Assembly (NCBI GenBank): GCA_002499405.1 | Contig: DALH01000012.1 | Span: 1 to 52,844 of the forward strand | DNA: 52,844 nt | Direction: 5' to 3' | Source of the DNA: Candidatus Micrarchaeota archaeon UBA95 | GTDB lineage: Archaea; Micrarchaeota; Micrarchaeia; Norongarragalinales; Norongarragalinaceae | In this document: positions 1 through 52,844 of the stretch, piece by piece | How the letters are laid out: each line of letters starts with the position of its first letter | Position numbering within the stretch: position 1 is the stretch's first letter | The notes under the pieces: model-generated | The model's input: only the letters and a program-made list of their open reading frames with translations | Told to the model about the DNA's origin: nothing | Database searches by the model: none | Made by a program: the position numbers and the translations under genes

Positions 1-77
1 CGCCGGAGCCGTCGCCGTAGGTTTAGGCGATTGTTTTTATAACGCGATTGCGTCTGTTCTTCGAGGCGATTTACTGC

Positions 78-1196
78 ATGAAATGCATTGTTGCAATTTT
101 GCTCGTGTTTCTTGCGTTGTCAATTGCCGGCTGCATCCAGCAGCAGGCGCCGAGCCCGACCCCCGTACCGACAACAACGGCGTTTCCAACAGCAGAGCCG
201 ACTGTTTCCGCGCCAACCGCGACAATTATCCCTCCTTCGCCGACTCCCGAGGCATCGCCTGCGGTAAACATGCCGCGCGGACGCGCCGACGCCGACTTCG
301 AGGTTCCGGTTTACGATGAAAGCAAGGCGCAGTACGGTACTACGCTGTTCCCCGACAACCACGTCGCGGGCAAGCCGCGCATAGTGGAGGTAAACATGCT
401 TGGAGAAATCCTGTGGGAGTACGCGCTTCCGCCCGAGTTCGCGCCTTACACCAATCCCGGATTCGACGTCGAGCCGCTTTCCAACGGCAACGTCCTGTTC
501 GTGCTCGCGCGCAAGGGAGTTTACGAAATCAACCGCAACGGCGCGGTAGAGTGGAAATACGAAAACCCAAAGGTTTCCCACGACGCCGACCGCCTGCCCA
601 ACGGCAATACCCTAATCGACTTCGGGAACAACGACGCGAAAAGCGACGTTCAGGCTCGCGAAATTGACGCGAACGGAAACACCGTCTGGAGCTGGCAGGC
701 GTCGAGCGCGTTCGACAAGCCGCCTTATGCCGCGGTTTCCACCGAGGGCTGGACTCACGCAAATGCAGTCCTGCGCATGGACAACGGCGACACGCTCGTG
801 AGCCTGCGCAACTTCAACCTTACCGCTGAAATCGCGCCGGACGGAACGCTCGTGCGCACAATAACGAACACGGAGTTCGACCACCAGCACGACCCGGTAT
901 TACTTGAAAACGGCAACATCCTGCTCGCCAATCACGGCGCACATCAGGGAGCGCTGGAACTGACGCTGGAAGGCGAAATCGTGTGGCGCTTTGACGTGCT
1001 GGACAGGGAGGCGGGCCCGCTGCGCGACGCGAACAAGCTGCCGAACGGCAACGTGCTCATAATCGGCTCGGACAGGATAATCGAGGTTACCCCCGGCAAG
1101 GAAATCGTTTGGATGCTGCGGCTGAAAACTGAATTAGACAAGCAGAGCGCGCCCGCCCTCGGGTTCTACAAGGCGGAGCGGCTCGCAGCCGAATGA
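78..1196 (+). CDS. secreted/lipoprotein-like beta-propeller protein with arylsulfotransferase (ASST)-like blades
   Basis: ORF 48..1196 starts at TTG; the ATG at 78 gives MKCIVAILLVFLALSIAGC (signal peptide with lipobox-like Cys). A Pro/Thr/Ala-rich linker follows, then recurring LPNGN / DNGD / ENGN blade motifs. Confidence 0.6.
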   Translation: MKCIVAILLVFLALSIAGCIQQQAPSPTPVPTTTAFPTAEPTVSAPTATIIPPSPTPEASPAVNMPRGRADADFEVPVYDESKAQYGTTLFPDNHVAGKPRIVEVNMLGEILWEYALPPEFAPYTNPGFDVEPLSNGNVLFVLARKGVYEINRNGAVEWKYENPKVSHDADRLPNGNTLIDFGNNDAKSDVQAREIDANGNTVWSWQASSAFDKPPYAAVSTEGWTHANAVLRMDNGDTLVSLRNFNLTAEIAPDGTLVRTITNTEFDHQHDPVLLENGNILLANHGAHQGALELTLEGEIVWRFDVLDREAGPLRDANKLPNGNVLIIGSDRIIEVTPGKEIVWMLRLKTELDKQSAPALGFYKAERLAAE

Positions 1197-1324
1197 CTCC
1201 GAGAAACTCCAACAACGGCACGAAGCCCGACAAGTAAACGAATACGCAGAACTCCGTCCAAAGCATCTCCCATGAAACCATAACTGGTCATCTCCAGGAA
1301 AATAAGCGGTTTTAGACCGTAAAC

Positions 1325-1470
1325 GCTTTTTCTTTTCATTGAAATCCCAGCAAACGCTTCCGCGTTTGCGGCACGTGACACTACAAATCAAAGATTTGCT
1401 GTGCCCGTAAACCTTCGAGGTTTACTGGGACCTTCGCGATTCGCCGTGTTTCTTTTTCCAAAAAGAAAAG
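1325..1470. repeat. intergenic multi-hairpin repeat, copy A (second copy at 18170..18330)
   Basis: Hand alignment of 1346..1455 against 18199..18309 gives 4 substitutions plus one 1-nt indel over about 110 nt. It contains hairpins GCAAACGC-TTCC-GCGTTTGC, CAAATC-AAA-GATTTG and GTAAACC-TTCGA-GGTTTAC, plus a terminal TTTCTTT/AAAGAAA hairpin. Confidence 0.85.
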
Positions 1471-1544
1471 TTTGAGTCAGCCCGCCTAACGCGCGGGTTT
1501 TAAATACGCGCTCGGAATAACGCGTTTAGGGAGGCGGAAAGCAA

Positions 1545-1745
1545 ATGTGCTTCACTGAATGGGCGAACAAGAAAGCCAAGAAAATGGACGTTTGGGACAT
1601 CGGGTTCACGAAGCTCGCGGTGTTCTTCTTCACGCTGTTACTCGTGAAGTTCTGGCCGGCAATCGCGTCGCTGGACTGGTACTGGTACCTTGGTTTGGCG
1701 GTCATCGCGGCAATCCGGCCGATGAGCAGGTTCCTCTGCAAGTAA
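1545..1745 (+). CDS. small membrane protein (66 aa), hypothetical
   Basis: ATG is preceded by GGGAGGCGG (SD-like), with TTTAAATA about 40 nt upstream. Two hydrophobic segments (LAVFFFTLLLVKFWPAI, YWYLGLAVIAAI). Confidence 0.4.
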   Translation: MCFTEWANKKAKKMDVWDIGFTKLAVFFFTLLLVKFWPAIASLDWYWYLGLAVIAAIRPMSRFLCK

Positions 1746-1919
1746 AAAGGAATTTGAGTTCGTCCGCTAGGGCTGAACTAGTCTGCCTGAGCCGCGCATG
1801 ATTTTGTAGGGACACACAGAGCGCATTTCCTAGGAAAAATAAACATTAAAACATAAAGTCGTTGAGGGCTTGAGGTAAATTTAATGTAAGTTAGCGACAA
1901 AATGCACGGCCTATTCTTG

Positions 1920-2111
1920 CTATGATTTGTTGAGGACGACGCCCCTAAACAATCCGTAAAATATCAAACCGAACAGTCCCGCTGCTATGAGCAATTGTTC
2001 CGCAGGAACGTTTTTTCCGAAAACTATGGCTCCGCCAAAAAATAAAAAGAACAAAATGGCTGATATCGCTAAGTAACCGATGAAATCGCCGATAAGTTCT
2101 CCCGCGCCCAT
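1920..2111 (-). CDS. small membrane protein (63 aa), hypothetical, inside the low-GC island
   Basis: Two clear TM helices (IGYLAISAILFFLFFGGAIVF and LLIAAGLFGLIFYGLF). An A/T-rich TATA-like motif lies 14-24 nt upstream of the ATG. Confidence 0.45.
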   Translation of the reverse strand: MGAGELIGDFIGYLAISAILFFLFFGGAIVFGKNVPAEQLLIAAGLFGLIFYGLFRGVVLNKS

Positions 2112-2123
2112 CAGACCACCTAA

Positions 2124-2138
2124 TTTACTTTAAATTAC
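2124..2138 (-). promoter_or_regulatory. TATA-box-like promoter motif (shared 11-mer TTACTTTAAAT on + strand)
   Basis: The same 11-mer occurs at 6453..6463 upstream of the RM gene. Both lie 14-27 nt upstream of an ATG, which fits archaeal leaderless transcripts. Confidence 0.35.
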
Positions 2139-2159
2139 ATTAAATTATGCAACTTAAAG

Positions 2160-3533
2160 TTATTTAAAGTTTTCCCGTTCGTAGTAGGCGCCCCTGAACT
2201 TGCCTACCTTGCGCAGTTTGCCTTGTTTTACCAGTTCGTTTAAGTCCGCAATGGCGGTTGGAGACGACACGCCGGTTAGCTTGATCAAGTCTTTGGTTTT
2301 TATCTTGCCGTGAGCTTTAGCGAATACCAGGGCTTGTTGCTGGCGAGGGTTCTCTGACTCGACGGGATGCCGTGGTTTGCCGCTTAAAGGGCCGTATAAG
2401 ACTAGTTGGAACGCATCGCCAAGGTTGTTGAAGTCGGGGTCAGGCAGGTGAGCTTGACGGCATAGCTTAACGATTTTAGGTACGCCCGTGCCCAAGCCTT
2501 CACCTAGCCCGAGGTCTTGCAACAACCGGTAGCACAACGGATTCCGGTGCTTTGGATTTTTGAAGAAATTCTGTTGCGTTTGCCCAGGCAGCAATCCACC
2601 CGGATTGGTGATTACTAGCCGGTCTTCATAAATTTCGGCGCGTATGGGCATCGGGTCGTAGTAATCCCTATGGCCTATGGCGTTGGTGATTGCTTCGCGC
2701 AAAGCCGCTTCTGGGTAATCCGGCACCTCTTCGCGCGTGGTTCCAGCGATTTTCTGCGTCTTTCCAATCTTATCGAGGATTAGCGCATACGTCAAGTCGA
2801 TGAGTTCCGGAATGGTGCTGTTTAACCTTTGGTCGAACGTGATTCTATCCACTTCCTTTTCCTTGCCGCGGTAAACCACTACGCGCGCTTCAAGGTTGTT
2901 GAAATGCTTTGCTTGCTCTTTCGCGAAAAACATTAACGCCACGTTCTTCAAGTAGAAAGAACCGTTGAAGCTCGCAATCTTCAAGCCAGTCAGCCTCGTC
3001 TTCAACTCTTCCGCGTTTCGGGAATTGAAGTCTATCCCGCGTTTCTTGAAATAAGCGGCAAGTTTGCTGAAGTCAAGGTCGTCCAACAGGGCTTGAGTTT
3101 TTTGTTCCTCGAAATTGAGAATGCCTCGCGTCCTGAGGTACGCAACGAGTTCTTCGCCGTAAAGCTCGACGTTCGTAGTGCCTTGCCTGATGAAACAACG
3201 CTTTTTACAATGGCAGAGCGATTGTGAGTGCGCTATCTCTCCCACCTTAAGCACTATAAACGTCTTTCCTTCGTTTTTGATAAACTCTTGTTCTACGCCG
3301 CAGTTGGTGCAATCTTCAAGCGCCTGCCTCACTCGCCTGGATTCTTCGTCCGCGTTCTTCACGCCGACGAGTTCGCCTTTCGACCCTACTCCAATCACAA
3401 TAAGCCCGCCGAAGCTGTTGGCGAACGCGGAAATGCTCTCGCCCAATTTCTTCTGCACGCTGGCTTTAAGCTCAACCGTCGGGCTTTCCCCGCCGGAAGC
3501 AATGCGCTGCAACTCAGCGTAAGAAAACGTCAT
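2160..3533 (-). CDS. AlbA_2 (Schlafen-like) domain / HATPase_c_4 / C-terminal winged-HTH protein (often annotated as RecG-like putative transcriptional regulator)
   Basis: N-terminus ESPTVELK...ISAFANSFGGLIVIGV matches the AlbA_2 signature. The central AITNAIGHRDY motif is typical of the HATPase_c_4 family. The C-terminus DLIKLTGVSSPTAIADLNELVKQGKL reads as a wHTH. Its ATG overlaps the stop of the upstream RM gene (ATGA at 3530..3533). Confidence 0.75.
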   Translation of the reverse strand: MTFSYAELQRIASGGESPTVELKASVQKKLGESISAFANSFGGLIVIGVGSKGELVGVKNADEESRRVRQALEDCTNCGVEQEFIKNEGKTFIVLKVGEIAHSQSLCHCKKRCFIRQGTTNVELYGEELVAYLRTRGILNFEEQKTQALLDDLDFSKLAAYFKKRGIDFNSRNAEELKTRLTGLKIASFNGSFYLKNVALMFFAKEQAKHFNNLEARVVVYRGKEKEVDRITFDQRLNSTIPELIDLTYALILDKIGKTQKIAGTTREEVPDYPEAALREAITNAIGHRDYYDPMPIRAEIYEDRLVITNPGGLLPGQTQQNFFKNPKHRNPLCYRLLQDLGLGEGLGTGVPKIVKLCRQAHLPDPDFNNLGDAFQLVLYGPLSGKPRHPVESENPRQQQALVFAKAHGKIKTKDLIKLTGVSSPTAIADLNELVKQGKLRKVGKFRGAYYERENFK

Positions 3534-6436
3534 TTGACCGCCTCCTCAACAATCCGCCTTTCTTCCGCAGTCAAACCGTACAAGTCGTAAACAAGAGCAT
3601 CGAGATTTTGATCCAGTTCAAAAAACTCTTTTTCTAATCCTGGACGGGCGTCTGTCGGTTTATCCTCCAGCGCCCCGAGTTGCGCGCTTACTTTCGCCAT
3701 TTTTCTTGCTAGCTCAACCAACTTAGTCTTGTTGGCACTGCTCGCATCAACGATTGGGAGTTGCTCTAAATACTGCTTGTTACAAGAGTAGAACCCTCCT
3801 CTAAATGGCGTGCTTATTTTTGTTAGATAAAAGGTAAGCAATTTACTATTGAGAATAGCGGTAACGAACTCGTAGTCATCTTTAGATAGCATAACGCCAC
3901 TAACATCCACATTATCCAAACAAAAATTGCCATCATCATAAACGGCGTTTATTCGATGGGCTAGTCTTGGGATGCAAATCTTCGGAAAACTCTGTTTTGT
4001 TAAATTCTTTGGATAAACGTACGCATACCAGTTCAGTCCTTTCATCTTTCCGTTTTCACGATTTTCTAAAGCCTTCTTATTTTCACGTAGGTATCTTGCT
4101 AGGTTGGGGCATTTTTTTTCTACTTCATCGAATGGTGCAAGATTCGCTTTACTATCCTGAACCCAGTACGGAAAGATTACAAACTGCCGTGTTTTTAGTG
4201 GCTTGTACCGTTTAACGTCTGTACCACTTAGGAGTGGCCGAAGTAAGTCCAGCTCAAGTTTTTCGGACCTGTTTAATGATTTACTAAAAAGTGCGTCGTG
4301 GTTTGAACCGGAGAGTATCATTACTTTATCAGCACTTGTTTGAACGCCAACAAAAATTGATTTTGAAATATCGCCTAGTTTCGGGAATCGCTTGAGCTTT
4401 TCGACGATGGATAGTTGATCGCCTGCTACTAAAATCCAGGGTTCAGCGTCTTTTGGTTGGTTCAACGAGGATTTTCGTAAGTCGGATTCGATTAACGTCT
4501 TTCCGTTGTTTGTATTTGCTTTATTGAATTCGGCGTATTCAAACGATCTGTTTTCTTCATTCTTTAGAAAAAGCAGACAGGTGTATGTGGTGGCTCCAGA
4601 AAAGACTTGGAATTCTTTGAAATCTACTAGTTTATTGAGGGCTTTCTTAGAGCTTATCACTTTGCGCAAACCTTCACCGTATTCTGCGGTGAAAAATTTA
4701 GATGGTAATATGTATCCGAGTACTCCCCCCGGCTTCAATAGTTTAAGCGCCTGTTCAACAAACAAACAATAGATATCGTAATTTCTTGTTGTGGACGAAT
4801 AGTTTAAACTAAAATATTTGACGTCCTTCTCAGCCATAGTTTGTATGCGTACATACGGCGGATTCCCGACAACTACGTCAAATCCGCCATCTTTCATTAT
4901 CCCCTCAAATTCTTTGCTCCAGTTGAAAGCACGGTCTCCAGCAACTGTTGGGTCATCTATTAGCGAGTTGCCGCACTTGATGTTTTCGCGCAAATCCGGA
5001 AGACGGTGCTTGGTTTCAGCGGCTTTCAAGAGAAGGTTGAGTTGCGCGATTTCAACGGCTTTGGGGTCGAGGTCAACGCCGTAAAGGTTGTTCTTTAAAA
5101 TCTTGGTCTTGCGCGTTATTTTAGCCGCTTCACTCTCCGGGTCTAGCTTGGCTTGCGCGTAATTCTTGTCCTTCTTCTTGTAGTAATCGTCCAAAACGTC
5201 GAACGCTTTCAGCAAGAACGAGCCGGAACCGCACGCCATGTCGAGGACTTTAATTTTATCGACCTCGTCCGGCTTCTTGTTTTTCAGCATTTCGCCAAGC
5301 GTATTGCGCACGATGTAATCGACGATGTACGTCGGCGTGTAGTAAATGCCTTGCTCCTTGCGGTGCGCTTCCTTGCTCTCAACCTTCGCGCGTTTATCTG
5401 TTTTCTTGAGAATGTGGCTCAAATACTGCTCGTAAATGTTGCCCAGCACGTCGGCGTCGATGGCTGAAAAATCGTAATGCGTCAAGCCGTCCTTGCTGTC
5501 GTAAAGACCCTTGATTACTTGAGCTAATACTTCGTTGTCTATGTCGATGGTTTCGCACAAGTGCCTTTGCGCCAAGTCGCCGGCATTGAACGTAAACAGT
5601 TTGCTGTTGTACGTCTTGTCGAAATGCAGGTAAATCTCGTTAAGCGCGGAAGTCAGCTTGCCGCTCTTTTTCTCTTCGAATTCACGAACTTTAGGCAAAA
5701 GCGTGGGCGGTTCTATGTTCCGGTCTTCCGCAGTCCTGATGAAAATCAAACGATCGATAATCCGTTGGACTGCCTCGTCGACTTCCTCTTCGGACAAGTT
5801 CTTTCCGGCGTTGTTCTTCACGATGTTTTTTGAAAGCAGGGCGCGATGCTGCATTAGTTCGGAAAGCAGTTGGTCGCCGACTTTCGTTTTACGCAGTTTC
5901 TTGCCCCAATTTAAGGCTGCCGTGTCGAGCAGACTTTCCTGAAACGCAAGTTTTGACAGTAACCATAGTTCGCTGAAGTGCTCTGCGAACTGGTCGAAAG
6001 TAAGCGTTTTGAAGCGAGCGTTTGAGAGGTTGTTGTCCTTGACTTCGGCGTTGTAGATTACGAGCGTTTGAAAGTCGGTTAAAACCGCCCAGCTAGTGCC
6101 CTTGTGCCACGCGTAGTTAATGGCTTGACTGGCGTCTTTCGCCTCGTCCAAGCCCTTATTCAACGCTTTTGCTTCCAAAAAGAACTTGGGAATCCCGTTA
6201 ATCCTGAATGAGTAATCGACGCGTCCTTTGGAAACCTTTTCTTCGTTAATCACTTCGTCAAGGCTGTAATCGTTCTCCATGTCCCAGCCTAAAGCGCGGA
6301 AGAGCGGCGTAATAAACGTCTTCTTGGTTTCCTCTTCGCCAAGCCGTTTTGTTTGCCCGGCTTCCTGAAACTGCTTGAACTTTAAAATCAGCCTCTCAAC
6401 GTCTTTCTTGGCTTGGTCATGTTGGGTGTCAGGCAT
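3530..6436 (-). CDS. Type IIG restriction-modification enzyme: N-terminal PD-(D/E)xK nuclease fused to a gamma-class N6-adenine DNA methyltransferase and a TaqI-like specificity domain
   Basis: N-terminus GRVDYSF...FFLEAKAL is an HSDR_N-like D...ExK nuclease motif. Motif I is VLDMACGSGSFLL and motif IV is VVGNPPYVRIQ. The 968-aa single chain has an MmeI/Eco57I-like architecture. Confidence 0.85.
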   Translation of the reverse strand: MPDTQHDQAKKDVERLILKFKQFQEAGQTKRLGEEETKKTFITPLFRALGWDMENDYSLDEVINEEKVSKGRVDYSFRINGIPKFFLEAKALNKGLDEAKDASQAINYAWHKGTSWAVLTDFQTLVIYNAEVKDNNLSNARFKTLTFDQFAEHFSELWLLSKLAFQESLLDTAALNWGKKLRKTKVGDQLLSELMQHRALLSKNIVKNNAGKNLSEEEVDEAVQRIIDRLIFIRTAEDRNIEPPTLLPKVREFEEKKSGKLTSALNEIYLHFDKTYNSKLFTFNAGDLAQRHLCETIDIDNEVLAQVIKGLYDSKDGLTHYDFSAIDADVLGNIYEQYLSHILKKTDKRAKVESKEAHRKEQGIYYTPTYIVDYIVRNTLGEMLKNKKPDEVDKIKVLDMACGSGSFLLKAFDVLDDYYKKKDKNYAQAKLDPESEAAKITRKTKILKNNLYGVDLDPKAVEIAQLNLLLKAAETKHRLPDLRENIKCGNSLIDDPTVAGDRAFNWSKEFEGIMKDGGFDVVVGNPPYVRIQTMAEKDVKYFSLNYSSTTRNYDIYCLFVEQALKLLKPGGVLGYILPSKFFTAEYGEGLRKVISSKKALNKLVDFKEFQVFSGATTYTCLLFLKNEENRSFEYAEFNKANTNNGKTLIESDLRKSSLNQPKDAEPWILVAGDQLSIVEKLKRFPKLGDISKSIFVGVQTSADKVMILSGSNHDALFSKSLNRSEKLELDLLRPLLSGTDVKRYKPLKTRQFVIFPYWVQDSKANLAPFDEVEKKCPNLARYLRENKKALENRENGKMKGLNWYAYVYPKNLTKQSFPKICIPRLAHRINAVYDDGNFCLDNVDVSGVMLSKDDYEFVTAILNSKLLTFYLTKISTPFRGGFYSCNKQYLEQLPIVDASSANKTKLVELARKMAKVSAQLGALEDKPTDARPGLEKEFFELDQNLDALVYDLYGLTAEERRIVEEAVK

Positions 6437-6451
6437 ATAATCGCACGAGGA

Positions 6452-6466
6452 ATTACTTTAAATAAC
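6452..6466 (-). promoter_or_regulatory. TATA-box-like promoter motif upstream of the RM gene
   Basis: ATTACTTTAAATAAC lies 17-31 nt upstream of the ATG at 6436 and shares an 11-mer with 2125..2135. Confidence 0.35.
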
Positions 6467-6828
6467 CTTAAATATCTTTTCTTTAAAGTTTAAGTGATTT
6501 GGCTTAAAGTAAGAGAAGACGTACATCTGTTTTCCGTGCGTCGGTCTATCACCACTAGCATGAAAATGTATGACGAAAACTAGCTCCAGAACCGCGTTTT
6601 TTCCTATGTTTTTCCTAGGAAATAACGTAGGTTAGGCAATCAACGGTGTTTTTCGTTCGAAATCTCGTCAATTGCCTAGCCGTTTCTGTTGGTCTATGAT
6701 GTTAATTCGCGTCAGTCCGTCCGTCAGTCATCACGAAGTCAGTTGTAACGGGGTCATCATCCGAATCATTCAGGGGAAACGCGTTTTAAATCGTTCTGCG
6801 TAAATGGTTTTCGGTGGGGTGAAGACGG

Positions 6829-7230
6829 ATGCGGGGCATACTGGACTGGTTGAAGGAAGAGGAGAACACGTTTTTCGCGTTGCATGTCGCGGGCTTGTTC
6901 GTTTTGGCGTTCGCCGCGGAGTCGCTTGCACCGGCGTGGACCAAAGTGGTTTACCCGGCCTTGTTGCTGCTGGCGGCGGCGAGCTTCATGTGGAACTACC
7001 CCGTGAAAGCCATTAAGAACCACGGCTTGTTCTCGGAGTACGCCATTGAATCGCGCCTGCTGTGGCTGGTGTTGCTCGGCGCGCTCACCGAGTATTTGGC
7101 ATACGACTTGTGCGAGTGCAAAAACGAGTGGCTGTACGCCGGGGTTGCCATAGTGGCGGGCTTGTTAATAGCGTTTTACAGCAGGAGCCGCCTCCACGAA
7201 AGGATTATTGGGGCGCGGGGATTCAAGTGA
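6829..7230 (+). CDS. integral membrane protein, hypothetical (133 aa)
   Basis: Four hydrophobic helices. Its stop overlaps the GTG start of the next gene (GTGA at 7227..7230). Confidence 0.55.
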   Translation: MRGILDWLKEEENTFFALHVAGLFVLAFAAESLAPAWTKVVYPALLLLAAASFMWNYPVKAIKNHGLFSEYAIESRLLWLVLLGALTEYLAYDLCECKNEWLYAGVAIVAGLLIAFYSRSRLHERIIGARGFK

Positions 7231-7703
7231 ACGTTCGGGACGCTATCCTGAACAGGCGGAGCGTGCGGAAGTGGGTGAAGCGGCCGCTCACCAACAAAGA
7301 GTTGGAGGCGTTGAAGGAGGCGGTGCGCTGGGCGCCGAGCGCGCACAACGAGGAGAGCCGCTTTTTTTACTTTGTCACCAGCGAAAAAAAGATTGCGGAG
7401 TTGTGTGCGGCAACCGGCCGCCAGTTCAAGCCCGACATGGGCTTGGTCATCGTGGCGTGCTCGTCTAACGCGGATTACGGCGTGATGGACGTCTCCGCTT
7501 CAGTGGAGAACGCGTTGCTTCAAGCCGTGGAACTCGGGTTGGGCGCGGTCTGGGTGGGCGCGTTCAACGCAAAGAAGGTGCGCGCCGCGCTCGGCATTCC
7601 AAGCAATTTGACGCCCGAGGCGCTGGTTCCGGTTGGCGAGCCAGCTGAGAAACCCGAACCAACAAAGAGGAAGCCGGAAAAGGAAACAGTGAAAATCGTA
7701 TGA
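7227..7703 (+). CDS. nitroreductase-family oxidoreductase
   Basis: VRDAILNRRSVRKW...APSAHNEESRFFYF...AVWVGAF is typical of the nitroreductase fold. I chose the GTG at 7227 because the longer ORF from 7062 overlaps the upstream gene and adds an Arg-rich, non-protein-like extension. Confidence 0.75.
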   Translation: MNVRDAILNRRSVRKWVKRPLTNKELEALKEAVRWAPSAHNEESRFFYFVTSEKKIAELCAATGRQFKPDMGLVIVACSSNADYGVMDVSASVENALLQAVELGLGAVWVGAFNAKKVRAALGIPSNLTPEALVPVGEPAEKPEPTKRKPEKETVKIV

Positions 7704-8215
7704 ACATTTTACTGGACAGGGAGTCGTTCAAGGCGCTTGCGAACGGGACGCGAGTGGAGTTGTTGAAGAAGCTTGGGGGGAGGCGCGCAACTGCCAGCGA
7801 ATTATCCAAATCCCTGGGCATAAGCGTTCAAGCCGCGGGCAAGCACCTCAAGAAGATGCGTTGTGCGGGCCTCGTGAACGAGGAAAGGAGGAGCAAATGG
7901 GTTTATTATTCGTTGACCGATAAGGGCGCGGCGTTGTTGAACCCGCAGCCCCAGAAAAACTTGTGGATACTCCTTGGAATCTCGTTGCTTGCATTCGCTT
8001 ACGCGAGCCAATTATTCCTCGGTTCAACTCCCTCCCCGCAAGTAGCGGAAAAGGTTTTGGGTGAGGAGGCAAGCAACTACGCGTTGGACGCCGTTGCAGC
8101 AACGCCAATTGAGCCAACAATGGATTACGCGTCCGTGGCCGCGCTGGTAATTGGAAGCATTTGTTTGGGCGCGTTTCTTTACGCGTTGTTGAGGGAAAAA
8201 AGATGCGTTTGCTGA
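7700..8215 (+). CDS. ArsR-family wHTH regulator with C-terminal transmembrane segments
   Basis: FKALANGTRVELLKKL...ASELSKSLGISVQAAGKHLKKMRCAGLV...WVYYSLT is an HTH_20/ArsR signature. Two C-terminal hydrophobic helices follow. ATGA overlap with the nitroreductase gene. Confidence 0.72.
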   Translation: MNILLDRESFKALANGTRVELLKKLGGRRATASELSKSLGISVQAAGKHLKKMRCAGLVNEERRSKWVYYSLTDKGAALLNPQPQKNLWILLGISLLAFAYASQLFLGSTPSPQVAEKVLGEEASNYALDAVAATPIEPTMDYASVAALVIGSICLGAFLYALLREKRCVC

Positions 8216-9330
8216 TGCTCAACCCGTTTTACTCGCCTTACCTCGGCGGAACCGAAAAGCATTTGGTTGAAGTTTGCAGGCGGCTCGCAAAAAAACACGA
8301 CGTCACGGTTTTGACGGCGCGCCTCCCGAACACGAAGGAGAAGGAAACAATTGACGGTGTGCGCGTGGTGCGCAGCCAAGCGTGGATTTTGAAGCAGTTG
8401 CCCAAGCCGCTGCCCCCACCCATTCCGATTACGCCGCTCGGCATGGTTGACTTGAAGCGGGAAGCCGCCAAAGCCGATTTGGTGCACATCCACAACCGTT
8501 TTTGTTATGGGGCCGCTGAAACGTGGATGATTAAAAGCGTCCTGGAAAAAAAGCTGGGTCTCACCCTGCACAACGCGCGCACAATTGGCGTGGACGAGAA
8601 AACCGATGCGTTGGGGCAGTTTTACGACGACTTCATCGGAAAAGGCGTCATGAAGGAAGCGGATTGCATTGCCGGGGTGAGCCGCGCCACCATTGAGTCA
8701 ACGGTGCCAAAAAAGTGGTGGGGCAAGTGCTCCGTGATTTACAACGGGACCGACGTCAAGCTCTTCAACCCGCGCGTCAAGCCCGAAGGAATTGAAGGGG
8801 AGTTGGGGCTGGAAAAAGGATTCGTGTTGACGAACTGCCGCCTCGTCCCCCAGAAAGGCGTGAAATATCTGGTTGAAGCCATGAAAGGCGTTGACGCCCA
8901 GCTCGTGGTCTTCGGCAGGGGGCCGCTCAAGGATGAGTTGGCAAAGCAGGCGAAAAAAACGGGCGTGAACGCCGCCTTCGTCTCGCAGCGGCTCACTGAC
9001 GAACAACTGGCGCGCCTCTACTCGGCGTGCTCCGTGTTCGTTTTGCCGTCCGCGTGGGAGCCGTTCGGAATGGTTTTGACCGAGGCGATGTCGTGCGGCA
9101 AACCCGTCGTGGGAACCGACGCGGGAGGCATACCCGAAGTAATCGGGGACGCAGGAATCGTCGTACCCAAGGCGAACCCCAAGAAACTTCGCGAGGCAAT
9201 AAACCGCGTGCTGAACAACTCCAAGCTCAGCCGCCGCTTAGGCCGCGAGGGAAGGAAGCGCGTGCTCTCAAATTTCACGTGGGACCGCACTGCAAAGGCA
9301 TACGAAAAAATGTACGGGGGATTGAGATGA
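8203..9330 (+). CDS. family 4 glycosyltransferase (GT4)
   Basis: MRLLMLNPFYSPYLGGTEKH at the N-terminus. The C-terminal motif is EPFGMVLTEAMSCGKPVVGTDAGGIPEVI (Glycos_transf_1). The ATG at 8203 is preferred over 8161. Confidence 0.82.
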   Translation: MRLLMLNPFYSPYLGGTEKHLVEVCRRLAKKHDVTVLTARLPNTKEKETIDGVRVVRSQAWILKQLPKPLPPPIPITPLGMVDLKREAAKADLVHIHNRFCYGAAETWMIKSVLEKKLGLTLHNARTIGVDEKTDALGQFYDDFIGKGVMKEADCIAGVSRATIESTVPKKWWGKCSVIYNGTDVKLFNPRVKPEGIEGELGLEKGFVLTNCRLVPQKGVKYLVEAMKGVDAQLVVFGRGPLKDELAKQAKKTGVNAAFVSQRLTDEQLARLYSACSVFVLPSAWEPFGMVLTEAMSCGKPVVGTDAGGIPEVIGDAGIVVPKANPKKLREAINRVLNNSKLSRRLGREGRKRVLSNFTWDRTAKAYEKMYGGLR

Positions 9331-9788
9331 AAAAAAGGCCTGGTTTCGACGAATACTTCATGGAATTCGCGCGCGTTGCCGCCAAGCGTTCCACGTGCCT
9401 GCGCAGGCAAGTTGGCGCCGTGCTGGTCCTGGACAAGCACCTGCTTTCAACTGGTTACAACGGCGCGCCAGCAGGGCTGAAGGACTGCCTTGAAATCGGG
9501 TCGTGCCTGCGCGACGAGTTGGGCGTTCCCTCAGGCGAGCGCCACGAGTTGTGCCGCGCCGTGCACGCCGAACAGAACGCGGTCATCCAGTGCGCGCTGC
9601 ACGGGGTGAGCACGAAGGATGCAACGCTTTACACCACGTCGAGTCCGTGCATCACTTGCGCGAAAATACTCGTCAACGCGGGCGTGAAGCGAATTGTTTA
9701 CTGCGACGCGTACCCAAACAAGGAGGCGTTTGAAATAATGGGGGAAGCCGGGTTGAAGGTTGAATTGTTCGGTGAAAAAAATGATTGA
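9327..9788 (+). CDS. dCMP (deoxycytidylate) deaminase
   Basis: Zinc motifs HAEQNA and PCITCAK are present. The ATG at 9327 overlaps the GT4 stop (ATGA). The longer ORF from 9027 adds only an Arg-rich out-of-context extension. Confidence 0.85.
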   Translation: MKKRPGFDEYFMEFARVAAKRSTCLRRQVGAVLVLDKHLLSTGYNGAPAGLKDCLEIGSCLRDELGVPSGERHELCRAVHAEQNAVIQCALHGVSTKDATLYTTSSPCITCAKILVNAGVKRIVYCDAYPNKEAFEIMGEAGLKVELFGEKND

Positions 9789-10488
9789 GTCGTGCCTGGA
9801 ACTGGAGTGGAACCGCGAACGCGAGGTTTTGTCGGCGCTAGGAAGGGAGTTGGAGCCGGACGTGCGCTGGCTTAAGCAGGTGCGAGACTTCGTGCAGCAC
9901 GAGGTTAAGGGAATCAATTTCACTCCGCAGTATTACATGCACCGCGGAGTTAAGCGCGAAGGCGACGAGTGGAGAGAACTGCGTTACGACGTGACCGTGC
10001 TCCCGCCGCGGCACCTCGGCGACGAATACAACAAGACTGTCGGCCACTATCATCCCGCCGCGGCGTGCGGCAGGAGTTACCCCGAGGTTTACGAAGTGCT
10101 TGCCGGGGAAGCCCATTACCTCCTCCAGAAAAAGGATTTGACGCGTTTCGTCGTAGTCAAGGCGCGGAGGGGAGACAAGGTGGTCGTTCCCCCGGATTAC
10201 GGGCACGTCACCGTCAACCCGAGAAACGAGGCGCTGGTGATGAGCAACGTCACGGAGGCCTCCTTCAAGAGCGAGTACGGGAATTACGAGGCGAAAAAGG
10301 GCGCGGCTTACTACGAGTTTTGCAACGGCTTCAAGAAAAACCCGCTTTACGGCGGGGTTCCCGAACCCGAGGTAATGGAGGCGGCCGCCTTGGACGAATT
10401 GAAGGGAAAGGAATTATACTTGTTGGGCTTGGAAAAGGGGGCGCTGCGGTTCCTCCTGGACCCCGCGGAATACGAGGAAAGAATTTAA
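9781..10488 (+). CDS. pgiA: cupin-type glucose-6-phosphate isomerase (archaeal cPGI)
   Basis: TVGHYHP....PEVYEVLAGEAHYLLQK ... GHVTVNP matches the His/His/Glu/His metal-site layout of Pyrococcus-type cupin PGI. Confidence 0.72.
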   Translation: MIESCLELEWNREREVLSALGRELEPDVRWLKQVRDFVQHEVKGINFTPQYYMHRGVKREGDEWRELRYDVTVLPPRHLGDEYNKTVGHYHPAAACGRSYPEVYEVLAGEAHYLLQKKDLTRFVVVKARRGDKVVVPPDYGHVTVNPRNEALVMSNVTEASFKSEYGNYEAKKGAAYYEFCNGFKKNPLYGGVPEPEVMEAAALDELKGKELYLLGLEKGALRFLLDPAEYEERI

Positions 10489-10518
10489 ATTAATATAGGC
10501 GGGGCGCGTAAGAATCTC

Positions 10519-11736
10519 ATGATGAAAACCGCGTTTTACGCGTTTTTGTTGTTGTCGCCTCTGGCCGCGCTGGAGGCCTGCGCAACCCTGATTTACGTGG
10601 CCAATAACGGGGAGACCTTGTTCAGCCCAGAGTATGGTTGGAACGTGAACGCGGAAAGCATCCGCTTCAGCACGTTGAATTCCGAGCAAGTGAAGGAGTT
10701 CAACGGCGAGGGAAAAATCTTGTACGCGGTGACCAAGGAAACCAAAAATAACCAGGATTACAGGAAGCTTGAGGGCCGCCTACTTGTCAAGCCTTACGTG
10801 GCCGAACGCGCCATTGATTTCACGCTTCTCCCGGAAAACAAGGTGGAATACGCTTGCGGAGGCGACGAGTGGAGCGTGGAATTCGTGAACGAAACCCTTG
10901 AAACGCCCGCCGCGCAAGTGAGCGGAGAATTCCTGCGCGTGGAATCCCAAAAGAATTACGCTTTCGGGTTCGACGGAATCGATTCGGCATCCCATTTTTA
11001 CGTTAGGTTGGGCGTGGAGGGCGCACCAATTTATTACCCGAGCGGAGGCGTTTACCGCGTTGCCGCGGACAACAACGTCAACTACCTTGGTTGTTGCGAG
11101 CACTCGTGCGTTGACAAGGAGAACGGGTGCAAGGGAACCGTGCTCACCGCGGAAAACAAGTGCGTTGGTATGGATGCATACCGCTACCAGTGCGCCCTGG
11201 ACGCGTGCGTGCCCGTTGTGGAGGACTGCGTTACCTGCGATAACGCGGAGTGCACGGCGTTGCCTGAAGAGGAACCAGGTGGGGAAGCCTGCGTTGACTC
11301 GGACGGCGGGCTGCGCCCCTTTGAAAAGGGCGGCATCGGCGAAAACGAGGACTCCTGTGACGGCTTGGACGTAATTGAATGGTATTGCGAGAACGGCGAA
11401 CCGCAAAACGCGCCCATCCAGTGCGAACACGGCTGTGAAAACGGGGCGTGCAGGGAAGCGCCTCAGTGCATTCAAGGGGATTCCTCGGTTTTGTACGGCG
11501 GCGATGAATTCCTGCCTTACTGCTCGGTGGAAGGCCTCGTGGAATACTCGTGTGAAGGCAGCGAACTGCACAGTTCCGTTACCCCGTGCAACTGCGTTGG
11601 CTCCCAATGCGCTGCAACGGAGGAAAAGGTGGATGGAAACGGGTTCGTGCTGCCGGCGCTCGCAATAATCATCGCGCTCGCGGCCGCATACCTGTGGCTC
11701 AACAAGCCGCCCGCCGGAAAGCACCGCAAAAAGTAA
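10519..11736 (+). CDS. secreted Cys-rich protein with C-terminal TM anchor
   Basis: N-terminal signal peptide MMKTAFYAFLLLSPLAALEA. Many Cys-rich modules (CENGEPQ..C.HGCENGAC). The C-terminus is LPALAIIIALAAAYLW followed by KHRKK. Confidence 0.6.
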   Translation: MMKTAFYAFLLLSPLAALEACATLIYVANNGETLFSPEYGWNVNAESIRFSTLNSEQVKEFNGEGKILYAVTKETKNNQDYRKLEGRLLVKPYVAERAIDFTLLPENKVEYACGGDEWSVEFVNETLETPAAQVSGEFLRVESQKNYAFGFDGIDSASHFYVRLGVEGAPIYYPSGGVYRVAADNNVNYLGCCEHSCVDKENGCKGTVLTAENKCVGMDAYRYQCALDACVPVVEDCVTCDNAECTALPEEEPGGEACVDSDGGLRPFEKGGIGENEDSCDGLDVIEWYCENGEPQNAPIQCEHGCENGACREAPQCIQGDSSVLYGGDEFLPYCSVEGLVEYSCEGSELHSSVTPCNCVGSQCAATEEKVDGNGFVLPALAIIIALAAAYLWLNKPPAGKHRKK

Positions 11737-11802
11737 TAAATGACCGTTCCTCCAATTCTTTCCTGTCTCTCTCGAGTGCTTCAGCAGGTGGCATGAAACA
11801 AA

Positions 11803-13134
11803 ATGAATAAATTATTCGGAACGTCGGGCATCCGAGGCATTTACGGCAGCGAAATAAGCGGCGAGCTCGTCCAGGGAATGGCCAAATCGTTCGCCCACTA
11901 CCTTGGGGAAGGAAAAAAGGTCTGCGTTGGAAGGGACACGCGCCGCAGCGGACCCGACCTGGAGCAAAAACTAGTTGAAGGCCTCACGGAAAACGGGTTG
12001 AACGTCGTGAAACTCGGCGTAATCTCGACGCCCGGCGTGTACTTCCTGACGCGCGAACTCGGGTTCGACGCCGGCGTAATGATTACCGCGAGCCACAACC
12101 CCCCCGAATACAACGGCCTCAAATTCTGCGACTCCCAAGGAATGAGCGTTGACCAGCAAAGGATTGAAGAAGGATACTTCAACCCCCCCGAATTCGCGGC
12201 GACCGCCAAGGGCGGCGTTGAAGAATTGGATGGTGCAAACGAATTTTTTTCGCGGCTCGCAAAAATCTGTCCCCCGCCCCTCAAAAAACTGAAACTCGTC
12301 GTGGACTGCGCGTGCGGGCCCGACTCAACGCATTTGCCGGACTTCCTGCGTTCGCAGGGGCACGAAGTGCTCGAAAGGAACTGCGTTGCCGACGTTGAAA
12401 AATGCGACCGTCCCCTGGAGCCGAAGCCGGACACCCTGCAAAAAACAATTGAATTCCTAAGGCAGAACCGCGCCGACGCCGGCCTGTGCTTCGACGGCGA
12501 CAACGACCGCATCGTGTTCCTGGACCGCAACGGCTTCCTCGGCCTGCAGGAAGCCAACGCCGCAATCGCCTCAATCGTCATAGGCAAATCCAAAAGCAGG
12601 GAAGTCGTGGGCTCGGTTGAAACCGGCCGATTCGTTGAAGAAGCCGTGAAGCGCGCCGGCGGTTCCCTGCACCGCACCATCGTGGGCGACGCGTTCATCG
12701 CGCGCACCGTGAAGGAACGCGGCGCGGCGCTCGGCCTGGAGGAATGCGGGCACTACATGATTCCGCGCATCGGCTACTTTTCCTCAACCATTTACCCGGC
12801 CACGCTCCTGCTCGCAAAGCGCGACGTCAACGAAATCCGCCGGGACTTCTCCTCCATCCCGAAAACTTTTTTCGCAAAGGAACGCATCAACTGCCCAAAC
12901 GAAAAAAAGGCGGCGGTGATGAATGCGGCGGCCGAAAAAATGAAGGCGATGCGCGGCGGCGAAATCACGGACATTGACGGCGTGCGCGTGGACTGGGAGG
13001 ACTCGTGGCTGCTCGTGCGGCCGAGCGGCACCGAACCCTACATGAAGGTGAGCGGCGAAGCCCTCGCGCAGGAACGGCTGGACGAATTGATTGGCCTTGG
13101 AAAAGGGCTCGTAAAGGAGGCGATGAAAAAATGA
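11803..13134 (+). CDS. glmM: phosphoglucosamine mutase / phosphomannomutase family (archaeal GlmM-type)
   Basis: Active-site loop TASHNPPEYNG and metal loop FDGDNDR. Length and domain order fit the alpha-D-phosphohexomutase family. Confidence 0.85.
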   Translation: MNKLFGTSGIRGIYGSEISGELVQGMAKSFAHYLGEGKKVCVGRDTRRSGPDLEQKLVEGLTENGLNVVKLGVISTPGVYFLTRELGFDAGVMITASHNPPEYNGLKFCDSQGMSVDQQRIEEGYFNPPEFAATAKGGVEELDGANEFFSRLAKICPPPLKKLKLVVDCACGPDSTHLPDFLRSQGHEVLERNCVADVEKCDRPLEPKPDTLQKTIEFLRQNRADAGLCFDGDNDRIVFLDRNGFLGLQEANAAIASIVIGKSKSREVVGSVETGRFVEEAVKRAGGSLHRTIVGDAFIARTVKERGAALGLEECGHYMIPRIGYFSSTIYPATLLLAKRDVNEIRRDFSSIPKTFFAKERINCPNEKKAAVMNAAAEKMKAMRGGEITDIDGVRVDWEDSWLLVRPSGTEPYMKVSGEALAQERLDELIGLGKGLVKEAMKK

Positions 13135-14468
13135 AGGCAGTCATCCTTGCGGCGGGAACCGGCAAACGCGTTTACCCGCTCGCCGTGAACAAGCCCAAAC
13201 CCATGTTCAAGCTGCTAGGCAAGCCCTTGATGGAGTATGTGGTGCAGGAACTCGCGGAAGCCGGAATAAACGAAATCATTTGCGTGGTCGGCCACAACTC
13301 GCAGCAAATCAAGGACTACTTCGGCTCGCAATCGCACGGCGCGAAAATCGCTTACGCAACGCAGGAGGAAGCGCGCGGCATGGCCGACGCGCTGCTGTGC
13401 GCGGAAAAACTCGTGAACAACTCCAAGTTCCTCGTGGTGAACGCGGACGACGTGTTCGAACCAGGCCTCGCCAAGAAAATGCTTGAAAAAGCGGACGAGT
13501 GCGACGTGGTCTTCGCCTCCCAACCCGTTGAGGAAACCTGGAAGTTCGGCATCCTGGACCTGGAAGGCGACCGCGTCAAAAAAATAGTTGAAAAGCCGGA
13601 CAAGGGGAAGGAGCCGTCCAACAACGCCGTAATCGGGTTGTACGCCTTGCACCCGGACGTGTTTGACTACATCCGCAAGACGCCCGCGTCCGACGCGCAA
13701 TACGAGGAAGCAATGCAAAAAATGATTTTGGACGGGAGAAAAGTGCGCGCCCTGTTTTACGAGGGCTTCTTCGGCTCCTACAAGCTGCCGTGGGACTTGC
13801 TGCGCTTGAACGACTACTTCCTGGAAAGCCAGGACTCCTTCATTGCTAAAAGCGCGCGCGTATCCGAGCGCGCAGTTGTCAAGGGGGAAAACGTTTTCAT
13901 AGGCGAAAACGCGCGAATCTTCGAGCACGCCGTGGTTGAGGGACCCTGCTTCATCGGGAACAACGCGATAATCGGGAACAACTGTTTGATTCGCGGCCGC
14001 ACCTCCATTGGCGCGGGCTCTGTCATGGGTTACTCCACGGAGGTGAAGCACTCCGTGATAGGCGAGAACTGCTGGACGCATTCCTCGTACGTGGGCGACT
14101 CCATCGTGGGCGACAACTGCTCGCTTGGCGCGGGCACCATCACCGCGAATTATCGTTTCGACGAGGAAAACATTTGCGTTGACGTGCTCGGCAAGGGCCG
14201 CATGGACTCCGGCACGAACAAGCTGGGCGCCATAATCGCGGACAACTGCAAGACGGGCAGCAACGCCACCCTCATGCCGGGCGTGAAAATCGGGCCGCAC
14301 TCAATCGTGGGCGGAGGCGTCCTGCTTTACGCCGACCTGGAACCCAACAAAATCGCATTCCAGAGCAAGCAAGTCCTCGAAATCAAGGACAACAAAATCG
14401 CGTTGCAACCAGAGAAAGCGAGGAAACTCAAGGAAAACCTGGACAAGTACGCACGCATAAAGGCATAA
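13131..14468 (+). CDS. glmU: bifunctional sugar-1-phosphate nucleotidyltransferase / acetyltransferase (archaeal GlmU-like)
   Basis: N-terminus MKAVILAAGTGKRVYPL is an NTP-transferase motif. The C-terminal half is built of hexapeptide left-handed beta-helix repeats. ATGA overlap with glmM. Confidence 0.78.
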   Translation: MKAVILAAGTGKRVYPLAVNKPKPMFKLLGKPLMEYVVQELAEAGINEIICVVGHNSQQIKDYFGSQSHGAKIAYATQEEARGMADALLCAEKLVNNSKFLVVNADDVFEPGLAKKMLEKADECDVVFASQPVEETWKFGILDLEGDRVKKIVEKPDKGKEPSNNAVIGLYALHPDVFDYIRKTPASDAQYEEAMQKMILDGRKVRALFYEGFFGSYKLPWDLLRLNDYFLESQDSFIAKSARVSERAVVKGENVFIGENARIFEHAVVEGPCFIGNNAIIGNNCLIRGRTSIGAGSVMGYSTEVKHSVIGENCWTHSSYVGDSIVGDNCSLGAGTITANYRFDEENICVDVLGKGRMDSGTNKLGAIIADNCKTGSNATLMPGVKIGPHSIVGGGVLLYADLEPNKIAFQSKQVLEIKDNKIALQPEKARKLKENLDKYARIKA

Positions 14469-14474
14469 GAAGGA

Positions 14475-14999
14475 GTGGGGGGCAAGAATCATTTAATGCG
14501 GAAACAACCGGAACCCGAACAACTGAAATTCGACCTTGACGCGGGGCAAAGGAAAAAACGCGCGAGGGCATTGGAGGAAGACCGCGAAGACCGCGCCTCC
14601 CTCTACCGCGGGCCCAGCTACGAAGAGGTCAAGCTAATGAAAATCATTGACGACTTCAAGTTGCGTCTCAAGGTAAACGCGGCTTGGACGCACAAATACG
14701 TTGAGCCAATCATTAAGGCGATACACAAAGAAGCCAGCGTAACGAAAATGCCGGATTATGCCTTTGACGGCGTTGAAAAATTCATCAAGTCAATCGCTTA
14801 TCAAAAGGGGGGCAATGAACGCGACTATGTTGAAGAAATACTACGGAGGCATAAGAGTGACCGCTTTGAAATTTTAACGGCTCACTCGCCCCTTTACAGG
14901 CACGCATACAACCTATTCAAGCTGAAGGGAATGGTTGAGGGATTGCACGACCGCAAGCAAGAATACTTCAAAGCCGAATACGGGAACCAAAGCGCTTAA
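14475..14999 (+). CDS. hypothetical protein (alternative start ATG 14496)
   Basis: The ORF has protein-like composition and a basic N-terminus, with AAGGAG just upstream. I recognised no motif. Confidence 0.5.
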   Translation: MGGKNHLMRKQPEPEQLKFDLDAGQRKKRARALEEDREDRASLYRGPSYEEVKLMKIIDDFKLRLKVNAAWTHKYVEPIIKAIHKEASVTKMPDYAFDGVEKFIKSIAYQKGGNERDYVEEILRRHKSDRFEILTAHSPLYRHAYNLFKLKGMVEGLHDRKQEYFKAEYGNQSA

Positions 15000-15057
15000 A
15001 ACAAGTTGAAAACAAATAATTTGACTATCAAACTCGGATTACTGGGTTGAATGAATC

Positions 15058-15705
15058 ATGGCGGCCAGCAAGAAATTATTGTACGCGTTCGGGTTCCTCA
15101 TCATCGCGAGCTTCCTGTTCGGAATGCTGTGGCCCATAATGATTACGGACAGCGCGTCGCCTTCCCCCACCCCTCAACAAAGCCAGGACTTCGAGGGGCA
15201 GGGCCAGACAACCGCGAAAATCGCTTCTTTTTCCAGCGATTACCTGGTTGAATGCAACGCAACCAACGCGAAAACGTTGTTGGAAGGCGTTGAAGGGGTT
15301 GGCTTGACTTTCACGGTGGCATCCGGCTTGTACTCGGTTACCGGGCAAAACGCTTCAAGCCGCGCCATTTACGAGGCGTTGGCGGATTACTGCGAGCCCT
15401 GGATTTACCGCAACGCAAAACTGGAATACGCTTCGTCGCTTGAACTCGACGCCAACACCACGCTCCCCGCATACGTGCTCAACCAGTTGCCGGCTTACGT
15501 CGGCGGATTCCACGAGGAAGGCGACGAAATCAAGGTGAACGTATTGATTCAAGTCACCGACGGCCAAGTCGTGAACGCGCAAGTGTTTGAAATGCCGGAA
15601 ACCGTGCCGTTGCCCGAACCCGGGCCGTTCAACGCAACCGACGCGTTCAATGAAACCAATCAAACCGGAGAAGACGAATCCAACAACGGAAGTGAAGAAC
15701 AATGA
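15058..15705 (+). CDS. N-terminally anchored extracellular protein, hypothetical
   Basis: N-terminal TM helix LLYAFGFLIIASFLFGMLWPIMI, a Pro/Ser/Gln linker, N-x-T/S sequons and an acidic tail. Confidence 0.55.
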   Translation: MAASKKLLYAFGFLIIASFLFGMLWPIMITDSASPSPTPQQSQDFEGQGQTTAKIASFSSDYLVECNATNAKTLLEGVEGVGLTFTVASGLYSVTGQNASSRAIYEALADYCEPWIYRNAKLEYASSLELDANTTLPAYVLNQLPAYVGGFHEEGDEIKVNVLIQVTDGQVVNAQVFEMPETVPLPEPGPFNATDAFNETNQTGEDESNNGSEEQ

Positions 15706-16376
15706 ATGAAGGCGATTTCGCGAAAATTGATTACGTTGGCCGCGTGAAAGGCGGCAAGGTTTTTGATGCGACGAGCGAGGAAACCGCGAAAAAGGAGGGA
15801 GTCTACAACGAACGCGGCAAGTACGGCTCCGTACTCGTTCCCGTCGGCAAGGGCGTCGTGTTAAAGGGCTTGGACGAAGAATTGTTGAAGGCGAACAAGG
15901 GCGACGAAAAAAAGGTTTCATTCGGCCCCGACAAAGCGTTCGGAAGGCGCAACCCCGAACTCGTCAAACTCGTTCCAATGAAGCCCTTCAAGGAACAAGG
16001 AATTCAGCCCGTGCCCGGAATGCCCATCCAACTCGACGGCATGCAGGCGCGCGTGCAAAGCGTTTCCGGTGGCCGCGTGCGCGTGGACTTCAACCACGAA
16101 CTCGCGGGCAAGGAAGTTGAATACGATTACAAGGTTCTGGAGGTTTACTCCAAGCCCGAGGAAAAAGCCGCGGCCCTAGGAAAGGACTTGCTCCCGGAAG
16201 CAAGCGTGGAATACTCGGAAAAGCAAATCAAGGTCAAGGTGCCTGGCGAACCCAACAAGGCGACCGCGGACTACGTGGTGCGCAAAAACCAGTTGATTGC
16301 CCAACTCCTGGAATTCGTGGGCGCCAGGAAAGTAGTCGTTGAAGAGGAGTGGGCCAAACCCAATTCAACGCATTAA
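15702..16376 (+). CDS. FKBP-type peptidyl-prolyl cis-trans isomerase (archaeal long type with IF insert)
   Basis: DYVGRVKGGKVFDATSEE ... LAGKEVEYDYKVLEV is typical of archaeal FKBP/SlyD-like PPIases. ATGA overlap with the upstream gene. Confidence 0.8.
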   Translation: MNEGDFAKIDYVGRVKGGKVFDATSEETAKKEGVYNERGKYGSVLVPVGKGVVLKGLDEELLKANKGDEKKVSFGPDKAFGRRNPELVKLVPMKPFKEQGIQPVPGMPIQLDGMQARVQSVSGGRVRVDFNHELAGKEVEYDYKVLEVYSKPEEKAAALGKDLLPEASVEYSEKQIKVKVPGEPNKATADYVVRKNQLIAQLLEFVGARKVVVEEEWAKPNSTH

Positions 16377-17282
16377 AGACTTCAAGCCTGCGAGGTTGCA
16401 CGCCGCCTCAACCAGGCGAACCAAAACCATTAACGCTGCCGCGAACGCCAAATCCAACCCAAGCGCAGTTGAAAAGAAGAGCGCGCCCGCGCCCTCCTGC
16501 AAGCCCAAGCCGGCAACGCTGAACGGCACGAACGACAACGCCGTCAACACCGAGTTGAACGCCGCAAACAAAACCAATTCGTTTAATGCAAGGGGGTGAC
16601 CGAGCGCGGCGGCGAGGCACATCCACTCCAAGCCGCGCAAGAACGCGCCCACAAAACTCACGCCAACGTTCAAGTAAACGAGGCGGGCGGGAATGCGCTT
16701 GGAGAAAACGTCTTCGTAAAAGAACGACAATTTTCCGCCGAACCAGGGAACGCGCGGCAACAAGTTGGACAGGGCGGCCCTCTTTGCGGCGAGCGACCAC
16801 AACGCGAAAACCGAGCCCGCCAAAAGGAACGCGGACGCGAACGCCAGGGACTCAATTGATTCAAAGAGCAGGTAAACGCTTACCGCCGCGAAAACCCCGC
16901 GCGTGAAGAAATCCGCGGCCAGGGAAACCCCGAAAACACGCGCGCCCTGTTGCGCCTTCAATCCCCACTCCCGCGCCTTGACCACGAAGAACGCGTAGCC
17001 CGAGCGCCCCGGCGTGTAATCGCTAAACAGCATTCCCGCCAAGTGCGCCCAGAAAACCCTTGAAAGGGAGGCGGGCGCACCCACGGAAGCACTCAACCAC
17101 TTCAAGCGGAACGCCGTGGTCAACTGCAACGCGTAATAAAGCGTTATTGCGGGCAAAATCCATTCAAGGCGCGCGCCCGCGAGAACCGAGGCAATTGACG
17201 CGAAATCAAGCGAGGAAAAAAACAAGTAGACGAGCACGACGGCCAGGGCGGCGTTCAACGCGAGTGCGAAGCGTTTGTTCAC
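16365..17282 (-). CDS. UPF0104 / lysylphosphatidylglycerol-synthase-TM-like (flippase-like) membrane protein
   Basis: Polytopic membrane protein whose N-terminus (LVYLFFSSLDFASIASVLAGARLEWILPAI) resembles that family. Its 3' end overlaps the FKBP gene 3' end by 12 nt. Confidence 0.55.
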   Translation of the reverse strand: MNKRFALALNAALAVVLVYLFFSSLDFASIASVLAGARLEWILPAITLYYALQLTTAFRLKWLSASVGAPASLSRVFWAHLAGMLFSDYTPGRSGYAFFVVKAREWGLKAQQGARVFGVSLAADFFTRGVFAAVSVYLLFESIESLAFASAFLLAGSVFALWSLAAKRAALSNLLPRVPWFGGKLSFFYEDVFSKRIPARLVYLNVGVSFVGAFLRGLEWMCLAAALGHPLALNELVLFAAFNSVLTALSFVPFSVAGLGLQEGAGALFFSTALGLDLAFAAALMVLVRLVEAACNLAGLKSLMR

Positions 17283-17353
17283 GTCAATAGGTTGGTTTGG
17301 GAAAATAATAAACGTAAGCGTAGCCGCCTAAGTAATCAAACCCCTAATGAGAA

Positions 17354-18085
17354 CTACAAAAAGGAGAGTAATATTCCTGCAATTGCAAAAATAACGAGGA
17401 CTGAAGGTAAAAGGAGGACTGCTATAACTGCCTTAAGCCATGAAAAGTCGTGTGCAACCCTTAAAGCGGCAAGATTCAGGTAAAGGAAGTAAACAACAAA
17501 AACAACTACCAGCAAAGCAACAAGCAAAAGGGCTAGGCCGGGCAATAACACCGCCAATATTAAAACCAGAATAAGTGAGGCAGCGAAAATCAATGAAAGA
17601 GACGGCATTGGAAGATAAAACAAATAATATTGTTCAACAAAACGTCCTTTTCCGCCTAAAAGCCGCGCAATAACAAAAACTATGCCGGTAGAAATAAGCG
17701 ATTGAATTAATGCAGTCGGAATTGACAAAAGCAGTAATAGGCCGGCTCCGCCTAAAAGCATTCCAAGAATTGAAAACGGCGCGGGAAGAAAAACCGAAAA
17801 CGAACCAAGTAAAAACAAAACCAAAATCAAAGCAATAGCCGGAAATAAAGAAGTCAGGATTCCGCGCTTTAAAGTCGCAAACTCTTTCTCCGACTTAAAG
17901 GTTTCAACCGGGTTAAAAACCGCGTTCTTCCAAGCGCGAATCAAAGAATGCTCTTCATTCATTGAATTCAAAACAAGATTTGAATTATTCGGTTTTGGTG
18001 AAGGGGCAGGCGGTGGGGGCAGTTGGCGGGGCTTTTTAACAACCTCTTCTTTTTTCATCCCCGCGGGACCCAAACCCATAAACAA
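17354..18085 (-). CDS. Yip1-domain-like polytopic membrane protein
   Basis: Pro-rich cytosolic N-terminus, then 5 TM helices. Visibly lower GC than its neighbours. Confidence 0.45.
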   Translation of the reverse strand: MFMGLGPAGMKKEEVVKKPRQLPPPPAPSPKPNNSNLVLNSMNEEHSLIRAWKNAVFNPVETFKSEKEFATLKRGILTSLFPAIALILVLFLLGSFSVFLPAPFSILGMLLGGAGLLLLLSIPTALIQSLISTGIVFVIARLLGGKGRFVEQYYLFYLPMPSLSLIFAASLILVLILAVLLPGLALLLVALLVVVFVVYFLYLNLAALRVAHDFSWLKAVIAVLLLPSVLVIFAIAGILLSFL

Positions 18086-18169
18086 AAACCAAAGGGAAGA
18101 TAACCCGGCATAATATTAAAGTTTCTATGCGCGCCCGCCTATTCTTTCGTTAACGTTTTCCTCTTTCGG

Positions 18170-18330
18170 GTTTTCTTTCTTTCATTAAAGTTTCTTTCCC
18201 CAGCAAACGCTTCCGCGTTTGCGGGCACGCGACACTGCAAATCAAAGATTTGCTGTGCCCGTAAACCTTCGAGGTTTACTGGGACCTTCGCGGTTCGCAG
18301 TGTTTCTTTCCGCAAAGAAAGAAAAAGAGT
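18170..18330. repeat. intergenic multi-hairpin repeat, copy B (copy A at 1325..1470)
   Basis: See copy A. In copy B the motif TTCATTAAAGTTT occurs on both sides (18181.. and 18364..). The element lies 3' of tRNA-Ala on the minus strand. Confidence 0.85.
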
Positions 18331-18400
18331 GCTTTGATGAAGAAAAAACTAACTTGTTTCTTTTTCATTAAAGTTTTTCTTTTTGAAAGAAAAAGTTTAG

Positions 18401-18474
18401 TGGACTGGACGGGATTTGAACCCGCGGCCTCGTGCTTGCGAAGCACGCGATCTACCAGTCTGATCTACCAGCCC
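18401..18474 (-). tRNA. tRNA-Ala (anticodon CGC), no intron, CCA not encoded
   Basis: Hand fold of the reverse complement: GGGCTGG-TA-GATC-AGACTGGTA-GATC-G-CGTGC-TTCGCAA-GCACG-AGGCC-GCGGG-TTCAAAT-CCCGT-CCAGTCC-A. All four stems pair. The G3:U70 alanine identity pair and discriminator A73 are present. Confidence 0.95.
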
Positions 18475-18517
18475 ATCATTAACCCCTTAACGGGGAACTT
18501 ATTTGGGTTGCGTTGGT

Positions 18518-19186
18518 TTAAAACAATTGCTCGTATTCGTCCAACTCGCGGTGGGTGATGCTGCACCCCGCATGCCGCAAGGCGTGCATTGCGGCGCGCG
18601 CCGCCTCCGCTTCGTCCACGCCGTAATCGCGGTAAAACCCTTGTTCGGCGGCCACTGCTATCACTTCCGTGGAGCGTATGACGGGGTAGTAAGCGTTTTT
18701 GCGGAAGGCGCGCAGGTGCTTCTGGTTGACGTAGACCTTGTTTTTTTGCTCCCCTTGGATTGACTCAAGCAGGAGGTTCGGGTTTTCGACGAGGAGGCGC
18801 GTGGTCTTCTCGTCCACGAGGAGGGCGGCGGCGTTCACGCTTGACGCCAAGGCCAGGCACTCCAGTTCGCCTTGGTGCAGGATTTTGAGGGGTCTGCGGC
18901 CGACCTTGAAGACGTTGTTGGCGAGGGAATCCAGTCTCCGGGTCTCCTTGCGCAGGTTGGGCGGGGAAACCGTGCGCAGGGTTCCCGCGTTTATGAGGCG
19001 CCGCATGCGCAGCGCCGAAAACCAATAGTGTTTGATGTGCAACGGCGATTCAATGAGCTCTTTTTGCACGGCGGGCGGGATGATGAACGCCGTGCCCGCG
19101 TTGTCCTTCAAGTATTGCAAGGCGTTGATGTTGCACGTCTCGCTCAAGGAGATTACGGAGGATGCGTCGCAGATTACGGTGGTCAA
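18518..19186 (-). CDS. PIN-domain-like nucleic-acid-binding protein (DUF3368/COG2405-like) with C-terminal extension
   Basis: Acidic residues sit at PIN-like positions (VICDAS, QKELIE, GELECLALA, LLVDEKTTR). The TTG start overlaps the upstream stop (TTGA). Confidence 0.45.
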   Translation of the reverse strand: MTTVICDASSVISLSETCNINALQYLKDNAGTAFIIPPAVQKELIESPLHIKHYWFSALRMRRLINAGTLRTVSPPNLRKETRRLDSLANNVFKVGRRPLKILHQGELECLALASSVNAAALLVDEKTTRLLVENPNLLLESIQGEQKNKVYVNQKHLRAFRKNAYYPVIRSTEVIAVAAEQGFYRDYGVDEAEAARAAMHALRHAGCSITHRELDEYEQLF

Positions 19187-19725
19187 CCCGTCAACGCCTC
19201 CCTCGCGCGCTTCAAACGCTTTTCAAGCGCGCCGTTGGAATACTTTTCGGGTATGCGGGTCGCGCCCACGTAATCCGCTATCTCGTTTTTGGGTGCGCCG
19301 GACAAATCGGCGGCGGAGCCGAGGGACGCCCCTTTCGCGTATATGTTGGCTCCCGCCTTTATGCGCGCCTTGTCCAGCGTGTTCAACACGAACCTGCCAA
19401 AAGAGTTGCTCAACTCTTCCACGCTTGCAACGAGTTCGCGGATTTTACTGCGCAGGGGCGCCCGAGGTTTTTGCGAGGAAAGTTCTATCGCGGTTTTCAG
19501 GCCCGCCTCGATTTTTTCGGTAAAACCCTTCCACGCGGGATTGTTGACTATGTAAGGCTTGTCGCAGAACTTGGCGAGGGAATAGGCGAGCACGGATAAT
19601 TCAACGAGGTCGCGGTCCTGCTCCAAAAACGCGCGCTGCGAGAATTCGCTTGAAAGGTCCTTCAACTCGGGTATGTTGCGCCCTAAAAACGCTTTCTCCA
19701 GTTGTTCCAAGGCGGGGTCGGCCAT
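19183..19725 (-). CDS. hypothetical alpha-helical protein, translationally coupled to the PIN-like gene
   Basis: 180-aa ORF with protein-like composition. I recognised no motif. Confidence 0.5.
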   Translation of the reverse strand: MADPALEQLEKAFLGRNIPELKDLSSEFSQRAFLEQDRDLVELSVLAYSLAKFCDKPYIVNNPAWKGFTEKIEAGLKTAIELSSQKPRAPLRSKIRELVASVEELSNSFGRFVLNTLDKARIKAGANIYAKGASLGSAADLSGAPKNEIADYVGATRIPEKYSNGALEKRLKRAREALTG

Positions 19726-19758
19726 ACGAATAAGGTTAACGCAATTGAATTAAAAAAG

Positions 19759-20574
19759 TTAGCGGCGTTTCTTCGGCGCCAAGGCCTTTAACCGTTTTCC
19801 GGCCGCGAGGACGGCGTTGCGCGCGTCTTCAGGGTTTGACTCGCTTAATTTCTTCAATGAATTCTTGAGGGGAATGAAGATCCGGTCGTGCCTCGCCGGG
19901 TCAAGGACAATGGAAATGTGTTCCAACGTAGACTCAATGCTTTTCCTAGCCGACTCGGCCGAAGGTCGTTCTTTGGATAACTCGGAGTGCGCCGCGCGCA
20001 GGTGGTCCAGGGCGGCGTGAATCCTCAAGGCCGCCTCCCTCTGCCTCAAGCGCGGAATCACCGTGTTTTCCACGACGCTCACTTCTTTGCCCAGATGCAG
20101 GGGGATGACCGCCAGGCAGGCCTGGGCGGCCGGCCAGTTGCCTGGTTTCAGCAGGTCCACGGCGCCCAACTTGAATTCGCCGGCTTCCTTGCCTTCGTGA
20201 CCCGCCAGCAATCCCTTGGCGCGCACCTTCAACTCCTTCCTCTTTCTTTCAAGGGTTCCAAGGTGTTTCTTCAACTCTTTGAGGTAGGGCATGCGCTTCT
20301 TGAGAGTTGACCCCCTGCCGAGGCCTTCAATCTCGCGGTGAATCCCTAAAATCTTGTTGACCAGTTCGTTGACTTCTTCAACGCTTTTTTCCTCGCTTTC
20401 CCGGGCGTGAGCCATTCCGCGCACGGCTTCGTCCATACTGTTGAATTCCTGTAACACAAGCATCCTCTTGTTGGGCGCGTACCAGGAGCCGATGCGGACC
20501 CTTACCTTGCCGCGGCCCAAAAGCGAGACACCCATTTCCTCTAGGGAAGGCATGTCTTCAACCCTTTCAGCCAT
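19759..20574 (-). CDS. hypothetical helical / coiled-coil-like protein
   Basis: I prefer the ATG at 20574 (MAERVEDMPSLEE) to the start of the longer ORF at 20652. Rich in K/E/R heptad-like stretches. Confidence 0.5.
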   Translation of the reverse strand: MAERVEDMPSLEEMGVSLLGRGKVRVRIGSWYAPNKRMLVLQEFNSMDEAVRGMAHARESEEKSVEEVNELVNKILGIHREIEGLGRGSTLKKRMPYLKELKKHLGTLERKRKELKVRAKGLLAGHEGKEAGEFKLGAVDLLKPGNWPAAQACLAVIPLHLGKEVSVVENTVIPRLRQREAALRIHAALDHLRAAHSELSKERPSAESARKSIESTLEHISIVLDPARHDRIFIPLKNSLKKLSESNPEDARNAVLAAGKRLKALAPKKRR

Positions 20575-20878
20575 GAACGATTCTTGCAATTCAACATTAA
20601 AAATACAATCGGAACGCCGGAAGCACCGGAAGGCAGGGGCTGGAACCCGCATTTAAACAAGGGAAAACAAGAAGGAGTGCCCCCGAAAGGGCAAAGGAAA
20701 GAGGTGTTCAAGAAAATGAGGATTGACGTAACCAAACTGTCTTACAACGAGCTGACCGCCGCGTTCGCCACCGCGCCCTTTGAAGTCAGACAACTCGGCA
20801 GGGTAGGTGCCCGCGTGGTGTTGGATTGCACCCCCGTCTAATTCTTTTTATTTTTAATTCCCCTTCTATTTTGGACCC

Positions 20879-23800
20879 ATGTTCGTTGACCGCATAGAAT
20901 TAAGGAACTTCAAGTCGTTTCGCGACGCCAAGATAAAGCTAGTCAACGGCGTTTCCTGCGTTATCGGGCCGAACGGCTCCGGCAAGTGCGTGCGCGGCGA
21001 CTCGCTGGTTTGGCTCGCGAGCGGCGAAACCAAGACGATTGAGGAACTCGTTGAAACGGCGTTGGAGAACGGCTCAAACGCCGAAATGGATGACGGCACT
21101 CTGACCTTGGACAACCCGCTCGGCATAAGCGTTTGGTCGCTGAACCCGGAAACGCTTCAAATGGAAGAGAAGATGGTTCAAGCATTCGTCAAACGCTCCT
21201 CCCCAAATGAGTTGTACGAGGTAACCACGCGTACCGGCAATAAAATCGTTGCAACCGGCTACCACCCACTAATGACCCTTCAAGACGGGAAATTAGCGGC
21301 GCTCAAAGCCGAAGAATTACGGGAAGGAACCTTCATTGCCGCGCCGCGAAGAATGGAATTCAGGGGAAGGGATTACTCGCCGCTAAGAGAACTGATTGAA
21401 TGGAGGACGGGTTTATACGTTGAAGCAAAACCCTTGGAAAAAAGGATGAGGCGCGTCAAAAACGAAAAAGGCAGGACTTGGAAGCAGTTAGCCGAAGATG
21501 CGGGCGTGCCGCTCAACGCGGTCAAAGGATTGCTGGACGGCCAGTCAATAGAGGTATACCACGCAAACAAGCTTGCCCGCATCGCCGGGTTAAGTGAAAC
21601 CGAAAAAAAGGAGTTATTCAAGGACGTGCATTCAAGAAACAGCCGCAAAAAAACCCGCATCCCAACGGAGTTGACGCCCGAACTCGCGCGCTTCCTTGGT
21701 TACGTAGTCAGTGAAGGTCGAGTAGTTGAAAACGAGGTTTTCTTCTACAACTCAGACGAAAACTTGTTGAAAGACTTTGAAAACGTTGCAAGGAAGACGT
21801 TCAACTGCACCGTAACGCGTTGCAACTACAAAGGCAAGGAATTCGTCGTAGTGCCGTCAAAAACGGTTTACAAAATTTTGGAAAAATGTTTCGGCTTCAA
21901 GAAAAACCAGCACTCGCGTGAAAAAACAATTTCCAAAAACCTTGAAAACGCCGAAACCCACGTCATCGCCGAATTCTTGTCAGCGCTCTACGACGGCGAC
22001 GGAACAATTCACGGCTCGCAAGTAAGTTATTGCACGGCAAGCGAAGCGTTGGCCCAAGGAATCAAGCGCTTGCTCCTGCGCACGGGGGTGACCGCCAGCC
22101 TAAAGCCCTGCCTAAAATGCGCAACCAACACGGATAAAAAAATCAAACGAAAATACTACCGCGTAACCGCTTACGGAAAGGAGAACGCGGCAAAACTCGC
22201 TGGACACCTGAAACTGTTGTCAAAAGAAAAGCACAAACGACTGTTAAAACTTGCACTAAGAAAAAAAACGTGCAAGGCAACAGACCTTGTACCGGGCGTA
22301 AACAAAGAGATAAGAAATTATTTAAAGAACAACGGTTTCTCCGACAGAAAACTCAAAAAAATAAAGCCGGGCAGGATACGCGCCTACTACGAAAACCGTT
22401 GCCTGCCAACACGCGCCGGCTTGAAAGCCGTTGCAAGATTATTGAACGGCGTTGGCGCGGTTACGGAAGCGGAAGAAGTCAGCTGCCTCGCGGAATCGGG
22501 TGTTTACTGGGACAAAGTAACCTCAATAAAAAAAGTTGACGGCGAACAATGGGTTTACGACTTGTGCGTTGAAGGCAACCACAACTTTTTATGCGAAGGG
22601 CTTTTCGTACACAACAGCAACGTCGTTGACGCGTTGATGTTCGCTTTCGGCGAGTCCCGCCTGCGCAGCATGCGCGTCAAGAAGTCAACGGACCTCATAT
22701 TCCACAACGCCAAAGCCGGCGAAGCCGTGGTGGAGTTCCGCGAAGGCGACAAAACCCATCCGGTGAAACGCGCGTTGAAACGCGACGGCAAGACGCGTTA
22801 CCTGCTGGACGGCAAGCGCGTGAAGAAATACGTGATAGACGAGTTCCTCGCCAAGCACAACATCTCCATGAACAACGTCATCAAGCAGGGCGAAGTCCAG
22901 CGCATAGTGGAGATGAGCGGCAATGAGCGCCGCGAACTCATTGATTTCGTGGCCAACATAAGCGAGTACGAGGAAAAGAAGGAGGAAGCGCTGAAGGAAC
23001 TGGCGAAGGTGGAGGCAACCCTCAAGGAAGCGCGACTCGTGTTAAGCGACAAGGAAGGCTTTCTCGCCGAACTGAAAGCGGAGAAGGAGGCCGCCGAAAA
23101 ATACGTGGCTTACGACAAGGAGTTCAAGGAATGCCGCGCCACAACGGCCGAAACCGACGCCGCGGCGCTGGAAAAAGAATTCAAGGAATTAATCGAGAAG
23201 GCGGGCAAGGCCGACGAACAGGAAAACGCGTTGAAGGCGCGCCTCAAGGAAGTGGAGGCGGCTCTTGAAAAAACGGACCGGGAAAAGGACGAGGTAAACG
23301 GGGAGATAACGGAGCGCAGCCGGGGCCGCAACCTGGAAGTGCAACGCGAGATGCAGGAATACTTCAACGCGTTGGAGCGCGCCAAAGCCGTGATTGAAGA
23401 CAAGCGGGAGGTGCGCAAGCGGCTGGAGGAACGCCTCCGCGATAAAAACGTGGAGGTCACGCGGGCCGGAGGCGAACTGCAAGGCGTTGAACGGCTGTTG
23501 AAGACCGCGGAAGAAGAACTGGAAAGCATCAGCAAAATTCTTGACTCGGAAGAAGGGAAGCTGAACGCGTTGCAGTCCAAGGAGAAAACTTTTTCCCAGG
23601 AATTTCTGGACGCCAAGAAGACGATTCAGGAATGCGAGGAGGGAATGGCGAGGGCGCGGGAGCGCCTCGGCGAACTCCAAGGCGAACTCGCGGCCCTGCA
23701 GGCAACGAGGCAAGCAAAGGAAAAGGAGTTGGAGCGGCTGCGGCGCGGGGTTGCCGGAGAGGACTTCGAACAACAGAAAAAGGAGTTGGAGCGCCTTGAA

Positions 23801-26008
23801 AACGCGGCCCAAAAAGAATTGGGTGCGATTGACAGGCGCGGAAACGCGTTGTTTGAACGCGAAAACAAGTTGAACCAGCGCAACGCGGAAATTGAAGAAA
23901 AATTGTTGGAGGCGAAGGAAAAGGTCTCCGAACACAGGGGGCGTTTGCAGCACGCGGGCACCAAAGGCCTGTCCGAAGCGCAGGCGGCGCAGGAACTCAA
24001 GGAAAACGTCGAAGGCGTTTACGGCACCGTGCGCGAGTTGTGCTCATTTCCCGAGGAATACGCGGTTCCCGTTGCGGTCGCCCTCGCGAACCGGCTCGGC
24101 TTCATCGTCGTCGCGGACGTGGACGCAGCCGGAAAGGCAATAGACTACTTAAAGCGCAACGACCTCGGCCGCCTCTCCTTCATCCCACTCAACAAAATCA
24201 AGGCGCGGCCCCTGAACGCCGAGGAGAAGGCGCTGGCGAAAAAGCCGGGCGCAATCAGGCACCTCATAGACCTGCTGAAATACGATTCAACCCACGAAAA
24301 AGCCATGCAATACGCGTGCGGCAACACCCTCCTCATGGAGTCGTTCGACGACGCGAAAAAACTCGTGCGCAAGGCGCGCCTGGTAACGCTCAAAGGCGAG
24401 CTACTGGAGTCCAGCGGCCTGGTCACCGGCGGAAAACGGTCCGGAAAGGCGGAGGACGCGTTCGCGGAAAAGGCGGCCCTTGACAAGTGGTCAAAGCAGG
24501 TTGAAAGAACCGCGGCCGAACGCGAAGCCGCGATGCAGTCGTTGCAGGCGCTGCGCGACGAAGTCAACGCCTTCAGGAAGGACCGCACCCAAGCCGAAGT
24601 GGCCTTGAAGGAAGTGCAAATCAGGAAGCAGAACCGGTTGGACCGCGAGAAGTCTTGGCTCTCTCAAAACGCGGACGTTGAAAAGGCGTGCAACGACTTG
24701 AAGAAGGAGGCAAAGGCGTGCGAAAGCCAAGCCGAAGAAAAGGGGGGTGAAAAAAGCGCGCTCATCAGGAGGATGTCCGAACTCAACGTCAAACTCCTGA
24801 ACGCGAAGCAAAAAGTGGACGTTGAAGCCGAACAAAAATTCGGCAACCTGTTAAAGGAAAAACAGCACCAGGTCGGGGAACTCAAAATCGCCTTGAAACA
24901 GCGCGAAGTCGAAGCCGACTCCCAGAAAACCAAGAAAAAGGTTTTGGAGGGGCAACTCGCGTCGTTGAAGAGGCAGTTGGACGACTTCAAAGCCGAAGAC
25001 GATGACGCGAGGAAGGCGATGGACGCGGCGGACGAAACCATAAAGGACTCGCGCAAGCAAATCTCCGCGTTGAAGGAAGAACAAAAGGAGTTGAGCAAGG
25101 GCTTCGAGGAACTGGTGGACAAGCGCGAAGCGCTCGCAAAAAAAGCCGAGAAACTGGAGGGGAACCGGGCGCATGCCAGGAACGAGTTGGACGACTTGGA
25201 CACGGGGCGCCGGAGCACGGACGCGCGAAAGGTGCAGGTGGAAACCCGGTTGGCGGACGCAAAGGCGCGCCTCGCCGAATTCGCGGGCGTGAAATGCCTC
25301 CAGGGAAAGACGCGGGTGTGGCTGATTTCGCGCGCGAACGAGTTGGATGACCTGATAAAGGAGATGGGCGCGGTCAACCTGCGCGCAATAGAAACCTATT
25401 CCCACAAGGCGGCCGACCTGGAGAAGCAGCAGGAACGCGTGGGCATACTCGAAAAGGAGAGGACCGCCGTGATGGCGATAATGGAGGCAATAGACCGCAA
25501 GAAGACGGCAACATTCATGAAGGCATTCGACGAAGTCAACGACTCCTTCCAAAAACTGTTCTCAAAGATTTTCACGGGCAACGGCATGCTTTACCTGGAA
25601 AACCCGGACAACCCGCTGGACGGCGGGCTCACCATCCAGGTGGAGTTGACGAACAAGGAAGTAATGTATTTGGAGTTGATGAGCGGCGGGGAAAAATCCT
25701 TGATCGCACTGCTCTTCCTGTTCGCCATACAATCCGCAAACCCGTCCTCCGTGTACATACTTGACGAGGCGGACGCGGCGCTGGACCAGGAGAACTCGCG
25801 CAAACTCGCCGCACTCCTCAAGGCGTTGAGCCGGGAAAGCCAGTTCATCGTCGTCACCCACAACGAAAACGTTTACAAGGCCGCGGACTGCCTGATAGGC
25901 GTTGCAATGCACGGCAGGCAGGGAAGCAAGGTCGTGGAAGTCAACCTGAACGACGCCAAAAAACTCGTCAACGAGGGGGCGGGAGAAAAAGAAAAATCAG
26001 TTAAATGA
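20879..26008 (+). CDS. smc: SMC chromosome-segregation ATPase, interrupted by an intein in the Walker A loop
   Basis: The Walker A motif GPNGSGK|...|SN is split by the intein. Long coiled coils and a hinge follow, then signature LMSGGEKSL and Walker B VYILDEADAALD. The extein sum is 1166 aa. Confidence 0.92.
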   Translation: MFVDRIELRNFKSFRDAKIKLVNGVSCVIGPNGSGKCVRGDSLVWLASGETKTIEELVETALENGSNAEMDDGTLTLDNPLGISVWSLNPETLQMEEKMVQAFVKRSSPNELYEVTTRTGNKIVATGYHPLMTLQDGKLAALKAEELREGTFIAAPRRMEFRGRDYSPLRELIEWRTGLYVEAKPLEKRMRRVKNEKGRTWKQLAEDAGVPLNAVKGLLDGQSIEVYHANKLARIAGLSETEKKELFKDVHSRNSRKKTRIPTELTPELARFLGYVVSEGRVVENEVFFYNSDENLLKDFENVARKTFNCTVTRCNYKGKEFVVVPSKTVYKILEKCFGFKKNQHSREKTISKNLENAETHVIAEFLSALYDGDGTIHGSQVSYCTASEALAQGIKRLLLRTGVTASLKPCLKCATNTDKKIKRKYYRVTAYGKENAAKLAGHLKLLSKEKHKRLLKLALRKKTCKATDLVPGVNKEIRNYLKNNGFSDRKLKKIKPGRIRAYYENRCLPTRAGLKAVARLLNGVGAVTEAEEVSCLAESGVYWDKVTSIKKVDGEQWVYDLCVEGNHNFLCEGLFVHNSNVVDALMFAFGESRLRSMRVKKSTDLIFHNAKAGEAVVEFREGDKTHPVKRALKRDGKTRYLLDGKRVKKYVIDEFLAKHNISMNNVIKQGEVQRIVEMSGNERRELIDFVANISEYEEKKEEALKELAKVEATLKEARLVLSDKEGFLAELKAEKEAAEKYVAYDKEFKECRATTAETDAAALEKEFKELIEKAGKADEQENALKARLKEVEAALEKTDREKDEVNGEITERSRGRNLEVQREMQEYFNALERAKAVIEDKREVRKRLEERLRDKNVEVTRAGGELQGVERLLKTAEEELESISKILDSEEGKLNALQSKEKTFSQEFLDAKKTIQECEEGMARARERLGELQGELAALQATRQAKEKELERLRRGVAGEDFEQQKKELERLENAAQKELGAIDRRGNALFERENKLNQRNAEIEEKLLEAKEKVSEHRGRLQHAGTKGLSEAQAAQELKENVEGVYGTVRELCSFPEEYAVPVAVALANRLGFIVVADVDAAGKAIDYLKRNDLGRLSFIPLNKIKARPLNAEEKALAKKPGAIRHLIDLLKYDSTHEKAMQYACGNTLLMESFDDAKKLVRKARLVTLKGELLESSGLVTGGKRSGKAEDAFAEKAALDKWSKQVERTAAEREAAMQSLQALRDEVNAFRKDRTQAEVALKEVQIRKQNRLDREKSWLSQNADVEKACNDLKKEAKACESQAEEKGGEKSALIRRMSELNVKLLNAKQKVDVEAEQKFGNLLKEKQHQVGELKIALKQREVEADSQKTKKKVLEGQLASLKRQLDDFKAEDDDARKAMDAADETIKDSRKQISALKEEQKELSKGFEELVDKREALAKKAEKLEGNRAHARNELDDLDTGRRSTDARKVQVETRLADAKARLAEFAGVKCLQGKTRVWLISRANELDDLIKEMGAVNLRAIETYSHKAADLEKQQERVGILEKERTAVMAIMEAIDRKKTATFMKAFDEVNDSFQKLFSKIFTGNGMLYLENPDNPLDGGLTIQVELTNKEVMYLELMSGGEKSLIALLFLFAIQSANPSSVYILDEADAALDQENSRKLAALLKALSRESQFIVVTHNENVYKAADCLIGVAMHGRQGSKVVEVNLNDAKKLVNEGAGEKEKSVK
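20987..22615 (+). mobile_element. SMC intein with LAGLIDADG homing-endonuclease domain (543 aa)
   Basis: Starts at Cys (CVRGDSLVWLASGE, block A). Block B is ATGYHPLMT. LAGLIDADG motifs are LARFLGYVVSEGR and IAEFLSALYDGDGT. It ends VYDLCVEGNHNFLCEGLFVHN, followed by the +1 Ser of GK-SN. Confidence 0.9.
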
Positions 26009-26176
26009 AATCGCTTTGACGGGGCACGCGGCCTCGCAGGCGCGGCACTCCACGCAGTCCTTGGGGCGCGCCACCCCGGACTTGTGGTCGTCCCCCAACT
26101 CCAAAACGTTCATGGGGCACTGCTTCACGCACGCCCCGCAACCAACGCACTTGTTCCCGTCTATTTTCGGCAGCAT
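25997..26176 (-). CDS. 2x[4Fe-4S] ferredoxin
   Basis: Two CxxCxxCxxxCP motifs (CVGCGACVKQCP and CVECRACEAACP). I chose the ATG at 26176. The 3' end overlaps the smc 3' end by 12 nt. Confidence 0.82.
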   Translation of the reverse strand: MLPKIDGNKCVGCGACVKQCPMNVLELGDDHKSGVARPKDCVECRACEAACPVKAISFN

Positions 26177-26247
26177 AAAAGAAAACACCCCGCACTTAAT
26201 TTGCACGGCTACGGTTTTAAACGGTTTCCGTCAAAATCATTAACGCA

Positions 26248-27162
26248 ATGAAAAAGAATTCTACGATAGCGGTCATCGGAAGCAAAGCCGAAGAGTTCTG
26301 CCGAGCCGCAGCCAAGAAAGGCGGCGAAACCGATTACCGGTTGTGGCACGCGTCATCCGCCGACAAGATAATCACCTTGTGCGAGCCGTTCAGGTGGCCC
26401 GAAAAAATGGTTTCACTGGCTTACTGCCTCAACCTGTCGCAACACGCCGTAATCGCGCAGGATTCACCCGACGCCGCGTTCGGCGAAGCCCTCGTAGCAC
26501 TCGACCTGCTGGGAATGAAGAGCGGGTGCTTCGCCACGGAGTACGGCCTTGAGGAATACGCGAAGGGCACGGCCGCGGAAAAATACGAGGTCAAGCCGTT
26601 CAACGAGGCAATCGAGTGGGCGAGGCAACGCGAAAGCAAGCCGGTCGACGGCCCCGCAAAAATAGTCGTGGACGAGTCGTTCAACGTGAAAGGCGTGGGG
26701 CAGGTCCTGCTCGGATTCGTAGAACGCGGCACCGTGCGCGTGCACGACAAACTCACGGCTTACCCGTCGAAAGCAGTAGGCAGAAGCGTGGAAGTGCGAA
26801 GCATTCAAGTGCAGGATGAAGACGTCGGCGAAGCCGGCTGCTTCAGCCGCGTCGGCTTGTGCTTCAAGGGCTCCACCACGGAAGAAATTTCACGCGGCAA
26901 GATGCTGAGCGCACAACCCATCCAAACCGCAATAGAACTGGAGTTGCGCGTGCAAAAGTCGCGTTACGCCAACAAGAAGGAATTCCCGCGGCACTTGCAC
27001 GCCTGCTTCGGCCTGCAAAGCGTCCCATGCGAAGCCGAATGGAGTGCGGACTCGGTGCGCCTGCGCTTCGGCGAGCCGGTGGCCTACGACGGAGAAAAAG
27101 CGTTGCTGTACGACTTGAACCGCGGGCTTCCCCGGGTTGTTGCGTCAGCCGAAAAGAATTGA
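26248..27162 (+). CDS. EF-Tu/EF-1alpha-like protein with a degenerate (P-loop-less) G domain and EF-Tu domain-2 beta-barrel
   Basis: IAVIGSKAEEF replaces the GxxxxGK[ST] P-loop. FNVKGVGQVLLGFVERGTVRVHDKL ... VEVRSIQVQDEDVGEAGCFSRVGLCFKG resembles the domain II barrel of translational GTPases. Confidence 0.55.
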   Translation: MKKNSTIAVIGSKAEEFCRAAAKKGGETDYRLWHASSADKIITLCEPFRWPEKMVSLAYCLNLSQHAVIAQDSPDAAFGEALVALDLLGMKSGCFATEYGLEEYAKGTAAEKYEVKPFNEAIEWARQRESKPVDGPAKIVVDESFNVKGVGQVLLGFVERGTVRVHDKLTAYPSKAVGRSVEVRSIQVQDEDVGEAGCFSRVGLCFKGSTTEEISRGKMLSAQPIQTAIELELRVQKSRYANKKEFPRHLHACFGLQSVPCEAEWSADSVRLRFGEPVAYDGEKALLYDLNRGLPRVVASAEKN

Positions 27163-27195
27163 ATCCCGGCCGCGCAACCCCGCCCCCAAAAAAGG

Positions 27196-27233
27196 AAAGA
27201 AGGCGGATACTGACGAATCACCCGCCTTTCTTT
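27196..27233. terminator. imperfect inverted repeat between convergent genes (possible bidirectional terminator)
   Basis: GAAAGAAGGCGG (27195..27206) pairs with CCGCCTTTCTTT (27222..27233) with a 1-nt bulge and a 15-nt loop. Confidence 0.3.
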
Positions 27234-27562
27234 GTTATGATGCTGCTAACCGAGTGACCGCGGTCCTCCAACGCGGCCACGAACTGGGACATGGTTTTTT
27301 TATAAAAGTGGTTTGGAGCAAAATCCGGGGCAAAAACAAAGAACCTTTTTCCATTATGAAGAACGGCGATGACTGATTTATTCGAACGACCCAGGTAAAC
27401 GGAGTGAAACAGGCCGCGGCCACCAAACGCTATCTTCCCGGTCTCAAGTGCTTCCGCGAAATACTCCTTCGTAAAACATATCAACTTCAAACCGAGTTGA
27501 CGGGTTACCTCGCGCAAATCGGAACGCGCTTTTTGAAGACAAACTTCTTCCGGCGCAGGCAT
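27218..27562 (-). CDS. hypothetical protein (114 aa)
   Basis: The ORF fills the gap upstream of guaAA on the same strand. I recognised no motif. Confidence 0.45.
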   Translation of the reverse strand: MPAPEEVCLQKARSDLREVTRQLGLKLICFTKEYFAEALETGKIAFGGRGLFHSVYLGRSNKSVIAVLHNGKRFFVFAPDFAPNHFYKKTMSQFVAALEDRGHSVSSIITKKGG

Positions 27563-27592
27563 GACACTATTTGGGGAAATTCAAAGAAAAAG

Positions 27593-28159
27593 CTATTGCC
27601 TGCAAACCCTCAAAAAGTTTTCAAGGATTTTCTCGCCGTGCTCGGTGTGTTCTACTTCGGGATGGAAAAGCGTGCCGTAAACGGGTTTGGACTCGTGCTT
27701 GAAGGCGTGCCACTTCACCGACTCGGAGGACGCGAGGAGGCGGAAGCCGGGAGCGCTCACCACCTCGTCGTTGTGCGACGCCCACGCCTTAAACCTTTCC
27801 GGCAACCCTTCAAACAAGTCGTCGCTTTCAACGACCTTTACCTCGACCTCGCCGAACTCCGGCGTTTTTGCCGGCGCAACCACTCCGCCGAAATGCGTTG
27901 CAATCAATTGCTGGCCCGCGCAAATGCCGAGAACGGGCCCCTCAAAACCGTCCAAGTAAGCCGAACAATTTCCCAAGACGCCCGCCTCGCCCTGGCCCAC
28001 GAGCGCGGCTCCCCCGCTGAACACTAGGCCGTCCGCGTCGCACAACCCGTCTAGGTGCGTGGTGTTCGGGACGAGCGCGGTTTCAACGCCCAAGTCGCGC
28101 AGCCGCCTCCAGATGCGGTGCTCCCACTGCGAACCGTTTTGCACCACCAAAACCTTCAT
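27593..28159 (-). CDS. guaAA: GMP synthase [glutamine-hydrolysing] subunit A (class I glutamine amidotransferase)
   Basis: Nucleophile elbow GICAGQQL and the C-terminal catalytic dyad motif LFHPEVEHTEHG. The 188-aa stand-alone GATase is typical of archaea. Confidence 0.9.
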   Translation of the reverse strand: MKVLVVQNGSQWEHRIWRRLRDLGVETALVPNTTHLDGLCDADGLVFSGGAALVGQGEAGVLGNCSAYLDGFEGPVLGICAGQQLIATHFGGVVAPAKTPEFGEVEVKVVESDDLFEGLPERFKAWASHNDEVVSAPGFRLLASSESVKWHAFKHESKPVYGTLFHPEVEHTEHGEKILENFLRVCRQ

Positions 28160-28165
28160 TCAACA

Positions 28166-28205
28166 ACTCACTCCTATTCTACCGTCCCCGGCGGCTTGCC
28201 CGTGC
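28166..28205 (-). repeat. degenerate duplicate of the last ~12 codons of guaAB, placed just upstream of the guaAA start
   Basis: Hand alignment of 28166..28203 against 28267..28304 matches 32 of 38 positions, including the block CCCGGCGGCTTG and ACTCACTCC (GGAGTGAGT on the coding strand). Confidence 0.8.
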
Positions 28206-28209
28206 CCAC

Positions 28210-28234
28210 CTTCTTTCTTTCAAAAAGAAAGAAG
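28210..28234. repeat. perfect 11-bp polypyrimidine/polypurine hairpin (CTTCTTTCTTT-CAA-AAAGAAAGAAG)
   Basis: Read directly from the sequence. It lies between guaAB and guaAA, flanked by the duplicated guaAB 3' end. Confidence 0.85.
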
Positions 28235-28269
28235 CTAGGCGCACCAAGAAAGAAACGCTTCACTCCAAC

Positions 28270-29220
28270 TCACTCCCACTCCACGGTTCCCGGCGGCTTG
28301 TCCGTCAAGTCGTAGACCACGCGGTTGACGTGTTGTTTCAGCGAGTTGCAGATGCGAATTGAAATGCGTTTGAGCAACGGATTCGGCAGTTGCGATGAAG
28401 CGGCGGTCATTGCGTCCAGGGACTGCACCGCGCGCACCACTATCGTCCAGCCGTAAGCCCGCTTGTCGCCCTGCACCCCGACGCTCCTGACAGGCAACAA
28501 CGCCGCATAATACTGCCACGGCTTCTCGCATTCCCCGCGCTCCACCGCGGCCTCTATTTCCTCTTCAACTATGGCGCACGCCTCGCGGACCAACCCCGCT
28601 TTTTCCGGGGTCACCTCGCCGAGAACGCGAATCGCGAGGCCGGGGCCCGGAAAGGGCTGGCGCGAGTAAACGTCTTCGGGCAGGCCCACCGCCTTCCCGA
28701 CCTTGCGCACCTCGTCCTTGTACAAGTCGCGCAACGGCTCCACCAGGGTCAGCTCTAAGTCCTTTGGGAGGCCGCCAACGTTGTGGTGGCTCTTGATGTT
28801 GTCGCGTATCCCCGAACCCGACTCAATCCAGTCCGGCGCAATCGTGCCCTGAACCAGCCACTCCGCGCCGAACTCCCTTGCCTCCTCCTCGAAGATGCGG
28901 ATGAACAATTCGCCGATTCGCTTCCTCTTCTCCTCCGGGTCAACCACGCCCTTCAACGCGTCAAAGAAGCGTTGCTGCGCCTCAACCTTTTTCACGCTCA
29001 ACCCGACCCGAACGAAGTTCTCCATAGCCGATTCTGCTTCGTTCTTGCGGAGGAGGCCCGTGTCCACGAAAACGCATTTGAGTTGGTCGCCCACGGCGCG
29101 CTGCACGAGTATTGCGGCGACAGTGGAGTCCACGCCGCCCGAAACCGCGATGATGCCTTTCCCCTTGACGGACTTCAACTCGTCCGCCTTGGATTCGGCG
29201 AAGCGCTTGGCGTCAAACAT
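28270..29220 (-). CDS. guaAB: GMP synthase subunit B (ATP pyrophosphatase / dimerisation domain)
   Basis: PP-loop SGGVDSTVAA and the conserved C-terminus KPPGTVEWE. Confidence 0.92.
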   Translation of the reverse strand: MFDAKRFAESKADELKSVKGKGIIAVSGGVDSTVAAILVQRAVGDQLKCVFVDTGLLRKNEAESAMENFVRVGLSVKKVEAQQRFFDALKGVVDPEEKRKRIGELFIRIFEEEAREFGAEWLVQGTIAPDWIESGSGIRDNIKSHHNVGGLPKDLELTLVEPLRDLYKDEVRKVGKAVGLPEDVYSRQPFPGPGLAIRVLGEVTPEKAGLVREACAIVEEEIEAAVERGECEKPWQYYAALLPVRSVGVQGDKRAYGWTIVVRAVQSLDAMTAASSQLPNPLLKRISIRICNSLKQHVNRVVYDLTDKPPGTVEWE

Positions 29221-29303
29221 ACCTCATTAATGCACGCTGAAAATAAAACCTTGTTGGAGAATTAAACCAAAACCAGAAAAAGCTTTAACCGCAAAAAGCA
29301 TTC

Positions 29304-29939
29304 GTGGAACCGGCAAGGAAAAGGAACAGGGAACTGCTTGACAAATACAGTGGGAACGGCATCGTCTGGAAGGACGACTTGAACGCGTATTTCGGCCAAG
29401 CGGAAAAGTTTTTCGGGCCATCCCTCAAAGGCAAGCGCGTCCTGAACCTTGGCTCCGGCGACTCCGCGGGACGCGAAAAAGAGAGCTGGCTCGCAGCCAT
29501 GCTGAGGGACCGCGGAGCAGACGTGGTTGACCTTGACCACAGGCCCCCGAAAAGGAGGCCCGCGGTGCGTGCCGACCTTCTGGAAAAAAATCTTCCCTTC
29601 AAGGAAAAGGTTTTTGACTACGTGGTAAGCACCCAGGTATTTGAGAGAATGGGTTGCGAACCCGGCGAAAAACAGGCGCGCAACCTCGCACGCGAAATAA
29701 AGCGCGTCCTAAAGCCGGGCGGGGGATACTTCCAGTACACGCTGAACGAGCCCTCCCTGAAAACAAAACACTTTGAGGGAGCCGGCAAAACCGTGAAAGC
29801 TCGCGGGAAATCGGTTCCGCGCGAAGACATGGACCTGAACACGGAATTGATGATCGTGAATTCTCCCGTGCCGCTCGGCTGGATTCCGTGGCTGAGACAA
29901 CGCGGGCACGTATTGAAGTTCAAGAAAAACAAGACGTGA
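29304..29939 (+). CDS. class I SAM-dependent methyltransferase
   Basis: Motif I RVLNLGSGDS, post-I DVVDLD and motif IV-like LKPGG. GTG start. Confidence 0.65.
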   Translation: MEPARKRNRELLDKYSGNGIVWKDDLNAYFGQAEKFFGPSLKGKRVLNLGSGDSAGREKESWLAAMLRDRGADVVDLDHRPPKRRPAVRADLLEKNLPFKEKVFDYVVSTQVFERMGCEPGEKQARNLAREIKRVLKPGGGYFQYTLNEPSLKTKHFEGAGKTVKARGKSVPREDMDLNTELMIVNSPVPLGWIPWLRQRGHVLKFKKNKT

Positions 29940-30011
29940 TCTGTTCGGTCTTTGGAAGTAGTGGAATAAGGGTCTGAAAAGCCCTTAATAAGCACAAAAC
30001 AAATCAAGAAC

Positions 30012-30929
30012 ATGCGTTTCTTTGAATATCAAAAACTCTTACTTAAAACAAATCCTCGCGTGGTTCTCAACGTAAACGACCGTAAACGAATCTTAAAACC
30101 CGTGTTGAAAAAGGGTTCGATTAAGAGGTTTTGCCGTAAATACGGCTTGAATTACGACTGCATTAGGTTATGGATTGGAACTGGTAAAAAAATCAGGCAA
30201 CCAACTGCGGCGGGCTTACAAAAATTAGAAAACATTCTCGATATCAAAACAAAAAAACGAATATTCCAAGTCAACAACTCAAGGAGAATAGTGTCTGATA
30301 AAAACGTTATGCTAACCGAAGACGCTTGCATAGCAATAGGTTTATTCCTGTCTGAAGGACAGAAAACCACGAACAAGAAAATCACGTTTACGAATACGTC
30401 GGAAAAAGCCGTGTTGTTCTTCAAAAAATTTCTCAAACAAACGTTGCACGTAAAAACCAACAGAATTAAAATTTACGTTTATCACCCACGGAGGTCGCCT
30501 AACAAAGCACGCAATTACGTCAACAAAAAATCAAGCAAGACATGCTTCATCGTCTGCGCATACGACTGCTTCGCAAAAAGGGTTTTGAATAAACTAATCG
30601 GGGAGCTTGAATCGCCCACAAGCGAAGAAGCGCGCGGTTTATTGCAAGGCCTGCTTTACGGTGACGGCAACCTTGACTTCAGTGATTCAAGAAAGCATTA
30701 CGAGATAAGTATGGCCCTGGGCAAAAAGGAATGCAAAATCGCTGAAAAAACGCTTAAAAAACTCGGAATAAATTACAAGAAAAAAACTAAAAACAAAGTA
30801 GAAATCATCTCAATCCACAAAAAAAGCAACTTCGTTAAGGTTTGGCGAGCCGGGGGATTCGGAAAATTTGAAGAAGCGAAAAACGATAGGTTAAAGAAAG
30901 CCATATCAAATTACACTTACTCGAGGTGA
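30012..30929 (+). CDS. free-standing double-motif LAGLIDADG homing-endonuclease-like protein with N-terminal HTH
   Basis: The two motifs are ACIAIGLFLSEGQ and LLQGLLYGDGNL. The N-terminus GSIKRFCRKYGLNYDCIRLWI is HTH-like. The gene is strongly A/T-rich relative to its flanks and ends 10 nt before rtcB. Confidence 0.7.
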   Translation: MRFFEYQKLLLKTNPRVVLNVNDRKRILKPVLKKGSIKRFCRKYGLNYDCIRLWIGTGKKIRQPTAAGLQKLENILDIKTKKRIFQVNNSRRIVSDKNVMLTEDACIAIGLFLSEGQKTTNKKITFTNTSEKAVLFFKKFLKQTLHVKTNRIKIYVYHPRRSPNKARNYVNKKSSKTCFIVCAYDCFAKRVLNKLIGELESPTSEEARGLLQGLLYGDGNLDFSDSRKHYEISMALGKKECKIAEKTLKKLGINYKKKTKNKVEIISIHKKSNFVKVWRAGGFGKFEEAKNDRLKKAISNYTYSR

Positions 30930-30938
30930 AGCACAAAA

Positions 30939-33895
30939 TTGGAGTTTGAAGAAATGCGGGACTGCGTCTTTAAGGCGAAGGACGCCAACGTGACGATCTA
31001 CGCCAAACGCGAATTGTTTGAGGCAATGAAGGGCGACCGAACCTTCAAGCAAATCAAGAACGTTTCGCACCTGCCCGGATTGGAAGGCAACGCAATGGTC
31101 ATGCCCGATGGGCACGAAGGATACTCTTTTCAAAGCATTTGATAAGGGCCTTTAACGGTTTCCCAATCGGAGGCGTTGCCGCGTTCCGCATGGAGGACGG
31201 CGTTATCTCGCCTGGCGGAGTCGGGTATGACGTGAACTGCACCGACGGAGAAACCGCGGTTTTGTTCGAACACGGCACGTACCTTAAAATCAAGGAAATG
31301 GAAAACGGGGTCGGCGAAAGTCAAGCCCGTTTCCTTGACATCAACGGAGCGCTCGCATACGGAAACGCAAAAGTCGTCTGCTTCATGAAGAGACCGGAAG
31401 AATCCCATATATATGAAATAACCACCAGAACCGGCAAACGCATAAAAGTAACGGGCGACCACCCGATTTATACTAGGGAGGGAATGAAAAATGCGGATGC
31501 CATTAGCACAAACGATTCGGTGGCAACAACCGCGTTTAACGGCGTGCCTCACAAAGAACCAGAAAAAAAACTAATGGTAACCAAAGAAGAAATAGAAAAA
31601 ATACTTTTCGCAAAAAGAGGCAAAGTAAGAGGGAATTCCATAGCGCAAATAGTCAAAGACCTTGAAAGGCGCGGCTTGTTGCCATTAACTTCTTCACACC
31701 CGCAATTTCCATACCTCGTCAAGACGTTGGGTTACGTGTTTGGAGACGGTTCGATATCCTTTGTCAACGGAAAAAAAGGAACGACTTGGTTTTACGGCAA
31801 AGAAGAAGATTTGGAATCAATCCGCGAAGACATCAAGAAAATCGGGTTTACTCCTTCCAAAATCTATAAACGCACGAGAACACACCGCATTTCCACCTAC
31901 TATAAAAAACACGAATTCATACAGGTAGAATACAGCTTTAAGGTAGGTTCAACTGGTTTCGCGGCACTGTTGACCGCCCTTGGAACGCCTTCGGGCCTGA
32001 AGGCCACACAAGAATATGAAGTGCCCGGCTGGTTGAATCAAAGCCCCCTGTGGATTAAAAGACTGTTTCTTGCGGCTTTTTTCGGTGCCGAAATGTCGGC
32101 GCCAGCAACTCCGAACAAATACAACTTTTATGCGCCCACGCTCGGCATGAATAAACTGGAATCACTCGAATTAAACGCCGCAGAATTTTTGGAACAAATC
32201 AAAGCGTTATTATCGGATTTCGGGGTTGAAACCAGTCCAATAATGAAGGTTAAGGAATACGGAACCAAAGGAAAAAAAGGCGTCACTTGCGGCTACAGGA
32301 TTCAAGTAAGTTCAAAACCTGAAAACTTGAAAAAATTCTTTGAAACGGTTTCATTTGAATACAACAAGGAAAAATTCAAGAAAGCCTGCCTTGCAGCAAA
32401 CTACATTTACCTTAAAGAAAAGGTTAAAGAAAAAAGGAAAAGGATTCGAAAAACTGCGATAGCCCTTTATGCCGAAGGCAACTCGCCGCAAAATATTTGC
32501 AGGGAGTTATGTGACGAAAACGCTAATGAAGGATTCGTAAAGCATTCCATTTGGACAAACTACAAGGAAAACCCCCGCATTACGCCCGACTTCATGTCGT
32601 TTTCGGAATATCAAGAAAAATACGCTTGCGGTGATTCTGGAGCATCATGGGATGAAATAGAAAAAATAGAGAGAATACCCTTCGATGACTGGGTATACGA
32701 CATTACGATTGGTAACGAAAACCATAACTTTATCGCCAACGGATTCATCGTCTCAAACTGCGGGATGCGCCTGCTGCGCTCGGACCTCCAAGCCGACGAA
32801 GTGAAGCCCCGCGCAAAAGAATTGGTTGAAAGGTTTTACGCCAACGTGCCCGTCGGCGTCGGCACCAAGGCGCGCAAAACCTTTTCAAAGGAGGAACTCG
32901 GCGAAGCCGTGACGCGCGGCTTGGGCTGGGCGCTGGAACAAGACGTGGGCGTAAAAAAAGACGCCGAGCACTGCGAGGAAAACGGTTGCATGGCGGGCGC
33001 GGATTACTCCAAGGTGAGCGACCTCGCCAAGAAACGCGGAAAACCCCAGCTCGGCACCCTTGGAAGCGGAAACCATTTCTTGGAGTTGCAACGCGTGGCC
33101 CAGGTGTTCGACGACGAAAAAGCGCGCGCCTTCGGCTTGTTCGAGGGCCAGGCCACCGTAATGATTCACTCGGGTTCGCGGGGTTACGGCCACCAGATTT
33201 GCTCGGATTACATCCGCGTGATGCTTGACGCCAGCCGAAAATACGGCATTCACTTGGCCGACCCCGAACTCTGCTGCGCCCCCATCAACTCGCAGGAAGC
33301 AAGGGATTACGTTGGCGCGATGGCTTCGGCAGTGAACTACGCCTTCCTGAACCGCTTGTTCATGGCGCACTGGGTGAGGCAGTCATTTGAACAAGTGCTG
33401 GGAGGCGACTGGGAAACGCACGGCTTGCACTCAATTTACGACGTGTGCCACAACATAGCCAAATTCGAGGAACACGGCGGAAAAAAATTGTGCGTGCACC
33501 GCAAGGGCGCTACGCGCGCTTTCTGGGCGGGACGCGAAGAAGTTCCGGCCGACTACCGTTCAATTGGCCAGCCCGTAATCATTCCGGGCTCAATGCAGAC
33601 CGCTTCATACGTGTTGTGCGGCTTGGAGGGCGCGAAGGAATCGTGGGGAACCGTTTGCCACGGCGCGGGCCGCGTCATGAGCCGCCACGCAGCAATCCAG
33701 TCATTTGACTCGAACGCTCTCGTGAAAAACATGCATTCCAGAAGCATTGAAGTAAAGGCAAAAGACGCGCGCACGCTCTCCGAGGAAGCAGGGGGCGCTT
33801 ACAAGAACGTTGACGACGTGGTGGAAAGCGTTGAGCGCGCGGGCCTCGCCAAAATCGTGGCGCGGTTGGAGCCCCTCGGCGTAATCAAGGGCTAG
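30939..33895 (+). CDS. rtcB: RNA-splicing ligase RtcB, interrupted by a 32-nt BHB intron (31123..31154) and a LAGLIDADG intein (31238..32758)
   Basis: GAGGTGA lies 8 nt upstream of the TTG at 30939. Exon 1 (30939..31122) ends ...NAMVMPDGHEGY. Exon 2 (31155..) continues GFPIGGVAAFRMEDGVISPGGVGYDVN-[intein]-CGMRLLRSDL...GSGNHFLE...HSGSRGYGHQ...HRKGATRA...VIIPGSM. The predicted mature protein is 467 aa. Confidence 0.9.
31123..31154 (+). other. bulge-helix-bulge (hBHBh') intron within the rtcB coding sequence
   Basis: Central helix is A31117-A-G-G31120 paired with C31149-C-U-U31152 (4 Watson-Crick bp). The 3-nt bulges are 31121-23 (AUA) and 31153-55 (UAA) on opposite strands. Inner helix is 31124-28 with 31144-48 (C-G, U-G, C-G, U-A, U-A), extended by 31130-34 with 31138-42 and a GCA triloop. 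Outer helix is G31116-C31156 and C31115-G31157. Cleavage after the 2nd bulge nucleotide removes 32 nt and gives GGA UAC GGU UUC CCA = GYGFP. Confidence 0.78.
31238..32758 (+). mobile_element. RtcB intein with LAGLIDADG homing-endonuclease domain (507 aa)
   Basis: Starts CTDGETAVLF (block A). Block B is VTGDHPIYT. LAGLIDADG motifs are LVKTLGYVFGDGS and IKRLFLAAFFGAEMS. It ends VYDITIGNENHNFIANGFIVSN. The +1 residue is the Cys of the conserved GYD(I/V)NCG active-site motif. Confidence 0.9.
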
Positions 33896-36800
33896 CCCAC
33901 TGGCAGGAGTAACCCGTGCTGGACGAGGAGTCCGCCAGGCAGGTACAGCCAAGGTAGCTTTGACGACACTCGCTTATGCCCGGGTGTTTGAGGAAACCCT
34001 CGTAATCTGAGGACCTCACCTGCAGGCATTCATCGTTCGCCTCCTTCTGGTAGGCGTTAATGCAGTGAAACAATTTCTCGTTTGGGTCGCCCTTGCGACT
34101 GCTCCAGGCGCACGTGGAGTGCGGGCCGCACAAGTTTGCTTGCGACTCGCTTCCGCTAGAAAAAGGAAAATCCTCGTCCTGCTTGATTTGTAATGGAACG
34201 CAGTAGTCGCCCGCCTTCAACGACCGCGGGGTGTAGCAGAACTTCTGCAAATCGTCATAAAAGGATGCACAGGTCTCGCTGGGCTTGCACTGCTCGGTTT
34301 TGGTGCACAGCTTGAAGTTGAGCCCAATTATGTAGGGAAGGCACTCAACCATCTTCCGCGGGTCATCCCCAACTTTCTCAAGGCATTCTTCAAAGTCCGC
34401 ACTCTGCTCTGGCTCGCGTTCTTCCTCGGGCGCTGCGTCCGGCGCGCCTCCGCACCACGCCTCGGTGTAGTCCTCGTTGAATTCAATTAGGCAGGGCGCG
34501 CCCTCTCCCTCAAACAAGAAGTATTTGAGGAGGGGTTCGGCTTCGTCGCCGTAAAACAGCCGGCCGTCCTTCAGTTGGAGGTAAACTTTGCCCTTGGGGT
34601 CGCTGGTGGCAACCGCCTTGATTAACGCCTTGCCTTCGCCGGCTATTGACTGCTCATCGCGCTCGAAGTCGAATGCCTTGCCCCAGTCAAACCCGTACTT
34701 GTTTATGGTCAACAAGTTGGGCGAGCTGAATTCGTCCCAATCCATTTCGCCGCTTTCCTTGACAAAGGGGTAGGGAAGTGAAGTGAAGGACGGGAAGTCG
34801 GTTCCCGAATAACCGAAGGCGTCCAAGAACAAGTTGGCTATGTTCGTCTTGGAGGGGCCCGTCAAAGAGGTTTCATAGACCTCGTTCCACGGCGTGCCGT
34901 CTATTTGGTCCACGAGAACCCAGTCATTTGTCCCGCCGCCAAACGCGTTCGCGGGGTCGAACTGGAATGTCAGCAGGCGTATTCCGCCGGCTTCGCCGCT
35001 CTTCACGGTTTCCCCGCTAACCTTCACGGGAACTATTACCTTGAGGTCACTCAAGTCAATTATTGGTTCCAAGTGCTGGAGCGTACCCTCGCGCGGGGTG
35101 AGCATGCCTTTCAAACCCGTCTTGAACGAGGCCCAGAACTGGGGCCCGTATTGCTGGGATGAACCCACCAAGTAATTGAATAATTGCGAGTTGCACGTCG
35201 TGAACTGGAAGGCGTCCCCGTAAATATCGCCGAAGGACGTGCCGGTTTCCTGAACCGTAGTCAACTCGGCGGAACAAGACAACTTGAGTTGCTCCAACGG
35301 GTCTCTGCCTATTGCCTTGCACGCCTCGTAAGTCACCTTGGCGGCCACATAGTCCGCGATTGCGTCATCCAACGCCTTCTCGAACATGTCCGCGGTCCCG
35401 GTGACCAGCGAGGCCTCGTCCACCTTGTCCAGCCCCTCGTAAAACTCCTGGTACGCGTCGTTTACCACGCGCTCTATTTCCTGCTTGACGTCTTCAAGTT
35501 CGGTGGGGGTGCAGTAACCGGTCCGCGAACAGCGGAGCAACCCGCTTTCAACTGCGCCGGGGTTGCCCACCACGTCGGCTATATAGTAATCGGGTCCTGC
35601 CTTAGACGCTTCAAAATGGGCTTGCCCGACCTCGTCAACTCCCCTCTTAATCGCGACTAAGCCGTCCTCACCGGCTTTTAGTTCGGCGTAATCCCAGCCC
35701 AACGGCTCCAACACCATTTGGTTGGACAATCCCTCACCTGAAACCGTGAAGGTCGCATCTTCGCCGCCGGTTTGCACGTTGTTCGCTGCGAGCACGGGTT
35801 CGCGCGCGGAGGGGTTGCGGTAAACTATTTCGCCGCCCAGCGGCATCAAAATCAAGCCGAGTTCGGACAAGGATTCGTCTTCCTTCACCGTGAACCTGAT
35901 TTTCACTTCGCGGCTGGATAACCCGGAAGTTGAAACCTTTAATTCAATTGTCCACGGCTCCGAATGCGCGAGGGTGAGCCGGCCGTCGGATTCGTAAACG
36001 AAGTCCATGCAGCCCTTCTCGGAGGGATCAAATATCAACGCGTAAGTGCGGTACTGGTTCGCGGGAAGCATCAGCGCCTGGCTTCCAAGGTCCACGAGGT
36101 TCGTCACCAGCGAGCGCAGCGTGGGTCTATCGCGCTCCAAGTCAACCAATTTGAAGCACGTCCCCGTGCCCCCCTTCAGGAATATCTGGGTGTCCTGGCC
36201 GAACGAGTTCTTCACGGAGAACGCGATGCCGTTCGTGGGAATGAGCGCGCTGATTTCCTTTGTGCACGTGAGCGAAGTGGTTCCGCTGCACCCTTCTCCG
36301 CCCGCCGAGACCTGCAGGCCGTAAGGCGAGACCACTATGTAGTTGTCGGCGGTTGAAGCAATGTAACTTGATGTCTCGGAGGGGTTGAACAACTGGTTCG
36401 CGTGGTATTGTGCGAGGCGCCGCGCGAGAATTGACGCGAAGTTGAAGTTCGCCGGCTCGCACTCCTCGGCTGAAAACTGGGTGCAAGACGAGTAAACGCG
36501 GGAACCATTAAAATAATTCGCGTATTGCGCGAGGCACTCGCCTTCCGCCTGCAACTCCAGGCACTCTGCTTCGGTGCACAATGCGCAGTGCTCGGCCGAG
36601 CACTCGTATTCCTCCAAGCCGGCGGTGGTCTTGTTCAACTCGCACGAAACAAAAGAGTAATTCCCGTCGGGCAGAATTGAGTACTCGGGGTAACAATAAT
36701 CCCCTTTCTCCATGAGGTTGAGGCACTGCGCCTCGTTGCACGCCCCGCAGTTCGCCGAAGAACAATTCTCCGAAGCGTTGACTTCCGGCTTCAGCTCCGC

Positions 36801-39800
36801 GCACGAAACCTTGATGAACGCCGTCTTGGAGAAAGCCGAGCCGCTGGACTCAAGCACTGAGTTGAACACGAGATAGCACTCACCGTAACGAGTGGACTCC
36901 AAAAATATTTGCGTGTCGCCCAAGCCCTTAATTGAAAAAGAGTAATCGTTTTGCCCCACGGGTTTTATGCTGGGGCCGCTCAACGAGGCGCACGCAGTCC
37001 CCGAGAACGAGGCACGCACCTCAACCTCGGACTCCAACAGGTTTTCAACGCGGAGGGAAGCGCCGTCGCAATCCAGTTCAATGCTTCCGGGGTCGGGGTA
37101 AAACTCCAGCCAGTCAAACGCCTTCACGGCCACTTCCACGACCGCGTCGTTGAAGCCCGGCTTGCTTGCAACCACTTCTATTACTCCGGGCGCGCTCGGC
37201 CTCAACCCCTTGAACTTGTATTTGCCTTCTTCTCCCGAGTCGCGCGAGCCGTCGCCGAGAACGTAGTAGTCGCCGTTGGGCGACGAGCCGAACGAATAAC
37301 CCTCCACCTCAACTATTTCAACTCGCGCGTCCTCCACGGCTGCGCCGCTCTTTGAAGCCAAGGTCGCAACCAAGTCGGTTCTCTGCCCCGTTCTCAACTC
37401 GTCGGGCTTGACCGCGAACACGAATTCACCCTTGCCCGTAATCGTGACAAATCGCTGGGCGCGCAGCAATTCGCCGTCGGAGTCGCCGAGCACGAAGTCA
37501 AGGCGCGCGTAATCAGATGGAATGCCCGCAATTGCCTTGACCGCAAAGAAGTCCCTGCCCAGTTCATCCAACGCAAGGTTGACGGTGAACTCGCCGGACT
37601 CCACTTCCTTGGAGGAATTGTTTTTGAGGACTTCCGTGAAAATCACTTGGCCGTCGGCCGCTGAAACCTTGACGTAGGGGGAAGAAACGCTTTTGAATAC
37701 GCGGGCCTGAACGCTCGCCGCGAACTCGTGGTCCACTTCCACGGGCAGCCCGTTGGAAAGCAGTTGGTTGCTGGTTGACAACGCTATTGCGAGGCAGGCG
37801 TCGTCGTTGCAGGTCGCCGAACCCGAAACAACTTCAAAAGAGGTTTCCTCGGTTAGGGCGCGGCACGCCTGCCTGCCGGAAACCGATTCCTCGGACCCGA
37901 GGTCCGGGTCTTCGGGCGCGCGGAACCAGTAGCCGCCCTTCTCCGCAAAAGCGCGGTAATCAAAGGAAACGCTTCCCTTCGCGGAGGGCTTGACGAATAC
38001 TTTTGCGGAAAGCGTGCGCACGCCGAACCCTCCCTCAAACTCTAATTGAACCCATTTGTATTCTTCTGCGTAGTCCGCGACCTCGTCCGAACACGAGTAA
38101 TCGGGCTCGTAAGCGTCGCCCTTGATGACAACCACTTCGGCTCCCCCGGGTTCGTTCCACGAAACAAGTACTGCCTGCGATTCGTCGGCTCCGCCGTCGC
38201 CTCCGGCACGCAAAACAAATCCGCTACTGTCAGCTCCCGAAGGCAGGCTGACTGTGAGCAGGGCGCGGTAGTAGTTCCCCTTTTCAATGAATTCCACGGG
38301 TTCCAGCGTTACCGCGTCCACCAACTCAAACGAGATTATCTGGAGTTCGTCCGAGTAACTCGCGGGCACGAGCTTCAACGTCTTCGCCGCCTCCTGTCCC
38401 GTCCCCAAAACAATGGGTTCGGACTCAAACTCGGAGTATTGCTCGTCGGAAACCTTCAAAACCACGGGCTTGTTGGCGCGAACCTTCAACTTGCACGAAA
38501 CGTTCGTGGAACCCGCCCCAGTCCTGCACGAGGAAATCTTTTCGTCGTCTAGGAACGCCTCCACTTCCACGGCCACGTTGCGGCGCGGTTGCTGGGTGGC
38601 GTCCACCGCGTCCACCTTCAAGTAAGCGTAAGTCGGCTCCAGCCAAATTGTTGACTCCGCCTCCTCGGAAACCGAAACCTTGAAGGCGTCGCCCTCCCCC
38701 GAAGCCGAGCCCTTGCGCGCGATTGCGCGGAACTCCGACAAGGGAAGCAATTCAAACAATGCAGAGCCGTCGTCCAGGGTTTCCGCGTCGGGAACCCCGG
38801 AATTAAAGCCGTCGCTGGTGAGCAAAGAAACGCGCGCAAAAGGGACGCGGTCCCCCTCGGGGTCGAGCACGAGGACGCGGGCAACGCCGTTGTTTCCGGG
38901 AACCGTTTTCTCGAGCGTGACTGTGAGGGTATCGCCCGCGAGAACGCTTTTCTCCAGGTGTGGGAGGAACCCTTGCGCGAACACCGTCAAATAACCGGTC
39001 GTGCCCTCGGCGACCTCCATTTCCGCGAGCCCGAAATCGTTGGTTTCCGCGGAAGCCAGAAGGTTGAGCGGGTTCTCCAAGGAATAAAGCATTACCTGCG
39101 CATTCCCGATTTCGCCTCCCTCCTCGTCTGCGGCAGCAATCGTTATCGTGCGCGTGCTCGCCACCCCTTTTTCCTCGAGGTTGACGCGGAACTCTATTCC
39201 GCCGACCAGAATCGTTTGCACGTTGTCAAAGCCGGGGTACCCCCAATAACTCGTGTCCTCCGGCGAAACCGATACGTAAACCCTGGTTCCGACCGCGACC
39301 CCTTCAAAGAAGGCGACTCCGTCCCCGCCCGAAACGCGCTCGTCCAACAACTGGCCCGTTGAAGCATCAAACAGGGATGCCCTTGCGCGCGCGCCTTCGC
39401 CGCTCGGCTCCTTCACGAAGACGAGAACCGAGGCAGTTGCCTCCATTTTCCCGCCTTCGTCTGTTGGCGTGGTCTGCTCGGCCTTCAACTCTATGAAGCA
39501 CGTTCCCTGCGAGGCAAAACACGTCTTCTTTTCTTCCACGAAGCCCTTGCGCCTGACCGTCAACTTGAATATTTCCGTGCCGTCCTCGAACTCCAGGAAC
39601 GCGGAGCCGCTCGCGTCCGTGGACTCCTCCACCTGTTCGCCAGTGTTTGGGTCGGAGAAAAGCAGGACCGCGCCGCTCAACGCGTCTCCATCCGGGTTGG
39701 CGACGGTCACCGTCAACTTCGGCTTTTCAATTGTTTCCGGTGAAAGCGTTACCTGCTTCAACAAAACGTTTGCCCCCTCCTCAAGAACGAGTTCGAACTC

Positions 39801-40205
39801 GGAGGCAAACAACTCGAACCCCTCCAATGACACGCGCACGCTGGCGCCCGCACCTTCGGGCAGGCCGTCGAAGCGCGCCGTGCCCGACGCGTCCGTAATC
39901 CTTTCAACTGACTCGTCGCCGTAGTAAAGCGTTACCAGCGCGCCCTGCAGGGGCGAGCCGTTGCTCGAGGAAACCGTTACCTGGACGGGCACGCCAGACG
40001 GCGCCAGAAGCAGGGCCGAGAGGCCGCCGAGCACGAGGAGGGCGAGGAGCGCCGCAATCGGAAACGATGGAATGCCGCTTTTCTCCACAGGGGTAATAAA
40101 CCAGTCGTAAACCCTTGCGCCGCGCTCCTGAAACCAGTCCATCAAAGAGTAATATTTCTCTTCCAACGAGAAGTAAAATCCCCGCAATCCGCCTTCTTCG
40201 CTCAT
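33885..40205 (-). CDS. giant (2106 aa) N-terminally anchored surface protein with CarboxypepD_reg/Ig-like repeats and Cys-rich modules
   Basis: N-terminal TM helix IPSFPIAALLALLVLGGLSALLLAP. It has repeated V.V...G.PL.GA.V.L......TDASG.A.F..L..G units. The C-terminal third is Cys-rich. Its 3' end overlaps the rtcB 3' end by 11 nt. Confidence 0.8.
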   Translation of the reverse strand: MSEEGGLRGFYFSLEEKYYSLMDWFQERGARVYDWFITPVEKSGIPSFPIAALLALLVLGGLSALLLAPSGVPVQVTVSSSNGSPLQGALVTLYYGDESVERITDASGTARFDGLPEGAGASVRVSLEGFELFASEFELVLEEGANVLLKQVTLSPETIEKPKLTVTVANPDGDALSGAVLLFSDPNTGEQVEESTDASGSAFLEFEDGTEIFKLTVRRKGFVEEKKTCFASQGTCFIELKAEQTTPTDEGGKMEATASVLVFVKEPSGEGARARASLFDASTGQLLDERVSGGDGVAFFEGVAVGTRVYVSVSPEDTSYWGYPGFDNVQTILVGGIEFRVNLEEKGVASTRTITIAAADEEGGEIGNAQVMLYSLENPLNLLASAETNDFGLAEMEVAEGTTGYLTVFAQGFLPHLEKSVLAGDTLTVTLEKTVPGNNGVARVLVLDPEGDRVPFARVSLLTSDGFNSGVPDAETLDDGSALFELLPLSEFRAIARKGSASGEGDAFKVSVSEEAESTIWLEPTYAYLKVDAVDATQQPRRNVAVEVEAFLDDEKISSCRTGAGSTNVSCKLKVRANKPVVLKVSDEQYSEFESEPIVLGTGQEAAKTLKLVPASYSDELQIISFELVDAVTLEPVEFIEKGNYYRALLTVSLPSGADSSGFVLRAGGDGGADESQAVLVSWNEPGGAEVVVIKGDAYEPDYSCSDEVADYAEEYKWVQLEFEGGFGVRTLSAKVFVKPSAKGSVSFDYRAFAEKGGYWFRAPEDPDLGSEESVSGRQACRALTEETSFEVVSGSATCNDDACLAIALSTSNQLLSNGLPVEVDHEFAASVQARVFKSVSSPYVKVSAADGQVIFTEVLKNNSSKEVESGEFTVNLALDELGRDFFAVKAIAGIPSDYARLDFVLGDSDGELLRAQRFVTITGKGEFVFAVKPDELRTGQRTDLVATLASKSGAAVEDARVEIVEVEGYSFGSSPNGDYYVLGDGSRDSGEEGKYKFKGLRPSAPGVIEVVASKPGFNDAVVEVAVKAFDWLEFYPDPGSIELDCDGASLRVENLLESEVEVRASFSGTACASLSGPSIKPVGQNDYSFSIKGLGDTQIFLESTRYGECYLVFNSVLESSGSAFSKTAFIKVSCAELKPEVNASENCSSANCGACNEAQCLNLMEKGDYCYPEYSILPDGNYSFVSCELNKTTAGLEEYECSAEHCALCTEAECLELQAEGECLAQYANYFNGSRVYSSCTQFSAEECEPANFNFASILARRLAQYHANQLFNPSETSSYIASTADNYIVVSPYGLQVSAGGEGCSGTTSLTCTKEISALIPTNGIAFSVKNSFGQDTQIFLKGGTGTCFKLVDLERDRPTLRSLVTNLVDLGSQALMLPANQYRTYALIFDPSEKGCMDFVYESDGRLTLAHSEPWTIELKVSTSGLSSREVKIRFTVKEDESLSELGLILMPLGGEIVYRNPSAREPVLAANNVQTGGEDATFTVSGEGLSNQMVLEPLGWDYAELKAGEDGLVAIKRGVDEVGQAHFEASKAGPDYYIADVVGNPGAVESGLLRCSRTGYCTPTELEDVKQEIERVVNDAYQEFYEGLDKVDEASLVTGTADMFEKALDDAIADYVAAKVTYEACKAIGRDPLEQLKLSCSAELTTVQETGTSFGDIYGDAFQFTTCNSQLFNYLVGSSQQYGPQFWASFKTGLKGMLTPREGTLQHLEPIIDLSDLKVIVPVKVSGETVKSGEAGGIRLLTFQFDPANAFGGGTNDWVLVDQIDGTPWNEVYETSLTGPSKTNIANLFLDAFGYSGTDFPSFTSLPYPFVKESGEMDWDEFSSPNLLTINKYGFDWGKAFDFERDEQSIAGEGKALIKAVATSDPKGKVYLQLKDGRLFYGDEAEPLLKYFLFEGEGAPCLIEFNEDYTEAWCGGAPDAAPEEEREPEQSADFEECLEKVGDDPRKMVECLPYIIGLNFKLCTKTEQCKPSETCASFYDDLQKFCYTPRSLKAGDYCVPLQIKQDEDFPFSSGSESQANLCGPHSTCAWSSRKGDPNEKLFHCINAYQKEANDECLQVRSSDYEGFLKHPGISECRQSYLGCTCLADSSSSTGYSCQWASP

Positions 40206-40241
40206 GAATAAAATAAGGTTCCCCTAACTATAAATATTGTA

Positions 40242-40682
40242 ATGAACGCGTTGCAACACTTGTTGGCGGGGGTTTTGGCGGGAGCGGTGGCGCTCGTCCT
40301 GCTCGGCGAGCCGTTCACGCTTCCGGCCGCGGCAGTGATAGCAATGGGCGCGTTGCTGCCGGACGCGGACCACCACAAGACCCGGATGTTTCAAGCCGTC
40401 TCCCTGGCAATCGGAATCGGCGCCTTCTTCCTCTCCAAACCAGTGATGCAGCAACGATTCGGGGAGTTCAACGGCGGAATCGCTTCGCTCTGCATCGGGC
40501 TCGCCGGCACTGCGTTGTTCCGGTTGCTGAAACCAAAACACCGCGGAATAACGCACACCGTGTTCGCCGCCGCGCTCTACGCCGCAATCACTTGCTTTTT
40601 GTCCACGCCGCAACTCGCGTTGGCGGGCTTCGCTGCCTACGCCTCGCACCTCGTTGCAGACGGCCACGTCAAGATGATTTGA
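40242..40682 (+). CDS. membrane-bound metal-dependent hydrolase, YdjM/DUF457 family
   Basis: LLPDADHHKT, KHRGITHT and SHLVADG motifs sit within a 4-TM protein. Confidence 0.65.
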   Translation: MNALQHLLAGVLAGAVALVLLGEPFTLPAAAVIAMGALLPDADHHKTRMFQAVSLAIGIGAFFLSKPVMQQRFGEFNGGIASLCIGLAGTALFRLLKPKHRGITHTVFAAALYAAITCFLSTPQLALAGFAAYASHLVADGHVKMI

Positions 40683-40728
40683 GTTGTTGGGGAAAGCAAT
40701 TTTATTCGCTGGCGCGGTTTGATAACTC

Positions 40729-42450
40729 ATGCTTTTCTCCCTGGTCGCCGAAACCTTTCTTGACCTGGAAAAAACGAGTTCGCGGTTGGAGACCACGGCA
40801 AAACTCGCCGGGCTGTTCAGGAAAGTGTCGGGAAGCGAAGCCAAGCAAACAATTTACTTCCTGCAGGGAATAGTCGCTCCCCCCTACCACGGCGTGGACC
40901 TCGGCGTAGCCGAAAAACTATGCGAACAGGCGATAATGAAGGCGTCGGGTTGCAAGCCGGCCGAGGTAACCCAGTTGTACAGGAAGACGGGCGACCTCGG
41001 CGAAGCCGCGCGAATCCTGCTGGAAAAAAAGAGCCAGCAAACCCTCGCCAAAAACAAATTAACAATTTCAAAGGTTTACGACAACCTTTACAAGACGGCG
41101 ACCTCTTCGGGCGCGGGAAGCCAGGACAGGAAAATCGGTTTGTTGTCCGAATTGTTGTCGCACGCCTCGCCCGCGGAGGTCAAGATAATAACGCGGTTCG
41201 TTGCAGGCACGACCCGCCTCGGCACCGGCGACGCGACCATAATTGACGCATTGTCCTACGTTTACTCCGCAGCCGAGAAGAAGGATGCGAGCAAGGCAAT
41301 AGCGCGCGCCTACAACCTCTCGTCCGACCTCGGCTCAATAGCTGAAAAACTCGCCGAAAACGGGTTGAAAGCAGTGGAAGGCGCCAGACCCGAGCCATTC
41401 AACCCCGTGCGGCCAGCGCTCGCCGAACGCTTGAATTCGGCCGAGGAAATCATCGCGAAACTGGGGCCGTGCAAGGCGGACGGCAAATACGACGGCATGC
41501 GCCTCCAAATCCATTCGGACGGCAAACGCGTGGAAATCTATTCGCGCAAGCAGGAAGTCGTGACGCACATGTTCCCCGACGTGGCCCGGGAGGTTGCTTC
41601 GTGGAAGAAGAAAATCATTTTTGAAGGCGAAGCCGTGGGCTACAAGGACGGCGCGTTCCTCTCCTTCCAGGAAACCATTCAGCGCAGGCGCAAGCACGGC
41701 ATAAAAAAGAAGTCGGAGGACGTACCAATCCGCGTCTACGCATTCGAGTTATTGTATTTGGGCGGGGAAGACTACACCTTGAAGCCCTACGAGGAAAGGA
41801 GGAAGGCCCTGGAAAAAAGCGTTGGAGGAAAAACCGTAAGGATAGCCGAAGCCGTGGACTGCGGGACTGCAGGGGACCTCAAAAAATTCTTTGACGAATG
41901 CGTTTCGCTGGGCCTGGAAGGCGTGATTGCAAAGGACCTGGAAGCGCCCTACGTTGCCGGAGCCCGCAAATTCGCGTGGATCAAGTTGAAGAAGTCTTAT
42001 TCCGAGGCGTTGGCGGACACCGTGGACGCCGTGGTCGTCGGCTATTATTACGGGAAGGGCAAGCGAACCAAATTCGGTTTCGGGGGGCTGCTCGCCGCCG
42101 TGAAAGCCGGGCAAGAATACCGCACCGTCGCGAAAATCGGTACCGGATTCACCGAAGAACAATTGGACTGGTTCAGGAAAACCTTGGAAAAACAAAAAGT
42201 CAAGCAAAAACCGGCGAACGTTGACTCGCTCGTGGAAGCCGACGAGTGGGTCAAGCCCTCCCTCGTCGTGGAAGTGAAAGCCGACGAGATAACCCGCAGC
42301 CCCGTGCACACCTGCGCCATGAAGGACAAGGAGGGTTTGGCGCTTCGCTTCCCGCGCCTCGTGAGAATACGCGTAGACAAGTCGCCGGCCCAAGCAACCA
42401 CGGAAAAAGAAGTAATCCAACTATTTGAAAAACAACGTCAATCAACGTAA
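40729..42450 (+). CDS. lig: ATP-dependent DNA ligase
   Basis: Adenylation motif I is KADGKYDGMRLQIH (K-x-DG-x-R). Motifs III-VI are FEGEAV, LLYLGGED and WIKLK. 573 aa. Confidence 0.92.
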   Translation: MLFSLVAETFLDLEKTSSRLETTAKLAGLFRKVSGSEAKQTIYFLQGIVAPPYHGVDLGVAEKLCEQAIMKASGCKPAEVTQLYRKTGDLGEAARILLEKKSQQTLAKNKLTISKVYDNLYKTATSSGAGSQDRKIGLLSELLSHASPAEVKIITRFVAGTTRLGTGDATIIDALSYVYSAAEKKDASKAIARAYNLSSDLGSIAEKLAENGLKAVEGARPEPFNPVRPALAERLNSAEEIIAKLGPCKADGKYDGMRLQIHSDGKRVEIYSRKQEVVTHMFPDVAREVASWKKKIIFEGEAVGYKDGAFLSFQETIQRRRKHGIKKKSEDVPIRVYAFELLYLGGEDYTLKPYEERRKALEKSVGGKTVRIAEAVDCGTAGDLKKFFDECVSLGLEGVIAKDLEAPYVAGARKFAWIKLKKSYSEALADTVDAVVVGYYYGKGKRTKFGFGGLLAAVKAGQEYRTVAKIGTGFTEEQLDWFRKTLEKQKVKQKPANVDSLVEADEWVKPSLVVEVKADEITRSPVHTCAMKDKEGLALRFPRLVRIRVDKSPAQATTEKEVIQLFEKQRQST

Positions 42451-42519
42451 AACGCATCGTTAATAAAGGTTGTCAAAATACATAGCATTACATCCATCAT
42501 TGGAGGTGCATGGAGAAAA

Positions 42520-42867
42520 ATGGCTAAGGAAGCAAATGCAATAGGCCCGTGGGCGTTTCTCGCGGGTATCGTAATAGCGCTCCTGGCGGCGTTCGTAACC
42601 GGTATGGATTCGACCATATTGCTGGTCTTGACAGTCCTCGGTTTGATAGTGGGAATCCTCAACGTTGGGGACAGCGAAGTGCTCAAGTTCCTGGTGGGAA
42701 CCATCGCGTTCATCGTGGCAGGCAGCAGCCTCAACCCGATTTTCGTGATAATCCCCGGAGTGGGAATCCAGCTCGCAATGGCAATGACCTACTTGGTGAC
42801 CTTCGTGTCGCCAGCAGCGGCGGTAGTCGCAATCAAGGCCATCTACGACGTTTCAAAAGACCGCTGA
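42520..42867 (+). CDS. small integral membrane protein, hypothetical
   Basis: Four hydrophobic helices, with a T-rich tract downstream (42881..42905). Confidence 0.55.
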   Translation: MAKEANAIGPWAFLAGIVIALLAAFVTGMDSTILLVLTVLGLIVGILNVGDSEVLKFLVGTIAFIVAGSSLNPIFVIIPGVGIQLAMAMTYLVTFVSPAAAVVAIKAIYDVSKDR

Positions 42868-42943
42868 AAAACGGCTTTCCCACCTTTTTTTCTTCTTCTT
42901 TCTTTTCAACCCTTTACGCCGGCGACTATCATACGGAAAAATT

Positions 42944-43861
42944 CTAGCCCTTCACGCCTGCGATTATCAACGGGAACGCAATGGTCGCGTCGCATTGAAC
43001 GCACGCCGTGGCCGCCTTTTCCTTGACCTTGCCCCACGAAACTGCCTCGTTCACGCGCGCCCCGCTCAACGAGCCGTCGAACGGCGTTGCAGTGGTAACG
43101 TAAACCGCGTAATCCAGTCCGCCCCGCAACAGGTTCGCGCCGATGCAGAAGTGTTTTGCCGCGCCCCCGCCGAGCAGGATTCCCCCCGTCTTTTCGGCTG
43201 AGAGAACAATTGGCGCCAACTGTTTCATGTCGCCGGCCGCGTCAACTCCGAACTCGGGGTGCTCCTGCGAGTAAAAAAACATTTGCAAGCCGAACGCGCC
43301 GTCCGTTGGCGAAGGGCACGCCACCGGTATCCTGTTCCTTGCGGCCCAGTAAACAAACGAGTTCTCGTCGCTCATTGTCAAGCCGAGGTCGCGAATCAAT
43401 TCGTTGGGCGCGAGCAGTCGGCCAAACTCCTTCTGCTTGGCGAGTTCCGCGTCAAAAAACGGCTTCAAGTTTTTTTCAAGCAACTCGTAGTGCCCGTTCT
43501 TGACGAGCACGTCCCCTATCCGGTTCGTGCCCTCTTCATGCAATGCAACGTCGTCCGCGTTAAACGAGCCCAGTTCGAAGGGCGCAAAACACTTCATGTA
43601 GTCCTCTTCCACGGAGCCGATGCTGGTAACGATTACGTCCACGAATTTTTCGCGGCAAAGCTGCGCGAACAACTCGCGGAGGCCCGACGAAACCATGTTT
43701 GAAGTGAACGACAGGAAAACCGTTGCCTGATTTTCCTTCATCTCCTTCACAACTTCAACTGCCTTGGCGAGTTCGCGCGCCTGAAACCCGACGCCCTTGA
43801 AACCCTTGACGAGTTCCGCTGCTGAAACGCCTTTTTCCACGGTCAAACCTTCAACGTTCAT
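42944..43861 (-). CDS. dys: deoxyhypusine synthase
   Basis: GGGAAKHFCIGANLLRGGLDYAVYVTTATPFDGSLSGARVNEAVSWGKV contains the catalytic-Lys region (SWGK), and the N-terminal NAD-binding pattern is typical of DHS. Confidence 0.9.
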   Translation of the reverse strand: MNVEGLTVEKGVSAAELVKGFKGVGFQARELAKAVEVVKEMKENQATVFLSFTSNMVSSGLRELFAQLCREKFVDVIVTSIGSVEEDYMKCFAPFELGSFNADDVALHEEGTNRIGDVLVKNGHYELLEKNLKPFFDAELAKQKEFGRLLAPNELIRDLGLTMSDENSFVYWAARNRIPVACPSPTDGAFGLQMFFYSQEHPEFGVDAAGDMKQLAPIVLSAEKTGGILLGGGAAKHFCIGANLLRGGLDYAVYVTTATPFDGSLSGARVNEAVSWGKVKEKAATACVQCDATIAFPLIIAGVKG

Positions 43862-44735
43862 CAGTCCTGTTCACCGTCCTCGCAACGCTTTTGGTTGCCT
43901 TGAACCTTTTCACCAGCCATTTCTCCACCTTTCCTGAATCAAATTCCTTGCACGAAAACAAGTCCACGTGCGCGCTGCCGAACCGCGGGTACGTGTGCAC
44001 GCTGGCGTGGCTCTCCTTCAGGAAAACAAATCCCGTAAGGCCTTCGTCGCGTTTTTCCTTGACCCGCACCACATGCGGCTCGCCCAACGCGCGCATCCCC
44101 GCCTTTCCAGGCGCGAGTTCAAGCGTGCGGTAAACAAATTCAAAGTCGTCCAAGAGCCAGGGCGCGCAGTCGTACAAGTCCAACAACAAGTGGTGGCCTT
44201 GCGAGCCCGGCAGCGCTTCAAGAAAGCGCGGCGCCAGCAAATTCACCAACTGGTAACCGGCGTCAAAACAAATCAAGGCGAGGAAGTAAGCCCATTCGCC
44301 CGTCCAAATGCTCACGCCGAGCGCGCCCAAGTCAAGCAACAGCCGGTGGCGCCCGACGAAGGAGAGCACGGGAACGCGCCTCCCCTCCAGGAAATCGTTT
44401 AGCGCCTCGTCCGCGAAACCGAATGCAACCAGCGCGCCGAGAACCACGAAATCAATTGGTGGAACGCCCCAGAACGCGAGCGCCAAAAACAATGCCGCCA
44501 AAGCGTATTGGTGGGCGCGCCTTTCAATTTTGGCTCCCAGAAGCACGCCTATTGTAACCGCGATTACGACGGTTGCGAGGGGCGTTGAACGCGTAATCAA
44601 ATAGCCAGCGCCGAAGCCGTACAAAAAGCCGGTCACGTACTGGAAGTGCTTGTAAACGAAGAGTTTTTCGTCAACCTGCCAGTCGGTCAACTTCGTCAAA
44701 AAGCCGGTTGCAAAACACAGTAGGTATTCCAACAT
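43851..44735 (-). CDS. speH: fusion of an N-terminal polytopic membrane domain (~175 aa) with pyruvoyl-dependent S-adenosylmethionine decarboxylase (SpeH-type)
   Basis: The C-terminal ~115 aa read GHHLLLDLYDC...GLTGFVFLKESHASVHTYPRFGSAHVDLFSC, which carries the E-S self-cleavage site of class 1 AdoMetDC. The N-terminal part has 5-6 hydrophobic helices. The gene overlaps dys by 11 nt. Confidence 0.75.
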   Translation of the reverse strand: MLEYLLCFATGFLTKLTDWQVDEKLFVYKHFQYVTGFLYGFGAGYLITRSTPLATVVIAVTIGVLLGAKIERRAHQYALAALFLALAFWGVPPIDFVVLGALVAFGFADEALNDFLEGRRVPVLSFVGRHRLLLDLGALGVSIWTGEWAYFLALICFDAGYQLVNLLAPRFLEALPGSQGHHLLLDLYDCAPWLLDDFEFVYRTLELAPGKAGMRALGEPHVVRVKEKRDEGLTGFVFLKESHASVHTYPRFGSAHVDLFSCKEFDSGKVEKWLVKRFKATKSVARTVNRTDER

Positions 44736-44823
44736 TCGTTCACCAAGTCAAGGCGTTCGCTGCACGAAAATCAGGGACAATCCTTTTTCGCGAAACGCAT
44801 GACAACAAAATGAACGAAGCGGT

Positions 44824-45447
44824 TTAAAACCGTAGCGCAAGCAACACCAGGAACAACGCCCACAACGCGTTCAGGGTGCTGTTGCCTAACGCCTTGTTCA
44901 AGAGGTAGAGGATTTTTGACGCCAGCAGGAGCGCCAGCCAGGGAACGAAGAAAAAGACGAGGACGACCTTGTCAACCACGCTGCCGGAAGTCAGCTTTTT
45001 TGCGGGCCAAACCAGCAACGCCTCGTAAAAGTTCTTGAAGTCCACCCAGCTCGGCAGCGCCGTGAAGGCAAGCGAGCATGCAACGTATAACAGGAGCAAT
45101 CCGATTGCCCCGAATTGCATCAAGCCAAAAGAGGACTCAAACAAGGCGAGCGCAAGAAAACTCGACAAGAACAAGGGCGCGAAATGGACGAGGGCAAGGG
45201 ACCAGATTGACGTTTTCCGGCGGTCGTATTCAAAGGAAACGTAGCCGAGATAATCCCCCCGTAAGGAGAACCACACCACTTTCCTGGGGGTCAAGCCGGC
45301 GGCGAGCACGGCAAGGTAGTGCGCGAACTCGTGGAGCACGGCCCCAGGAAAAACAAACAAGGCGTAAGCGTAAAACGCCAAAATTTTTCCCTCAAAAGCG
45401 TTGACGGTTCCAACGCGCGCCTCAACCATTTCCCCGCTTTCAATCAT
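44824..45447 (-). CDS. membrane protein with HExxH motif (DUF3267-like putative zinc metallopeptidase)
   Basis: AVLHEFAHYLAV is followed by 4 TM helices. Confidence 0.45.
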   Translation of the reverse strand: MIESGEMVEARVGTVNAFEGKILAFYAYALFVFPGAVLHEFAHYLAVLAAGLTPRKVVWFSLRGDYLGYVSFEYDRRKTSIWSLALVHFAPLFLSSFLALALFESSFGLMQFGAIGLLLLYVACSLAFTALPSWVDFKNFYEALLVWPAKKLTSGSVVDKVVLVFFFVPWLALLLASKILYLLNKALGNSTLNALWALFLVLLALRF

Positions 45448-45501
45448 TGAATAAACAACGGGGGAAAGCGTTTAAACCGTTTTCTCCGTAATTAAAACCA
45501 A

Positions 45502-47376
45502 ATGAAGCTATTGGAGTTGCACTGCGACTATGTCGCCTACAAGCCCGGCAAAAAAGCGTTGAAGAACGCGCCCGAACTCAGCGATGAAGAAAAGAAGGGG
45601 ACGCGCGTGGAGGATGTGCTCGCTGTTTTCACCACGCTGGAGGCGGGAGACGACGAGTCGGTCGTGGACCAGGCGGTTCAACAAGTAAAAAAGAATTTCG
45701 GCGAAGTCAAGGCCAAGGGAATACTGGTCTACCCTTACGCGCACCTGTCCAGCGACCTTGCCGACCCTGAGACGGCCACGCAACTACTGGAATACTTTTA
45801 CCAACGGCTCAAGGAATTAGAACCCAACACCAAGAAAAGCGTTTTCGGGTATTACAAGTCCTTTGAATTGAAGTGCAAGGGCCACCCGTTGGCGGAATTA
45901 AGCAAGTCGTTCAAGGCGGAAGAAGGCGGCAAAAAAACCAAGAAGGAATTGAGAGAGGAAGTCGGGATTTCGGCTTCGCTGGAAGCCGAGAAAAAAGCCA
46001 ATAAACGCCTCCTCGTGCTCACGCCGGACGGAAAACTGCATGACGCAAAGACGTTTGACTACGGCGAACACGAGGCGTTGAAGAACTTCGCGGGATACGA
46101 AATCAACAAGGAACGCGCTTACGCCGAGGAACCCCCCCACATCGCGTTGATGAAGGAACACGACTTGTGCCAGTACGAGCCGGGCAGCGACGCCGGAAAC
46201 TTCCGCTGGCCCCCGAAAGGCCTCTTGGTGAAGAGGTTGCTGGAGGAAGACATCACGAACTACTGCGTTGACTACGGCGCAATGGAAGTTGAAACCCCCA
46301 TAATGTACGACTTCGAGCACCCCACCCTAAAAAAATACTTGAACCGCTTCCCCGCGCGCCAATACGTGGTGCAAAGCGACGACAAGGAATTGTTCTTGAG
46401 GTTCGCGGCGTGCTTCGGCCAGTTCCTGATGACGCACGACATGGTCATATCCTACCGCAACCTCCCCCTAAAAATGTTTGAATTAACGCGTTACTCTTTC
46501 CGCCGCGAACAAAGCGGCGAGTTAAGCGGGTTAAAGCGCCTGCGCGCGTTCACCATGCCCGACATGCACACCTTGTGCGCGGACCTGGACGGGGCGAGGG
46601 AGGAATTCGGCAAGCAGTTCAACAAGTGCTTTGAATGGCTGAGCAATTTGGGCGTACCATTCGAGGCGGGCTTCCGCGCGCAAACCGATTTCTTCGAGGA
46701 AAACAAGGGGTTTTACCTGCGCATGGTCAAGCAACTCAACAAACCAGTCCTCCTGGAATTGTTTGACGAGCGCTACGCTTACTTCGTCACGAAATTCGAG
46801 TTCAACTTCGTGGACGTCTTCAAGAAGGCGAGCGCGCTCAGCACCGTGCAAATAGACGTGGAAAACGCGGAAACCTACGACATTTTCTTCACGGACAAGG
46901 ACGGCTCGAAAAAGAGGCCGGTAATACTGCATGCTTCCCTGAGCGGAAGCGTGGAACGCGTGATTTACGCTTTGCTGGAAAACGAGTACTTGAAGATGAA
47001 GCGCGGCAAAAAGCCCGCGCTCCCGACCTGGCTTTCCCCCACGCAGGTGCGCCTGGTTCCAGTGAGCGACAAACACAACGATTACTGCGAGGCGTTGCTC
47101 CCGCAATTCAAGGGCGTACGCATTGACTTGGACGACCGCAACGAGACCCTCGGAAAAAAGGTGCGCGACGCGGAAAAGGAATGGGTTCCGTTCGTCGTCG
47201 TGGTCGGCGACAAGGAAAAGGAGTCCGGCAAGCTCGCAGTCACCGTGCGCTCAACCGGAGAAAAAAAATCTTTGGCCGTGAACGAACTCGTGGAGCTAGT
47301 GAAAAAAGAGTGCGCTGGCAGGCCGTTCGAAAAACTGAGTTTGCCGGCGCGCCTCAGCAAGCGCCCCGTATTCTGA
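45502..47376 (+). CDS. thrS: threonyl-tRNA synthetase, archaeal type with N-terminal editing domain
   Basis: N-terminus MKLLELHCDYVAYKP... is the archaeal ThrRS editing domain. The class II core has FRREQSGELSGLKRLRAFTMPDMH (motif 2-like), followed by a C-terminal anticodon-binding domain. Confidence 0.9.
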   Translation: MKLLELHCDYVAYKPGKKALKNAPELSDEEKKGTRVEDVLAVFTTLEAGDDESVVDQAVQQVKKNFGEVKAKGILVYPYAHLSSDLADPETATQLLEYFYQRLKELEPNTKKSVFGYYKSFELKCKGHPLAELSKSFKAEEGGKKTKKELREEVGISASLEAEKKANKRLLVLTPDGKLHDAKTFDYGEHEALKNFAGYEINKERAYAEEPPHIALMKEHDLCQYEPGSDAGNFRWPPKGLLVKRLLEEDITNYCVDYGAMEVETPIMYDFEHPTLKKYLNRFPARQYVVQSDDKELFLRFAACFGQFLMTHDMVISYRNLPLKMFELTRYSFRREQSGELSGLKRLRAFTMPDMHTLCADLDGAREEFGKQFNKCFEWLSNLGVPFEAGFRAQTDFFEENKGFYLRMVKQLNKPVLLELFDERYAYFVTKFEFNFVDVFKKASALSTVQIDVENAETYDIFFTDKDGSKKRPVILHASLSGSVERVIYALLENEYLKMKRGKKPALPTWLSPTQVRLVPVSDKHNDYCEALLPQFKGVRIDLDDRNETLGKKVRDAEKEWVPFVVVVGDKEKESGKLAVTVRSTGEKKSLAVNELVELVKKECAGRPFEKLSLPARLSKRPVF

Positions 47377-47377
47377 T

Positions 47378-47869
47378 TCACGCGAGTTGCGCGTCGTATT
47401 CGCCGGCGTCAACGAGTTTGCAGAACTGCTTGGGGTTCTTGCCGTCAATGGTCGCGCCAAGGGACTGGCACGTGCCCGCGACTTCCTTGACTGCCGCCCT
47501 CAACGAGGACGCAGTCATCGCGTCCTGCTTGGCCTTCGCGATGTTCACGACCTGCTCAACTGAGAGGTTTCCAATGCCCGGCTTTCCCTTCTTGCCTGCC
47601 TCTTCCTTGACGGGCTCCTTTAACCCGAGCTCTTTTTTGACGAGCGCCGAAACCGGGGGCGTACCCACTTCAACTTCAAAGGTTTTCGCGGAAGAGTCGT
47701 AAATGACTTTGACGGGAACCTGCATGCCTGAAAACGACTTCGTCTTCTCGTTGATTTTCGCGATTACCTCGCCGAGGTTCAACCCGCTGGGGCCCAGCGC
47801 GGGGCCCAAGGGCGGGCCGGCGTTTGCCTTGCCGCCTTCCACGAGCGCGGAAATGATTTGCGTAGCCAT
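47378..47869 (-). CDS. rpl11: 50S ribosomal protein L11
   Basis: GGKANAGPPLGPALGPSGLNLGEV is the L11 signature. 163 aa. Confidence 0.93.
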   Translation of the reverse strand: MATQIISALVEGGKANAGPPLGPALGPSGLNLGEVIAKINEKTKSFSGMQVPVKVIYDSSAKTFEVEVGTPPVSALVKKELGLKEPVKEEAGKKGKPGIGNLSVEQVVNIAKAKQDAMTASSLRAAVKEVAGTCQSLGATIDGKNPKQFCKLVDAGEYDAQLA

Positions 47870-47918
47870 GTTTTAGAATAACACCTCAATCGGAAAATTA
47901 ATAGGTTGAAACGGTTTT

Positions 47919-50738
47919 TTATTGCCTTCGCTTCGCAAAAGCAATTGCCGCCGCAGCCAAAGCCAGCAACAAGGGCAGGGCGGGCGCTTCCTCTTCGCCG
48001 CCCGCCAACTGAATTTTGTTGACTTCACAGGAATCGCTCAGCCCGTGCGCCTTGGACTCCAACGAAATCAAATAAGTGCCCTCGGCCGAGGAATCAATCA
48101 AGACGTCGTGCTTCCCGGTCGCCTGACTGCATTTCACGAGGTCCGCGTCCACCTCCGCGCCTCCCACGGAAACGCTTATGACCAAGTCGTTGTCGCAGAC
48201 CGGTTCGCCGTCCGCCTGCATTACCGCGTAAACGTGCGTGCTGTTCTTGGAAAGTTGCTTTGGGCAGTCAATCACGAAGGACGGGAGTTCGTCTGCAGGC
48301 GGTGTCGTGGGAGTCGGCAGGGACGAGCGCGGGGGGGCCGGCTTGGGCGCTTCCTCCTTTTCGACTTCCTGCAACTCCACTCCGAAGGAAACGACCGTCT
48401 CGTTTGACTCACCTCTTGCGCCGTCCTTCAAGCCGTAACACTCCAACGAAAACTCGTACAAGCCGGTTTCGAACCCGCTGAAATACGCGTCGTCGCGAAA
48501 CTCTTCGCCGTTGGAGACCTTTATTGCATCAAACTCCTTGGGCTCCTCGTTAACGGTTCCGGAAAGAGTCATTACCCGCGTAACCGAGGGAACACACGAA
48601 TACTCCTGGTAAGAGCCCGAAACGAAGAAGCGCAGCCCGAACCCGGGCTCCACGAAGGTGTAATCCTTCATCGGCTCCGCCACAACTGGTTCGTTCACCA
48701 AGAAGTCCTGAACGTTCAACACCGAGAAATCTATTTGTTGTTTCGGCGAATCCTCTCCGCACTGCAATTCAAACGAGTAATTGCCTTCAGGAAACTCGAG
48801 CAAAACCTCTTGAACTTCCTCGGCGGTCACGTCAATGGAACCCTCAAGGCCGCCGGCCGAGTAAGAGCATTCCGCGTCCTTGCTCAACGCGAAGTAAAAA
48901 TAAACCGAGGCGTTTTCGTATGCATCCCCGTTGTAAGAGTAATTGCTGTTGTTGGCGGGCCAAAGCATTACGGGCACGCCCTCCAAGCCGCTAATGAATT
49001 GCCGCGAATCCGCTTTCCCGCCGCAGGAAACGCTTAAAACGTGTTCGCCGGGCTCCGGGGAAACCTCGCCCGACCACTGGCTCACGGGCTCCTCCAACTC
49101 CGTTGTCTCGCCGTCCAAGTCGTAAGAGCACTGGAATTCGCCGCCGTAAACCTTGAAACCGATTTCAATTGGTTCGCCCCACACGAAACGCGTTGACGGC
49201 TTCGTAATGGAGGGCTTCCCGTTCGTGAAAACCGTTAACGGCTCCGAATCATCCAGCCACGCCTCGGAGCCGGCTGGAGCGCATTGCGCCGTGAAAACGT
49301 ATTCGCCTTGAGGCAAAAGCCAGGAGCCGGACGCCGAATACCCTGAAGGCACCTGGTAAGGGTATTTATGGAACGCGTCCGCGTCCTTGAAGCGGTACTC
49401 GCAATCGTACAACTCAGCGTGGCCGTAAGCCGCGAACTCAAAGGACACGCTCAAAGGCGTTTCGCCCTCGTAATCACCTTTCGGGTAAATTACGACGACT
49501 TCCTCGTTGCCCGAGTAAGTGAATTCAACCAAACTCTCAAGCGTGGTGGAATCCGAGTGACAAGACACCTTCAACTCGTTCACGCCGTCAACCGCGTAAC
49601 TCTGATAACTCCCCTTCAAATCTATTTCAATGTCCTTGTTGAGATCCACCTTGAAGTCCTGGAGTTCGGTGGGCGCCCCGTCATTCAAGAAAACCCCGCA
49701 CTTGTAAGCCGGGCCTGTAGACAAAACCCCTTTCTCCTTCTTCTCCAACCTGAACCGGACAATCGGAAGCGATGAGTAAGGCTGTTCATGGGGCTCCAAA
49801 ACATTCAAGCAAAGCAACTTGTCGTCTTCCTCGCTAATCAAGTAATCCAGTTCCGCGTAATCTTTTCCACCGCTCCGCGAAAAACCCTTCAAAACCAGGC
49901 GCAGCCGGCCGGCATCGTAAATCATTTCCACGCCTTTGTTCAGGAAAATGGATTCGGACCCGCCCTTAACCGACAACCACAAAACGTCTTCTCCCCAGTC
50001 ACGAACCAAAAAGTGGTACTGCGGCTCAAGCAACGGCAAGTCAACCGGTTGGTCCACTTCAAGCAGCACTGGAACCAAGCCGGATATCGGCTCGTCGCCG
50101 GGGCCGCTACCGCCCGGCAACACAACACATGTCAACGGGTTGGCGGGCGCAACGAAAACGCAGGCACCCGAAGCACAGCCGTCCTCGCAAACAATATTCT
50201 GCTTTATGCACGAATCAGAACTACTCGAACAATAAAACTCCTTCAATTCGTTTCCGTCACAGTAATCGTGGTGTAGCCCGCTTGCGTCAGAGCACGCGCT
50301 TGCAACCAGTTTCGGGAATGGCTCGCCTGCATCAAAGTCCGTGCAACCCGCCTCCACCAAGTAATAATGGAAACGCGAGGAATTGGGCACCGAAGCCCCC
50401 GCCTCGGAACCACTGGTCTTCTCGCACGAGATTGCGAGGTCGTGCCAGCAACCATGCCTCCCGCCCGGACAACCCGGAATTGAAATCAATTCAGGCCAGT
50501 CAACCACGGCCGAGTCTTTCACCGTTAACTCCTTTTCAAACCCGCTACTTGAACTTTCAAAACCGAGGTTGCACGAATAAGTCCCGGTCTCGTTGAACCC
50601 TAGGACCACTTGGAGCAAGCCGTTCCCGCTGTTCAAGGAATAATCCGCTGGTTCAACAAACCACACCTCGAAGTCGGTTAAAGCCGCGGCTAACGAAAAC
50701 AAGAAAAAAGAAAACAGGAGGGCGCGCTTCAACGTCAT
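47919..50738 (-). CDS. large secreted surface protein (939 aa) with repeated Ig-like modules and C-terminal TM anchor
   Basis: Signal peptide MTLKRALLFSFFLFSLAAA. Repeated modules end in G-x-[YH]-x-[FL]-x-[VLA]-x-C. The C-terminus is EEAPALPLLLALAAAAIAFAKRRQ. Confidence 0.75.
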   Translation of the reverse strand: MTLKRALLFSFFLFSLAAALTDFEVWFVEPADYSLNSGNGLLQVVLGFNETGTYSCNLGFESSSSGFEKELTVKDSAVVDWPELISIPGCPGGRHGCWHDLAISCEKTSGSEAGASVPNSSRFHYYLVEAGCTDFDAGEPFPKLVASACSDASGLHHDYCDGNELKEFYCSSSSDSCIKQNIVCEDGCASGACVFVAPANPLTCVVLPGGSGPGDEPISGLVPVLLEVDQPVDLPLLEPQYHFLVRDWGEDVLWLSVKGGSESIFLNKGVEMIYDAGRLRLVLKGFSRSGGKDYAELDYLISEEDDKLLCLNVLEPHEQPYSSLPIVRFRLEKKEKGVLSTGPAYKCGVFLNDGAPTELQDFKVDLNKDIEIDLKGSYQSYAVDGVNELKVSCHSDSTTLESLVEFTYSGNEEVVVIYPKGDYEGETPLSVSFEFAAYGHAELYDCEYRFKDADAFHKYPYQVPSGYSASGSWLLPQGEYVFTAQCAPAGSEAWLDDSEPLTVFTNGKPSITKPSTRFVWGEPIEIGFKVYGGEFQCSYDLDGETTELEEPVSQWSGEVSPEPGEHVLSVSCGGKADSRQFISGLEGVPVMLWPANNSNYSYNGDAYENASVYFYFALSKDAECSYSAGGLEGSIDVTAEEVQEVLLEFPEGNYSFELQCGEDSPKQQIDFSVLNVQDFLVNEPVVAEPMKDYTFVEPGFGLRFFVSGSYQEYSCVPSVTRVMTLSGTVNEEPKEFDAIKVSNGEEFRDDAYFSGFETGLYEFSLECYGLKDGARGESNETVVSFGVELQEVEKEEAPKPAPPRSSLPTPTTPPADELPSFVIDCPKQLSKNSTHVYAVMQADGEPVCDNDLVISVSVGGAEVDADLVKCSQATGKHDVLIDSSAEGTYLISLESKAHGLSDSCEVNKIQLAGGEEEAPALPLLLALAAAAIAFAKRRQ

Positions 50739-50747
50739 ACGAAAAGT

Positions 50748-52844
50748 TTAACGCGCCTTCTTTTTATAAGCGTACCACGCCAACCCGAAAACGGCTAACG
50801 CGAACAACAACGGCAAGGCCGGCGCTTCCTCCACGAGCACTCCGCCGCGGAACCTGCACGAATCGCTTGCACCCCTCGCCGAAACCTTCAACTCGTATTC
50901 GCCTACTTCAAGGGAGTCAAAGGCGACCTTGTGCTTTCCGTCCGCGCACGAAACCAGTTCCGCTTTTGTCGGCGCGCCATTCAACAACAGCGTGACCTGC
51001 GCGGAGTTGTCGCACGTGGGCGCGCCGTTCACGGTCAGCAATGCCTGCGCCGTGGTGCGGTTGGAATCAATTTTGGAGGGGCATTTGAGCGTTAACACCG
51101 CGTAATCGCTTGCCTTGGGCGTGGCAGTTGGCTTCTTGGTCGGCATCGGGGAAGGAGTAGGCGTTGGTCGCGAATCGGTTTTGTCTCCGGCCAAGTGGCT
51201 CCAGGTTCCGCCGTAAGGCGCGTAATCGCTTCCGCCCGACGGAACGTCGCTGCCGCCGCCACCGCACGAGCCGCAGTCGCTCGGGCAATTGGAGCAGGAC
51301 TCGCCCGCGCCGCAAACGCCGTCCCCGCAATAGCCGCCGCTCCCGTCCAAGTCAACGGTGAACGACGTGACGCTTGACGCGGCGGTCTCTGAACTCAACT
51401 CTTCGCCACAGTAACCCGTGCACTCCACCCTCGCGGAGTGTCCGCCGTCAGTCAAGCCGGTTAGGTCGCCGGGCCATGACGCGGACTGGCCAGTAACGGT
51501 TCTGGGGCTCCCCCAAACCGAGTCAAGTTCGCGGCGGCACGAGTAAGAATTGAAGTTGCCGTCAATTGTGAACCGCAGGTCAAGAGTTGAAACCGTGTAG
51601 GTTCCTCCGTTGATTGGGAAGTTCACGGTCACGCCGCGCAACTCCGAGGGCGCCTCAACAACGGTGAACGAAACCAAGTCGGAGTAAACGAAGTCGTCAA
51701 ACCTGTTGGACCCGCCGCGATGGCAGGAAACGTTGAGGTAATGCATTCCGGCAGTTACCTCAAAATCAAAGTCGGGGTCCAACGCGCCCTCTATCTGGCC
51801 CGGGAAGACAATTGTTTTTCCGTCCAACTCGTAACGGCACTCGTAATAATCGTGGGTGCCGCCCACGAGGAACGAGGCGTCAACCAGCCGCGCGTCCTCG
51901 CAGTTAGGGTCAAAAGAGTATTGCGCGCCGTCCACGGGCAAAAGGATTATTGGCTTGTCTGGTTCGTAGGAAGTGAATTCTAGAACGTCGGACGAAACTT
52001 CTTCAACGCCTTCAACTGAAACCGTGGGGCGCCACCCCTCGCACGAAACAAATAGTTCGTGTGAACCAGCCGCCACCTCCAATGGTTCGTAGGCAATGAC
52101 TTCCACGCCTGCGGGAATAAAGTCCGTGAGCAGGTCGTCGCCCGTTGGCGTAACCTCAAACACCACTTTGACGCTGGTTGCATCCGAATTCAGGTTCGTC
52201 AAGTCGCCCACGCTGATTGACTCAACAAATACCTCGTAAACGTGGTCGGAGTCCTTCACCTCGTAATATCCGCCCTCGGGAATCGGGGGCGTCAAGTCCT
52301 CGTAATCACTTTTGGTTACCGTGAACTGCGCCCACCAAACCTCTTGCACGCCGCCGCCAAGCGAGTTAATGAGCACGGGAACCAGCGCGGTTGCAGGAAC
52401 CAGCGAGGTTTCCTCCATGGTGGAAAACACCTTGTACAGCGTAAGCGTGTAACCCCCCTCCGTCATTGATTCTCCTACCCTGAGGGTTTTCGCCGGGTTC
52501 TTCAACGCCTTTTCTCCCGACCACAACACGGGCGAGCCGCCTTCGTAGTCCTCTATCTTTATTGCCTCGGTTGAATCGTCAAGGGTGCGCATGCACTTGT
52601 AGAACGGGTAATCCCCGCCCACCTTGAACTTCAACTCCAATTCGTTAGCCCAGTAGCCCTCGCCTTCCGGCTTCCAGTGCGGTTCAATTATGACGGGTTT
52701 GTTGGGCTCGAAAGTCGTGAAGTGCACGGTTTGCGAGTGCCTTACCACGCCGTCATCCTTCCTCGTGCACTCTATGATAAACCAGTGTTCGCCGTAATAA
52801 GCCGGCGTAAGCGTGCCCGCAATCCACTCCCAATCCGGGATTCC
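50748..52844 (-). CDS. paralogous surface protein, 5'-truncated by the window edge
   Basis: The frame stays open from 52748 to the window end (translation ...GIPDWEWIAGTLTPAYYGEHWFIIECTRKDDGV-VRHSQ). It has the same module signature, a Gly/Cys-rich linker and the C-terminus EEAPALPLLFALAVFGLAWYAYKKKAR. Confidence 0.72.
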   Translation of the reverse strand, partial: GIPDWEWIAGTLTPAYYGEHWFIIECTRKDDGVVRHSQTVHFTTFEPNKPVIIEPHWKPEGEGYWANELELKFKVGGDYPFYKCMRTLDDSTEAIKIEDYEGGSPVLWSGEKALKNPAKTLRVGESMTEGGYTLTLYKVFSTMEETSLVPATALVPVLINSLGGGVQEVWWAQFTVTKSDYEDLTPPIPEGGYYEVKDSDHVYEVFVESISVGDLTNLNSDATSVKVVFEVTPTGDDLLTDFIPAGVEVIAYEPLEVAAGSHELFVSCEGWRPTVSVEGVEEVSSDVLEFTSYEPDKPIILLPVDGAQYSFDPNCEDARLVDASFLVGGTHDYYECRYELDGKTIVFPGQIEGALDPDFDFEVTAGMHYLNVSCHRGGSNRFDDFVYSDLVSFTVVEAPSELRGVTVNFPINGGTYTVSTLDLRFTIDGNFNSYSCRRELDSVWGSPRTVTGQSASWPGDLTGLTDGGHSARVECTGYCGEELSSETAASSVTSFTVDLDGSGGYCGDGVCGAGESCSNCPSDCGSCGGGGSDVPSGGSDYAPYGGTWSHLAGDKTDSRPTPTPSPMPTKKPTATPKASDYAVLTLKCPSKIDSNRTTAQALLTVNGAPTCDNSAQVTLLLNGAPTKAELVSCADGKHKVAFDSLEVGEYELKVSARGASDSCRFRGGVLVEEAPALPLLFALAVFGLAWYAYKKKAR

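What the first reader, a model, noticed from the sequence alone, without database searches (positions are those of the whole stretch)
2160..6436. Translationally coupled Type IIG RM enzyme and AlbA_2 (Schlafen-like)-HATPase-wHTH protein as a candidate two-gene defence module
The 968-aa protein fuses a PD-(D/E)xK nuclease, a gamma-class N6A methyltransferase (NPPY) and a specificity domain, so it is self-sufficient as a Type IIG enzyme. Its stop codon overlaps the ATG of a 457-aa protein (ATGA at 3530..3533). That protein has an N-terminal AlbA_2/Schlafen-type domain, a HATPase_c_4 module and a C-terminal wHTH. Proteins of this type are usually labelled only as putative regulators or RecG-like. 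The tight coupling suggests they work with the RM enzyme, for example as controller, sensor of modified or foreign nucleic acid, or second effector. A 63-aa two-TM protein (1920..2111) follows with its own copy of the promoter motif. Any functional link between the genes is inference.
Basis: partly seen in the sequence, partly recalled or inferred. Interest (0 to 1): 0.6.

Follow-up and report, generated by a model that had tools for sequence, protein, structure and literature searches.

The report
Restriction enzyme–Schlafen operon inside repeat brackets
A tiny archaeon carries a mobile 5-kb cassette in which a one-protein restriction-modification enzyme and a Schlafen-type protein (predicted RNA-cutting antiviral) form one operon, and the operon sits between arrays of a 10-base word that follow the Schlafen gene wherever it goes, so that protein probably controls the whole cassette.

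Summary
In detail: both genes, all stated domains and the ATGA overlap are present.

- **What the 457-aa protein is.** It belongs to a class named in 2025-26, a prokaryotic Schlafen with a GHKL ATPase ("Schlatpase") and a C-terminal wHTH. The tRNase motif (E16-x4-E21-x-K23) and the ATPase motif (E280-x3-N284) are intact.
- **How often the pairing recurs.** Seven of 19 orthologues with readable context have a Type IIG gene directly upstream. Five overlap by ATGA and two have a small ORF wedged between. The other 12 are solo, and at least one keeps a relic of the IIG 3' end.
- **Mobility.** Two same-genus comparisons show the pair present or absent as one unit.
- **New cis feature.** Tandem arrays of a 10-bp near-palindrome (AYTTWAAGTW) flank the Schlafen gene family about 100-fold above background. 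In three of four paired loci with a readable 5' flank, the 5' array lies upstream of the IIG gene.
- **Reading.** The link is real but facultative. Control of the operon through the wHTH, plus a second tRNase layer, is inferred and not shown.

This scan reached the same reading earlier on other genomes (e1-1506250, e1-4462902, e1-4477907).

The parts
1746..6709 (.). Strain-variable low-GC island (indel relative to the same-genus genome G113)
   Evidence: In G113 the flanks (window 1543-1745 and 6710-7228) lie 113 bp apart. GC is 41-49% inside against 56-59% outside.
6611..6622 (.). 12-nt palindrome TTTCCTAGGAAA near the right edge of the island
   Evidence: There are only two copies in 52.8 kb, and none in 100 shuffles.
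6453..6512 (-). 5' array of 10-bp units AYTTWAAGTW overlapping the TATA-like promoter of the operon, 17-76 nt upstream of the IIG ATG
   Evidence: It is the only cluster of three or more near-matches in the 764-kb genome.
3530..6436 (-). Type IIG restriction-modification enzyme, 968 aa (PD-ExK nuclease, gamma N6A-MTase with NPPY, TaqI_C specificity domain)
3530..3545 (-). Junction: GGAGG (3545-3541), 7-nt spacer, ATGA overlap (3533-3530)
   Evidence: The same ...EEAVK*/ATGA junction is found in L090, L004 and L107.
2160..3533 (-). Prokaryotic Schlafen 'Schlatpase'-wHTH protein, 457 aa (SLFN_AlbA_2 with E16x4E21xK23; GHKL HATPase_c_4 with E280x3N284; wHTH about 395-457)
2125..2172 (-). 3' array of the same 10-bp units, overlapping the Schlafen stop codon. 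It also lies 14 nt or more upstream of the 63-aa ORF
   Evidence: (I7, D17).
1920..2111 (-). 63-aa two-TM ORF downstream of the 3' array. It is inside the island but is not conserved by sequence
1826..1837 (.). 12-nt palindrome TTTCCTAGGAAA near the left edge of the island

Best explanation
The region is a horizontally mobile, low-GC cassette holding one operon. The operon encodes a self-sufficient Type IIG restriction-modification enzyme followed by a prokaryotic Schlafen protein of the Schlatpase-wHTH class.

Shown:
- The two genes are co-oriented, overlap by ATGA with an internal ribosome-binding site, and are gained or lost together.
- Arrays of a 10-bp near-palindromic word flank the operon. 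The same arrays flank this Schlafen gene family whether or not an IIG gene is present.
- The 5' array overlaps the TATA-like promoter in front of the IIG gene.

Inferred:
- The C-terminal wHTH of the Schlafen protein binds these arrays. It thereby autoregulates the promoter, and the restriction enzyme is under its control, which is a C-protein-like role.
[quoted passage not shown] The nuclease would then cut tRNA as a second, abortive layer behind restriction.

The link is facultative. The Schlafen gene works alone in most relatives, and IIG enzymes take other partners.
For: - **Domains and motifs.**. E-x4-E-x-K is invariant or nearly so, and E280-x3-N284 matches the RzAgo ATP/Mg ligands E314/N318.
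- **Recurrence.** IIG lies directly upstream in the window, G086, G285, G152, G180, G306 and the P0021 contig.
- **Enrichment.** In 401 phylum genomes, 65 carry PF13749 and 140 carry PF07669. I found 6 same-strand adjacent pairs where I estimate fewer than 0.1 by chance.
- **Mobility.** Empty sites occur in G113, and in G339 and G356. GC of the pair is lower than its flanks in all five loci checked.
- **Arrays.** Density is 19/kb upstream and 25/kb at the 3' end against 0.22/kb elsewhere. The arrays are kept in orthologues down to about 33% identity across archaeal phyla. Unpaired IIG genes show none in the upstream sequences I inspected. The word is nearly unique to the island in the own genome.
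- **Lineage-specific words.** Bacterial homologues have different lineage-specific flanking words.
- **Fold.** The wHTH fold resembles DNA-binding AspA, ArsR and MarR.
Against:
- Twelve of 19 orthologues are solo.
- One paired locus (L090) lacks the 5' array.
- Four-nt overlaps are common in this compact genome, so the overlap alone is weak evidence.
- HisKinase-type Schlafens tested in E. coli gave no protection against the phage panel (PMC13056530).
- The arrays contain TTTAAA, so part of the signal may simply be promoter sequence inherited with the gene.
Confidence: 0.5

Rival explanations
1. Two autonomous defence genes merely share an operon. The Schlafen cassette and the IIG gene were packed together by island formation and genome compaction. 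There is no regulatory or physical cross-talk, and the arrays serve only the Schlafen gene.
For: - Most orthologues are solo, and IIG orthologues carry other partners: ImmA/IrrE+DUF4411, an EVE protein, and ATPase_2-DUF234.
- The pair label is scattered on both trees.
- Four-nt overlaps are frequent in the window.
- SLFN-pAgos also show no fixed partner.
Against: - The same ...EEAVK*/ATGA junction is kept at 55-60% protein identity.
- In three of four readable loci the IIG sits between the array promoter and the Schlafen gene, so it is necessarily transcribed from that promoter.
- Co-loss or co-gain occurs in two genera.
Confidence: 0.25
2. RM-guardian model (PrrC/EcoprrI-like, PARIS-like). 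The Schlafen tRNase is held latent by the IIG enzyme and is unleashed when a viral anti-restriction factor inhibits the enzyme.
For: - A predicted tRNase is embedded in an RM operon with stoichiometric coupling.
- There is precedent: PrrC inside the Type IC EcoprrI locus, and PARIS (PMC12707154).
- A Schlatpase fused to a Type I specificity subunit has been reported.
Against: - Solo orthologues, including at least one that clearly lost its IIG gene (L104 relic), show the protein needs no IIG partner to be tolerated.
- There is no sequence relation to PrrC.
- In two loci an unrelated small ORF separates the genes.
Confidence: 0.12
3. The arrays are the functional ends or maintenance sites of an integrase-less mobile cassette. 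The Schlafen-wHTH protein serves the element itself (partition-like or addiction-like), and the IIG gene is cargo or a co-addiction module.
For: - Arrays sit at both ends of the unit.
- The wHTH resembles the pNOB8 centromere-binding protein AspA.
- The gene is patchy (65 of 401 genomes), has low GC and lands among housekeeping genes.
Against: - In both empty-site comparisons the indel extends 200-450 bp beyond the arrays, so the arrays are not the junctions.
- No recombinase fold was detected.
- Integrases sit next to only two loci.
Confidence: 0.08

Closest known systems
Type IIG restriction-modification enzymes (MmeI / Eco57I family)
   Same: A single polypeptide with an N-terminal PD-ExK nuclease, a gamma-class N6-adenine methyltransferase (NPPY) and a TaqI_C-type specificity domain. 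It matches the PADLOC IIG model over its full length at 9e-182.
   Different: Here it is the first gene of an operon whose promoter lies in a repeat array belonging to the downstream Schlafen gene family. The recognition site and activity are unknown.
Prokaryotic Schlafen, pSlfn-HisKinase-HTH class (Perez Taboada et al. 2026, PMC13056530), also called the 'Schlatpase' supradomain with C-terminal HTH (bioRxiv 10.64898/2026.05.29.728809)
   Same: SLFN_AlbA_2 with Ex4(E/D)xK, a PF13749 GHKL domain with E-x3-N, a short C-terminal HTH, and a defence-island context. A published Schlatpase association with Type I RM exists, and I saw it here too (L094, L095).
   Different: Coupling to a Type IIG enzyme and the flanking 10-bp arrays are not described in any paper I could search. 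No member of this subclass has a demonstrated function.
Controller (C) proteins of Type II RM systems
   Same: An HTH protein co-transcribed with a restriction gene, with repeated palindromic boxes at the promoter.
   Different: C proteins are about 80-100 aa, have a lambda-repressor-type HTH and are encoded upstream of the nuclease gene. This protein is 457 aa with nuclease and ATPase domains, is encoded downstream, and also occurs without any RM gene.
PrrC anticodon nuclease within the EcoprrI Type IC locus; PARIS
   Same: A tRNA-targeting effector genetically tied to restriction, acting as a back-up layer (PMC12707154).
   Different: There is no homology, the linkage is not obligatory, and no trigger is known.

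Membership tests
Type IIG RM enzyme | Nuclease, methyltransferase and specificity domains in one polypeptide | tested here: met
   Pfam HSDR_N/MmeI_N + N6_Mtase/Eco57I + TaqI_C; PADLOC PDLC03604 covers residues 9-963.
Type IIG RM enzyme | Catalytic motifs: PD-(D/E)xK, SAM motif I, and motif IV NPPY/F/W | tested here: met
   D74...E88-A-K90 and NPPY at 525; DMACGSGSF in the translation.
Type IIG RM enzyme | Site-specific cleavage and m6A methylation | not testable with these tools
   No methylome or enzymology is available.
Prokaryotic Schlafen / Schlatpase-HTH | SLFN_AlbA_2 domain with the Ex4(E/D)xK active site | tested here: met
   PF04326 at 1.7e-15. E16 and K23 are invariant and E21 is conserved in at least 90% of 64 sequences. 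Fold matches to SLFN11-14 and the SAMD9 tRNase domain.
Prokaryotic Schlafen / Schlatpase-HTH | PF13749 GHKL ATPase with Glu/Asn ATP-Mg ligands | tested here: met
   PF13749 at 1.5e-20. E280-x3-N284 is conserved and corresponds to RzAgo E314/N318. Fold matches to PDK and CusS CA domains.
Prokaryotic Schlafen / Schlatpase-HTH | tRNA cleavage and anti-virus protection | not testable with these tools
   HisKinase-type members tested in E. coli gave no protection.
RM controller (C) protein | Small HTH protein encoded upstream of or overlapping the nuclease gene | tested here: not met
   The protein is 457 aa, has three domains and is encoded downstream.
RM controller (C) protein | Repeated palindromic operator at the operon promoter, bound by the protein | tested here: inconclusive
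   The arrays are present and family-specific. Binding is untested.
PrrC-type RM guardian | Effector obligatorily embedded in an RM locus, with an ABC-ATPase plus PrrC nuclease domain | tested here: not met
   Twelve of 19 orthologues are solo, and no PrrC-related domain was found.
BREX (PglX) | PglX score above the family cut-off, plus BrxA/B/C/L neighbours | tested here: not met
   NCBIfam BREX models score 80-146 bits against cut-offs of 400-900. The 4.96-kb island holds only three ORFs.

The most novel reading that the evidence does not exclude
The commonest but functionally uncharacterised class of prokaryotic Schlafens (Schlatpase-wHTH) is a DNA-tethered switch. Oligomers would sit on cognate 10-bp arrays at both ends of their own transcription unit and repress it. 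In these archaea a Type IIG restriction enzyme has been placed inside that unit. One protein would then act both as the RM controller (timing restriction after transfer to a new host) and as an abortive tRNase layer. That would be a new kind of RM control and a handle on how this Schlafen class is kept silent.
Probability: 0.22. Interest if true: 0.75.

Novelty: new variant of a known kind. Interest (0 to 1): 0.58.

Why it matters
Schlafen-GHKL-HTH proteins make up a large share of all prokaryotic Schlafens. No trigger, target or regulation is known for them, and the members tested so far were silent in E. coli.

The flanking arrays give a concrete, cheap hypothesis to test: a cognate DNA site for the wHTH. 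The Type IIG operons give a natural read-out, namely restriction and methylation under Schlafen control. The same data extend the reported Schlatpase-RM association from Type I to Type IIG systems and to DPANN archaea.

The comparisons also suggest that the position downstream of IIG genes is a slot for varied second-layer genes.

Tried and rejected
- **Metagenome scan.** A scan for close relatives gave only 4 loci and no new pair.
- **Transcript evidence.** The sequencing-run search for co-transcription was unavailable.
- **Solo-cassette empty site.** The search for L005 against same-genus genomes found no synteny.
- **Wedged small ORFs.** The 158-aa and 134-aa ORFs between the genes in two loci are not homologous to each other (E=20). 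Neither matches a Pfam family above its gathering threshold.
- **The 63-aa ORF.** It has no sequence relative in any fetched locus.
- **BREX reading.** A BREX/PglX reading of the large protein is rejected.
- **Single co-inherited clade.** One clade of paired IIG enzymes is rejected (AU p=7e-57). Caveats: the group was named after the tree was seen, and specificity-domain swapping may distort the tree.
- **Arrays as a generic promoter.** This is rejected, because there are only 6 exact TTAAAGTAA sites in 764 kb and 3 of them are in the island.
- **Fusion proteins.** IIG-Schlatpase fusions could not be searched because of the length limits of the homology tool.
Full report
**Observation**

The window belongs to a 764-kb, 86%-complete genome of a DPANN archaeon. 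ORFs 3530-6436(-) of 968 aa and 2160-3533(-) of 457 aa are present.

The stop of the first ORF overlaps the start of the second as ATGA at 3533-3530. A GGAGG lies 7 nt before the ATG.

The large protein matches Pfam HSDR_N/MmeI_N, N6_Mtase, Eco57I (1e-51) and TaqI_C. It matches the PADLOC Type IIG model end to end at 9e-182. D74...E88-x-K90 and NPPY525 are present. BREX PglX models score far below their cut-offs.

The 457-aa protein has SLFN_AlbA_2, HATPase_c_4 and a DeoR/DIP2311-type wHTH. An AlphaFold model (pLDDT 88.7) matches several known folds:
- the uncharacterised DIP2311 structure 3LMM over its whole length;
- mammalian SLFN11/12/13/14 and the SAMD9 tRNase domain in the N-terminal part;
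- GHKL kinases in the middle;
- wHTH DNA binders (AspA, ArsR, MarR) at the C-terminus.

**What the 457-aa protein is**

Two recent papers cover this architecture.

Perez Taboada et al. (PMC13056530) classify 5,930 prokaryotic Schlafens. Fusions to a histidine-kinase-like domain make up 34.0%, and fusions to that domain plus an HTH make up 19.2%. The active site is Ex4(E/D)xK. The HisKinase-type genes they tested gave no protection, whereas DUF262 and Ig-like fusions did.

A 2026 preprint (10.64898/2026.05.29.728809) names the SLFN+PF13749 pair 'Schlatpase'. It reports several things:
- most members are small proteins with or without a C-terminal HTH;
- in RzAgo, ATP binding (ligands E314 and N318) drives tetramerisation and arms a tRNase;
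- a Schlatpase occurs fused to, or standing beside, a Type I RM system.

In the window protein the motif E16-x4-E21-x-K23 is present. E16 and K23 are invariant and E21 nearly invariant in 64 homologues. E280-x3-N284 is likewise conserved. The protein is therefore a member of a known class whose function is still untested.

**Is the pairing more than chance?**

The protein has a dense orthologous family, mostly in Micrarchaeota. I read the context of 19 orthologues with at least 46% identity.

A Type IIG gene lies directly upstream on the same strand in seven:
- the window;
- G086 (L004/L092);
- G285 (L090);
- G306 (L107, with the Schlafen gene cut by the contig end);
- the P0021 contig;
- G152 (L002/L093), with a small ORF wedged in;
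- G180 (L091), with a small ORF wedged in.

All junctions overlap by 4 nt. The two wedged ORFs are unrelated to each other.

Twelve orthologues are solo. Many sit among housekeeping genes such as tRNA synthetases, carbamoyl-phosphate synthase or DHH phosphoesterase.

In a sample of 401 genomes of the phylum, PF13749 occurs in 65 and PF07669 in 140. By my manual comparison of coordinates, 38 genomes have both domains and 6 show the directly adjacent same-strand arrangement. Random placement in genomes of about 1.1 Mb would give well under 0.1 such pairs by my estimate. Kin are not independent, so this is not a formal test.

Within the order (68 genomes), 5 of 9 close orthologues are paired.

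**History of the pairing**

The paired state is scattered on the Schlafen tree, where well-supported branches force at least 4 changes. It is also scattered on the IIG tree. Monophyly of paired IIGs is rejected at AU p=7e-57. Two caveats apply: the group was named after the tree was seen, and specificity-domain exchange may distort the tree.

Loss of the IIG gene explains at least part of the scatter. The solo gene in L104/L140 is preceded by a 22-23-codon relic '...ELVYDLYGLSAEESKIVEEAVK*' of an IIG C-terminus. L082 and L088 have weaker relics of the same kind. The junction '...EEAVK*' with ATGA is conserved in the window, L090, L004 and L107.

**Mobility**

In the same-genus genome G113 the two flanks of the window region lie 113 bp apart. 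The window therefore carries a 4.96-kb insertion-deletion at 1746-6709, holding the IIG gene, the Schlafen gene and the 63-aa ORF.

Independently, G339 and G356 lack the pair that G285 carries between the same flanking genes.

The pair has 5-10 points lower GC than its surroundings in all five loci checked.

**The repeat bracket**

I compared upstream regions and found a 10-bp near-palindromic unit, AYTTWAAGTW (for example ATTTAAAGTA or ACTTAAAGTA). It occurs in tandem, mostly at 10-bp spacing.

- **Enrichment.** With one mismatch allowed, density is 19.2/kb in the 160 nt upstream of the unit and 24.8/kb around the Schlafen stop codon. It is 0.22/kb in the rest of about 190 kb of loci.
- **Conservation.** The arrays are present at solo orthologues and at archaeal orthologues of only 33-42% identity from other phyla.
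- **Position in paired loci.** The 5' array lies upstream of the IIG gene in the window (6453-6512), L004 and L107. No array lies between the two genes. L090 lacks a 5' array.
- **Controls.** Upstream regions of about 19 IIG genes without a Schlafen partner show no such array by inspection.
- **Specificity in the own genome.** The exact word TTAAAGTAA occurs six times in 764 kb, three of them in the island. The only cluster is the one in front of the IIG gene.
- **Promoter overlap.** The unit nearest the IIG start contains TTTAAA 17-27 nt upstream of the ATG. This is close to where a TATA box for a leaderless or near-leaderless transcript would lie (my inference).
The 'promoter motif copy' before the 63-aa ORF is the family's conserved 3' array (2125-2172).
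- **Bacterial homologues.** They lack this word, but several carry their own repeated word in the same flanking positions, for example ACTAGGAG in L035, TCCCGCCA in L025 and ACCGACCT in L048.

A word that travels with the gene and changes with the lineage is what one expects of the cognate site of its wHTH domain. Binding itself is not shown.

An earlier follow-up in this scan reached the same reading on another genome (e1-1506250). I found the arrays before I read that note, and it is not independent evidence.

**Mechanism**

Shown: an operon on a mobile cassette, transcribed from a promoter embedded in the Schlafen family's own array.

Inferred, with my estimated probabilities:
- about 60%: the wHTH binds the arrays and autoregulates, which puts the restriction enzyme under Schlafen control;
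- about 50%: the Schlafen domain is an ATP-armed tRNase that provides a second layer of defence;
- about 12%: a PrrC-like guardian relationship, which is unlikely because solo genes, including ones that lost their IIG, are tolerated;
- about 25%: pure hitch-hiking without cross-talk, which remains a serious rival.

**Wider context seen on the way**

IIG orthologues without a Schlafen partner often have other tightly linked downstream genes:
- HTH_3-Peptidase_M78 (ImmA/IrrE) plus DUF4411, in G086, G378 (by matching gene sizes only) and the window genome's own contig C20;
- an EVE-domain protein;
- an ATPase_2-DUF234 protein;
- proteins of 470 and 512 aa with no family match.

Two more distant Schlatpase paralogues in the phylum lie beside complete Type I systems.

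**Verdict**

Both components belong to known kinds, and a Schlatpase-RM association has been published for Type I systems. I found no searchable paper describing either the Type IIG operon form or the array bracket that places the enzyme under the Schlafen gene's promoter. I rate it a new variant of a known kind, with moderate to fairly high interest. It gives a testable handle on the commonest and least understood class of prokaryotic Schlafens.

Noticed in passing
G000 contig C20, locus L123:1726-6392: The genome's second Type IIG gene (1000 aa) is followed on the same strand by HTH_3-Peptidase_M78 (ImmA/IrrE-like, 383 aa) and DUF4411 (163 aa). The same triad occurs in G086 (L106). G378 (L110) has downstream genes of matching size (374 and 167 aa) that I did not annotate.
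   Followed up: partly
L119:5867-7357; L117:5984-7399; L120:1819-3231; L116:2054-3592: Other IIG orthologues carry different tightly linked downstream genes: an EVE-domain protein, an ATPase_2-DUF234 protein, and two proteins with no family match. This suggests a variable accessory slot behind IIG genes.
   Followed up: partly
window 1826-1837 and 6611-6622: The 12-nt palindrome TTTCCTAGGAAA occurs only twice in the window, about 80-100 bp inside each border of the 1746-6709 indel. Its role is unknown, and it is absent from the other paired loci checked.
   Followed up: partly
G113:C3:36008-36115 versus window 1328-1371 and 1437-1484: The empty site in the same-genus genome contains pieces of the multi-hairpin intergenic element. 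In the window that element lies on the other side of the small membrane gene.
   Followed up: no
L104:4930-5003 (same place as L140:6107-6180): A solo Schlafen gene is preceded by a 22-23-codon relic of an IIG C-terminus (...ELVYDLYGLSAEESKIVEEAVK*). This is direct evidence that an IIG gene was deleted there.
   Followed up: yes
L090:10693-10857: A 54-aa two-TM ORF starts 52 nt after the Schlafen stop. This is the same position and topology as the window's 63-aa ORF, but with no detectable sequence similarity.
   Followed up: partly
L035, L025, L028, L034, L048, L059: Bacterial homologues of the Schlafen-GHKL-HTH protein are flanked by their own lineage-specific repeated 8-mers, with 4-10 copies found almost only next to the gene.
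   Followed up: partly
L094:5502-14295 and L095:4963-18276: More distant Schlatpase paralogues in two genomes of the phylum lie beside complete Type I RM systems (HsdS, HsdM, HsdR).
   Followed up: partly
contig (no DNA held) and L101:4111-4926: Tyrosine-recombinase (Phage_integrase) genes lie just upstream of one paired and one solo Schlafen locus. The paired one also has DUF3800 and Shedu (SduA_C) genes downstream.
   Followed up: no

Follow-up and report, generated by a model that had tools for sequence, protein, structure and literature searches.

Introduction

A bulge-helix-bulge (BHB) intron in a protein-coding transcript has been described for the cbf5 pre-mRNA of Crenarchaeota (Watanabe 2002; Yoshinari 2006; Yokobori 2009, PMC2738675). 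In the reviews found, cbf5 and HVO_1309 are the only archaeal mRNAs named as being spliced by the tRNA-splicing machinery (PMC10485636). A role of RtcB in mRNA splicing is known from metazoa, where this ligase performs the ligation step in IRE1-type splicing (PMC3400036).

Here we report that positions 31123..31154 of a Micrarchaeota contig are very probably a genuine archaeal BHB intron, located in the pre-mRNA of rtcB itself. All coordinates refer to the window, i.e., the whole stretch of 52,844 nucleotides that was analysed. An earlier note on this DNA had taken such an intron to be previously undescribed, and our literature search, in which subscription journals are thinly covered, likewise returned no earlier report of an intron in rtcB.

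The Interrupted rtcB Gene

The frame of rtcB (30939..33895, + strand) is lost within the motif MPDGHEGY|GFPIGG. As the earlier note had claimed, the protein resumes in another frame: the list of open reading frames contains a 67-aa ORF (30939..31142) that begins with TTG and ends with MPDGHEGYSFQSI and a stop codon, and a 918-aa ORF (31139..33895) that carries the rest of RtcB (..GFPIGGVAAF..). When aligned with the RtcB of a close relative (P0003, 83% identical), the TTG start (30939) falls on the internal Met of MEFNEIRD. The features of the locus are as follows.

30012..30929, + strand: free-standing LAGLIDADG_3 and HTH ORF, possibly associated, with 9 nt between its end and the rtcB start (Pfam)
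30924..30929, + strand: Shine-Dalgarno-like AGGTGA, preceding the rtcB TTG by 9 nt (reading of the sequence)
30939..31122, + strand: rtcB exon 1, 61 codons and 1 nt, ending with MPDGHEG plus the first base (T) of the Tyr codon (ORF list, conceptual splice, Pfam RtcB and PH1602 alignments)
31115..31157, + strand: hBHBh' motif (RNAfold minimum free energy structure, RNAalifold, covariation, shuffle test)
31123..31154, + strand: probable 32-nt BHB intron ACTCTTTTCAAAGCATTTGATAAGGGCCTTTA with in-frame TGA and TAA stops (frame restored on removal; empty site in L122; identical in L001, L128 and L129)
31155..31237, + strand: rtcB exon 2, N-extein part, ..YGFPIGGVAAF...GGVGYDVN (conceptual splice, alignment)
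31238..32758, + strand: 507-aa intein, CTDGE...FIVSN and a +1 Cys, containing a LAGLIDADG-type endonuclease region (Pfam Intein_splicing, Hint)
32759..33895, + strand: rtcB exon 2, C-extein part up to the stop codon (ORF list, Pfam, alignment)

A cut past the second nucleotide of each bulge takes out exactly 31123..31154 (32 nt, 11/32 = 34% GC), and the ligated junction reads GGA TAC GGT TTC CCA ATC GGA GGC, i.e., GYGFPIGG. With both intron and intein removed, the product matches the Pfam RtcB profile (PF01139) over positions 1-426/426 (E 8.9e-168) and the RtcB structures 1uc2 and 4dwq over query residues 19-467 (E 5e-156), and its alignment with PH1602 RtcB is gapless over MPDGHxGYGFPIGGVAAF; the restored frame and the continuous match through GYGFPIGG had both been predicted in the earlier note. 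Outside the intron site, rtcB contains no further frameshifts or stops and its Pfam match is full length. No second rtcB occurs in the window, where this gene is the sole RtcB-family match among the scanned ORFs.

In the minimum free energy structure calculated by RNAfold for 31105..31170 (-19.2 kcal/mol, z = -2.44 vs shuffles), which is the same bulge-helix-bulge that had earlier been drawn by hand, the outer helix h comprises 2 bp (31115-16/31156-57; C-G and G-C), and the central helix H comprises 4 bp between AAGG of the exon (31117-20) and CCUU of the intron (31149-52), with 4/4 pairs in the register check. The two bulges, of 3 nt each, lie on opposite strands (5' bulge 31121-23, AU|A; 3' bulge 31153-55, UA|A), and the inner helix h' is formed by 5+5 bp (31124-28/31144-48 and 31130-34/31138-42) closed by a GCA loop (31135-37). 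The segment 31115..31157 is therefore an hBHBh' motif in the strict sense of 3-nt bulges, a 4-bp helix and both h and h'. In a folding context of 156 nt the BHB core is retained, the outer two pairs are exchanged for other pairings and the overall z-score is unremarkable. When the 32 intron bases were shuffled 200,000 times with the exons held constant, 0.027% of the shuffles gave a complete (4/4) central helix plus an inner helix of 5 bp or more in the exact register that restores the frame. Generic hBHBh' scans of the window, run with and without an ORF-merging criterion, recovered the rtcB intron among ~400 matches, compared with 336-390 in shuffled sequence; since a genome of 55% GC yields spurious long ORFs, many of the merges in the ORF-merging scans are false.

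The insert can also be compared directly with its absence. In L122, which has the same gene order and an RtcB 83% identical, the alignment shows a clean gap of 32 nt at exactly 31123..31154, and the intronless sequence there reads CACGAGGGCTACGGGTTTCC. The close relatives with uninterrupted rtcB comprise P0003 (83% identity), P0004 and P0005 (66-67%). The intron-bearing sequence is identical in three independent assemblies obtained from different samples (L001, L128, L129), which answers the concern about an assembly artefact that had been raised before. Of two annotated assemblies, GCA_001871605.1 has no gene call at this place and in GCA_002785565.1 the gene is called as two fragments, which indicates that annotation pipelines treat rtcB here as broken. 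An exact search for the spliced junction as a 38-mer gave 0 matches in JGI metagenome contigs.

The same gene carries an intein, absent from the earlier note, at GYDVN|CGMRLL. It is recognized by PF14890 (Intein_splicing, E 1.7e-20) and by Hint, displays an N-terminal Cys, a C-terminal Asn and a +1 Cys, and its removal leaves continuous exteins and a full-length RtcB match. The free-standing LAGLIDADG ORF adjoins the rtcB start in four lineages, namely the window, L127 (79% identity), L038 and L086. The intronless syntenic relatives L122, L125 and L126 lack this ORF, and at the ~115 other intron-bearing loci neither tblastn nor a motif scan revealed a LAGLIDADG-like ORF upstream of rtcB. Endonuclease ORF, intron and intein together form an island of low GC (0.44 vs 0.55). 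As a general explanation of the rtcB introns this ORF was rejected, given its presence in only a few Micrarchaeota lineages.

Related Inserts in Other Archaea

The earlier note had proposed to look in related genomes for the same insert and for compensatory changes in its helices, and inserts of this kind were found in many genomes. A scan of GTDB species genomes with a degenerate pattern matched at least 119 loci; among those listed, at least 118 belong to archaeal metagenome-assembled genomes, mostly labelled DPANN, and one is a bacterial chance match. In the 118 archaeal loci among the matches listed, an insert of 14-39 nt lies in the same nine bases of rtcB, and these 118 loci together with L002 splice in the BHB register to MPD.H.GYGFP[IV]GG (H-x-G-Y-G-F). 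The rtcB intron is a widespread feature of DPANN archaea and not a single curiosity. The inserts occupy at least five positions within the nine bases and turn over quickly. Other lineages have a second intron site, 25 codons further downstream, which is occupied in 23/108 loci, with some second-site introns sharing their gene with inteins.

The helices of these inserts show strong covariation. In class 7 inserts, 88.5% of cells are paired vs 66.6% in shuffles (score 0.697 vs 0.253), with none of 500 shuffles equalling the observed value, and pairing is at most 60% when the register is slid; in class 0 inserts the corresponding figures are 81.8% and 69.1%, again with 0/500 shuffles equal. Exon codons and the 3' strand of the intron covary (AAGG/CCUU, GGGG/CCCU, CAGG/CCUG, GCGG/CCGC), and because the exon side of the central helix is coding, this covariation extends to the choice of exon codon and of amino acid (Glu, Trp, Ser or Gln). 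RNAalifold recovered the hBHBh' structure de novo from 10 homologous introns, with compensatory changes in 11 of the 18 pairs. Insert lengths fall into all three classes modulo 3; every insert with a length divisible by three contains an in-frame stop (57/57), and 114/120 unspliced frames terminate inside the insert. On a tree with 98 tips, ~23 changes of intron position were counted, and both position and sequence of the intron have been replaced between genes whose proteins are 90-94% identical.

Proposed Splicing Pathway

Fold, spliced product, empty site, independent assemblies and homologue covariation all agree with the canonical EndA-type BHB intron that the earlier note had proposed for rtcB. 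From the structure, the restoration of the frame, the empty site, conservation and covariation we infer that cleavage and ligation take place in vivo. In the transcript, AAGG of the exon (31117-20) would pair with CCUU of the intron (31149-52) and expose the two 3-nt bulges on opposite strands; EndA would then cut past the second base of each bulge and leave 2',3'-cyclic phosphate and 5'-OH ends, which RtcB would ligate, joining 31122 to 31155, while the 32-nt intron would probably be circularised. Once the spliced mRNA had been translated and the intein spliced out of the protein, a normal RtcB of 467 aa would result, and the unspliced mRNA is expected to give the 67-aa fragment only. No gene for EndA or archease was found among the 33 further ORFs of the window scanned against Pfam, and as the 52-kb window lacks an EndA gene, its presence is presumed from what is documented for the phylum, where Micrarchaeota (ARMAN-2) possess an epsilon2 EndA that accepts a broad range of BHB motifs (PMC6379350).

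If RtcB ligates its own pre-mRNA, new RtcB would need both EndA and pre-existing RtcB, the latter inherited at cell division. Ligase synthesis is possibly coupled to endonuclease activity in this way, and an autoregulatory loop would be the logical consequence of the identity of the gene. For minimal-genome cells, bootstrapping and inheritance become an issue if ligase synthesis depends on ligase.

Persistence of the Intron and Alternative Explanations

Rather than a regulator that is needed universally, the comparative data favour a tolerated, mobile mini-intron that has been repeatedly gained, lost or replaced at two hot spots of rtcB. That these mini-introns are not passive, and form either a self-referential control circuit, as a counterpart of XBP1/HAC1, or mobile BHB introns homing to two ligase motifs, partly with an upstream LAGLIDADG partner, is a tentative idea that we consider possible, if doubtful; either active reading, if true, would account for the repeated replacement of introns at these few positions of rtcB.

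The first of these readings, by which the intron is kept as useful and gates RtcB synthesis on EndA and existing RtcB, providing feed-forward or positive-feedback control of tRNA splicing similar to XBP1/HAC1, seems rather unlikely by itself. The retention of an intron within these nine bases across over 100 species and, going by record titles, several phylum-level groups of DPANN would suit a useful element, as would the occupation of the second site, and the stops in all inserts of in-frame length would prevent an aberrant enzyme from being made from unspliced mRNA; moreover, no comparable break was found in the other conserved window genes scanned against Pfam. However, close relatives live without the intron, its position and sequence are swapped between genes whose proteins are closely similar, which is unlike a tuned regulatory element, and dependence on the ligase would constitute positive and not homeostatic feedback. 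It may be added that tRNA BHB introns have long been retained without known function. The patchy distribution and the rapid turnover of position are explained no less well by a tolerated or mobile element than by an indispensable regulator.

Alternatively, the mini-intron might persist and spread by collaborative homing. The cyanophage psbA intron and F-CphI provide the precedent, and in rtcB the intron would interrupt the target of the LAGLIDADG enzyme encoded at 30012..30929, such that its own allele would be protected while intronless alleles would be cut and endonuclease gene and intron converted together. The position of the ORF next to rtcB in four lineages, its absence from three intronless syntenic relatives and the shared low-GC island point in this direction, and several intron positions in one short conserved stretch, together with fast turnover, would be expected if what matters is the disruption of a target of 15-20 bp. 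Nevertheless, the ORF is found at few Micrarchaeota loci and was not detected at the ~115 others, the association (3/8 vs 0/3) is not statistically significant, and some genes carry both a second-site intron and an intein. We therefore regard this explanation as quite improbable.

A different possibility is that the insert stays in the mRNA and is handled during translation, by ribosomal bypassing of the kind known from T4 gene 60, by a programmed frameshift, or by making RtcB from two polypeptides. The downstream frame does stay open through the insert, with a TTG at 31139; like a bypass element, the insert has both a hairpin and a stop; and Nanoarchaeota are known for split genes. Yet no pair of take-off and landing codons around 31120..31157 gives GYGF, a frameshift would add ~10 residues to the most conserved motif, and a split protein would be broken inside GY|GFPIGG with junk residues (SFQSI) left behind. 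Moreover, translational handling predicts neither that over 100 species should share two 3-nt bulges and a 4-bp helix in exact register nor the covariation of exon codons with the 3' end of the insert, and the occurrence of insert lengths in all three modulo-3 classes speaks against it as well, which renders it highly improbable.

Finally, a decaying pseudogene or an assembly or chimera artefact, with a functional rtcB elsewhere, would account for the missing and fragmented gene calls in GCA_001871605.1 and GCA_002785565.1, and the search for a second copy spans the 52-kb window; this explanation is almost certainly wrong, considering the three identical assemblies from different samples, the otherwise intact and full-length gene, the equivalent insert in at least 118 other species with the frame always restored at the BHB register, the covarying helices and the lack of a second rtcB among the scanned ORFs of the window.

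Two further intron types were rejected. For a group I or group II intron, the Rfam scan of the whole window at the gathering threshold gave tRNA-Ala alone, and the insert has just 32 nt; ARAGORN predicted a single tRNA, without an intron. For an IRE1-type intron, the predicted cuts lie in 3-nt bulges beside a 4-bp helix and not in twin 7-nt loops, and IRE1 is not known from archaea.

Comparison With Known Systems

As an essential gene that is called in fragments or missed, the interrupted rtcB distorts estimates of completeness and metabolic inferences for DPANN genomes. The speed with which introns replace one another at the same bases makes rtcB well suited to studies of BHB intron gain, and introns of 12-39 nt whose sequences covary with the exon are ready substrates for work on EndA specificity.

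Among the systems mentioned above, psbA with F-CphI resembles rtcB in that a free-standing ORF of a homing endonuclease family lies beside a gene interrupted by a small intron without an ORF. The psbA intron is a group I intron, in contrast to the BHB type of rtcB, where the association is seen in four lineages only. The introns of XBP1 (26 nt) and HAC1 are, as in rtcB, short and non-spliceosomal, and their excision switches the reading frame; they differ in being cut by IRE1 at twin 7-nt loops instead of by EndA at a BHB, and they belong to a regulatory, stress-induced system. With the BHB introns of archaeal pre-tRNA and rRNA, rtcB shares the 3-nt bulges, the 4-bp helix, the cuts past the second bulge base and the presumed enzymes, and the tRNA introns match it in size range, whereas in rtcB the central helix pairs the intron with protein-coding bases.

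Among mRNAs, HVO_1309 of Haloferax volcanii has a BHB element and is an EndA substrate whose flanks are re-ligated, as proposed for rtcB (Schwarz 2020, PMC7714728; PMC10485636); gene and lineage are different, and in rtcB the intron lies in a codon of a catalytic motif and causes a frameshift and a stop. The cbf5 pre-mRNA is comparable in that an EndA-type intron interrupts the gene of an RNA-processing enzyme and is assigned to the tRNA-splicing machinery, and a patchy distribution with inferred gain and loss is reported there too. The cbf5 motif is described as relaxed, whereas rtcB of the window has a strict hBHBh'. Unlike cbf5, rtcB encodes the ligase of the splicing pathway itself and is interrupted in DPANN and not in Crenarchaeota, by introns of 14-39 nt at no fewer than five positions within nine bases and at a second hot spot. 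Next to cbf5 and HVO_1309, rtcB would thus be the third archaeal mRNA of this kind, with counterparts in at least 118 other species-level genomes titled as members of several phylum-level groups of DPANN.

Structure of the rtcB intron and its host gene

The reading frame of rtcB breaks within a conserved motif, between MPDGHEGY and GFPIGG, as the earlier note had recognized: in the ORF list of the window, a 67-aa ORF (30939..31142) ends in ...GYSFQSI and a stop codon, and the remainder of RtcB is a 918-aa ORF in another frame. The bulge-helix-bulge (BHB) drawn there by hand is also the structure that RNAfold gives without constraints for 31105..31170 (-19.2 kcal/mol, z = -2.44); its outer helix is present in this segment and loses both pairs in a longer 156-nt context, where the BHB core is kept. 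If each bulge is cut behind its second nucleotide, exactly 31123..31154 (32 nt, 34% GC) would be removed, as proposed, and the conceptually ligated exons read ...GGA TAC GGT TTC CCA..., i.e., GYGFPIGG. When the 32 intron bases were permuted with the exons held fixed, only 0.027% of shuffles combined a 4/4 central helix with an inner helix 5 bp or longer in the frame-restoring register.

Features of the rtcB region
30012..30929, forward strand: free-standing LAGLIDADG_3 + HTH ORF (Pfam); its end lies 9 nt upstream of the rtcB start codon
31115-16/31156-57: two outer pairs (RNAfold)
31117-20 and 31149-52: 4-bp central helix, AAGG with CCUU (RNAfold)
31121-23 and 31153-55: 3-nt bulges, AUA and UAA (RNAfold)
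Within the 31105..31170 fold: inner hairpin with GCA loop (RNAfold)
31238..32758, forward strand: intein, 507 aa (CTDGE...FIVSN), between GYDVN and CGMRLL; Pfam Intein_splicing E 1.7e-20, with an endonuclease region

The intein had not been mentioned before. With both intron and intein removed, RtcB has 467 aa and matches the whole Pfam RtcB profile (1-426/426, E 8.9e-168), continuously through GYGFPIGG as expected, and its alignment to the structure of Pyrococcus horikoshii RtcB (E 5e-156) is gap-free, also across vmpdghqgygfpiggvaaf; judged by this conceptual product, rtcB is otherwise an intact gene. A LAGLIDADG intein also interrupts the SMC gene (1709 aa, 20879..26008, forward strand); it spans residues 45-579, close to the ATPase motif of the N-terminus, and matches Pfam Intein_splicing at E 1e-27 and LAGLIDADG_3 at E 9e-17.

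Related introns in other archaea

An equivalent insert was sought in related genomes, as had been advised. A locus from an unrelated run, L002 (56-aa ORF, 63% identity), lacks an intein; its 32-nt insert lies exactly where that of the window does and shares the window's central helix and bulges, with an inner stem that is different yet compensated. Scanning one genome per GTDB species with the pattern ATGCCNGAYNNNCAYN{21,51}GGNTTYCCNRTNGGNGG gave at least 119 loci, at least 118 of them in archaeal MAGs; one Nitrosospira locus among the matches listed is a bacterial chance match. Most archaeal MAG titles among these matches name Woesearchaeota, Micrarchaeota, Aenigmatarchaeota or Nanoarchaeota, and others read 'uncultured Methanosarcinales', 'Methanobacteriota' or 'uncultured archaeon'. 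Splicing in the BHB register can yield MPD.H.GYGFP[IV]GG in all 118 archaeal matches listed and in L002, the introns among the matches listed being 14-39 nt long (mode 30-33). Together with the window, its duplicate L001 and L002, these matches fall into five positional classes, counted from the His codon, and RtcB similarity places the window among Micrarchaeota loci of class 7.

Insert positions relative to the His codon (CAY)
Class 0, directly after CAY: n = 50, mostly with a relaxed 3-of-4 central helix
2 nt after CAY: n = 9
6 nt after CAY: n = 1
Class 7, 7 nt after CAY: n = 60 including the window and L001, 4/4 central helix in 49
9 nt after CAY: n = 1

Compensatory change in the helices is extensive. 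With 53 distinct class-7 sequences in a structure-anchored alignment, standard pairs fill 88.5% of cells (66.6% when shuffled) and the covariation score is 0.697 (0.253 when shuffled), neither value being reached in any of 500 shuffles; moving the 3' partners 1 to 3 columns out of register lowers pairing to 31-60%. Pairing in class 0 is 81.8% against 69.1% shuffled (0/500). In the central helix, the exon sequence differs according to the amino acid encoded, and the intron strand changes to match: AAGG/CCUU for Glu and Gln, GGGG with CCCU, CUCU or CUCC for Trp, and CAGG/CCUG or GCGG/CCGC for Ser. In class 0, an intron A/G covaries with the synonymous third base (U/C) of the preceding Gly codon. 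Given no structure, RNAalifold on a MAFFT alignment of 10 class-7 sequences predicted the strict form with outer and inner helices (hBHBh'), with compensatory changes in 11 of 18 pairs. The inserts cannot be read as extra residues, because each of the 57 with a length divisible by three has a stop codon in frame and, of 120 frames read without splicing, 114 end within the insert.

A second BHB intron, 12-36 nt long, occurs about 25 codons downstream in 23 of 108 assessable loci (L006, L010, L012, L013, L014, L028, L044, L071, L075, L079 and L081 among them), at several positions within G(Y/F)D(I/V)NC and with a 4/4 central helix in 21 of the 23. This site shortly precedes the insertion point of the intein and in the window adjoins the intein. 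In L099 and L018 a 12-nt micro-intron, TTTAAACCTTAG, stands between GGAGGAA and TCGGG; a check by hand gives it a 4/4 central helix and an outer helix of 4 bp with hardly any inner helix, and to our knowledge few BHB introns are as small. Over all loci, tblastn break points fall in three places only, at RtcB residues ~55-65 (short inserts), ~85-90 (short inserts and long ones, the latter presumably inteins) and ~220 (one long insert).

Turnover, possible function and origin

In the close relatives represented by proteins P0003, P0004 and P0005, rtcB is uninterrupted and syntenic. On a neighbour-joining tree of 98 tips, built from the C-terminal 370 RtcB residues, about 23 changes of intron class are counted, and the nearest neighbour belongs to another class in 27 of 98 cases. 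The pairs L046/L005, L099/L042 and L072/L018 have RtcB proteins 90-94% identical and closely aligning exon flanks, yet their introns are unrelated and differ in position (class 0 versus class 7), which implies very recent replacement. That introns are exchanged so quickly within one short stretch points to recurrent gain and loss, with some apparent mobility or a strong site preference. A regulatory role, in which the intron would couple ligase synthesis to EndA activity, is rather unlikely, as fast replacement argues against a finely tuned element and the intron is missing even from close relatives.

The LAGLIDADG ORF raises the question of 'collaborative homing', a history linked to a homing endonuclease with this ORF as the putative partner of the intron. 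It abuts rtcB in the window, its homologues do so in L038, L086 and L127 (79% identity), and it is missing in three intronless syntenic relatives (L122, L125, L126). A low-GC island at 30000..32800 (0.44 versus ~0.55 elsewhere) spans ORF, intron and intein, and this coincidence suggests that all three came from outside. Nevertheless, we regard such homing as improbable, since most intron-bearing loci have no upstream LAGLIDADG ORF.

Between guaA and this ORF lies a small SAM-methyltransferase ORF (29304..29939, forward strand), missing in L122, where rtcB directly follows guaA. At 2160..6436 on the reverse strand, within a second lower-GC stretch (0.45-0.48), a fused restriction-modification gene of Eco57I/MmeI-like type (968 aa) neighbours a Schlafen/AlbA_2 + HATPase_c_4 gene (457 aa), probably as a defence islet.

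The closest protein in a collection of 5.8 billion, P0003 (479 aa, 83% identity), is uninterrupted and without intein, and its contig keeps the gene order of the window (SMC, ferredoxin, EF-Tu-D2 protein, SpoIIM, GATase, GMP synthase, RtcB, giant surface protein). Aligned to the window, its locus leaves one clean 32-nt gap, precisely at 31123..31154, and is thus an empty site. An assembly artefact or pseudogene, which the earlier note wished to see checked, is all but excluded by this exact empty site, the intact gene, and an intron-containing 52-nt stretch, all 32 nt included, that recurs unchanged in L001, a JGI contig, and in two CG-series assemblies of Candidatus Micrarchaeota at NCBI, L128 (GCA_001871605.1) and L129 (GCA_002785565.1). 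Public annotation has no rtcB gene in the former and splits it into 67 aa + 918 aa in the latter, so rtcB of DPANN archaea is probably under-called in genome annotations generally.

Proposed splicing mechanism and comparison with known systems

Since fold, frame restoration and covariation are the features that define an archaeal BHB intron, we conclude that the rtcB insert is very probably one, spliced by EndA and RtcB. As summarised in PMC5829648, EndA cuts BHB motifs to leave 2',3'-cyclic phosphate and 5'-OH ends, which RtcB joins; EndA would accordingly cleave the rtcB pre-mRNA at the bulges and RtcB would ligate the exon ends. Since translation of unspliced mRNA would stop at the 67-aa fragment, making new ligase would require ligase already present. 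The epsilon2 EndA characterised from Micrarchaeota (ARMAN-2) is of broad specificity (PMC6379350), which also fits the relaxed class-0 motifs. No EndA gene was found among the window ORFs scanned (52,844 nt), and an exact-sequence search of JGI contigs for the spliced rtcB junction gave no matches.

Full-text literature searches, whose coverage leaves out most subscription journals, returned neither an rtcB intron nor BHB introns in DPANN mRNAs, in agreement with the earlier note, which knew of none in rtcB. PMC10485636 records BHB introns in a protein-coding gene of Crenarchaeota, cbf5, and an mRNA processed by EndA in Haloferax, HVO_1309. The rtcB intron shares with cbf5 its location inside a protein-coding gene and differs from both cases in that the host gene encodes the splicing pathway's own ligase; what appears to be new is this host gene, the lineage and breadth of occurrence, the multiplicity and turnover of positions, and the very small sizes.

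Follow-up and report, generated by a model that had tools for sequence, protein, structure and literature searches.

For more than 20 years, the cited example of a bulge-helix-bulge (BHB) intron within a coding sequence has been the intron of the cbf5 pre-mRNA of Crenarchaeota (Watanabe 2002; Yoshinari 2006; Yokobori 2009, PMC2738675). A 2020 paper on a BHB intron in the 5' UTR of HVO_1309 from Haloferax volcanii names, besides its own case, the cbf5 intron as the only one reported (PMC7714728), and endonuclease papers of 2018-2025 cite the cbf5 work only. Ligation of the exons in archaea is assigned to RtcB, and relaxed forms of the BHB are cut only by permissive types of EndA (PMC5829648). 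Two papers assign the EndA of ARMAN-2, a member of the Micrarchaeota, to the broad-specificity epsilon2 type (PMC3488258, PMC12397907). A comparable reaction is known for the eukaryotic HAC1/XBP1 mRNAs: a short intron is removed from a coding mRNA without the spliceosome, the ends left are a cyclic phosphate and a 5'-OH, a tRNA ligase (RtcB in metazoa) joins the exons, and the reading frame is changed. RtcB itself is an intein host. In P. horikoshii RtcB (PH1602) the splice junction is at Cys98 (PMC4150793), a metal ligand, and the RtcB intein allele at this active-site position is thus already known.

The window analysed here, the whole stretch of 52,844 nucleotides from Candidatus Micrarchaeota archaeon UBA95, carries a gene for this 3'-phosphate/5'-OH RNA ligase, rtcB, with insertions of both kinds. 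The features discussed below are the following.

30012..30929, + strand: free-standing gene resembling homing endonucleases (LAGLIDADG + HTH), 305 aa, G+C 0.39, immediately upstream of rtcB
30923..30929, + strand: Shine-Dalgarno-like GAGGTGA, 9 nt 5' of the rtcB start, overlapping the endonuclease gene's stop codon
30939..33895, + strand: rtcB, interrupted by a 32-nt BHB intron and then by a 507-aa LAGLIDADG intein
30939..31122, + strand: rtcB exon 1, TTG start, 61 complete codons and the U that opens the Tyr62 codon
31115..31157, + strand: bulge-helix-bulge motif, from the MFE structure and covariation over 34 homologues
31123..31154, + strand: BHB intron with predicted splicing, 32 nt, ACUCUUUUCAAAGCAUUUGAUAAGGGCCUUUA, G+C 0.34, splitting the Tyr codon (U^AC) of HEGY^GFPIGG
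31155..31237, + strand: rtcB exon 2, from intron to intein, 83 nt, coding for (Y)GFPIGGVAAFRMEDGVISPGGVGYDVN
31238..32758, + strand: intein, 1521 nt, 507 aa, with HINT domain, LAGLIDADG domain and HTH-like segment, Cys1...Ser-Asn507
32759..33895, + strand: rtcB C-extein, beginning CGMRLL... (+1 nucleophile and metal-ligand Cys), TAG stop at 33893-95

With a probability of roughly 0.85, we read this locus as an intact Micrarchaeota rtcB whose active-site region was hit by two independent selfish insertions, and whose expression would require RNA splicing, ligation by RtcB of its own mRNA and protein splicing, an arrangement recurrent in DPANN. The sequence-only reading from which the analysis started had placed just 83 nt of exon between a BHB intron and the intein, and its coordinates were reproduced exactly.

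Like the cbf5 intron, the rtcB intron is short, lies within coding sequence, is presumably a substrate for a permissive EndA and then for RtcB as the ligase, and has a patchy distribution that implies gain and loss in a gene for an RNA-processing enzyme. It differs from cbf5 in host gene and lineage (DPANN), and in that the rtcB mRNA encodes the ligase of its own splicing pathway, which would make it self-dependent. The setting differs as well: taken together, DPANN rtcB genes have at least five intron sites in the roughly 90 nt that precede the intein site, some of the introns are only 11-13 nt long, and their neighbours include an intein and a free-standing endonuclease gene. The HVO_1309 transcript is likewise an mRNA substrate of EndA, confirmed experimentally in that case, but its intron is located in the 5' UTR, so its removal restores no reading frame. 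In HAC1/XBP1 splicing the endonuclease is IRE1 and not EndA, the reaction is a regulated stress switch, and the substrate mRNA does not code for the ligase.

When the segment 31095..31185 was folded, the minimum free energy structure contained a 2-bp outer helix (CG/CG, 31115-16 with 31156-57), a central 4-bp helix (AAGG/CCUU, 31117-20 with 31149-52), 3-nt bulges on opposite strands (AUA at 31121-23 on the 5' side, UAA at 31153-55 on the 3' side) and an inner stem-loop spanning 31124..31148. Scored in the canonical register, it has 4/4 central, 5 inner and 2 outer pairs. Cutting after the second bulge nucleotide on both strands delimits the intron as 31123..31154, with exon 2 starting at 31155, and the predicted junction, GGA U^AC GGU, reads G-Y-G in frame and restores the conserved sequence HEGYGFPIGG. 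The folding energy by itself was not significant (z = -1.15 for 31095..31185) and neither supports nor excludes the BHB; because it was uninformative, we relied on comparative evidence. When the whole window was scanned for canonical BHB motifs that would bring open frames together on removal, the rtcB intron was recovered and no second convincing case was found. The generic scan is nonspecific: the + strand by itself gave 316 candidates, of which 81 were ORF-compatible.

The closest relative in the comparison (L005) has the same gene order and an RtcB 82-83% identical to that of the window, with neither intron nor intein, and its alignment shows an exact gap of 32 nt at the predicted intron position. 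An insert of 27-39 nt was found at the same rtcB codon in 41 GTDB species genomes labelled Micrarchaeota, Woesearchaeota, Aenigmatarchaeota or Nanoarchaeota, with all four standard pairs of the central helix present in 31 of the 41. Covariation was evaluated on 34 distinct homologous intron sequences with 500 shuffles as the null. Paired cells amounted to 77.9% against 59.8% in the shuffled sets, and the covariation score was 0.548 against 0.185; none of the 500 shuffles reached the observed value, and all slid registers scored lower. The inner helix was paired in 90.8% of cells, and all 8 of its 8 pairs were changed on both sides, i.e. by compensatory substitution. In the central helix, a switch from A-U to G-C accompanies the HEGY/HWGY codon change. 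On the strength of the exact empty site in the closest relative and of the covariation in the homologous introns, we regard the rtcB intron as a genuine BHB intron whose splicing in vivo is predicted. The outer helix, 2 bp long in the window, is poorly supported among the homologues (53% paired overall in the 34 sequences), and for this reason the motif is classed as a relaxed BHB form, as distinct from the strict hBHBh' form with its two flanking helices, and is predicted to need a permissive EndA. No endA gene was found in the 52.8-kb window, of whose ORFs about 22 were scanned.

In the proposed pathway the pre-mRNA would fold locally into the BHB, and EndA, cutting each of the 3-nt bulges behind its second nucleotide, would release the 32-nt intron and leave 2',3'-cyclic phosphate and 5'-OH ends. 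RtcB protein already present in the cell would then join the exons, rebuilding the Tyr62 codon (U+AC). That RtcB would ligate its own mRNA is proposed because this is the established archaeal splicing pathway. Expression of the ligase would depend on ligase inherited from the mother cell, a positive feedback loop, and making RtcB probably needs RtcB itself, provided that the rest of the genome has no second rtcB or other 3'-phosphate ligase.

This proviso leads to the most durable of the alternatives, in which the intron is excised as proposed and the exons are joined by other means, either the product of a second rtcB copy free of inserts or a healing-and-sealing pathway whose genes lie elsewhere in the genome, so that there is no self-referential loop. 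It is favoured by the fact that the visible sequence comprises 52.8 kb of the genome, and by a scaffold (L036) in which two unlike rtcB 5' ends are linked, only one of them carrying intron 1, which could reflect two copies or two strains. However, DPANN genomes are small and paralogues are uncommon in them, and the interrupted rtcB is under strong purifying selection in its ancestral syntenic position. RtcB is, moreover, the ligase assigned to archaeal BHB splicing (PMC5829648). We consider a different ligase improbable, and ligation by RtcB remains the preferred reading.

The second insertion would have to be removed at the protein level. The intein starts with CTDGET and ends with FIVSN, followed by CGMRLL, and thus interrupts the motif GYDVN-CG between Asn and Cys, as had been noticed from the sequence alone; the +1 Cys is residue 90 of the mature protein and aligns with the metal-binding Cys98 of P. 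horikoshii RtcB. The precedent in Thermococcales claimed for this position was borne out by the Cys98 junction cited above. Three motifs of the intein are located as follows.

31451..31462, + strand: block B T-G-D-H (residues 72-75), H75 invariant in an alignment of 31 sequences
31727..31756, + strand: first LAGLIDADG motif, LGYVFGDGSI (residues 164-173, putative catalytic Asp170), with G165, G169, D170 and G171 invariant in the 31 sequences
32069..32098, + strand: second LAGLIDADG motif, LAAFFGAEMS (residues 278-287, putative catalytic Glu285), with F282, G283, A284 and E285 invariant in the 31 sequences

The intein blocks were readily detected by HMM: Pfam Intein_splicing (PF14890) gave 73.8 bits against a cut-off of 35.8 (E = 1.7e-20). 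PF14528 (LAGLIDADG_3) matched weakly over residues 274-371 with 17.8-20.9 bits, under the curated cut-off of 22.5; a precomputed match to this family exists in 7 intein homologues. The AlphaFold model was confident (pLDDT 94.2, pTM 0.92), and its best Foldseek matches in the PDB were inteins, namely the endonuclease-bearing TliVMA (E = 3e-18), PI-TkoII, PI-PfuI and PI-SceI, and PhoVMA, with the free-standing I-AniI also among the fold matches. Mini-inteins matched with an rmsd of 1.3-3 A over about 100 residues. The whole-chain TM-scores were low (about 0.3), an effect of aligning several domains together.

All residues named earlier as the mark of splicing competence were present, and they are those of a class 1 intein: Cys1, T72-G-D-H75, Asn507 and the +1 Cys. 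The penultimate His of the block G His-Asn pair is absent, the residue being Ser506. Inteins without a penultimate His exist, and a Ser-Asn end is the rule in this family, found in most matches; we take Ser506 as a family trait, not as a sign of decay. Of the 73 intein homologues, at least 70 are in RtcB, and one or both junctions were recognised by pattern at the same site (GxDIN-C, ...SN-CG[VM]R) in 59. Closest in sequence are RtcB inteins of DPANN and of bacteria, with 28-66% identity. The window intein shares with that of P. horikoshii RtcB the Asn-Cys insertion point and the metal-ligand +1 Cys, but ends with Ser-Asn and has an extra HTH-like segment; no intein match bore a Thermococcales name, most matches being nameless. 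Translation of the spliced mRNA would yield a 974-aa precursor from which the class 1 intein would excise itself, ligating Asn89 to Cys90. Excision would create the GYDVN-CG metal site, and since this site is made only by excision, no precursor could be active. Both catalytic acidic residues of the LAGLIDADG domain are retained, and the domain may still drive homing into rtcB alleles that lack the insert.

With both inserts removed, a 467-aa RtcB is obtained in which GYDVN+CGMRLL joins without a gap against GYDINCGVRL of the P. horikoshii enzyme. Aligned to this protein (1UC2), it has every catalytic residue conserved: Asp95, Cys98, His203, His234, His329 and His404, in P. horikoshii RtcB numbering. 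The C-extein scored 502.5 bits with the RtcB profile (PF01139), and the Pfam RtcB match in exon 1 spans residues 38-62. The protein reads MEF... from the TTG, where relatives use ATG; the start is supported by homologous N-termini (MEFKK...) in loci L001 and L024, and (G)AGGTG similarly precedes the rtcB start in L001, L002 and L049.

Gene callers give two ORFs at this place. The first, 30939..31142, ends ...PDGHEGY-SFQSI before its stop codon, and the second, 31139..33895, opened by a TTG at 31139, resumes in a different frame (...GFPIGGVAAF...). On this ground the gene could be regarded as a split gene working without RNA splicing, as in the split genes of Nanoarchaeum, with a 67-aa N-terminal peptide assembling non-covalently with a separately initiated C-terminal protein. 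The break, however, falls within the invariant GY-GFPIGG motif, no ribosome-binding site lies 5' of 31139, and that start sits inside the intron. In the relative L002 the two parts are in one frame and separated by a stop codon alone. A split gene would also leave the conserved BHB geometry, the compensatory changes and the exact codon restoration in 41 genomes unexplained, and we hold this explanation to be very unlikely.

Translational recoding, in which the ribosome, as happens in phage T4 gene 60, frameshifts or hops across the 32 nt, might be suggested by the stop codon soon after the break (UGA, 31140-42) and by the presence of a stem-loop. The take-off and landing codons do not match, the break having a UAC and the landing site neither UAC nor UAU, and the covarying structure is specifically the BHB. 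The length of the inserts modulo 3 is 0, 1 and 2 in 19, 9 and 13 of the 41 genomes, respectively, and some of the inserts in frame have internal stops; all three phases being represented, excision at the RNA level fits and recoding does not. Recoding can hardly be credited.

The inserts are more A/T-rich than the surrounding gene, as had been remarked beforehand: G+C is 0.34 in the intron and 0.434 in the intein against 0.53, 0.63 and 0.59 in the three exon pieces, and GC3 is 0.48 in the intein against 0.73 in the extein. In comparison with the syntenic relative L005, dN/dS was about 0.1 in exon 1 (pN 0.156, pS 0.757), exon 2 (pN 0.05, pS 0.71) and the C-extein alike. In two independent NCBI assemblies the upstream gene lies among the same neighbours and codes for a product 100% identical to that of the window, and one of the two assemblies was read as having the same rtcB split, with products of 67 aa and 918 aa. 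Because of the low dN/dS in all three extein pieces, the rtcB of the window is judged to be intact and under purifying selection. The idea of a decaying pseudogene or of an assembly or sequencing artefact, to which the disrupted frame and the large A/T-rich insert might lead, is effectively refuted by this selection, by the retention of all catalytic residues, by an intein ORF open over 507 codons with a confident fold, by the two further assemblies and by homologous interruptions in 41 species.

The sequence-only reading had met no description of an mRNA intron paired with the intein in rtcB. No rtcB mRNA intron was found in the searchable literature, but the pairing is not confined to this locus: at least seven further DPANN loci combine one or two introns with a complete intein at this site. 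The combination is accordingly, as judged from these loci, a recurrent DPANN architecture and not a one-off. An apparent enrichment of inteins among intron-bearing rtcB genes is put forward as a hypothesis, the underlying RtcB match list being no census of inteins in intron-less DPANN RtcB, as it lacks even the window's own 918-aa product. Recent co-conversion of the rtcB 5' region from a distant intron-bearing donor was considered and rejected, as no sign of a foreign 5' end was seen. Identity to the intron-less L005 is 79% for the N-extein and 84% for the C-extein, and identity to intron-bearing Micrarchaeota is about 55-68% for both, in a crude test blind to short tracts and close donors.

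The product of the gene upstream of rtcB (30012..30929) matched Pfam LAGLIDADG_3 with 25.1 bits (cut-off 22.5) and HTH_28. The gene is absent from the syntenic relative L005. Homologues with 39-41% identity precede intron-bearing rtcB in L024, L033, L049, L050 and L051, and all homologues with readable context adjoin rtcB on its upstream side. The family is rare, with only 4 clusters in the protein collection, and a metagenome scan with narrow peptide patterns, thus of low sensitivity, detected two further loci only, both close to L024. Derivation of the gene as a copy of the intein endonuclease was rejected (BLASTP E-values 0.3 or worse). In phages, a free-standing homing endonuclease and an intron act together in 'collaborative homing', reportedly described by Bonocora and Shub in 2009 and by Zeng et al. 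in the same year. There too, the endonuclease gene adjoins the intron-bearing gene without being inserted in it, and the intron interrupts a conserved target region; the phage cases concern group I introns and phage genes, and the likeness is only a lead. A functional tie between the upstream gene and the rtcB inserts is offered here as a hypothesis.

A wider interpretation, which we advance tentatively and think doubtful, is that the first ~270 nt of DPANN rtcB are an arena of interacting mobile elements and not a place of chance insertions, the elements being the BHB mini-introns, which occupy five or more sites, the intein of the Cys98 site together with its endonuclease, and the dedicated upstream LAGLIDADG gene. 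The introns might spread by DNA-level co-conversion after an endonuclease has cut empty alleles, or might persist by destroying a homing site while the invariant active-site peptide survives through RNA splicing, and self-ligation might be a real feedback control on the ligase level. If true, there would for the first time be evidence that BHB introns of protein-coding genes move, or are selected, in connection with an endonuclease.

Current pipelines annotate the interrupted rtcB genes of DPANN as an orphan ORF of 66-71 aa plus a truncated RtcB, and DPANN genomes may therefore be scored as ligase-defective. If the introns are spliced as predicted, protein-coding BHB introns would be widespread in DPANN archaea, could be as short as 11-13 nt and could occur two per gene. 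Introns, intein and free-standing endonuclease gene at one active-site motif would provide a concrete system for the origin and movement of BHB introns. An essential RNA ligase would, moreover, need its own activity for its synthesis, in a simple and testable feedback loop.

The rtcB gene of the window is spread over two open reading frames. By Pfam, the RtcB profile begins on the first; the second carries the remainder of RtcB (502 bits) and an intein splicing domain. The pieces are as follows.

30939 (TTG start), + strand: first rtcB open reading frame, reading MEFEEMRDC...MPDGHEGY and then SFQSI-stop
31139..33895, + strand: second rtcB open reading frame, 918 aa, in another frame, carrying on with GFPIGGVAAF...
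31123..31154, + strand: bulge-helix-bulge (BHB) intron, 32 nt, with predicted cuts behind the second base of either bulge
C31115-G31157 and G31116-C31156, + strand: outer pairs of the BHB in the RNA fold
31117-20 (AAGG) with 31149-52 (CCUU), + strand: four-pair central helix of the BHB in the RNA fold
31121-23 (AUA) and 31153-55 (UAA), + strand: three-base bulges on opposite strands of the BHB in the RNA fold
31155..31237, + strand: exon 2, 83 nt, between intron and intein
31238..32758, + strand: intein, 507 aa, with Cys first, TGDH inside and Ser-Asn last, followed by CGMRLL

Folding of 31095..31185 yielded a textbook BHB, which also includes an inner stem-loop. Joining of the exons at 31122/31155 (GGA U + AC GGU) gives Gly-Tyr-Gly in frame within the invariant HEGYGFPIGG motif, and removal of both intron and intein leaves a 467-aa RtcB. 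Open reading frames, fold and sequence agree with all figures of the sequence-only reading (coordinates, 83-nt exon, 507-aa intein). Its remark that the inserts are richer in A/T than the exteins was also borne out: G+C is 0.34 in the intron and 0.434 in the intein versus 0.53-0.63 in the exon pieces, and third-position G+C is 0.48 in the intein versus 0.73 in the extein. As read from the DNA, both inserts have exact borders and the motifs for both kinds of splicing are present.

The same reading had named a decaying pseudogene as one finding that would speak against it. In the protein search the top matches of mature RtcB were Micrarchaeota RtcB proteins. The gene of the closest one (P0001; 83% identity by BLASTP, 82% in global alignment) is uninterrupted and lies in the same gene order as in the window (SMC, ferredoxin, EF-Tu-like, SpoIIM, GATase, GMP synthase, rtcB, giant surface protein). 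The DNA of the closest relative shows an exact 32-nt gap at the predicted intron and contains no intein. Against this relative, pN and pS were 0.156 and 0.757 for exon 1, 0.05 and 0.71 for exon 2, and 0.105 and 0.56 for the C-extein, with an overall dN/dS of about 0.1, indicating purifying selection on the exons. The counterparts of P. horikoshii Asp95, Cys98, His203, His234, His329 and His404 are all kept. Because of this low dN/dS and the six intact residues, the rtcB of the window is, on sequence grounds, not a decaying locus.

The search with the mature extein missed the window's own 918-aa product even though it is present at NCBI, so such match lists are unusable for counting intein-bearing alleles. 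The product of the endonuclease gene upstream of rtcB (30012..30929) has a 100% identical counterpart in 'Candidatus Micrarchaeota archaeon CG10_big_fil_rev_8_21_14_0_10...'. This gene and the same neighbours occur in two NCBI assemblies, in one of which, read further downstream, rtcB is called as 67-aa and 918-aa open reading frames. Public gene calls at three loci (L054, GCA_002785565.1, PFCE01000067.1; L001; L002) show an unannotated 66-71 aa open reading frame plus a truncated or intein-bearing RtcB, and carry no intron annotation.

Two Micrarchaeota genes called as truncated RtcB (P0035 and P0104) are each preceded by a small open reading frame and carry an insert at the codon of the window intron. 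These inserts, of 32 and 27 nt, have unrelated inner sequences and the same helix and bulge geometry; in one of the two genes the halves share a frame and are parted by a single stop codon. In a scan of GTDB species representatives for the flanking codons 20-50 nt apart, at least 41 genomes had an insert at this codon: Woesearchaeota (15), Micrarchaeota (7), Aenigmatarchaeota (6), 'uncultured Methanosarcinales' (6; L009, L017, L030, L036, L042, L045), Nanoarchaeota/Nanoarchaeia (5) and unclassified (2). The Methanosarcinales label is probably wrong, because the introns are almost identical to Woesearchaeota ones (e.g. L009 and L025). The number 41 is a lower bound since the narrow pattern missed L055, whose first intron lies two codons further upstream, and L056, which has PDAH for PDGH. 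Intron length was 27-39 nt, and all three length phases were occupied (19, 9 and 13 cases), which fits RNA excision and not frameshifting. In the central helix, 31 of the 41 have four standard pairs, 5 have three and 5 have two. The intron is a conserved feature, no accident of this one locus.

Conservation of the RNA structure was accompanied by covariation. In a gap-free alignment of 34 distinct intron sequences, anchored on both splice sites and counted on the canonical structure, 77.9% of cells were paired versus 59.8% in shuffles. The covariation score was 0.548 versus 0.185, a value attained by none of 500 shuffles, and every slid register scored below the canonical one. All eight inner-helix pairs vary on both sides, and the second central-helix pair changes from A-U to G-C in step with the codon change HEGY to HWGY. 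The outer helix was poorly paired (53%), hence the motif is of the relaxed BHB form, which requires a permissive enzyme, for example one of the epsilon2 type. PMC3488258 and PMC12397907 assign an epsilon2 endonuclease to the Micrarchaeota ARMAN-2; no endA was found among about 22 open reading frames scanned in the 52.8-kb window.

The intein scored 73.8 bits with Pfam Intein_splicing (cut-off 35.8), and its LAGLIDADG_3 profile match fell slightly under the cut-off. The splicing residues (Cys first, TGDH, Asn last, Cys +1) are as the sequence-only reading had them, and the HMM detection whose failure it had named as refuting succeeded. The AlphaFold model (31 homologues; pLDDT 94.2, pTM 0.92) has the fold of endonuclease-bearing inteins: top PDB matches were TliVMA, PI-TkoII, PhoVMA, PI-PfuI and PI-SceI (E 3e-18 to about 2e-7), followed by mini-inteins and I-AniI. 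Both LAGLIDADG motifs and the acidic Asp170 and Glu285 are invariant across the family, so endonuclease activity may persist. Of 73 homologues, at least 70 reside in RtcB proteins, archaeal as well as bacterial (CPR, Chloroflexi, Atribacteria, Omnitrophota and others), and 59 of the 73 have one or both junctions (GxDIN|C, ...SN|CG[VM]R) at the same site by pattern. The Ser-Asn C-terminus is a trait of the family. The +1 Cys aligns with P. horikoshii Cys98, the splice junction of that RtcB (PMC4150793), so the Thermococcales precedent cited for this site was correct. The window intein belongs to a known allele family; 27 bacterial and 10 archaeal RtcB inteins are already catalogued (PMC4760082). 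The nearest inteins are in unnamed metagenome proteins (58-66% identity over part of the length). Of the fetched loci, L037 and L035 (40% and 38%, both over the full length; L035 is labelled Woesearchaeota) are closer than L011, another Micrarchaeia intein (33%), a pattern that horizontal homing would produce.

The P-loop of the SMC gene (20879..26008) is interrupted by a 543-aa LAGLIDADG intein (about 20987..22615; GSGK|CVRGD...FVHN|SNVV), with G+C 0.49 versus 0.57 in the rest of the gene; the 1155-aa SMC of the syntenic relative has no intein match. Together with the rtcB intein, this makes at least two inteins with endonuclease domains within 12 kb of this genome.

A first intron followed by a complete same-site intein was found in L011 (466 aa), L015 (Aenigmatarchaeota, 494 aa), L024 (Micrarchaeota, a 145-aa mini-intein), L035 and L037; in L027 and L036 the intein start is visible before the sequence ends. 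Exon 2 has a second interruption in many loci, and 14 of these resolve to 11-36 nt introns restoring PGGIGFDINC exactly, with a 4/4 central helix in 13. Their insertion points, PGG^I, GY^D, GFD^I and FDI^N, precede the intein site by about 3-20 nt. A further site, H^SGY, was also seen, and all sites are upstream of the intein site within about 90 nt. Further BHB introns occur in the DPANN rtcB genes of L010, L012, L013, L023, L026, L031, L033, L035, L037, L040, L041, L045, L046, L055 and L056, some of them only 11-13 nt long, and L035, L037, L055 and L056 have two introns plus the intein. Three intein-bearing RtcBs (P0045, P0121, P0144; P0045 and P0144 named Micrarchaeota) have gene calls with an uninterrupted N-terminus, and in L001 and L002 the intron is present but the intein is not. 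The two elements are therefore independent, although they frequently occur side by side. Their combination recurs, and this rtcB region is a hot spot. In L036 (about 4010..4791) two diverged 5' ends of rtcB are linked within one scaffold by a run of N; intron 1 is present in one and missing from the other, and both lead into an intein start. Strain polymorphism, the presence of two copies or faulty scaffolding could explain this.

Upstream and downstream of rtcB lie the following genes.

29304..29939: SAM-methyltransferase open reading frame, 211 aa, between guaA and the endonuclease gene
30012..30929, + strand: HTH plus LAGLIDADG_3 open reading frame, 305 aa, G+C 0.39, LAGLIDADG_3 above the Pfam cut-off
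33885..40205: 2106-aa open reading frame

The free-standing endonuclease gene stops 9 nt short of the rtcB start and is missing in the syntenic relative. Homologues with 39-41% identity and the same C-terminus (..NYTYSR) occupy the same position before intron-bearing rtcB in other Micrarchaeota: L024 (2707..3606), L049, L050, L051 and L033 (86..715). This family is extremely rare, with just four clusters among 5.8 billion proteins, and all members with readable downstream DNA precede an intron-bearing rtcB. We hypothesize that this gene is linked to intron or intein mobility; no relatedness to the intein endonuclease was detectable. Recent import of the rtcB 5' end left no sign in a crude comparison of N-extein and C-extein identity. 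The methyltransferase gene is missing at that position in L005, the syntenic closest-relative locus, and the two genes make up an insertion of about 1.7 kb versus the closest relative. Archease, the RtcB activation cofactor, adjoins interrupted rtcB in L055 (5266..5526) and L056 (692..1114), Woesearchaeota and Nanoarchaeota loci; none was seen near rtcB among the scanned window open reading frames. At 3530..6436 and 2160..3533 (-) a 968-aa Eco57I/MmeI-type restriction-modification fusion protein stands beside a Schlafen/AlbA_2-HATPase protein, a pair that looks like a defence island. The large open reading frames 47919..50738 and 50748..52748 gave no Pfam match.

EndA, the archaeal splicing endonuclease, cleaves BHB motifs and RtcB is the archaeal 3'-phosphate ligase (PMC5829648). 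By this pathway the rtcB pre-mRNA would be cut by EndA, the exons would be joined by RtcB already present, the precursor would then be translated, and self-excision of the intein would create the Asp-x-x-Cys metal site. Joining could instead fall to another ligase, or to a further copy of rtcB, encoded beyond the 52.8-kb window. If pre-existing RtcB joins the exons, synthesis of the ligase would depend on inherited ligase. A full-text literature search, with most subscription journals outside its reach, did not turn up an intron in rtcB mRNA. For BHB introns in archaeal pre-mRNA, reviews and primary papers of 2018-2025 cite cbf5 alone; according to a 2020 paper (PMC7714728) it is the only reported case besides a Haloferax 5'-UTR intron. 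The splicing chemistry and the intein allele family are known; new are the host gene and its probable self-dependence, as are mini-introns at several sites and their occurrence alongside an intein and a dedicated endonuclease gene.
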